A stretch of 24,000 bases of DNA from Bacillus sp. DJP31 (lineage in GTDB: Bacteria; Bacillota; Bacilli; Bacillales; SA4): positions 118,070-142,069 of the forward strand of contig NZ_JBMERO010000010.1 of assembly GCF_049310945.1 (NCBI RefSeq), given 5' to 3'. Below are positions 1 to 24,000 of this stretch, piece after piece; positions within the stretch are counted from its first letter, which is position 1; every line of letters starts with the position of its first letter. Position numbers and translations under genes: made by a program. Under the pieces are notes generated by a model. It had not been told where the DNA came from. It ran no database searches and saw only the letters and a program-made list of their open reading frames with translations.

Positions 1-777
1 GATAAAGACGTGAACGTGAATGCTCCTAAACTTTTTTCTGATACATTTGTTTTAATGTATTTAAGACATAAGTCCATTTTAGTTATGGCTGCAAGTAGCC
101 TAGCAATAGGTATTGTTACACGGCCTGATTGTGTAGCGTTTCATAAGGAAGTTCTTAAAGGAGCGGTTCTATTACAGGATCAAACGAGAGAGTTAATGTT
201 AAAGCTCGGAATCTATATCCGTCCTCCTTACATTTCAAGGCCAGACCGTGTAGATTTTGTTCAAAAGCAAAGCTTTTTGTCAGGTTTTATTGGAGAAATA
301 AGACCCTTGACATCCCTTGAAGTTACCCACTTATTCATAAACGTCCAAAAGAATGCTATTGGAAAGGCATTAATAATGGCCTTCGCTCAATGTGCGAAGA
401 ATGATGAAGTCATGAAATATTTTCTAAGAGGAAAAAAAATTGCTCATAAACATATGGACTTATTTAGTAATATTTTAAAAAACGATGATCTACCTGCACC
501 CATGAGTTGGGATACGGCTGTAACTGATTCTACATCTCCTCCTTTTTCAGACAAGCTTATGCTCTTTCACATTACTGCCATGATCGCAGCTGGTATTGGA
601 AACTACGGGGTTGCCATGGGAGCAAGCCCTAGAAGGGACATAGGTATGAAATATGCTTCACTTATTCCTGAAATTGCCCTATACGCAGAAGATGGGGCTA
701 ATATCATGATTAAGAATGGTTGGCTAGAAGAACCTCCTCAAACTGATAATCGAGAGAAACTTGCAAAGCAAAAATAA
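1..777 (+). CDS. DUF3231 family protein, 5'-truncated by the window edge
   Basis: The frame is open from base 1 (GAT AAA GAC GTG...) and the ORF ends at 777. The translation carries strings I recognise from Bacillus DUF3231 proteins: GIYIRPPYISRPDRVDFVQKQSFL, DDLPAPMSWD, SPFSDKLMLFH, GASPRRD, ALYAEDGANIM. Confidence 0.7.
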   Translation, partial: DKDVNVNAPKLFSDTFVLMYLRHKSILVMAASSLAIGIVTRPDCVAFHKEVLKGAVLLQDQTRELMLKLGIYIRPPYISRPDRVDFVQKQSFLSGFIGEIRPLTSLEVTHLFINVQKNAIGKALIMAFAQCAKNDEVMKYFLRGKKIAHKHMDLFSNILKNDDLPAPMSWDTAVTDSTSPPFSDKLMLFHITAMIAAGIGNYGVAMGASPRRDIGMKYASLIPEIALYAEDGANIMIKNGWLEEPPQTDNREKLAKQK

Positions 778-989
778 TAGCTAAGGTTATCCAATTTTTA
801 CAAAACGTATTGTTAAAATCACCCGGTCATACTACTTGTATGAGGGGGGCATTTCTACGCATGGAAATTATATTCAAATACAGTTCATTCCTTTTATCTG
901 GTCTTTGCTCAATTGGGCTAGCCGGACTACAATCATCAGACAAATTAAGACTTCTTCAAAAGATTACGTTTTCAAGATAAAAAAAATCG

Positions 990-1017
990 CACTCTTCAAT
1001 CGTGGAGAGTGTTTTTT
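990..1017. terminator. Rho-independent terminator, probably bidirectional
   Basis: Stem CACTCTTCA (990-998) pairs with TGGAGAGTG (1003-1011), 9 bp including one G-U, with a 4-nt loop ATCG. T6 follows at 1012-1017 and an A-run precedes at 978-986. It lies between the convergent DUF3231 (+) and GNAT (-) genes. Confidence 0.55.
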
Positions 1018-1042
1018 CAATTATGCTCTGTTAAATTTGAGT

Positions 1043-1100
1043 ATTGATTGCTGCGAGAGAACCATCGCCTTCCGCGTTCGTTTTGGGAGCCTCAACTCCT
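1043..1100 (-). repeat. Degenerate fragment of the intergenic repeat seen at 20755-20948, opposite orientation
   Basis: TTGATTGCTGCGAGAGAACCATCGCCTTCCGCGTTCG resembles the reverse complement of the 3' end of the 20755-20948 element (TTGATTTCCACTCAAGGATGCTTCGCTTTCCGCGGGGCGG). Shared blocks are TTGATT, TCGC-TTCCGCG and GAGCCTC. Aligned by eye only. Confidence 0.3.
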
Positions 1101-1138
1101 AACTAAAAGCAACAGTCTCTTAGAAAAGAACCTTCAAT

Positions 1139-1576
1139 TTAAAGGGAGTAGAAGTAGAAATAGCTCTCTTCACGTTTAAATCCAATTTTCTCGTAAAGAG
1201 CCTGCGCTTTAACGTTTTCATTTCCTGTTTCTAAAAGAATTCCTTTTGCAAATGTGTCTGTACCATAACCAATGGCTGCATCAATTAGGGCTTCACCTAC
1301 CCCTAATCTTCGAGCAGACTCTGAAACAAATAAATCATTTAGTATCCATGTTCTTTTCATACTCACCGATGAAAACATGGGAAAAAGCTGTGTAAATCCA
1401 ACCGGTTTGTCTTCATGGGTAGCTAGAAAAATAACAGATTCCTTGTTTTCGATTCTTTTCCTTAGGAACTCTTGAGCTCCAATTAGGTCAGACGCCTGCT
1501 TGTAAAACATGCGATATTGATTAAACAATTCAACAACTGAATCCAACTCATCCAGTGTTGCTATTATGATCTTCAT
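1139..1576 (-). CDS. GNAT family N-acetyltransferase
   Basis: The ORF track gives 1139..1648. I prefer the internal ATG at 1576 (MKIIIATLDEL...) because AAGGGGGAG lies 5 nt upstream. The acetyl-CoA motif RRLGVGEALI and the C-terminal LYEKIGF are GNAT-typical. Confidence 0.85.
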   Translation of the reverse strand: MKIIIATLDELDSVVELFNQYRMFYKQASDLIGAQEFLRKRIENKESVIFLATHEDKPVGFTQLFPMFSSVSMKRTWILNDLFVSESARRLGVGEALIDAAIGYGTDTFAKGILLETGNENVKAQALYEKIGFKREESYFYFYSL

Positions 1577-1744
1577 TTTGGTCTCCCCCTTAAAAAGGAA
1601 CTCGAAAGTGCATTTCTCCCTACATGTATCGTACTCATTTGACTCCATTCTTGTCTACCTAAATTGAAAACCATTTCTTTTTGTTACTTTTATCCTTATG
1701 CTTGGAGAAATTAGAGAATATGATATTTACAAGGGGGATTATCT

Positions 1745-2430
1745 GTGGAAATTGATTATGTCTTATTTCAAAAACTCATATTATCCTTAATACTTGGGGC
1801 TGCTGTGGGGTTAGAACGCGAATTGAAGAAGAAGCCTCTTGGGCTAAAGACGACCATTATTATCTCCGTGAGCTCATGCCTGCTAACAATTGTATCCATT
1901 CATGCTTCAGATTTATATGCTGTAGCTTATGAGAAACCGATGGATCTCTAAGACTTGCAGCTCAAATCATTTCAGGAGTCGGGTTTCTAGGTGCAGGTGC
2001 CATCCTAAGCCGAAATAATGATGTAATAAGTGGCTTAACCACAGCCGCCATGATTTGGGCAGCTGCTGGTTTAGGCATTACGGTAGGAGCAGGATTTTAC
2101 ATAGAAGCCATTAGTGCCATGCTACTCATGCTTATTGCAGTTGAAGGACTAAGCCCACTTCTAAAAAAAATCGGGCCTAAGACCTTACGTCAAAAAGAAA
2201 TTCGAGTGAAAATTGAAGTAATGAAGGAAATATCATTAAAGGAAACGTTCCAACATATTAGGGATCTGAAGATGACCATACAACGGGTCCGATTTAAGGA
2301 TGATCAAGAGAAGAACTACTGCCTTATTGATTTAGTCGTGACCATTCATCAAAATCGTTACACGTCAGATGTTTATGAAGACCTAAAAAATTTACAAGAA
2401 GTACATTCAATTGAGATCGAGCTGTTATAG
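1745..2430 (+). pseudogene. MgtC/SapB family membrane protein, split by a -1 frameshift near 1946
   Basis: GTG start at 1745 follows AAGGGGGA. Part 1 (1745..1951) ends ...EKPMDL*. In the other frame it continues directly as LRLAAQIISGVGFLGAGAILS...MIWAAAGLGITVGAGFY, the MgtC core. Restoring one base in GAT-C(C)T-CTA-AGA gives the family-typical MDPLRLAAQ. Confidence 0.8.
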
Positions 2431-2592
2431 GATAAATACCAGATCTTCATTTTTCAAGTATCAGTGAAAATGGAGCTTCTTTTTTTAATCCTAAAAATAC
2501 CACTGATATATCTCTTCTAGTTTGATAATATATCGATAATTTAACATTAAGAGGAGGAATTAAATGAGACTTGTTACTTTATTAATATTTAC

Positions 2593-3084
2593 ATGCACCC
2601 TATTACACAAAAATATGTTAGACGATCAGGTATGGCCCATGCTATATCAGTAGCTTACCACGCATTCAAATTGGCAGAGGAATATAACGTTCATCCTGAT
2701 TTGGCAGCAAAGGCTGGGTATCTTCACGATATTGGTCATTTTGAATGGTATTCAAACGGAGAGTGGGATTATCAGCTTTATCGTGACTATGAGATCTACC
2801 CCATTAAAGGTGCTGAACGAGCACATAAATTGCTAGTCCGCCTCGGCGAAGACAAACAAGTAGCAACAGAGATCGCACACGCTATCCTATTTCACACCGA
2901 CTCCACTCTTCCAAGTGGGAATTTCGAACTAAGTTTATTACAAAAAGGCATTCACCTAGCCGATGAAATGGACAAACAACAAAGTAACCTTCACCACTAC
3001 CGAAATATTGATGAACAAAAAGAGAGTTTACTCATTGAACAGCTTGACCAGAAAATCGAGAAGATGCAATATGTGGGAATGTAA
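2593..3084 (+). CDS. HD-domain phosphohydrolase; N-terminus probably disrupted (see finding)
   Basis: YLHDIGHFEW carries the HD motif and a later HTD is present. ATG 2593 has no RBS. The only strong RBS (GAGGAGG 2551-2557) serves an out-of-frame ATG at 2564. Confidence 0.75.
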   Translation: MHPITQKYVRRSGMAHAISVAYHAFKLAEEYNVHPDLAAKAGYLHDIGHFEWYSNGEWDYQLYRDYEIYPIKGAERAHKLLVRLGEDKQVATEIAHAILFHTDSTLPSGNFELSLLQKGIHLADEMDKQQSNLHHYRNIDEQKESLLIEQLDQKIEKMQYVGM

Positions 3085-3486
3085 ATATGAAGAAAAGGAT
3101 GTTACCAATACAATTGATCCTCTTATTACTTTCCTCCTTAATTATTTAAATAAAATTAGCCTTCAGCTGAAGCAGCTTCTAGTTACCCTATTGCGCTCAT
3201 TTTGCTCTTGATAGGAACCTCCGGAGGGATTAGGTGCCCGAATTGTGTCAGTTTTGCTCCTAAAGGGAACATAACGACTCATCGTATCCATTTTACCGTT
3301 GAGTCCCTTTCACAAATCCTTTAACAAGATAAACAGGATAGGTTTTTCTAAAAACACAGACACATATGAACAATTCTACTACCGAAATAATCAAAAATAA
3401 CTTTTTTCCTCTTTCTATACATTTTTAAGAATGATTAGTAGACATTATACCTATGCGGAAATTAATACAAAAAGTGAGGTTTGATA

Positions 3487-4155
3487 ATGGATTGGGATTT
3501 TGTTTGGAAAGCAATCGTTATTGTTCTTGTAGGTACATTTCTCTTAAGAATTGCAGGAAGAAAGACCATTTCACAAATGACCATTTCAGAAACAGTCATT
3601 CTGATCGCCATTGGTTCTTTAATGATTCAGCCTGTTTCAGGAAAAGATCTAGGGACCACCTTTTTGGTAGCTGGAGTACTTGTTGTCACTTTAGTTTTAT
3701 TGCAATTTTTACAAATGAAGTCTGATGGTTTTGAAAAGCTTATCACTGGAAAAGCAAAGATAGTAATTGAAAACGGAATTTTGAATGAAAAAAATTTAAA
3801 AAAAATTAGATTAAGCGTTGACCAACTTGAGATGAATTTAAGACAGAAAAATGTAACGAAAATTAGTGATGTGCAATATGCAACACTAGAGCCTAATGGA
3901 CAAATAGGTTTCACGTTAAAAAAAGAATCACAGCCTGTTACACAGAAAGAATTCCAAAAAATATCAGACGACATCCAACAACTACAACTAACATTGAATA
4001 ATTTTGCACTCAGTTACTCACAACCTGTTACATTACCTAAACAACTAGAAGATCAGTCAAACCCTCAACTTAAACAATCTACTAGTCAAGAAGATATATT
4101 TGCGGAGGTACTTCATAAGTCACATAAAGACACTCCACCTAAACACTTACAATAG
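3487..4155 (+). CDS. DUF421 (YetF-like) membrane protein
   Basis: The N-terminus MDWDFVWKAIVIVLVGTFLLRIAGRKTISQMT is the conserved YetF/DUF421 N-terminus. ATG 3487 is better spaced from GTGAGG (3474-3479) than the TTG at 3481 in the ORF track. Confidence 0.8.
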   Translation: MDWDFVWKAIVIVLVGTFLLRIAGRKTISQMTISETVILIAIGSLMIQPVSGKDLGTTFLVAGVLVVTLVLLQFLQMKSDGFEKLITGKAKIVIENGILNEKNLKKIRLSVDQLEMNLRQKNVTKISDVQYATLEPNGQIGFTLKKESQPVTQKEFQKISDDIQQLQLTLNNFALSYSQPVTLPKQLEDQSNPQLKQSTSQEDIFAEVLHKSHKDTPPKHLQ

Positions 4156-4263
4156 TCACAAGAGGATTTGGAGCTACCGTTGCTGTGTTGTTTCTCGGAC
4201 ATTCTTTCAGCCTTTGTTGACAATTTAGTAAATTAACCATTTTGCCTGAGATGCAGTATTTCC

Positions 4264-4365
4264 TCATGTAGCTCTTATACAACGTTTCAAATCAATCGGA
4301 ATCACAATTCGACCTAATTCATCATCTTTTCTAACCACACCTGTACAATTTGTTACTTTTTTCAT
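4264..4365 (-). pseudogene. AbrB/SpoVT-family DNA-binding domain remnant (33 codons, then broken)
   Basis: The minus strand reads ATG AAA AAA GTA ... = MKKVTNCTGVVRKDDELGRIVIPIDLKRCIRAT*. GVVRK-DELGRIVIPI-L-R matches the AbrB/Abh N-terminal swapped-hairpin motif. Downstream sequence only gives AbrB-like fragments (RKYCISGK..) in another frame. Confidence 0.45.
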
Positions 4366-4463
4366 TAATACTAAACCTTTTAAAATTTATGTAAGCTATG
4401 TTACAGAAAGAAATACTACCCTTTCGTAAGATGAGAGTAAGAATAAAATAGGGGGTGAAAAAA

Positions 4464-4883
4464 ATGAATAAATCTCTAAAGGCTGCAATCCTTGGTGGAA
4501 TTATTGGAGGAGTAATCTTTGGTATCATGATGCAAATGATGGGCATGATTCCGATGATTGCTATGATGGCTGGAAGTGAAAGTCTTGTTGTCGGGTGGCT
4601 CATTCATATGATTATTAGTATTATCTTTGCTGGTGGCTTTGTTATTTTTACTAAAATCGTGCGTAACCCTATCATAGCTACCATCACTTACGGAGTTATA
4701 TTATGGGTGATCGGACCATTACTAATCATGCCGATGATGTTAGGGATGGGTTCTATGATTAGTCATGCATTTGCACCGGACCAAATGATGAGCTTGCTAA
4801 CTCATATTTTCTTTACAGTTATTCTTGCTATTGTAAATAAGGTAATGAAAGGCAATACTATAAATACTCAAGTTTCAGCGTAA
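4464..4883 (+). CDS. Small integral membrane protein (about 4 TM helices), family not recognised
   Basis: ATG 4464 lies 6 nt after GGGGGTG, and the GTG at 4455 in the ORF track lies inside that RBS. The protein is Met/Gly/Ile-rich and hydrophobic, and the next gene starts 19 nt after its stop. Confidence 0.7.
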   Translation: MNKSLKAAILGGIIGGVIFGIMMQMMGMIPMIAMMAGSESLVVGWLIHMIISIIFAGGFVIFTKIVRNPIIATITYGVILWVIGPLLIMPMMLGMGSMISHAFAPDQMMSLLTHIFFTVILAIVNKVMKGNTINTQVSA

Positions 4884-4902
4884 TGGAAAGGATGATCACA
4901 AC

Positions 4903-5223
4903 ATGAGTAAAGAAATAAAGAGTTTCGTAGAATTTAAGAATTATATTGATTCATCTAAAGCTGTTGTAATCAAATTTTATGCAGATTGGTGCCCGGATTG
5001 CAAGAGGATGGATAACTTTATGGAAGAAGTTTTAGAAGGATTTGATTCTATTCCAATGTATAATTTAAATAAAGATCAGTTTGAACAGATTTCTTCTGAA
5101 AACGATGTGATGGGTATACCAAGCTTACTTGTTTTTAAAGAAGGTAAGAAAATAGGGCATCTACACAGTGCTAATGCAAAAACGCCTGACCCAGTAACCG
5201 AATTTTTATCTACGTTTTTTTAG
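4903..5223 (+). CDS. Thioredoxin-family protein (WCPDC active site)
   Basis: KFYADWCPDCKRM active-site context, cis-Pro region GIPSLLVF, 106 aa. RBS GGAAAGGA lies upstream of ATG 4903. Confidence 0.85.
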   Translation: MSKEIKSFVEFKNYIDSSKAVVIKFYADWCPDCKRMDNFMEEVLEGFDSIPMYNLNKDQFEQISSENDVMGIPSLLVFKEGKKIGHLHSANAKTPDPVTEFLSTFF

Positions 5224-5243
5224 TTGGGAAAGGTCACATACTA

Positions 5244-6368
5244 TTGTATGTGGCTTTCTTATTAGTAAATGAGGTGTATACAATAAAAACTGTAATATTA
5301 ATTGGAGCAGGCCATGCTCATTTATATTGTCTGAAAATGGTAGAAAAGGCAAACCTAAATGATATAAAATTTATACTCATATCCCCCTCTCCATACCAAT
5401 ATTATTCAGGAATGTTTTCAGGTTACACAGAGGGAATTTATTCAATTGATGACATTAGGATAGATGTAAGACAACTTTCTAAACATTCCTCATTTGAATT
5501 TGTAGAGGACCATGTTATTAAAGTATCTCCAGTAAGCAAATATGTTGAATGTTCAAAAGGACACAACATTCAGTTTGATGTTATCTCATTTGATATTGGT
5601 TCAATTGGCGAAAAACCATCAAGCTTCTCTAAAGAGATTTTTCCAATTAAGCCAACCTACATGTTTTCAGATAGTGTAAATCTGCTAAGAGAAAAAGAGA
5701 ATCCAATTATAGTCGGTGGGGGAGCATCAGGATTTGAATTGGCACTTGCCATTAAAGCATTTCAATTAACGCAACGAAAATTGAATGCAACCGTTACATT
5801 AGTGTCTTCAAAGCAATTATTGAGCGGCTATAATGACAAGATCTCAAAAACCACAAAGGAGATTGCAATAAGAAAAGGTGTTATCATCCATGAGAATGAA
5901 CCTGTAATTGATGTATTTGACAGTAAAATTATTACTAAATCCGGATTAACATTATCATATGACGGCCTTCTATGGCTCACTGGACCTAAAGCACCATTGC
6001 TTTTTAAACATTCTAATTTAACGGTTAATGAAACAGGGTACTTAGTTACAAATAGATTTCTACAAAGCGTACAATACCCATATATTTTTGGTGCAGGTGA
6101 TTGTGTATCTTTAGTAGAATATCCCACCCTCCCTAAAAATGGAGTGAACGCTATTAGACAAAGTCCTATTTTGTGGAGAAATATTTTAAGCTATTTGAAG
6201 GAAATGCTTCTAGTACCTTTCCAACCACAAAAAAATTACTTATCCATCCTTTCGACTGGACAAAAACAAGGTCTTTTACTATATAATAACTTTTATTTTC
6301 ATCATAAAAGCGCTTGGTTACTTAAAAATAGAATTGATCGCCGCTTTATTCGAAAATATAAAAAGTAA
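5244..6368 (+). CDS. FAD-dependent pyridine-nucleotide-disulfide-type oxidoreductase, resembles the 'N-terminal-to-SelD' family (TIGR03169, from memory)
   Basis: Rossmann start VILIGAGHAHL, then LISPSPYQYYSGMFSGYTEG, a second GGGASGFELA, GAGDC, LPKNGVNAIRQSPILWRNI and a C-terminal KNRIDRRFIRKY. The start is uncertain: TTG 5244, or in-frame GTG 5250/5274. The Rossmann fold would normally begin within about 10 aa of the start. Confidence 0.75.
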   Translation: MYVAFLLVNEVYTIKTVILIGAGHAHLYCLKMVEKANLNDIKFILISPSPYQYYSGMFSGYTEGIYSIDDIRIDVRQLSKHSSFEFVEDHVIKVSPVSKYVECSKGHNIQFDVISFDIGSIGEKPSSFSKEIFPIKPTYMFSDSVNLLREKENPIIVGGGASGFELALAIKAFQLTQRKLNATVTLVSSKQLLSGYNDKISKTTKEIAIRKGVIIHENEPVIDVFDSKIITKSGLTLSYDGLLWLTGPKAPLLFKHSNLTVNETGYLVTNRFLQSVQYPYIFGAGDCVSLVEYPTLPKNGVNAIRQSPILWRNILSYLKEMLLVPFQPQKNYLSILSTGQKQGLLLYNNFYFHHKSAWLLKNRIDRRFIRKYKK

Positions 6369-6469
6369 GGTTTTTTTACATAAGCCATCACTCCTACTTA
6401 AGTGCCACTTAAAGCTTTGAAACGATTATTTAATTAGTATATGTTTATCTATCAAATATGAGGTGCTTC

Positions 6470-7564
6470 ATGTCTATCTTTAGTATCGTCTTTTTCGGAG
6501 TATGTCTGTTTACTGCAACAAAGATTGTCAATCAATTAAACTTACAACACTTTTTTATTTCCATACCTTATACTGCAACATTCTTGTTAATACCAATTTC
6601 TTATATCTTGTATCACTTCTTTAATTTTGAACTTACATTACCATTTTTTCTAGAACGTCTTGCTGTAACAATCTTTTTATTTTCAATTGGATTCCAAATT
6701 GCAACTATTATTAACAAAAAATACTTCATAAGAGTTTTCGTTTTATCCATTATTAGTATTTTAATTATCGTGGTTCTAAATCTTATATCATTACCTTTTC
6801 CAGAGGATCTTCAAATTTTAGTTGGTTCTGCAATGTTTGCGTATAGTCCCTTTATAATGGAATATGTCACTTCGAACATATATACAGATTTCCTGATGTA
6901 CTGGAGCTCCATACAAATGGTTATCGTGTTCATAAGCACACCCATTTTCCTATTCGTTTCAAATAGAGTTCTAAAGAATAAAGACAATAAGAACCTTCAA
7001 CAAGAGTATTTACCTCTTACTTTGACAAGGCTACATTTTTTTGTAATAACAGTTTCGTTCCTATTTGTCTTTTTAACCATGAGACTTCATTCTTTAAACG
7101 TTTTATTTTTACATGATTTTGTATTTGGACTTCTTGCAGGATTTTTCTTAGGATACATCCTTAAACGTAGATCCTTACAAACTGAAAAAGCCACTAAACT
7201 TCATCAGTTAGGTAGCCTTGGGCTTTATCTATTTATTATGTCATCTATTAACCATTTTGCTTTTGTAAACCATGAACTATTTAACTGGTCTATTTTATTT
7301 CTAATGGTAATGAAAACAATACTGGTTGGGTTTTTAAGCTTATTCGTAATGATCTATTTCTTTAAATCCCTATCACTCCAAGAAAAGCTTGTCGCCACTG
7401 TTGCAGGTTGGACATTCGTCTTAAGCTCCCCTGTTGTTTGCATGCATGGGATGAGGACCGTTGTTAATAAGCTTGGCCCCGCACCCTATGTATTATTAAT
7501 TATCCCACCTATTATTTTGTGGATAGTTAATTATTTTCATATATTGATAATTTATTTATTCTAA
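6470..7564 (+). CDS. Polytopic membrane protein, distant GltS (Na+/glutamate symporter, ESS family)-like
   Basis: About 10 hydrophobic segments. The C-terminal MRTVVNKLGPAPYVLLIIPPI...VNYF aligns by eye with E. coli GltS MQAITERFGPSHMAFLVVPMVGAFFIDIVN. ATG 6470 follows GAGGTG (6460-6465) and is preferred over ATG 6458. Confidence 0.55.
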   Translation: MSIFSIVFFGVCLFTATKIVNQLNLQHFFISIPYTATFLLIPISYILYHFFNFELTLPFFLERLAVTIFLFSIGFQIATIINKKYFIRVFVLSIISILIIVVLNLISLPFPEDLQILVGSAMFAYSPFIMEYVTSNIYTDFLMYWSSIQMVIVFISTPIFLFVSNRVLKNKDNKNLQQEYLPLTLTRLHFFVITVSFLFVFLTMRLHSLNVLFLHDFVFGLLAGFFLGYILKRRSLQTEKATKLHQLGSLGLYLFIMSSINHFAFVNHELFNWSILFLMVMKTILVGFLSLFVMIYFFKSLSLQEKLVATVAGWTFVLSSPVVCMHGMRTVVNKLGPAPYVLLIIPPIILWIVNYFHILIIYLF

Positions 7565-7608
7565 ACCTTTTTGACTTGGTACAGTTCAATGTTGATAGCA
7601 CAGAAAGA

Positions 7609-8361
7609 CTATCTTTTAGTAATAGCAATTTCTAATCCTTTTGCTATAATTTCTCGATTTTGAGCGATTTTTATACTTAATTGATTAGCCCCTTCACTAG
7701 CCGATGTTATTTCTTTTGTAATAGAAGATAATTCATTTTTATCTTCTGTTACTTTGTGAACAGATTCGTGAATATGATTAAACAGTCGCTCTGTTTTCTT
7801 TATCTTCTCGATACCAGTTGAAGTTTTCTCATGACTAACTTTAGAAACATTAGCTATTATGTTGATCTCTGACAAAATATTCTCGACCGATGTTTTTGCT
7901 TTTTTAGTGGATTCAGAACTCTCTATAGATAATTTTCTAATTTCTTGAGCAACTACATTAAAGCCACGACCCGCAGTTCCTGCTCTAGCAGCCTCAATTG
8001 ATGCATTTAAAGCTAATAGGTTTGTTTGAGAAGAAATTCGCTCCAGTGTCTTTATCATTTCAGTAATTCCTTTTGATTGCTCGATTAAAACCGAAACTTT
8101 GGATAACATTTCAACAGACTCTGTCTGAATTAACTCCATTTCTTTCACTGTTTCTAAAATTGAATTCTTACCCTCTTGTGCAAAACTTTCTGCCTCATTA
8201 ACTTGAAGACTTACCTTGTTAGTTAAGAACGATAATTTTTCTGATAATTCTACAATGAAATGAGCAGAACTTAAAAATTGTTGCATTTGCCTCTTTTGAA
8301 GTTCCATCGTCTTTTTGGCATCAATTAATTCTTTTTCTACTTGGAAATTATTTGAAATCAT
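7609..8361 (-). CDS. Soluble methyl-accepting chemotaxis protein (signalling domain only)
   Basis: Highly conserved MCP hairpin-tip motif [32 protein letters not shown]. At 250 aa it has no TM segment, HAMP or sensor domain visible. Confidence 0.85.
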
Positions 8362-8374
8362 GTCATTCGCTCCT

Positions 8375-8599
8375 CTATATAAACGTTGATTGTAATTGAT
8401 CCCATTTTAATACTTCGCCATTTTTTGTATTTATCAAAACAGGCGCAATCACTTCATCTACTAATCTAATAAGTTCTGATCTTGCTTCTACATCGTGTAG
8501 AACATTTTTTTCTATATATAAAATTTCGTTATTTTCCAATATTTTTTTTACACTAAAGCATCTTAAGCATCCATCTATTGTATATAATGTATAGTCCAT
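8375..8599 (-). CDS. Glutaredoxin/NrdH-like small redox protein (CLRC)
   Basis: 74 aa. The N-terminal beta-strand [16 protein letters not shown] carries a CxxC motif, and the rest follows a thioredoxin-fold pattern (..IAPVLIN..GEVL). RBS GGAGG lies upstream. It stops 13 nt before the MCP start, so the two are probably co-transcribed. Confidence 0.65.
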
Positions 8600-8702
8600 A
8601 ACTCTACCTCCTGTTTATTATATCTTATCCTTAATCCCTTTATGAAGTCAGTAAGATAAATTACAAGTTTTATTCGTAAAATGCTTTATAATATAAAATA
8701 AA

Positions 8703-8719
8703 TCTAAAGATTCTTTAGA
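8703..8719. promoter_or_regulatory. Perfect 8-1-8 palindrome TCTAAAGA-T-TCTTTAGA immediately upstream of the crp-family gene RBS
   Basis: Read directly at 8703-8719. The RBS AAAGGAG follows at 8722-8728 and the ATG at 8735. Confidence 0.4.
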
Positions 8720-8734
8720 CAGAAAGGAGTCTAC

Positions 8735-9415
8735 ATGGATAAATTATTTCTATTGTCACAAATAAGCCTCTTAGATGAACTACCAATGGAAGAATTACAA
8801 ATCATTGATGAAATGAGTGAAATGAAGCCTGTCAAAAAAGGGGTCCTTATTTTCTCACCAGAAAAACCGATTGAGGCACTATTTCTATTAAAAAAAGGTC
8901 AGGTACGCTTATATAAAATTAACCAAAGCGGAAAACAATTTACTGTAGATATCTTAGTAGATGGAAACATCTTTGGAGAAACTTCAACATTATCAGTAAC
9001 TGACGATAATACGTATGCTGAAGCAATGACAGACACATATCTATGTATGATTAGTAAAACAGAATTTGAAACATTTATTGAAAAAAACCCTAAGATTGCC
9101 ATTAAATTAATTAATATATTATCAACAAGACTTAAAGAGCTTTATAGTCTTAGTGAAAAAATTGCCTTGGGCGATGTACGATATCGAATTATTTATCTGT
9201 TACTAAAGTTGAGTGAAAAAACGGGTAGAAGAAAAAATGAATGGCAAACGATTGAAATGAAAATAACCCATCAGGATGTCGCAAACATGGTTGGATCTAC
9301 AAGAGAAACGACAAGCGCAATCATGAGTCAACTTAAAAAAGAAGGATACATCAAAAAAACATTGCGTTTAGCCGTCCATGTAGATCGAGTAAATGAAATA
9401 TTAAATGATTTATAG
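8735..9415 (+). CDS. Crp/Fnr-family transcriptional regulator (cNMP-binding domain + HTH)
   Basis: Beta-barrel effector domain (LFLLKKGQVRLYK...IFGE) and a C-terminal HTH ITHQDVANMVGSTRETTSAIMSQLKKEG. There is no Cys cluster, so it is not a Bacillus Fnr-type Fe-S sensor. Confidence 0.9.
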   Translation: MDKLFLLSQISLLDELPMEELQIIDEMSEMKPVKKGVLIFSPEKPIEALFLLKKGQVRLYKINQSGKQFTVDILVDGNIFGETSTLSVTDDNTYAEAMTDTYLCMISKTEFETFIEKNPKIAIKLINILSTRLKELYSLSEKIALGDVRYRIIYLLLKLSEKTGRRKNEWQTIEMKITHQDVANMVGSTRETTSAIMSQLKKEGYIKKTLRLAVHVDRVNEILNDL

Positions 9416-9420
9416 AGTTA

Positions 9421-9452
9421 GAGAGTGAGCTTCTATTTACCTCACTCTTTTC
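9421..9452 (+). terminator. Hairpin terminator between convergent genes
   Basis: AGAGTGAG (9422-9429) pairs with CTCACTCT (9441-9448), followed by TTTCTT. It abuts the stop codon of the minus-strand oxidoreductase. Confidence 0.5.
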
Positions 9453-10877
9453 TTATCGAAACCATTGGATATATTTTTTAATGAGTTTAGGTATCCACCC
9501 TGTAAACAGAGCTTCTCGCCAATATACATCTGCCGTTCGTTGTACAGCTGCAGCATGATTTGGATAGGGGTGAATGACTTGAGAAATATCTCCTAGTTTT
9601 CTTTTATATTGCTTTGCAAAGACCACTTCTTGCATCCAATCTCCAGCACCTTTTCCGATTGCATGTGCGCCAATAATATATCCCTTTTTATCAGTTAAGA
9701 TTTTTACTAAACCGTTTGTCTCATGATCAGTAACAAAACGATCTACATCGTCTAAATTAATTTTATATACGTTATTCTCTATGTTTTTTGCGTTTGCTTC
9801 TTCTTCTGTTAACCCTAAATGAAAAATTTCTGGAGACAAATACGTATTCCATGGGACCGTTTCATAGCTTACTTTTCTTCTTAAACCTAATACAGCATTT
9901 TGTACAATAAGCTTCCCTTCCATTCCAGCAACATGAGTAAAGGGCATTTTTCCTACTACATCCCCAATTGCGTAAATAGAAGGAATATTTGTTTGCAAAG
10001 AATCATTTACGATAATATGCCCTTTTTCACTTGTTTTCACATTCACATTCTGTAATGCTAAAGAATCCGTATTTGGCACCCTGCCAACTGCAACTAGTAT
10101 TTCATCTACAGGGATTTCAAGTATCTTTTCATCTCTTTTTATTTTTACTATCTTTTGATTATTTTCGATTTCAACCTCCAAAGCGGAGGCATTTGTATAG
10201 ATCGTTATTTCCTTAGATAGTATATCAGTTGCCAAATTCCTGATTTCATGATCTTCACGTAGTAAAATATCCGGTGAACGTTCTACTACTGTTACATTAC
10301 TTCCTAGCCTTGACATCGCTTGGGCCATTTCTAGACCAACAGGACCCCCACCAACCACAAGTAAGCTTTCGGGTAAATGCTCTAGATCAAAAATGGTTTC
10401 ATTTGTGATAAAACCAGCTTCCTTTAAACCTTTAATAGGTGGAATAAAAGGTCTTGAACCTGTAGAAATGACGATTCGCTTTCCATATATCACTTCTTCT
10501 CCACTAATTTGAACTTCATGTTTTGATCGAAAGCTTCCTTTGCCTATAAAAACATCAATTCCTAATTTTTTAAATCGGTCAGCATCATCGTGCCTTTGAA
10601 TCGTTGAAATCGCATCTTTTGTTCTCTTTTTAACTTGCTTCATATCAATGGTACCTTCTAAGGTAAAACCAAGGTTCGCTATTTTTTTAGCATCATGTAC
10701 CATTCTAGCTGTTTCAATTAGAGCCTTTGATGGCACACATCCATAATGTAAGCAATCTCCACCAGGCTGCTTTTCTTTCTCTATCAGAGCAACTTTAGCA
10801 CCTAATGAAGCAGCACCAGCTGCAGCAGTTAGTCCTCCAGCTCCCCCACCTATTACAACTAGGTCATATTTTTTCAC
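9453..10877 (-). CDS. Class-I flavoprotein disulfide reductase (dihydrolipoyl dehydrogenase / mercuric reductase-like)
   Basis: N-terminal GGGAGG FAD fold, redox-active GGDCLHYGCVPSK (CxxxxC), a second Rossmann VVGGGPVGLE, GDV, and the C-terminal dimerisation motif HPYP. GTG start at 10877 follows AAGGGAGAGG. Confidence 0.9.
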   Translation of the reverse strand: MKKYDLVVIGGGAGGLTAAAGAASLGAKVALIEKEKQPGGDCLHYGCVPSKALIETARMVHDAKKIANLGFTLEGTIDMKQVKKRTKDAISTIQRHDDADRFKKLGIDVFIGKGSFRSKHEVQISGEEVIYGKRIVISTGSRPFIPPIKGLKEAGFITNETIFDLEHLPESLLVVGGGPVGLEMAQAMSRLGSNVTVVERSPDILLREDHEIRNLATDILSKEITIYTNASALEVEIENNQKIVKIKRDEKILEIPVDEILVAVGRVPNTDSLALQNVNVKTSEKGHIIVNDSLQTNIPSIYAIGDVVGKMPFTHVAGMEGKLIVQNAVLGLRRKVSYETVPWNTYLSPEIFHLGLTEEEANAKNIENNVYKINLDDVDRFVTDHETNGLVKILTDKKGYIIGAHAIGKGAGDWMQEVVFAKQYKRKLGDISQVIHPYPNHAAAVQRTADVYWREALFTGWIPKLIKKYIQWFR

Positions 10878-10893
10878 TGTATAAACCTCTCCC

Positions 10894-11475
10894 TTACTTC
10901 AATATTTTCTTTGCTTCTAAAAAACGCTGACATCCTGTAAACACTTCTATCACAAAAAAGATTAAAATAATCGGCAATAAATAGTCTGGAAATACCATCA
11001 TAAGTGTTAAGAAAATAAATCCTTCCGTTCTTTCTGCTAATCCAGCTTGATAATAAAAACTTTTCAGTCCTTGCTTATCTGACACAGCTCCAACTGTAAG
11101 AAATATAGTAATTGAAAAAATAATTGAAACACTTAACAGTAAAAGTGCCCATTGAACATCTGGAAAAACAAATGCAATTCCTAAAATCACACTGATTTCT
11201 ACTAATCGGTCAAATGTAACATCCATTACCGTTCCGAATGGTGATGTTTGTGTTTCCCTGGCCATTGTTCCATCCACCGCATCTAAAAATCCGGATAACC
11301 AGAGGACAATAACAGCGACAATCGTAAGTCCAAAATAGTAGAACACACCCGAGGATGCACCAATAATAAACGAGATAATTGTGACTTGATTAGGAGTCAG
11401 CCCTACTTTTAAAAGTGCTTTTGCCGCACCACCAATGAATGGTTGTACATATTTTCTTGCATGGGTATCAAGCAT
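10894..11475 (-). CDS. CDP-alcohol phosphatidyltransferase family protein
   Basis: Signature D-x2-DG-x2-AR...G-x3-D-x3-D is present as LDAVDGTMARETQTSPFGTVMDVTFDRL. ATG 11475 follows GGAGAGG and overlaps the upstream stop (ATGCTTGA). The ATG at 11490 in the ORF track has a poorer RBS. Confidence 0.85.
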   Translation of the reverse strand: MLDTHARKYVQPFIGGAAKALLKVGLTPNQVTIISFIIGASSGVFYYFGLTIVAVIVLWLSGFLDAVDGTMARETQTSPFGTVMDVTFDRLVEISVILGIAFVFPDVQWALLLLSVSIIFSITIFLTVGAVSDKQGLKSFYYQAGLAERTEGFIFLTLMMVFPDYLLPIILIFFVIEVFTGCQRFLEAKKILK

Positions 11476-12140
11476 TGTTATCCTCTCCATTCTTTATAAT
11501 CCCTAGTTTTTCTTTCAATGAAGAACTAACCATAATTGGGACAATTGCAACGACTACAAAAACAAGTATGGCCAGAACTATCATCCACCAAGAGGATGCT
11601 AAAAGACTAGATCCGAGAAAGTTATAAGCGAATGTTTCCATGTATGATTCCGATAACTGTCGCAACAAGGAAATGAGAAAAGCGGACCTTTGACAATCCT
11701 GATAGATAACTGATCATGTCGAAGTTAAAGAGAGGCATTAATCTAAGGAGAAGAACATAGAGAAATCCATTGTTTTTAAGCTGTTTTTCAATGACTTCGC
11801 CTTTACCCTTCCATTTTGCCTTCACGTATTTACTTCCTAGCATTCGTGCAATATAGAAAGCAAGAATAGCTCCCCCTGTTGCCCCAATAATGGTATAAAT
11901 CGTTCCCCAAAAAGTTCCAAATGCTAAGCCTGCCGATAAAGAAAGAATGGAAGCAGGAAACAAAATAAGAGGACGAATACTGTAGATTAAAATAAAAATG
12001 ACTGGTGCAAACAATCCAAATGACAATATCCACTCTCGAATTGTTTGGGGATGTATATTTAAGTAAGAATGATTGAACCAAATTAAGCCTATAATGACAA
12101 TTAAAGCTACTCCTATATTCAACATTGATTTTCGATTCAT
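11468..12140 (-). pseudogene. TVP38/TMEM64 (DedA-superfamily, SNARE-associated) membrane protein, +1 frameshift near 11635-11637
   Basis: ORF 11622..12140 ends ...VATVIGIIHGNIRL*. ORF 11468..11668 in another frame carries the missing C-terminus ETFAYNFLGSSLL... plus a final TM helix. Removing one A from GGAAACA gives IHGTFAYNFLG, colinear with the intact paralog at 22371 (VPGTIAYTVIG). Confidence 0.8.
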
Positions 12141-13123
12141 TCTCTTCCTCTCTTTTCTTTAAAATGAACAATATCCGTCGAATGTCTGACTCCAACTAGG
12201 AGTCGCATCCTTAATGTGTATTGCTGTTTTTCATCGCAAAGTAATGTGATGGATGTATTTAGGTCTTGAAGAAAAACAGTAACATATTGTTTTCCATACT
12301 TGTAGAAAGTATTTGTAACGATTCCTTCAAAGCTTAAATGAAAATCCCCTTCCGAATTTGCCATTAATTTACGAATAGGAACAAAATGATTTGAGTCTAT
12401 TAACAATCCTTCTGAAAAATACTTTGCAACACTTTCATTTTTAGGATAGTGATATACATCATGAGGTACACCTATTTGTTGAATTCCGCCTTCAGCAAAT
12501 ACCGCAACTTTATCTCCCATAATCATGGCTTCTTCTGTATCATGAGTAACAAACAGGGTTGTGACACCTTGCTCCATTAATAAAGTCTTTACCCACTCTC
12601 TTAGCTGCTGTCTAAGCTGTTTATCTAAGCTACTAAACGGTTCATCTAAAAGTAGTAATTCTGGCTCTAGGATTAATGCTCTTGCTAAAGATGCTCGTTG
12701 TTTTTGGCCACCAGATAGTTCATGAGGATAATGCTCACTATAAGAATGTAGGTCTACCTTTTTTATATATTCGTTTACTTTATGCATTCGTTCATCTATT
12801 TTCATGTTTGTAAATAACAAACCATACTCTATATTTTCTCTAATTGTCATATGCGGAAACAACAGTGCCTGCTGAAACATCATCACAATCGGTCTTTTAT
12901 TAGCTGGAAGATTTGTGAAATCTTTATCATTAATAATAACTTTACCAGAGGAAACAGACTCTAAACCTGCAATGCATTTTAATAATGTTGATTTTCCAGT
13001 ACCTGAAGGACCAACAATACTAATGATTTCTCCTGGATGGATGAGAAGATTCACATCTTTGAATATCACATTCTTTTTATATTCTTTTTTTAGCGAATGT
13101 AATTGTATGGTGTTACCTTTCAT
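12137..13123 (-). CDS. ABC transporter ATP-binding protein (YnjD/PotA-like, with C-terminal regulatory domain)
   Basis: Walker A GPSGTGKST, signature LSGGQKQRASLARAL, Walker B LLLLDEP. ATG 13123 lies 6 nt after AGGAGGTG. Its stop overlaps the TVP38 start (ATGA at 12137-12140). Confidence 0.9.
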   Translation of the reverse strand: MKGNTIQLHSLKKEYKKNVIFKDVNLLIHPGEIISIVGPSGTGKSTLLKCIAGLESVSSGKVIINDKDFTNLPANKRPIVMMFQQALLFPHMTIRENIEYGLLFTNMKIDERMHKVNEYIKKVDLHSYSEHYPHELSGGQKQRASLARALILEPELLLLDEPFSSLDKQLRQQLREWVKTLLMEQGVTTLFVTHDTEEAMIMGDKVAVFAEGGIQQIGVPHDVYHYPKNESVAKYFSEGLLIDSNHFVPIRKLMANSEGDFHLSFEGIVTNTFYKYGKQYVTVFLQDLNTSITLLCDEKQQYTLRMRLLVGVRHSTDIVHFKEKRGRE

Positions 13124-13946
13124 AAAGATCACCTCCTACTTTAGACTTTTTATAGTAAGGAACTAGTATTCTAAACAACATTTCTGACAAGCCCATCATA
13201 GCAATTGGAATTAAAGCAAATAGGATAGAAACGCTAGCAATCATCGTTTCATTTACGGTCGAAAAATAAGGAAAATAAATCATCGCTAACGTGATGACGC
13301 TTCCTCCACCTATAATGGCTGTTAGAGCATACTGACTTAGTGAAATGACCGTTACGAGGAAAACAACACTTCGTAAACTAGGTAATAAAAGAGGAAAGTA
13401 AATATGATGAAGAATTGTCATATTGCTTGCTCCTAGTGTTCTAGCTTGGCTCTCTAAGTGAGGTCCGATACTATCAAAACCAGATCGTAATATTCTTATA
13501 GAATAGGGAACTGTTGGGATCAGATGAACAAGACTTACCCCTAGCCAGTTGTCTGTTAAACCAAACCTGATCATCGTGATATGAATCCCCATCACCATGG
13601 CAAGGCTAGGAAATAGAATAGGTAAATAGAGAAAGGTTTCAAATAAGGCTTTTCCTTTGAACGTATCATGCGCCAACACTTTGGCAGCTGGTAGGCTTAT
13701 GATAAAGTTTAAAATTAAAACAATTAGATTTAGTCCCATGGAAGTAACAATTGCTTTTAAAATTATGGGATCTGTTACTAACACTTTCCACACATCTAAA
13801 TCTACTTTAAGTAATGAGAAACTCTCCCAGCTCCAACCGCTTGTAATACTTTTAATAGATAAAAAGAGAAACGGAGTAATAAAGAGAAACAATACAAGTA
13901 GGCATGTTGTTTTCACTGTCATTTTTTTTCGCATACTAACTTCCAT
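13113..13946 (-). CDS. ABC transporter permease (second of two)
   Basis: Six hydrophobic segments and an EAA-loop-like ESQARTLGASNMTILHHIYFPLLLP. An alternative start is ATG 13934 (MRKKM...). It overlaps both flanking genes. Confidence 0.85.
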   Translation of the reverse strand: MEVSMRKKMTVKTTCLLVLFLFITPFLFLSIKSITSGWSWESFSLLKVDLDVWKVLVTDPIILKAIVTSMGLNLIVLILNFIISLPAAKVLAHDTFKGKALFETFLYLPILFPSLAMVMGIHITMIRFGLTDNWLGVSLVHLIPTVPYSIRILRSGFDSIGPHLESQARTLGASNMTILHHIYFPLLLPSLRSVVFLVTVISLSQYALTAIIGGGSVITLAMIYFPYFSTVNETMIASVSILFALIPIAMMGLSEMLFRILVPYYKKSKVGGDLYER

Positions 13947-14802
13947 TTCCCTTCATCATCCTATATCTTTTCTGATTAAACAGGAGCTGAGTCGTAATCA
14001 TTATAATAATAACGATCATTGAAAGAAGCGTCATCGCCGCATAGGAAAGTCCTCTATTGCTCCAATTCCCTTCAAAAAACCATTCGTAGGCTAAGACGGG
14101 TAACATCTTAGGATGTGTAGTCCCGAGGAGATAAGGTACTTCTACTGCTGCTAGGACAAATGAAATAATAATAACCGCTGTTTCGACAACAACAGGTAAG
14201 ATCCAAGGCAACTCCACTGTCTTAAATACATCCCAATCGTTTCCACCTAACGTTTTAACAACGTAGGATTGTTCATCATTTACTTGACTGTATATAGGCA
14301 GTAACATTAACACAACAAAAGGTACTTCCTTCCAGACGTAGGTCAGTATAATTCCAATCCCTGTTTGATCTCTAAACATAACAGGAAAATCATTCATCTC
14401 ATTTATCCAGCCTATTTGATGAAGGAGACTTGATAGTAACCCAGATTGAGATAATAAAAGGTATAACATATAACCCCATATAAAATGAGGAAACAACATT
14501 GGAATCCAAACCACTAGCTTTGAGAACTTATTTTTGATGATTTGATGAAGTGACTTTGCTAAAATTACTCCAATAACAATTGAAATGATTGTGGAAATTG
14601 TAGTTACCCATAAACTATAAGAAAGAGAGGCTAGAAAACTCTTATTAGAAAACAACTTCGTGTAATTTTCTAGTGTAACCTCTCCATTTATCTGAAAGCT
14701 TTTTAAAACAGACATACCTATTCCATAACCAACAAAGAACAATGTAAAAATGCAAGCAGGTGCTACTGCCCAAACTGAACTATTCAGCTTGAACGACTTC
14801 AC
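13936..14802 (-). CDS. ABC transporter permease (first of two)
   Basis: Polytopic, with an EAA-loop-like VVKTLGGNDWDVFKTVELPWILP. GTG start at 14802 lies downstream of AAAGGAG and overlaps the SBP gene by 23 nt. Confidence 0.85.
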   Translation of the reverse strand: MKSFKLNSSVWAVAPACIFTLFFVGYGIGMSVLKSFQINGEVTLENYTKLFSNKSFLASLSYSLWVTTISTIISIVIGVILAKSLHQIIKNKFSKLVVWIPMLFPHFIWGYMLYLLLSQSGLLSSLLHQIGWINEMNDFPVMFRDQTGIGIILTYVWKEVPFVVLMLLPIYSQVNDEQSYVVKTLGGNDWDVFKTVELPWILPVVVETAVIIISFVLAAVEVPYLLGTTHPKMLPVLAYEWFFEGNWSNRGLSYAAMTLLSMIVIIIMITTQLLFNQKRYRMMKGNGS

Positions 14803-16024
14803 TTAACCAATTCTCCTTTAACCATTCTACATATTTAGAATCTACTTCAGGTAATCTATGCTTTTGTAATTCTTCTGGAGAAAGAACAGAATGGCCACGG
14901 TCCATACTCGCTAATTTCTTCTGACCTTCTTCTGATAATTTATTTGGATCTAGAGAAATATTTTCACCCCAATAAGTAGAATCGTATTTTGCTAGTTGTG
15001 CTTCTGGTGATAATAAAAAGTTAATGGCAGTCATCGCACCTGCTTTATTCGGACTATTAAAAGGTATGGCTAAAAAATGAGTATTTCCAATCGAACCCGA
15101 CTCAAGGACAAATGATTTCGTAGAAACAGGAAATACTCCGTCTTTTATCTGACTCTCTGCTCTTGCTTCGTTATAACCCATTGTCAACCATACTTCACCT
15201 TGACTGTATAGATGATCTAAATCAGATAGTGTGGCAGGATAAGTCTCACCATTTCTCCATAGATTTGGCTTAATTTCTTTTAAATAATTCCACATGTATT
15301 CTGCTGATGTGTTAACGACTTCTTCGTTAAACCCATCCTTTAATAATACATCATGTCCACCTACAGACTCATAAAGGAGATGACGCAAGAAAGCACTTCC
15401 TGTAAAATCGCCAGCCTCGGGATACGTAAACTTCCCTGGGTTTTCATGTACCCAATCTTGTAGTTCTTTAAAATTACTGGGTGGGGTCGTTATTTTTGCA
15501 CTATCGTATAAAAAGACAAATTGAACTTTTCCCCATGGTGCTTCTAATCCATCGATTTTTGTTCCGAAATCATATTGGCTATCAGCACTTTCGGTATCAA
15601 CAAACTCATTATAATTAGGCATTTTCTCTACGAATGGTCCAAATAAAAGGCCATTCTCTTTTGCATTTTTAAAGTTTTCACCATTAATCCAAATGACATC
15701 AATAGTTCCTTCTTCTTTATTCGTTTCTTTTTCGTTAAGTAGCTTTTGTAAAAATTCATTTGTGTTCATCGGTATTCTTTCAAGCGTCATATTGTACTCT
15801 TGTAACAGTCTTGGTTTTACCCATTCATCCATGTAATTGTTAATACCTTCATCTCCACCCCACATAAAGACTCTAACGTTTGTGTCTTTAGCTTGTTCTG
15901 CCGTTTCATCAAAACTCTGTTCAAGAATGGAAGTTCCATTACTTGTCTGAGTATTGCTACACGCTGTTAAAAAAAAGAGAAATCCTAAAATGATACCTAG
16001 CTTTTTCAATGACAATCTCTCCAT
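14780..16024 (-). CDS. ABC transporter substrate-binding lipoprotein, YnjB family
   Basis: Signal peptide with lipobox LTAC|S. Colinear by eye with E. coli YnjB: VFMWGGDEGINNY / AWGGDERTNAY, IDVIWINGENF / VDLLWVNGENF, EAPWG, FTYPEAGDFTGSAFL / VTYPRPPDFTGTAFL, GNTHFLAIP / GNVHFVTIP. Confidence 0.8.
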   Translation of the reverse strand: MERLSLKKLGIILGFLFFLTACSNTQTSNGTSILEQSFDETAEQAKDTNVRVFMWGGDEGINNYMDEWVKPRLLQEYNMTLERIPMNTNEFLQKLLNEKETNKEEGTIDVIWINGENFKNAKENGLLFGPFVEKMPNYNEFVDTESADSQYDFGTKIDGLEAPWGKVQFVFLYDSAKITTPPSNFKELQDWVHENPGKFTYPEAGDFTGSAFLRHLLYESVGGHDVLLKDGFNEEVVNTSAEYMWNYLKEIKPNLWRNGETYPATLSDLDHLYSQGEVWLTMGYNEARAESQIKDGVFPVSTKSFVLESGSIGNTHFLAIPFNSPNKAGAMTAINFLLSPEAQLAKYDSTYWGENISLDPNKLSEEGQKKLASMDRGHSVLSPEELQKHRLPEVDSKYVEWLKENWLSEVVQAE

Positions 16025-16180
16025 TTCTTTAACATCAATTACTTTATTCCACTCTAATACAATTCATATTCTTTTTCAGTAAGCTTCCTTACAAAAGAAT
16101 TTTATTTTGAGATGTATAGGACATTTTCAAGCTAGCATAATGTAATTTCAGTAATTAATCGATAAAAAGGAGGTTACTAG

Positions 16181-17294
16181 GTGAACATATATCCCAGAAA
16201 AAACTTCATACCTCAAGCACTCCCTCTCCCCTACCGGCAGACTCTACCGATTCCATTACAAAATATTGCTCAAAGTTGGAATACGAATTGGTCAAAAAGC
16301 ACGATCCCACTTACTGAATTGCAACCTGTAAAAAGAAGAGATGAGATACCATCAATAGATATTCCAACATTTGAAACGATTAATGAAGCAAAAAATTGGC
16401 TTCATCCACAAGAGCCCGTTATGGTAGTTGAGATAAATGGAGCTGCACGTGCTTATTCATTACAACTATTAATTTGGCATGAAATTGTTAATGATGTAAT
16501 TAACTCCGTACCAATTGCTGTTACGTATTGTCCTTTATGTAATTCTGCCTTTGTCTTTTCGAGATGGTTTAATAATGGTTTACTTGAGTTTGGAACAACA
16601 GGATTACTTAGAAATTCAAATTTAGTTATGTATGACAGAACTACAGAAAGCTTATGGCAACAATTTACTGGTGTTTCAATTGCTAGGAGAATTTGCTAGA
16701 TCTAGATTGTCATTCATTCCATCTAGTTTAGTTAGTTTTCAAACTTTTTCAACAACCTATCTAAGCGGTGTCGTGTTATCAAAAAAGACTGGCTACGTAA
16801 GAAATTATGGGCAAAATCCTTATTTAAATTATGACGTAATTGGGAGTGTTCCTTTTTTATATTTTGGTCCGATTGACCCTCGATTACCAGCAATGGAGCG
16901 TGTTGTTGGTATTTGGAATCAAGAATCAAGTATCACCTATCCATATTCGGCATTATCAAACAATAAAATCACCTATGGACAACTAGAAAATAGTGAGTTT
17001 GTTATATTTTTTAATGATAAAACAAAAACGGCTGTAGGTAGTAAAAACATTGCAGAATCAAGAAATGTAGGTTCAACAAATGTTTTCCTCCCTATTGCAA
17101 ACGCGAATCGCTTAACTTTTATATATGAAAATAATAAAATAGTAGATCTAGAAACAAGAAGTGAATGGAGTTTGTTAGGTATGGCATTAAGAGGACCCTT
17201 ACGCGGAGTTAAGCTACCAGTTGTTATTCATGGAGATCCTTTTTGGTTTTCCTGGGCTGCTTTCTATCCAAATAATGTGATTAAAAATAAATAA
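16181..17294 (+). pseudogene. DUF3179 domain protein, +1 frameshift near 16685
   Basis: Part 1 (16181..16699) has ARAYSLQLLIWHEIVNDVINSVPIAVTYCPLCNSA...LWQQFTGVSIARRIC*. Part 2 (16632..17294) continues as GEFARSRLSFIPSS... Removing the A in GCT-A-GGA-GAA joins them as TGVSIAGEFARSRL. GTG start at 16181 follows AAGGAGG. Confidence 0.8.
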
Positions 17295-17297
17295 GGA

Positions 17298-17329
17298 CAA
17301 ACTTGTACAGTCAAGTTTGGGCTCTTTTT
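17298..17329. terminator. Hairpin terminator between convergent genes
   Basis: CAAACTTG (17298-17305) pairs with CAAGTTTG (17312-17319) with a 6-nt loop, then GGCTCTTTTT. Confidence 0.5.
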
Positions 17330-17336
17330 AATCCAA

Positions 17337-18565
17337 TTACTTCGTTTTCCGATGAGACGCACCATAACGAATACCCATAAATTCTGCTAAATCTTTATCC
17401 ATTGTAACTAGATCTTCGCGGCTTAGCTCGTTTAATTGCTTCTTTCCCATCACCTGAAGAGCACCTTTTATTTCTTCTGTACATGACTTCAAGAAATTAG
17501 CGAGATCTTTAGCTCCTTCTTCAGGGTCAAACTCATCTTGTAGCTTTCCTGAGTATAAAGCTAACTGTGGAGGTGGCATATTTGGGAGTGCTTTAGTCAT
17601 CTGACTCTGCAGTGTAGCCATTAATGCGATAGATCCAATATATACGGCATCTGCTCCTATTGCTAGTGCCTTTATAAAATGTCCTGGGGTCGTAAGTCCT
17701 CCAGCAGCAATAATTTGAACCTTATCTTTTAGGTTGTGTTCTTTCAGCCAGTCAACTGCTCGTACTAACGCATGTAATGTCGGAAGTCCAATATCATCTT
17801 CAAACGTAGGTGGGGCACCTGCTGTACCACCATAGTCTGACTTTAAACGATTAATTAAATTGATAATATCTTGGCTAGACTCAACATTAGGGAATCTTGG
17901 CTGAATGGTAGAATCTTCTCCTTCTTTAAGATCCCACGTTTCTCTTAAATGGTCTCCAATATCCTGCGCCTTTGTTTTAATTTCAGCCGCGCCGCCCCAA
18001 GCACCTTGTCCGAGTTGAACTTCAATCGCATCTAAGTGTTTTAAGTCTTCCTCCTTCATTCTCATTGCACGATTATATTGACCAATTAGAATTTTGGCAT
18101 TATCTCTTTCTTCATTTGTAAGTCCTGTCTCGCCTGTGTTTGTAGATGTTCCTGCCAATGATGTTCCTTTAGCAATTGCCATTCTCATCTTTAAACTTAA
18201 CGAGCCACCGTAAGACATTCCAGTTAACATAATAGGAGTATCTAATTCGAGTGGTTTCTTCGTATTTGGGCCAATAACCGTTTTTGTTTGAACATCTTTT
18301 TTACTTTTAGTTGGAAGTTCAAAGAGCTGTCTAGGGTTCAAAAGAACTTTCTCCCAAGGTGATAATACATTAGGCTCCCAATTGGTCGCTTTAGTTCTTT
18401 TCCTGTCTGTGCTCTCATCCCTGCTGCCATTATCGCTTTTGGTGTAAGCTTTGTAGCAATTGTCATCATTAGAAATGGATTTTCTTCATATTTACTCGTT
18501 AGCATTTTTTTCATCGCTGCATCCATCGTAGGATCCATTAGATATAACATCATCTTTTCAATCAT
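17337..18565 (-). pseudogene. FMN-binding glutamate-synthase-family protein (PF01645-like), -1 frameshift near 18373 and apparent internal deletion
   Basis: ORF 18338..18565 ends ...KRPIGSLMYYHLGRKFF*. The next frame reads LSPWEKVLLNPRQLFELPT and continues into ORF 17337..18341. Restoring one C in GGGAGC-C(C)T-AAT gives GSPNVLSPWEKVLLNPRQ. Family motifs present: MSYGGSLS, NTGETG, QLGQGA, GGTAGAP, GLPTL, AAGGL. Confidence 0.8.
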
Positions 18566-18744
18566 CTTACTCCTCCTTTATCAACAAAAGTATTTTTACC
18601 ATAATCAAGGATGTTTATGAATAAAATTTAGTAAGTATCTCCTAGAAAAACATCTATTGGAAATTTGTGGGATAGATTACATCCTTATTGAAGACTTCTA
18701 TGGAAATTATATCCCCTTTATTAATTGATTCCAAAGCATTTGTA

Positions 18745-19668
18745 TTAGACTGAATTAATAAAGGTTAATAATTTTTTTGTCATTAACTTAACTAATTCTA
18801 CAAATTCTACATAACTACACTTTAGATTTTGTGAATTCTGAATTTTAGGTAATTCTCTTAGATTTAGACTATCAGTGACAATGCCATCAATACCCATTCG
18901 CTTCATTCTTATTAGATCCTTATGTGAATGCACATCCCAAACGTATACTTTTAATCCAGCTAATTTAGTGCGAGCTATAAAGTCTGGTGTAACAGCAAAT
19001 TCTGGAGGACTTACATATTCTGCAAAATCTGCTATTTCTTTAAGCCTTGAATCTGTTAAATGGTTAACCTCAAAACCGCTCAACAAAAGACACCTAGAAA
19101 CTTCTGGTAGCAATTTTTTCATTCTCCTTAGTGACAATTTATCAAAGGTTTGCACAACAATCTCTCTCTTTTTCCCTTTCTTTTTCAATAATTTTGCTAA
19201 CTTACGCTCTATTCCAGGATATAAATCAGGATACTTTATTTCAATAAGTAAACCCACTACATTATTGTATTTTTCAATTACTTCCCTAAGAGTAGGTATT
19301 TTTTCTCCTTTAAAATGTTTATTGAACCAATATCCTGCATCAAATTGTTTTAACTCTTCAACCGTATAATCATGAACGACTCCTATACCATTTGTAGTAC
19401 GCTCTAACGAGTAATCATGAATTACAACAATTTCCCCTTCCCTACTCAATTGAATATCAAGTTCTATCATGTCATAGTTGAGTTCAATAGCCTTATTGAA
19501 CGAGGCGAATGTATTTTCCGGAGCAATTGTAGACACACCTCTATGAGCAATTAGATTAAATAGATGCTGTTCTTTACACATACTTTTTTCATAAGTCTCT
19601 ACATTTAATATTGCAACTAAAATAAAACTGATAATGATGAAGGGCATATGACTTTCTTGATAATTCAA
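18745..19668 (-). CDS. Glycerophosphodiester phosphodiesterase (GDPD family), membrane-anchored or secreted
   Basis: HRGVSTIAPENTFASFNKAIELNYDMIELDIQLSREGEIVVIHD is the GDPD catalytic N-terminus, and an N-terminal hydrophobic segment is present. TTG start at 19668 lies 5 nt after GGAAGGGG. Confidence 0.9.
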   Translation of the reverse strand: MNYQESHMPFIIISFILVAILNVETYEKSMCKEQHLFNLIAHRGVSTIAPENTFASFNKAIELNYDMIELDIQLSREGEIVVIHDYSLERTTNGIGVVHDYTVEELKQFDAGYWFNKHFKGEKIPTLREVIEKYNNVVGLLIEIKYPDLYPGIERKLAKLLKKKGKKREIVVQTFDKLSLRRMKKLLPEVSRCLLLSGFEVNHLTDSRLKEIADFAEYVSPPEFAVTPDFIARTKLAGLKVYVWDVHSHKDLIRMKRMGIDGIVTDSLNLRELPKIQNSQNLKCSYVEFVELVKLMTKKLLTFINSV

Positions 19669-20007
19669 TAAAACCCCTTCCTTTTAATAAAATTTAAAGA
19701 AAAAGCAATTACAAAGAAATTATTCCATTTGTTTTCAAATTATCTTATGAAAATCATTGTATTATTGGGAGAGGCTTTTGCCTATTTGAGTAATTAAGTA
19801 ATAATGTAAAAACAAAACCTACATAGAACATCCACTTTGTTATAGCTAATAAATTAATACATTCTTGAGCATTATTTATTGAGCCTATGGTATGAACGAA
19901 TGGTATAAAAAACTAACACCTTTATCTTAAAGTCCTATGATGAAGTATAAAAAGTAGAAGTATTAGTGCTCTAATCCCCTATAAATAAAAAGATAAGGAG
20001 GTAGATA

Positions 20008-20127
20008 ATATCAGGTTATGGATATGTAATAGGCTTTGCGTTAATCGTAGTGTTGTTTATCCTTTTAATTATTTTTGGTGCTGCTAGAGTAGGTCCGGCT
20101 ACTAACACTCATATTCATTTTAAATAG
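20008..20127 (+). pseudogene. YjcZ-like tiny transmembrane (sporulation) peptide, copy 1, with ATA where the start codon should be
   Basis: AAGGAGG (19995-20001) is followed 6 nt later by ATA TCA GGT TAT GGA TAT GTA ATA GGC TTT GCG TTA ATC GTA GTG TTG TTT ATC CTT TTA ATT ATT... This reads (I)SGYGYVIGFALIVVLFILLIIFGAA.... GFALIVVLFILLII is the YjcZ/tiny_TM_bacill core. No in-frame ATG, GTG or TTG follows the upstream TAG at 20002-20004. Confidence 0.5.
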
Positions 20128-20146
20128 TAGAGGGTGAGGTGATAAA

Positions 20147-20272
20147 TTGCGATTGGGATTTGGTTATGGTGGCTATGGTTATGAAGGTGGATTCGCGTTA
20201 ATTGTCGTTTTATTTATCCTATTAATTATTATTGGTGCTCAGGTCTTGGTCATCATGGTTAATTTAGAGTAG
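20147..20272 (+). CDS. YjcZ-like tiny transmembrane (sporulation) peptide, copy 2 (41 aa)
   Basis: GGGTGAGGTG, then TTG 20147: MRLGFGYGGYGYEGGFALIVVLFILLIIIGAQVLVIMVNLE*. A Gly/Tyr-rich N-terminus plus the GGFALIVVLFILLII core. It is too short for the supplied ORF track. Confidence 0.65.
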   Translation: MRLGFGYGGYGYEGGFALIVVLFILLIIIGAQVLVIMVNLE

Positions 20273-20397
20273 AATGGGCACTTAAAATCCATAATTATCC
20301 TCTACAGATCAAAGTAAAAAGCCTATTATACGCATCACTTCAATATATTTTGCATCTATTTATTTCTTTCGTGCATATTTACTCTCTAAGCCCTTGA

Positions 20398-20691
20398 TTC
20401 GGTTTTGCGTTTGATTGGTTAAGTAGCCATTCAGAACATACAAATGCCGTCCGTGTCCAAATTTCAGTGTTGGCCTATAATTCCCATAATTGGTTAGGAA
20501 GAACCTGTTTGCCGGACAAAGTTCGAAATCAGACGATGGAAACGATACGCACCCAAATCATTAAGATTGCGGGAAGAGTGGTTCGTTCCGCTCGCTATAT
20601 GACATTCAAATTATGCAGTAGTTGCCTATACAAAGGTGCATTCTGGCAAACATTATTGGATATCCAACAACTCCAAGTCAGAATAAACTAG
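20398..20691 (+). mobile_element. IS1380-family transposase, C-terminal remnant only (about 97 codons)
   Basis: The frame is open from 20398: FGFAFDWLSSHSEHTNAVRVQISVLAYNSHNWLGRTCLPDKVRNQTMETIRTQIIKIAGRVVRSARYMTFKLCSSC.... It matches the conserved IS1380/DDE C-terminus (SSHSF-AN-..LQI..LAYNL.NW....P......I.T.R..L.KIA.KVV.SARY..FKL.SS). There is no N-terminal or catalytic region upstream. Confidence 0.7.
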
Positions 20692-20754
20692 ATCGTTTAC
20701 TAGAGGGCACTTAAAATCTAGTTACTCAAAAAAACGAACTATTCTAGGGAGTCT

Positions 20755-20948
20755 ATGTTGATTGGTGCGGAAGGTGCGAGACTCCTTGCTAAGAGCAGAG
20801 GGACAGGTGAGACCTAGGCTTTTTCACGATAGTGAAAATAGCCCTCCATTCCCTGCGACGAGGTAGGTTTTTTCACGGTAGTGAAAATAACCTTCCTTTT
20901 TCGTCCGCCCCGCGGAAAGCGAAGCATCCTTGAGTGGAAATCAACAGG
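20755..20948 (+). repeat. Structured intergenic repeat element (Bacillus-type 'MLIGAEGARLL' pseudo-ORF repeat) with duplicated internal hairpin
   Basis: It starts ATGTTGATTGGTGCGGAAGGTGCGAGACTCC and ends CGCGGAAAGCGAAGCATCCTTGAGTGGAAATCAACAG. I recognise these termini from repeats scattered in several Bacillaceae genomes. Two internal hairpins are present: GGCTTTTTCAC-GATA-GTGAAAATAGCC (20817-20843) and AGGTTTTTTCAC-GGTA-GTGAAAATAACCT (20865-20893), 48 bp apart. Confidence 0.55.
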
Positions 20949-21119
20949 TAAATTTAACACTTACTACTTAAAATGTGGATTTTTTCAGTGGCTCGTTTAC
21001 TAGTAACCTATTTTTTTAAAAAATAGGTTCAACCAAGGGAGAAGTATGCCCATCTTTGATTAATGAGGTTATCTGATAAGAAATTCATATCCATTTAATG
21101 AAGGTGAAGTGTAAATCAA

Positions 21120-21171
21120 AAAGAAAACCCCACAAAATGTAAGTGGATTTTACTATCCCAGCATTTTGTGG
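21120..21171 (-). terminator. Hairpin plus T-tract (minus strand), distal terminator candidate for the AhpD-like gene
   Basis: CCACAAAATG (21130-21139) pairs with CATTTTGTGG (21162-21171), a perfect 10 bp stem with a 22-nt loop. On the minus strand it is followed by GGTTTTCTTTTTG. Confidence 0.4.
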
Positions 21172-21315
21172 AGTAATTTTAAGGGAAATGGCTGTTCCGT
21201 GAATAATTTGGGTGTATATGACTAGAACGTTGATTTTTATCCTATTAACACATTTTCCCCTTTTATTACATGATCAATAAGAACACCATTCTATCCTAGG
21301 AATGCTTATTTAAAC

Positions 21316-21355
21316 AAAAAAGAACATTATTCACTCTAAATAGTAAATAATGTCC
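21316..21355 (-). terminator. AT-rich hairpin plus T6, proximal terminator candidate for the AhpD-like gene
   Basis: On the minus strand ACATTATT (21353-21346) pairs with AATAATGT (21331-24), followed by TC-TTTTTT (A-run 21316-21321 on plus). It lies about 10 nt after the stop at 21364. Confidence 0.4.
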
Positions 21356-21363
21356 ATATTATT

Positions 21364-21900
21364 TTAATGATATTCTTCCTCTAGCTTCACTCCTAGACCT
21401 TCTGCCATCCTGTTAACAAAATTAAAGTAAGAAGTGATTTGACAAATATCTAATATCTCTGTATCTGTACAGCCAAGTTTTCTTAATTTCTCTACATCTT
21501 CATCTGTGACACTATGAGGCTTCTTAGTTAGCTTAACTGCATAATCCAAAATAGCTATAGTTTTGTCATCTAGCTGAACTTGTCGATAATCTTTTTTAAG
21601 GTCTTGAACAAGTTGGTTGTCTTTCGTTAATAAATGGAGCGCCGCCCCATGATGTTCCATTCAGTAAAAGCATTCATTAGTAGATGAAACAACAGTAGCA
21701 ATTGTTTCCCTCATTTTCCTACTTAACGGAGACTTTCCAAACATAATAACCTTATAATAATCCAAATGGGCTTCTAATGATTTTGCATTCAGTGAATGAA
21801 CTTTTAATATATTTGCCATCTTTCCATTAAACTTATCATACAATTCTTTTAGTTTACCTTCAGCCTCTTCGGCCTCTATCATATGAATTCTAGCTTCCAT
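21364..21900 (-). CDS. AhpD/carboxymuconolactone-decarboxylase-family 'peroxidase-related' protein with in-frame TGA at 21661-21663 (candidate selenocysteine; otherwise a nonsense pseudogene)
   Basis: The two ORF-track entries (21661..21900 and 21364..21660) share one frame and are separated only by TGA: ...VVSSTNECFY-TGA-MEHHGAALH.... Cys homologues of this family read N-x-C-x-Y-C-x-x-HH. The joined length of 178 aa fits the family. A strong RBS (GGAGGAGG) precedes only ATG 21900, and none precedes ATG 21660. Confidence 0.75.
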
Positions 21901-21980
21901 ATAAATCTTCCTCCTCCCTATAATCTAACTAACGCTTTTAGAATTACATTCAGTTTATGAAATGACTTATACTAAAGTCA

Positions 21981-22017
21981 AGGATTATAATAGGATTTTA
22001 CATCCTATTATAATCTT
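21981..22017. promoter_or_regulatory. Perfect 14-bp inverted repeat GATTATAATAGGAT-n5-ATCCTATTATAATC
   Basis: Arms at 21983-21996 and 22002-22015, read directly. On the minus strand the repeat abuts a TTGACT hexamer, about 80-115 nt upstream of the AhpD-like start. On the plus strand it is followed by TCGCTTTTTGG. Confidence 0.4.
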
Positions 22018-22132
22018 CGCTTTTTGGACTATTCGAACCTTTCATATTAAATTAAATGAATAATGACAACATAAAGTGACCTAAAACCTAGGATAGTACA
22101 GCAAAGAAAGCCGCATATTATACAACACTTCT

Positions 22133-22180
22133 GTTAATAATCTGTAATGCAAATTACAGATTATTAACTATCTTTTTATT
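22133..22180 (+). terminator. Perfect 16-bp hairpin GTTAATAATCTGTAAT-GCAA-ATTACAGATTATTAAC followed by TATCTTTTTATT (terminator/attenuator-like, or operator)
   Basis: Arms at 22133-22148 and 22153-22168 with a GCAA tetraloop and a T-rich tail on the plus strand. No plus-strand ORF lies upstream for more than 1.4 kb. The TVP38 gene starts 190 nt downstream. Confidence 0.35.
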
Positions 22181-22370
22181 ATGATTATAATAATAGGCTC
22201 TTTCTAAAAGATTGTTGTCTTTAAATAGATTACTTGAAAACAAAAACCATTTATGGTTGAAAGGAACGGAAATCAACCAAGCCTAAATACTTGTTATACA
22301 ACAACAAAGTTTGCGAAAACAGCCAAATAATATATCCATATACTTATATTCATAGAAAGGGGTGTACTTA

Positions 22371-23030
22371 TTGATAAAAAAAACCTTACTCCTCTTATTC
22401 ATTGCAACTTCTTTATTTATTCTTATTTCATTTTGGGAAGATATTTATGCTTTTTTCACACAATCTTCTTTTGTAGACATGGCTGATTATATCCGCTCAA
22501 TGGGTATTTTAGCTCCTTTAATTAGTATTCTGCTCATGATCTTTCAATCCATCGCTGCCCCCATTCCATCTTTTCTTATAACTGGTGCAAATGGGATGGT
22601 ATTTGGTTATGTTTGGGGTTCAATAATATCATGGTTTGGTGCAATGTTAGGAGCAACTGTATCTTATTATTTAGCTAGAAGGTTTGGGTTCCAGTTTGTA
22701 GAGAAACGCTTTAAAGGAGATAAGCTAAAGCCACTTTTAAATAAAATAAATGGAACGTATGGCTTTCTATTTATATTAATTTCTAGAATTTTACCAATCG
22801 TTTCATTTGACTTAATCAGTTTTCTCGCAGGTCTAAGTGGTATAAGGCTCACTACCTTTTTAGTCGCTACCGGAATTGGAATGGTTCCTGGGACAATAGC
22901 TTATACGGTTATTGGTCACGATTTTATAGATTTAGAGAAAAACCTAAATAAAATTCTAATTCTTTCGGCGACAATCATCGCAGTTTTTTTAATTGGATAT
23001 CTTGTAAAAAGAAATTTTAAAAAAATATAA
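22371..23030 (+). CDS. TVP38/TMEM64 (DedA-superfamily) membrane protein, intact paralog
   Basis: LAPLISILLMIFQSIAAPIPSFLITGANGMVFG..., ...RILPIVSFDLISFLAGLSGIRLTTFLVATGIGMVPGTIAYTVIG. TTG 22371 lies 8 nt after AAGGGG, and the GTG at 22362 in the ORF track lies inside that RBS. Confidence 0.85.
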   Translation: MIKKTLLLLFIATSLFILISFWEDIYAFFTQSSFVDMADYIRSMGILAPLISILLMIFQSIAAPIPSFLITGANGMVFGYVWGSIISWFGAMLGATVSYYLARRFGFQFVEKRFKGDKLKPLLNKINGTYGFLFILISRILPIVSFDLISFLAGLSGIRLTTFLVATGIGMVPGTIAYTVIGHDFIDLEKNLNKILILSATIIAVFLIGYLVKRNFKKI

Positions 23031-23085
23031 AGATAACTTTATAACAAAAGGCTCAGTAGTTATAGGATTACAAAAAAAATACCAT

Positions 23086-24000
23086 TCAAACCTTTCTAGT
23101 TACATTCATTTTCAATTGGAGTTGTGACCGGTATTGTTTTACGTAGTTTTTAAAATTCCAAGTAGTTAAAAATTCCGTTTCGGATTCGGATTCTCTACCT
23201 AGTTCGATTAAATGAAGCTTTTGCTTTTTAGAAAGATGAAAGTCCGTAGCACCAACGTTAATTTTTCTATAAATACTGTTCTTGCAGCTAAATGTCTATC
23301 AATAATGTCTCTTATCATGAGCTTCAAACATTGATCTAATTAAAGGAATTGTTGTATTGACTGGACCTATTAGTTGAGTAGGTTGAAGAATTATACTTTG
23401 GCCAGATAACCGAAAGCCTATGGTTGGCCACTTCGGTATCTCTTCTAAATCAACTATCCAAATTGGATAGTTGATTAGTATTCCTCCATCTACAACCACC
23501 ACTTTAACTTTTAAATTACGAGGAATAAAGAAAAAAGGAATTGAACTACTAATCAGAACTGCGAAAGCAATTAGAAATAATTTAGGTTCGATACCATAGC
23601 GCGGGAGATCATCTGGAAGAATTGACATTCTATCTTGCGAAATATCTGCTATGATAATTTAAAGTTTGTTTTCTGGTAAGTCGCCAAAAGTTTGTATTGT
23701 CATCCTTTGCATTTAAAATGATTTAATACTCCTCTCTTTGAATGATAATCCTTTATGTTAAAAGTTTAATTTTTCAAGTAATTCATATGATACATATAGC
23801 AATATCTCCTTATAATGTAGGAAAGATTAAGCCTTTTAATCTTTACTACATTTTATTTTTCTTAAAAATTTTCGGTCAAAATAGCTGCTTCCAATTAGCT
23901 TTTCTAATTGCTCAGTCCGAAAATCCTCCAAGGGTCTATCTGCCAACTGATTTACATAAGCAAAATAACCAGTAATCTGATTAATATCTAATCCTAGATT
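23086..24000 (-). pseudogene. Patatin-like phospholipase, heavily decayed (in-frame TAA plus several frameshifts), runs off the window edge
   Basis: ORF 23299..23628 contains IPFFFIP...VVVDGGILINYPIW (patatin catalytic-Asp DGG motif). Upstream in the same frame: MTIQTFGDLPENKL-TAA(23659-23661)-IIIADISQDRM. Downstream pieces lie in two other frames: IIDRHLAARTVFIEK, then NVGATDFHLSKKQKLHLIELGRES...WNFKNYVKQY, with a stop at 23086-23088. Further stop-ridden fragments extend to 24000. Confidence 0.65.

Follow-up and report, generated by a model that had tools for sequence, protein, structure and literature searches.

Seven minus-strand genes of Bacillus sp. DJP31, encoding a YnjB-type ABC importer, a TVP38/VTT protein, a YnjF-type phosphatidyltransferase (PT) and a flavoprotein disulfide reductase (FDR), belong to one conserved, genetically linked unit. 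From this linkage we tentatively infer a system with its own Crp-family regulator in which import, lipid coupling and membrane-tethered reduction may be combined. Re-reading of the window (the whole 24,000-nucleotide stretch analysed) upheld the coordinates of the seven open reading frames from 16024 to 9453 and the overlapping or abutting stop and start codons described in the initial annotation, and searches against Pfam and NCBIfam supported the families to which all seven had been assigned (Table 1). The operon genes are translationally coupled, with overlaps of 23 nt between the substrate-binding protein (SBP) and permease 1 genes, 11 nt between the two permease genes and, between permease 2 and the ATPase, either 11 nt from the likely ATG start at 13123 or 20 nt from a GTG at 13132. 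ATGA is common to the ATPase stop and TVP38 start, ATGCTTGA is common to the TVP38/PT junction, and the GTG of the reductase gene is preceded by a 16-nt gap containing GGGAGAGG. The reported absence of an internal terminator also stood, since terminator-like matches within the operon were weak and not above chance (7 observed versus 4.1 +/- 1.8 expected). A hairpin lying between the stop codons of the reductase and regulator genes, which converge, is the probable terminator.

Table 1. Positions of the features discussed in the text
Feature	Position	Strand	Basis
SBP, YnjB-type substrate-binding lipoprotein, lipobox LTAC	14780-16024	-	NCBIfam, blastp, AF2
ABC permease 1	13936-14802	-	Pfam BPD_transp_1; blastp to YnjC residues 32-231
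ABC permease 2	13113-13946	-	Pfam BPD_transp_1; blastp to YnjC residues 353-501
ABC ATPase, YnjD-like	12137-13132 (13123 with ATG start)	-	Pfam ABC_tran; 36% identity to YnjD
TVP38/VTT (COG0398 DedA, YdjX/YdjZ-like), disrupted	11468-12140	-	Pfam VTT_dom
PT, YnjF-type CDP-alcohol phosphotransferase, 193 aa	10894-11475 (or 11490)	-	Pfam PF01066 CDP-OH_P_transf
FDR, class I flavoprotein disulfide reductase	9453-10877	-	Pfam Pyr_redox_2 and Pyr_redox_dim; NCBIfam
Hairpin AGAGTGAG-N11-CTCACTCT (8-bp stem)	9424-9450 (about)		Read from sequence
Crp/Fnr-family protein, one Cys, without Fe-S motif	8735-9415	+	Pfam cNMP_binding, HTH_Crp_2
Glutaredoxin-like CxxC protein	8375-8599	-	Pfam Glutaredoxin
Co-regulated operon, four genes	4455-7564	+	NCBIfam, Pfam
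DUF3179 gene, two ORFs (split), divergent from SBP gene	16181-17294	+	Pfam
AhpD-like "peroxidase-related enzyme" selenoprotein, CFYU motif	21364-21900	-	TIGR01926 150 bits, cut-off 82
Intact TVP38/VTT paralogue	22362-23030, probable TTG start 22371	+	Pfam, blastp
Dyad AGTAAGCTTCCTTACA, TGTAA-N6-TTACA type	16078-16093		Window scan; 61 nt upstream of SBP start
Dyad, one mismatch	8650-8665		Window scan; between glutaredoxin-like and regulator genes
Perfect dyad TGTAAGCTATGTTACA	4390-4405		Window scan; 50 nt upstream of 4455-7564 operon
Perfect dyad TGTAATGCAAATTACA	22143-22158		Window scan; between selenoprotein gene and TVP38 paralogue

The SBP scored 460 bits against NCBIfam PRK11622, the YnjB subfamily (cut-off 203), and shared 34% identity with E. 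coli YnjB along its whole length, whilst blastp identified permeases 1 and 2 as counterparts of the N-terminal and C-terminal halves of E. coli YnjC. PT retained an intact catalytic motif (D-x2-DG-x2-AR-x7-G-x3-D-x3-D) and the family signatures MLD(T/R)H and KSFYYxxGLxExTE, with 28% full-length identity to E. coli YnjF. FDR carries CLHYGC at residues 42-47, both cysteines of this CxxxxC motif being 98% conserved among 58 orthologues, and a conserved C-terminal tail (YWRE..LF...KY...FR). The operon copy of TVP38, 31-35% identical to E. coli YdjZ/YdjX, is present in two pieces (11622-12140 and 11468-11668), and three-frame translation against intact orthologues (L002, L016, L023 and L030) indicated that the 1-nt frameshift suspected from the first reading is real. 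Orthologues have GIIPGTFAYNFLG at this site and the window has one additional A in the run 11635-11637; a nearby Pro codon is changed to His (11640-11642). The intact paralogue that had been placed at 22371 is indeed present and shares 47% identity with E. coli YdjZ and 36% with the operon copy. The module is therefore impaired in this strain unless the co-regulated paralogue substitutes, and with the operon copy a pseudogene the strain may not run the pathway.

A survey of 71 Bacillales loci was anchored on PT, which is thus constant by design; the ABC importer was kept in 64, TVP38 in 57, FDR in 55 and all three in 51. The gene set was conserved across more than 20 genera, and the same set was found where gene order was rearranged (L056, L059, L067, L072-78 and L079), bearing out the proposal of one conserved functional unit. 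Linkage holds in both Bacillales and Lactobacillales, with Carnobacterium having the same operon with a fused permease; in Halobacillus PT is remote from ABC-TVP38 and a neighbouring reductase is missing.

The limits initially drawn around the seven genes proved too narrow, as the unit continues into a set of thiol/selenol redox genes that make up a Crp-family regulon. The Crp/Fnr-family gene convergent with the operon is the probable regulator of the unit, and 20 of 80 loci have an orthologue adjoining the module. The TGTAA-N6-TTACA dyad, the putative site of this regulator, had six matches in the window versus two expected, four of them in promoters of linked genes. About 35 of 70 loci, from many genera, have it approximately 60 nt before the SBP gene (background 0.10 per kb); it also lies upstream of Crp orthologues in 13/21 loci, DUF2938-like genes in 6/7 and thioredoxin genes in 5/6, and of OsmC-like genes. 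The co-regulated operon at 4455-7564 opens with a DUF2938-like membrane protein gene, followed by genes for a thioredoxin (4903-5223), an NDH-2-like FAD oxidoreductase (5244-6368) of the TIGR03169 "N-terminal to SelD" type and a further membrane protein (6458-7564). The NDH-2-like oxidoreductase adjoins the module in 48/80 loci, and its TIGR03169 scores of 277-294 bits are below the cut-off of 310. A glutaredoxin-like gene adjoins the regulator gene in 12 loci and OsmC-like proteins are present in the regulon of eight. The AhpD-like selenoprotein gene has an in-frame UGA (21661-21663) and a SECIS-like hairpin (21634-21650); the UGA is also found in L040, L056 and L059, and codon identity was 10/11 after it versus 18/99 elsewhere (p = 2.6e-6). 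This gene lies beside the module in 4 of 81 loci, including those of three other species.

In the system that we tentatively propose, the binding-protein-dependent ABC importer would take up a small polar organic compound, and PT would attach either the compound itself or one of its derivatives to a CDP-activated lipid at the cytoplasmic face. TVP38, from a family whose members may act as scramblases or as transporters of small molecules, would move the product or a precursor within or across the membrane. FDR, tethered to the membrane via TVP38 and its own C-terminal tail, would reduce a redox-active centre of the imported compound by means of NAD(P)H and its CxxxxC disulfide. This centre might be a disulfide or a pentavalent group of arsenic, selenium or sulfur, and co-regulated thiol/selenol proteins would assist. 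A literature search found no paper assigning a function, in agreement with what had been said of the substrate. An AF2 model of the SBP (pLDDT 91.5) had PhnS-like, PotD, AfuA, FutA and TbpA proteins as nearest folds, and structure comparison revealed no close relative (TM 0.5-0.65 at 12-20% identity); the ligand class is therefore a guess, a cation, zwitterion or phosphorylated organic molecule perhaps suiting the modelled fold class better than a bare oxyanion.

A functional link between TVP38 and the reductase, previously argued from a database name, is borne out by fusions in both domain orders, which carry the name "FAD-containing oxidoreductase" and have been reported (Todor et al. 2023, PMC10127716). 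Of 59 evaluable metagenome loci, 48 had the FDR subfamily either fused to TVP38 or beside it. Outside Bacillales, PT was beside the pair in 2/80 loci and SBP in 0/80, so that PT and the ABC importer are almost absent there and the four functions are separable. In environmental genomes the pair occurs within arsM-arsS-DUF547-GT2-DUF2064 arsenosugar operons, implying a metalloid- or chalcogen-bearing substrate; in this context the case for such a substrate, predicted from gene neighbourhood, is no weaker than that for a plain disulfide. It also favours an alternative that we regard as unlikely, salvage of organoarsenicals by an uptake version of these clusters, in which an arsenosugar or related methylated arsenical would enter through the ABC system, FDR would carry out an As(V)/As(III) step, and PT would make a lipid resembling an arsenosugar phospholipid, to be distributed by TVP38. 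Arsenosugar phospholipids do require phosphatidyl transfer, for which we know of no enzyme. Arsenosugar-type markers were present in 12 of 37 long metagenome loci with the reductase, the operons concerned encoding ArsS (400 bits, cut-off 300), a TIGR04283 glycosyltransferase (260, cut-off 182), DUF2064, DUF547 and ArsM-like methyltransferases. The pathway to arsenosugars is entered through ArsS, which catalyses its first committed step (Xue 2019, cited in bioRxiv 10.1101/2022.09.23.509062). DUF3179 genes, matching by tblastn the one beside the SBP gene in the window, adjoin FDR in metagenome loci L111, L119, L157 and L159, and three arsenosugar clusters containing the TVP38-reductase pair have, in the uptake position, PHO4-type transporters, through which arsenate is known to enter cells. 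However, homologues of ArsS, ArsM, TIGR04283, DUF547, DUF3047 and PHO4 were absent from the window and from 83 Bacillales/Lactobacillales loci, the window has no ars resistance genes, and the rarity of YnjF-type PT in the metagenome loci indicates that arsenosugar clusters do not normally include it.

Another alternative, resembling the E. coli cystine/cysteine shuttle, is an extracytoplasmic system for thiol redox shuttling or antioxidant defence that involves no special lipid. In it the ABC system would retrieve an oxidized low-molecular-weight disulfide, FDR would reduce it, TVP38 would return the thiol outside and PT would be an unrelated passenger. Although the thioredoxin, glutaredoxin-like, OsmC-like and AhpD-like selenoprotein genes of the regulon, the conserved CxxxxC of FDR and the presence of AhpD-like YnjA and rhodanese YnjE in E. 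coli are all consistent with such a shuttle, we consider it improbable: no partner is as constant as PT (by survey design), which is translationally coupled to TVP38 and, as YnjF, is linked in E. coli too, and no thiol-exporting DedA/TVP38 protein is known (Todor et al. 2023, PMC10127716). Acquisition of selenium or another chalcogen appears more doubtful still. Here the ABC importer and TVP38 would take up a selenium compound, and the two flavoproteins, thioredoxin and glutaredoxin would yield selenide for SelD. The TIGR03169 family is fused to SelD in aquatic microbes (PMC2398784), its NDH-2-like member is a frequent neighbour of the module, a genuine selenoprotein has the regulator dyad in the window, E. 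coli selD is 5.6 kb from ynjF, the E. coli cluster is one FNR-activated operon (PMC3688515) and no high-affinity selenium transporter is known according to a 2022 review (PMC9312934). Against this, SelD was absent from the window and from within 10 kb in 83 related loci, TIGR03169 scores were under the cut-off, the SBP fold is not of an oxyanion-binding type, the selenoprotein seldom accompanies the module and the scheme gives PT no role. Fortuitous adjacency of the ABC genes and the TVP38/PT/reductase genes, named at the outset as the refuting case, is highly improbable and largely refuted by synteny across the 71 loci: the TVP38-reductase pair does occur without ABC or PT outside Bacillales and Enterobacteria and some Bacillales loci lack one or more parts, but the set survives rearrangement, is joined by overlapping stop and start codons and is preceded by one conserved regulator site, and ABC, TVP38 and PT occur together in E. 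coli, another phylum.

The proposed import, lipid-coupling and reduction system had been described as having no known parallel, but this overlooked the E. coli K-12 y-gene cluster ydjX-ydjY-ydjZ-ynjA-ynjB-ynjC-ynjD-ynjE beside ynjF, where the SBP, permeases, ATPase, TVP38 and PT of the operon all have homologues. In keeping with a single unit, FNR activates the E. coli cluster as one operon (PMC3688515). On these homologies the operon is the predicted Bacillales counterpart of E. coli ydjXYZ-ynjABCD/ynjF, differing in that the Bacillus operon has a reductase, which the E. coli cluster lacks.

Reading of the open reading frames from 16024 down to 9453 gave seven consecutive genes on the minus strand, and each of the families named for them in the initial annotation was confirmed with Pfam and NCBIfam models. 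Genes for the SBP, for two permeases (BPD_transp_1) and for an ATPase (ABC_tran) stand together, a complete ABC importer by Pfam matches to all four, followed by a TVP38 protein, a CDP-alcohol phosphatidyltransferase (PT) and a flavoprotein disulfide reductase (FDR). The tight coupling described previously was reproduced in full: the SBP and permease 1 genes overlap by 23 nt, the two permease genes by 11 nt, and the permease 2 and ATPase genes by 11 nt with an ATPase start at the ATG at 13123 or by 20 nt if the GTG at 13132 is used, whilst ATPase and TVP38 have a common ATGA, TVP38 and PT a common ATGCTTGA, and a 16-nt spacer containing GGGAGAGG stands ahead of the reductase GTG. Terminator-like matches within the operon were weak and did not exceed chance expectation (7 versus 4.1 +/- 1.8), in keeping with the reported lack of an internal terminator, and a hairpin is located 3' of the reductase stop codon. 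The window gave no matches in Rfam or tRNA scans. Positions of all features are collected in the table.

Features of the window, with positions in nucleotides
Feature	Position	Strand	Remarks
TGTAA-N6-TTACA match	519-534		intragenic
Dyad, perfect	4390-4405		before the operon at 4455-7564
Operon: DUF2938-like membrane protein, thioredoxin, NDH-2-like FAD oxidoreductase (TIGR03169 type), 368-aa membrane protein	4455-7564	+
NDH-2-like FAD oxidoreductase	5244-6368	+
Dyad	8650-8665		between glutaredoxin-like gene and regulator gene
Crp-family regulator	8735-9415	+
FDR	9453-10877	-
PT	10894-11475	-
TGTAA-N6-TTACA match	11215-11230		intragenic
TVP38	11468-12140	-	extra A in run 11635-11637
ATPase	12137-13132	-
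Permease 2	13113-13946	-
Permease 1	13936-14802	-
SBP	14780-16024	-
Dyad	16078-16093		before SBP gene
DUF3179 (Pfam), two overlapping ORFs	16181-16699 and 16632-17294	+	divergent from SBP gene
Glutamate-synthase-domain (FMN) protein and glycerophosphodiester phosphodiesterase (GDPD)	17337-18341 and 18745-19668	-	upstream of operon
Raised GC (0.39), without long ORFs	about 20000-21300
74-aa fragment	20467-20691		apparent gene remnant, possibly of a transposase
AhpD-like "peroxidase-related enzyme"	21364-21900	-	in-frame TGA 21661-21663
Dyad, perfect	22143-22158		between AhpD-like gene and TVP38 paralogue
TVP38 paralogue	22362-23030	+	unbroken frame

The 1-nt frameshift reported in the operon TVP38 gene is due to an extra A, and a Pro codon beside it reads His; intact orthologues read GIIPGTFAYNFLG. 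The VTT domain (PF09335) of this protein reaches 86 bits (cut-off 33.9) with its reading frame broken and, as read from the assembly, the operon copy in Bacillus sp. DJP31 is a pseudogene. Since the DUF3179 gene is split as well as TVP38, the two breaks could stem from gene decay or from sequencing error. The co-regulated TVP38 paralogue, which is intact as had been stated, might compensate for the operon defect. The split DUF3179 gene is the second disrupted gene of the window; among the other genes upstream of the operon, the glutamate-synthase-domain protein covers only part of its Pfam model and may be truncated, and neither this gene nor the GDPD gene is kept beside the module in other loci.

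PT was aligned with its relatives and with E. coli YnjF, and the alignment was then used to retrieve 80 loci with 63-86% identity out of species-representative genomes, all of them from Bacillales. When the 71 loci whose flanking DNA sufficed were scored by tblastn with the window proteins, the ABC genes were present in 64, TVP38 in 57 and the reductase in 55, with all of these together in 51 of the 71, demonstrating that the link between the ABC, TVP38, PT and FDR genes proposed in the initial annotation is not fortuitous. The commonest order in these 71 loci is SBP-permease-permease-ATPase-TVP38-PT-FDR. Rearranged loci carry the identical gene set, L056 and L059 having a divergent PT, Chengkuizengella the order FDR-TVP38-ABC-PT and Planococcaceae (L072-78) an inverted arrangement, and a matching operon with a fused permease of 556 aa is present in Carnobacterium funditum (Lactobacillales). 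Halobacillus is an exception, having PT approximately 150 kb from ABC-TVP38 and no FDR nearby; its ABC-TVP38 genes are kept together with an NDH-2-like oxidoreductase and a thioredoxin. In Halobacillus salinus the ABC-VTT module adjoins, in addition to these two genes, a PF04018 (VCA0040-like/DUF368) membrane protein of a family implicated in polyprenyl-phosphate transport.

The suggestion that this gene set has no described counterpart did not hold, as a cluster of E. coli K-12 with homologues in the window (blastp) had been missed. This cluster comprises ydjX (DedA/TVP38), ydjY, ydjZ (TVP38), ynjA (AhpD-like), ynjB, ynjC, ynjD and ynjE (rhodanese), adjoined on the opposite strand by ynjF of the CDP-alcohol phosphatidyltransferase family (b1750-b1758 including ynjF). 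By blastp YnjB is 34% identical to the SBP over 372 aa (E = 6e-65), the two halves of YnjC match the two separate permeases, YnjD is 36% identical to the ATPase, YdjX and YdjZ are 31-35% identical to the operon TVP38 with YdjZ 47% identical to the paralogue, and YnjF is 28% identical to PT over its full length. Significant homologues of YnjB, YnjC, YnjD, YdjX/YdjZ and YnjF thus lie together in one operon of the window, with a YnjA-like AhpD-family gene 5.3 kb away; neither YdjY nor YnjE has a counterpart in the window. As ABC, TVP38 and YnjF genes are found together in both Bacillales and E. coli, the association spans two phyla. In E. coli, ydjXYZ-ynjABCD is directly activated by FNR, as is ynjE separately (Myers et al. 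2013, PMC3688515), and ynjABCD is mildly induced on BaeR overexpression (PMC2731931). Literature searches for the genes of the E. coli cluster found no paper assigning a function to any of them, and searches for the module (ynjB/C/D/F, ydjX/Z, TVP38/DedA and TIGR03169) found no functional study.

To define recurrent neighbours, all ORFs of the 80 Bacillales loci and the window were clustered into families. An eighth recurrent family, a FAD oxidoreductase of approximately 360 aa, was present in 48 of the 80 loci, directly after the reductase or within the operon. Its members score 277-294 bits with TIGR03169 ("N-terminal to SelD"; cut-off 310), and their sole conserved Cys lies in a GAGDC motif, so that the protein resembles NDH-2 and is without a redox disulfide. 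The module is also flanked by a Crp-family regulator (20 loci), a glutaredoxin-like protein (12), an OsmC-like protein (8), a DUF2938-like membrane protein (6-7) and thioredoxin (5). An NtcA/CRP-like dyad, TGTAAG-N4-CTTACA (TGTAA-N6-TTACA), was observed in many genera some 60 nt ahead of the SBP start codon; with at most one mismatch it occurs in about 35 of 70 SBP upstream regions, nearly always 44-124 nt from the start, against a background of 0.10 per kb. Six matches are present in the window versus 2.0 expected, four of them in promoters of linked genes; the two intragenic matches were treated as chance. Across loci the dyad precedes the SBP gene in 24, the Crp-family regulator gene in 13 of 21, the DUF2938-like gene in 6 of 7, the OsmC-like gene in 5 of 8 and the thioredoxin gene in 5 of 6. 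The gene set of the unit delimited in the initial annotation (9453-16024) therefore stands, and its boundary does not, the recurrent neighbours and the shared dyad indicating a larger unit. The Crp-family protein adjoining the module, which has one Cys, no Fe-S motif and NtcA as its best NCBIfam match (below cut-off), is the obvious candidate for the regulator acting at the dyad.

The in-frame TGA of the AhpD-like gene lies in the context NECFY-TGA-MEHH, at the second Cys of the family CxxC motif, and the protein reaches 150 bits with TIGR01926 (cut-off 82) when U is treated as C. An identical TGA is present in three other Bacillaceae (L040, L056 and L059), in each of which the gene is beside the module. 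Almost no variation is seen in the 33 nt that follow the TGA: where the amino acid is identical, so is the codon at 10 of 11 positions in this stretch and at 18 of 99 outside it (p = 2.6e-6, Fisher). The constrained nucleotides form a GC-rich SECIS-like hairpin, which lies 13 nt 3' of the TGA. Known selenoproteins include an AhpD-like CxxU family (PMC9312934). On this codon and hairpin evidence the product is probably a selenocysteine protein, which would imply that the organism uses selenocysteine. No SelD was detected in the window or within 10 kb of the module in 83 loci. In E. coli K-12 (1834-1848 kb), selD (b1764) is 5.6 kb from ynjF and less than 13 kb from ydjX-ynjD; the proximity of selD to ynjF is a weak hint and may be coincidence.

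The SBP scores 459.6 bits with NCBIfam NF008633/PRK11622 (cut-off 203), covering profile positions 13-395 of 397, and a sequence search against the PDB gave no match. Foldseek with its AF2 model (pLDDT 91.5) found no close homologue and only distant likeness (TM 0.5-0.65) to the broad class of PhnS-like proteins, PotD, AfuA, SpuD, FutA and TbpA, whose ligands are organic cations, phosphonates, sugar phosphates, thiamin or iron. This model predicts a fold outside the ModA/Sbp oxyanion class. PT has an intact catalytic motif, with DAVDGTMARETQTSPFGTVMDVTFD in the ORF conforming to the signature D-x2-D-G-x2-A-R-x7,8-G-x3-D-x3-D, the residues of which are invariant in PT alignment A1, E. coli YnjF included, and it scores 45.7 bits with Pfam PF01066 (CDP-OH_P_transf; cut-off 22). 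Its best match among solved or curated CDP-alcohol phosphotransferases is the phosphatidylinositol-phosphate (PIP) synthase PgsA1 of M. tuberculosis (PDB 6h53, E = 4e-10), and PIP synthase is the name given by JGI. This assignment was rejected on scores and on residues. With curated models of phosphatidylinositol-phosphate / archaetidylinositol-phosphate synthase PT reaches 105.7 bits (cut-off 180) and 72.1 bits (cut-off 170). In PgsA1 the phosphate of inositol phosphate is bound by S132, K135, R137, R155 and R195 (PMC6506517); the first four align with L, G, V and G in PT (HMMER versus 6h53), and R195 falls outside the aligned region.

FDR is a class I flavoprotein disulfide reductase by its Pyr_redox_2 (220 bits) and Pyr_redox_dim (77 bits) Pfam domains and its redox CxxxxC motif, CLHYGC; conservation of its C42 and C47 across 58 orthologues is 98%. 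These two are the sole cysteines of the window protein, with none in the C-terminal tail, and its identification as MerA was dismissed on a score of 373 bits (cut-off 454) and the lack of both the C-terminal Cys pair and an N-terminal extension, where MerA usually has an NmerA domain. Dihydrolipoyl dehydrogenase (Lpd) was likewise rejected, with 378.7 bits (cut-off 408.8) and the HPxxxE motif replaced by HPYPNH, of which only PYPxH is kept in the family. The tail is conserved and rich in aromatic and basic residues, and may be a membrane-binding element. When FDR was searched against 1.8 billion cluster representatives, VTT-FDR and FDR-VTT fusions were both present among the best 150 matches, bearing out the TVP38-reductase link that the initial annotation had drawn from fusion names. 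DEP-FDR fusions were also found among them, and in P0278, P0321 and P0327 a DEP domain is fused to the same reductase subfamily. In eukaryotes the DEP domain binds membranes and lipids, and DEP fusion would be another route to membrane tethering of the reductase. A search with a fused protein returned 120 clusters, all with both domains, in MAGs of Binatia, Deltaproteobacteria, Verrucomicrobia, Acidobacteria and Zixibacteria. With the FDR subfamily as anchor, 80 metagenome loci were obtained; 59 were evaluable, and TVP38 was fused or adjacent in 48 of these, whilst a YnjF-type PT was beside FDR in 2 of 80 and a YnjB-type SBP in none of 80; the ABC/PT association is therefore lineage-specific and the TVP38-FDR pair general. 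Single in-frame stops between adjacent metagenome TVP38 and reductase genes were considered as selenocysteine or read-through sites and rejected, being ordinary TGA, TAA and TAG stops after which an unconserved spacer leads to a new start codon. The reductase and TVP38 are an ancient pair. Pyridine-nucleotide disulfide oxidoreductases are the most frequent fusion partners of COG0398 DedA proteins (Todor, Herrera and Gross 2023, PMC10127716), and both phospholipid scrambling and a connection with aerobic metabolism were proposed there.

Recurrent neighbours on the same strand as the TVP38-FDR pair were counted in the metagenome loci. These were the arsenosugar radical SAM (seleno)protein ArsS (TIGR04167, 400 bits versus cut-off 300; 8 loci), the TIGR04283 arsenosugar biosynthesis glycosyltransferase (260 bits versus cut-off 182; 9 loci), a radical-SAM/ArsM-like methyltransferase fusion identified by NCBIfam (5 loci) and, by Pfam, DUF3047 (10 loci), DUF547 (6 loci), DUF3179 beside the reductase (4 loci) and a PHO4 transporter (3 loci). 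An arsenosugar marker was present in 12 of 37 metagenome loci of at least 9 kb, and a full operon of methyltransferase(s), Radical_SAM+DUF3641, VTT::FDR, DUF547, GT2 and DUF2064 was found on two long contigs. VTT::reductase fusions or pairs amid arsM-arsS-DUF547-GT2(TIGR04283)-DUF2064 operons were seen at L092, L105, L114, L132, L166 and L167, amongst others, and a literature search found no description linking COG0398 DedA proteins to arsenosugar biosynthesis. The metagenome ArsS, glycosyltransferase, rSAM-ArsM, DUF547, DUF3047 and PHO4 queries gave no tblastn match in the window or in 83 Bacillales/Lactobacillales relatives. The window operon was accordingly rejected as an ArsM/ArsS arsenosugar biosynthesis cluster, having only the TVP38-reductase pair and DUF3179 in common with one.

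Operon anatomy, conservation, E. coli homology, the common cis-element, the coupling of reductase to TVP38, and the proximity of arsenosugar genes in metagenomes and of a probable selenoprotein gene in the window are direct observations; as to mechanism, we suggest that the importer would supply a polar compound, which YnjF would attach to a lipid, TVP38 would move and the reductase would reduce. The imported compound has rival versions, namely an arsenical, a selenium compound or a disulfide, and the candidate substrates suggested are arsenosugars, methylarsenicals, selenium compounds and low-molecular-weight disulfides. A broader reading, which we consider improbable, places the operon in a widespread pathway as the branch fed by uptake; in that pathway TVP38/DedA and a dedicated flavoprotein reductase, tethered to the membrane, would act on a lipid bearing a metalloid or chalcogen. 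ArsM and ArsS would supply the head group in cyanobacteria-like and many uncultured bacteria, and Bacillales, and E. coli in part, would import it via YnjBCD for attachment to lipid by YnjF. If this were so, YnjF would be the missing synthase of arsenosugar-phospholipid (or an analogous As/Se/S-lipid), and COG0398 DedA proteins would gain their first defined substrate. Four widely conserved orphan families meet here, COG0398 TVP38/DedA, YnjF-type phosphotransferases, the YnjBCD importer and a distinct flavoprotein reductase subfamily, three of which are y-genes of E. coli K-12 without assigned function. The present analysis shows these four to form one regulated unit, finds the reductase-TVP38 pair within arsenosugar operons and adds a probable selenoprotein to the regulon. 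The cargo of non-UndP DedA proteins, the enzyme making arsenosugar-phospholipid and the uptake of trace metalloids and chalcogens become testable in tractable hosts, both E. coli and Bacillales with intact operons, among them Bacillus pinisoli, Sutcliffiella and Rossellomorea.

Compared with known systems, PT shares the metal-binding signature motif of PgsA1 and archaetidylinositol-phosphate synthase; it differs from PgsA1 in falling below the curated cut-offs and in lacking four residues that bind the inositol-phosphate group. The fusions of Todor et al. (2023, PMC10127716) contain the identical domain pair, carried in the window by separate genes two positions apart and fused in close relatives; the ABC/PT operon, the regulon and the arsenosugar context are not described there. 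The arsM-arsS clusters (TIGR04167 ArsS, TIGR04283/TIGR04282 transferases) combine the same reductase subfamily with TVP38/VTT in one operon, often fused, and DUF3179, split in the window and divergent from the SBP gene, recurs in them beside the reductase. However, the window and its Bacillales relatives lack ArsS, ArsM, GT2, DUF2064, DUF547 and DUF3047, the Bacillales units carrying the ABC importer and phosphatidyltransferase in place of arsenosugar biosynthetic genes. The E. coli cluster likewise has an SBP, an ABC permease that is fused there, an ATPase, COG0398 TVP38/DedA and a YnjF-type phosphotransferase in one neighbourhood, includes the AhpD-like YnjA in its set and is activated as a unit by FNR (PMC3688515), a Crp/Fnr-family factor like the candidate regulator of the Bacillales unit. 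It differs in having ynjF on the opposite strand and in possessing YdjY and the rhodanese YnjE instead of the flavoprotein disulfide reductase and NDH-2-like oxidoreductase, whilst the candidate Bacillales regulator is without Fe-S cysteines and its putative site is TGTAA-N6-TTACA.

Follow-up and report, generated by a model that had tools for sequence, protein, structure and literature searches.

An in-frame TGA in an AhpD-like gene is almost certainly the selenocysteine codon of a CxxU-type selenoprotein

INTRODUCTION

Within a 24-kb stretch of DNA (24,000 nucleotides; hereafter, the window), a gene for an AhpD-like protein carries an in-frame TGA in its redox motif. Is this codon a lesion, the border between two genes, or a codon for selenocysteine (Sec)? 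The family has a history that bears on the question. AhpD-like proteins of COG2128 with a CxxU motif were described as a new selenoprotein family from the Sargasso Sea, with 27 sequences (Zhang, Fomenko & Gladyshev 2005, PMC1088965), and an AhpD-like selenoprotein was found in Alkaliphilus metalliredigens in 2006. In the GOS selenoproteome, "AhpD-like 1" ranks fourth in abundance at 299 sequences (PMC2398784). Supplementary file 4 of Peng et al. 2016 (PMC5029168) gives AhpD-like counts of 16 and 17, which we read as 16 organisms and 17 selenoproteins, and a 2026 review has the entry "AhpD-like protein, TIGR01926, CxxU" (PMC13188914). An earlier interpretation of the locus, made from its sequence alone (the sequence-only reading), had noted that AhpD-like proteins occur in selenoproteome surveys. 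The literature makes the point more strongly, as this is an established and abundant family (PMC1088965, PMC2398784, PMC13188914).

We report that the in-frame TGA is almost certainly the Sec codon of an ordinary member of the AhpD-like (CxxU) selenoprotein family. Descent, present function and genomic context are treated separately below, since they are not equally firm.

RESULTS

A single reading frame interrupted by one TGA

The gene comprises 179 codons in one frame on the minus strand (21900..21364), and its sole internal stop is TGA 21663-21661, in the context STNECFY-TGA-MEHHGAALHLL. The ORF list splits it into 21661..21900 (79 aa) and 21364..21660 (98 aa). The sequence-only reading had joined them into one frame uninterrupted except for the TGA, and had assigned a Shine-Dalgarno sequence to the upstream ATG only. 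Both statements were confirmed: GGAGGAGG lies 9 nt before ATG 21900, and no Shine-Dalgarno-like sequence was seen in the stretch upstream of ATG 21660. The features of the gene are as follows.

21364..21900, minus strand: AhpD-like coding sequence, 178 residues, single frame; matches TIGR01926, Pfam CMD and PDB relatives
21900 and 21366-21364, minus strand: start codon ATG and stop codon TAA of the AhpD-like gene
21661..21663, minus strand: TGA, almost certainly the Sec codon (U80), second position of the C77-F-Y-U80 redox motif
21910..21917, minus strand: Shine-Dalgarno sequence GGAGGAGG, 9 nt 5′ of ATG 21900, read from the sequence
21952..21981, minus strand: promoter-like site, TTGACT-18-TAAACT, a consensus match only
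21322..21355, minus strand: terminator-like hairpin followed by the T-run TTTTTTGTTT, 9 nt past the TAA stop
21634..21650, minus strand: putative SECIS hairpin of 17 nt, AUGGGGC-GGC-GCUCCAU, with a 7-bp stem (AUGGGGC/GCUCCAU) and the loop GGC at 21643-21641

With a promoter-like site upstream and a terminator-like hairpin past the stop codon, the locus has the appearance of an independent transcription unit. Promoter-like sites are weak evidence in this region, as 12 were found for 6.8 expected; terminator-like sites numbered four, with 0.3 expected in shuffled sequences. A near-perfect inverted repeat of 14-16 bp, GATTATAATAGGAT-N5-ATCCTATTATAATC, lies at 21983-22015 on both strands, adjoining the -35 element of the promoter-like site, and could serve as an operator or as a terminator for both directions.

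The TGA occupies the second Cys position in an AhpD-type redox motif

With Cys placed at the TGA, the joined protein matched TIGR01926 ("peroxidase-related enzyme") at 149.7 bits for a cutoff of 81.8, residues 4-174 covering profile positions 2-176 of 178. The Pfam CMD domain was also recognized (39.7 versus a cutoff of 23), as was the AhpD core domain TIGR00778. Relatives of solved structure include the "peroxidase-related" proteins 2pfx, 3c1l, 2oyo and 2prr and the Deinococcus AhpD 6k40, aligned over residues ~15-178 with E values of 6e-32 to 3e-22, those of 2pfx and 3c1l being about 1e-32. In 2pfx and 3c1l, the TGA corresponds to the second Cys of the signature N-x-C-F/Y-Y-C-x-x-H-G-A-A (CFYC). 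That the TGA should sit on the second Cys of CxxC had been put forward as something to verify by alignment; it does so in the Cys-containing homologues as well as in these two structures.

The motif belongs to a larger catalytic set. The proton relay of AhpD consists of Glu36, Cys48, Tyr50, Cys51 and His55 in PA0269, and of Glu118, Cys130, His132, Cys133 and His137 in M. tuberculosis AhpD (PMC3141380). The window protein has E65, C77, Y79, U80 (the TGA) and H84, with the same spacing, E-12-C-x-Y-U-x3-H. Judging from this relay set, with Sec replacing the second catalytic Cys, the protein should work as a (seleno)thiol-disulfide oxidoreductase or a peroxidase-type antioxidant protein.

The TGA is widely conserved and both halves of the gene are constrained

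We compared 80 homologous genome loci, reading the codon at the homologous position directly from the DNA. It is TGA in 52 loci and TGT or TGC in the other 28. All 21 Bacillales loci carry TGA (L001-L019, L022 and L026); they are mostly from Bacillaceae genera, and the genera represented are Bacillus, Virgibacillus, Alkalibacillus, Pseudalkalibacillus, Guptibacillus, Rossellomorea, Salipaludibacillus, Fictibacillus and Scopulibacillus. Further TGA loci come from Halanaerobiales, Gemmatimonadota, Acidobacteriota, Rubrobacteraceae, Polyangiales and Acanthopleuribacter, so that the TGA form spans at least five phyla. The Cys codons were found in Bacteroidota, Balneolales, Gammaproteobacteria, Thermotogae and one archaeon, and none of the 80 loci provides a close relative of the window gene with a Cys codon. 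One genome, that of Virgibacillus sp. DJP39, has two TGA-form paralogues on different contigs (L005 and L009).

In comparisons of the window gene with 20 Bacillales orthologues, synonymous divergence has reached saturation (pS 0.65-0.94), and dN amounts to 0.09-0.27 on either side of the TGA. These values point to strong purifying selection on both halves of the gene. The 20 closest Bacillales orthologues have 74 otherwise invariant residues, of which one is changed in the window protein; the orthologues themselves range from 0 to 6.

Because the TGA has been kept at one position through saturated divergence while both halves stayed constrained, it is not a nonsense lesion. The sequence-only reading had named a comparison with orthologues as a means of telling the two apart, and the result (TGA in 52/80 loci and in 21/21 from Bacillales) is the opposite of a strain-specific TGA. 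That the gene is Sec-encoding by descent can be taken as practically settled.

A covarying hairpin follows the TGA in Sec forms

Bacterial SECIS elements are stem-loops that directly follow the UGA and carry a G in their small apical loop (PMC1088965, PMC9312934). In the window, a hairpin at 21650-21634 begins 10 nt after the UGA and is the minimum-energy fold of the sequence. By itself it is unremarkable (MFE -8.2 kcal/mol, z = -0.86), and this single-sequence value was not used as evidence; the weight of the hairpin is comparative only. The comparison covered 53 Sec-form sequences (51 distinct), aligned without gaps, with 28 Cys forms for contrast.

The same hairpin is present in the minimum-energy fold of the 48 nt starting at the UGA in 53/53 TGA sequences, and is the dominant element in 49 of them. 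Its seven stem pairs are formed in 95.2% of cells of the Sec-form alignment, versus 37-56% with the 3′ arm shifted by one to three columns. Two pairs covary in the Sec forms: columns 15/29 are C-G in 27 sequences and U-A in 20, and columns 20/24 are C-G in 36 and A-U in 8. Neither the pairing nor the covariation score was attained in any shuffle. The covariation moreover crosses coding constraints: a synonymous change of CAU to CAC (His) is paired with CAU to CGU (His to Arg), and GCG to GAG (Ala to Glu) is compensated by the synonymous change of GCG to GCU. Column 21, a third codon position and the first base of the loop, is G in all 53 Sec forms versus 7 of the 28 Cys forms. Pairing over these stem columns is down to 39% in the Cys forms, with a mean MFE of -1.6 kcal/mol versus -8.9 kcal/mol in the Sec forms. 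The window hairpin is identical to the Bacillaceae consensus.

Since the hairpin shows the published features of bacterial SECIS elements and has comparative support, we take it to be the SECIS of the gene. Rfam gave no match, either at the gathering threshold over the whole window or at E ≤ 10 over 21500-21760.

A different structure had been suggested in the sequence-only reading, namely an 8-bp stem including the UGA itself, surmounted by a short upper stem. The proposed arms, UGAAUGGA (21663-21656) and UCCAUUUA (21638-21631), can indeed pair, but this is not the minimum-energy fold. Across the 53 TGA sequences, that structure is 75.2% paired versus 75.0% in shuffled alignments, its covariation score is 0.180 versus 0.178 in shuffles, and its 3′ arm overlaps the conserved hairpin at 21650-21634, competing for its bases. 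We thus rejected this structure.

Is the selenoprotein gene functional in its host?

Sec insertion needs selA, selB, selC and selD. ARAGORN found no tRNA-Sec in the 24-kb window or in the 52 Sec-form loci, and tblastn with E. coli SelD and SelB, whose sequences were checked against PDB entries 3u0o and 5lzb, gave no hit for either gene in the window or across ~1.2 Mb flanking the loci (10 kb each). Nor was selA seen in the window or within 10 kb of any orthologue. A search with the C-terminal domain of Moorella SelB returned 40 matches, mostly metagenome fragments, none of them attributable to Bacillaceae. An orthologue host provides indirect support: Bacillus sp. SG-1, whose gene (L003) is 77% identical and carries the TGA, is SelD+/SelA+/SelB+ in Table S1 of Peng et al. 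2016, and has a 9 in supplementary file 3 that we read as its selenoprotein count (PMC5029168 supplement). Many other Bacillales, among them several halophilic or alkaliphilic Bacillaceae, also have the Sec trait (same supplement).

Elsewhere in the window, at 4903-7564 on the plus strand, a thioredoxin (WCPDC), a TIGR03169-type oxidoreductase and a 368-aa membrane protein of unknown family lie in a row. The second of these matched TIGR03169, a pyridine-nucleotide disulfide oxidoreductase model of the "Nterm_to_SelD" type, at 277 bits, just below the cutoff of 310. Members of this family are often fused or adjacent to SelD in other genomes; selD was not found in the window.

The window also holds decayed genes.

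16181-17294, plus strand: DUF3179 gene, Cys form with a TYCPLCNS motif, frameshifted near 16655-16700 and present as two overlapping ORFs
20263-20688, plus strand: DDE_Tnp_1_4 transposase remnant, C-terminal 93 residues (~20400-20688)
23299-23628, minus strand: patatin fragment, last part of the domain
2050-2430, plus strand: MgtC C-terminal fragment

The AhpD-like gene is flanked by the transposase remnant and the patatin fragment, the frameshifted DUF3179 gene is ~4 kb away, and there is no long ORF at 19700-21300. Gene loss is therefore active in this region, and the caveat that the locus sits among pseudogenes, raised in the sequence-only reading, was fair with respect to the DUF3179 frameshift, the transposase remnant and the patatin fragment.

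These observations bear on the possibility that the gene is a relic, i.e., that it was ancestrally Sec-encoding in a lineage that has lost its Sec machinery, so that translation now stops at the UGA and the gene is heading to decay. The neighboring DUF3179 frameshift, IS remnant and patatin fragment would fit such a history, as would the fact that tRNA-Sec, selD and selB were not found in the window or the 10-kb flanks of the loci. The gene itself, however, shows no decay: its 537 nt contain no second lesion, its hairpin has kept the Bacillaceae consensus, its single change among the 74 clade-invariant residues is in keeping with the orthologues, and its ribosome-binding site and terminator are intact. 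A relic is thus unlikely, and the gene very probably functions as a selenoprotein gene in this organism, with SelB- and SECIS-dependent insertion of Sec predicted at U80.

Split annotations and other readings of the UGA

Protein searches returned three kinds of matches, one of which, two close full-length proteins with W at the TGA position, is taken up below. Full-length homologues are 42-56% identical to the joined protein, and dozens of proteins of 97-103 aa are 66-81% identical and all begin at the Met after the TGA. The latter include C-terminal halves called "peroxidase" in RefSeq from Cytobacillus suaedae, Bacillus shivajii, Guptibacillus algicola and Fictibacillus nanhaiensis; in the RefSeq orthologue entries P0040, P0042, P0071 and P0120, only the C-terminal half of 98-101 aa was called, under the same name.

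Taken literally, such entries would describe two genes, a 79-aa peptide ending at the UGA and a 98-aa protein re-initiated at the abutting AUG (UGAAUG). The window has an ATG directly 3′ of the TGA, and annotation pipelines do name the 98-aa product. Yet the codon after the TGA is neither ATG nor GTG in 25 of the 52 TGA loci, being ATT, ATA, ATC, GTA, GTC, ACT or CTA; no Shine-Dalgarno sequence precedes 21660; and the split would divide both the helix bearing the catalytic CxxC/U-xxx-H and the TIGR01926 domain. We give stop and restart very little credence.

Alternatively, the UGA could specify a standard amino acid (Trp or Cys) by way of codon reassignment or near-cognate read-through. Two close full-length matches from JGI/Logan calls (P0001 and P0002) have W at the TGA position, NECFYWMEHH, as expected from a gene caller that reads TGA as Trp. 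TGA is a rare terminator here, ending one of the 20 family-supported ORFs of the window (TAA 13, TAG 6). Against a standard amino acid, the homologous residue is Cys and never Trp in the 28 loci without the TGA, and the window contains no other plausible TGA-interrupted gene or reading frame. Furthermore, the hairpin occurs only downstream of TGA, as SelB-dependent decoding predicts, and SelA and SelB are present in an orthologue host. Decoding as Trp or Cys is accordingly most improbable.

Finally, an ordinary pseudogene, created by a recent TGC/TGT-to-TGA substitution in a Cys-type gene as the sequence-only reading had allowed, would take one base change in a region with pseudogenes nearby, but is excluded for practical purposes by a TGA common to 52 of 80 loci across several phyla at saturated synonymous divergence, by close relatives without Cys and by the TGA-specific covarying hairpin.

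A recurrent flavoprotein neighbor

The window encodes an FAD-dependent pyridine-nucleotide disulfide oxidoreductase at 9453-10877 on the minus strand. Its counterparts lie no more than 10 kb from the AhpD-like gene in 25 of the 80 loci, and in 6 a flavoprotein reductase directly adjoins the gene. Loci with a flavoprotein near the AhpD-like gene include L018, L035, L042, L044, L056 and L058. The window flavoprotein has a GGDCLHYGC site; its best NCBIfam match is NF004991, followed by MerA- and lipoamide-dehydrogenase-type models, all below their cutoffs. It lacks a Sec-type C terminus, its gene stopping at TAA without an extension.

A Crp/Fnr regulator is linked to the AhpD-like gene in 15 of the 80 loci, and DUF3179 (PF11376, UxxC/T), itself a catalogued selenoprotein family, in 13. 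In these 13 loci, which belong to Gemmatimonadota, Acidobacteriota, Balneolales and Sphingobacteriales, intact DUF3179 genes lie no more than ~2.3 kb from the AhpD-like gene, most of them within ~1 kb. The segment 8735-16024 of the window, with a Crp/Fnr regulator, the flavoprotein, a CDP-alcohol phosphatidyltransferase, a DedA/VTT protein and a YnjB-like (PRK11622) ABC transporter, is syntenic with several Bacillaceae AhpD-like loci, the best being that of Bacillus timonensis (L002; 50-78% amino acid identity). The YnjB-like ABC transporter, DedA/VTT proteins and the CDP-alcohol phosphatidyltransferase also feature in the Bacillaceae AhpD-like neighborhoods.

The recurrent neighborhood suggests a dedicated redox relay from the flavoprotein to the AhpD-like protein, with the disulfide reductase encoded at 9453-10877 as the candidate electron donor. 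We tentatively propose, as a possibility that we rate well below even, that the AhpD-like selenoprotein might supply the terminal (seleno)thiol in a conserved module with a dedicated flavoprotein disulfide reductase under Crp/Fnr-type regulation, often accompanied by a DUF3179 CPLC/UxxC protein. If so, the module would be an NAD(P)H-driven system for the reduction of peroxides or of S/Se compounds that works without AhpC. As far as our limited searches show, such a module has not been described in the literature.

DISCUSSION

The proposal of a Sec-decoding CxxU gene split by ORF callers is upheld by the conservation of the TGA, by purifying selection on the gene and by a covarying hairpin found in TGA forms only. 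In the mechanism that we envisage, translation would begin at ATG 21900, and the hairpin AUGGGGC-GGC-GCUCCAU (21650-21634) would recruit SelB with Sec-tRNA(Sec) at UGA 21663-21661; selenocysteine would then be inserted, and translation would run on to TAA 21366-21364. We infer from the comparative data that Sec insertion takes place in this organism and, from the conserved relay, that the protein probably has enzymatic activity.

The window gene is an ordinary orthologue in an already known selenoprotein family, and only its annotation is wrong. Its biological weight is small, as AhpD-like CxxU proteins are among the most abundant catalogued prokaryotic selenoproteins. The value lies in the annotation: where databases have a 98-aa "peroxidase" fragment or calls with a spurious Trp, the true product is almost certainly a selenoprotein of 178 residues. 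Its presence makes the source organism a probable user of selenocysteine. In addition, the hairpin offers a clean, covariation-supported example of a SECIS, for which 53 sequences from several phyla were compared and 28 Cys forms serve as negative controls.

The SECIS of E. coli fdhF, in the work of Böck and Engelberg-Kulka, reportedly has a minimal upper stem-loop of 17 nt located ~11 nt after the UGA. The window hairpin is also 17 nt long, with a 10-nt spacer and G residues in its apical loop. It differs from the fdhF type in sequence, no bulged U is evident, and its SelB site is putative.

At the protein level, the window protein shares a CFYU-type motif and an AhpD-related domain with NF041238 (AhpD_rel_CFYUT, "alkylhydroperoxidase-related (seleno)protein"; Sargasso hypothetical protein 1). 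However, that model describes a 357-residue architecture, and the 178-residue window protein is not a member, scoring 52.4 bits for a cutoff of 175 and matching only the C-terminal half of the profile. With M. tuberculosis AhpD and P. aeruginosa PA0269, it has in common the CMD/AhpD core domain and the relay spacing. In contrast to both, it has Sec in place of the second Cys, its overall identity to them is low, no ahpC adjoins its gene, and it is not an AhpD of the TIGR00777 type. The motif aligns column for column with those of 2pfx, 3c1l (Mlr4105), 2oyo, 2prr and 6k40, all of which are Cys forms, whereas the window protein is predicted to be the Sec form.

The closest counterpart is the AhpD-like selenoprotein family itself (COG2128/TIGR01926). 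The window protein shares its family model and its CxxU motif with Sec at the second Cys, and the window likewise has a stem-loop with a G in a small apical loop after the UGA; Cys homologues of the family are widespread. Apart from a low-GC, Bacillaceae-like host, there is nothing of substance in which the window copy differs from this family.
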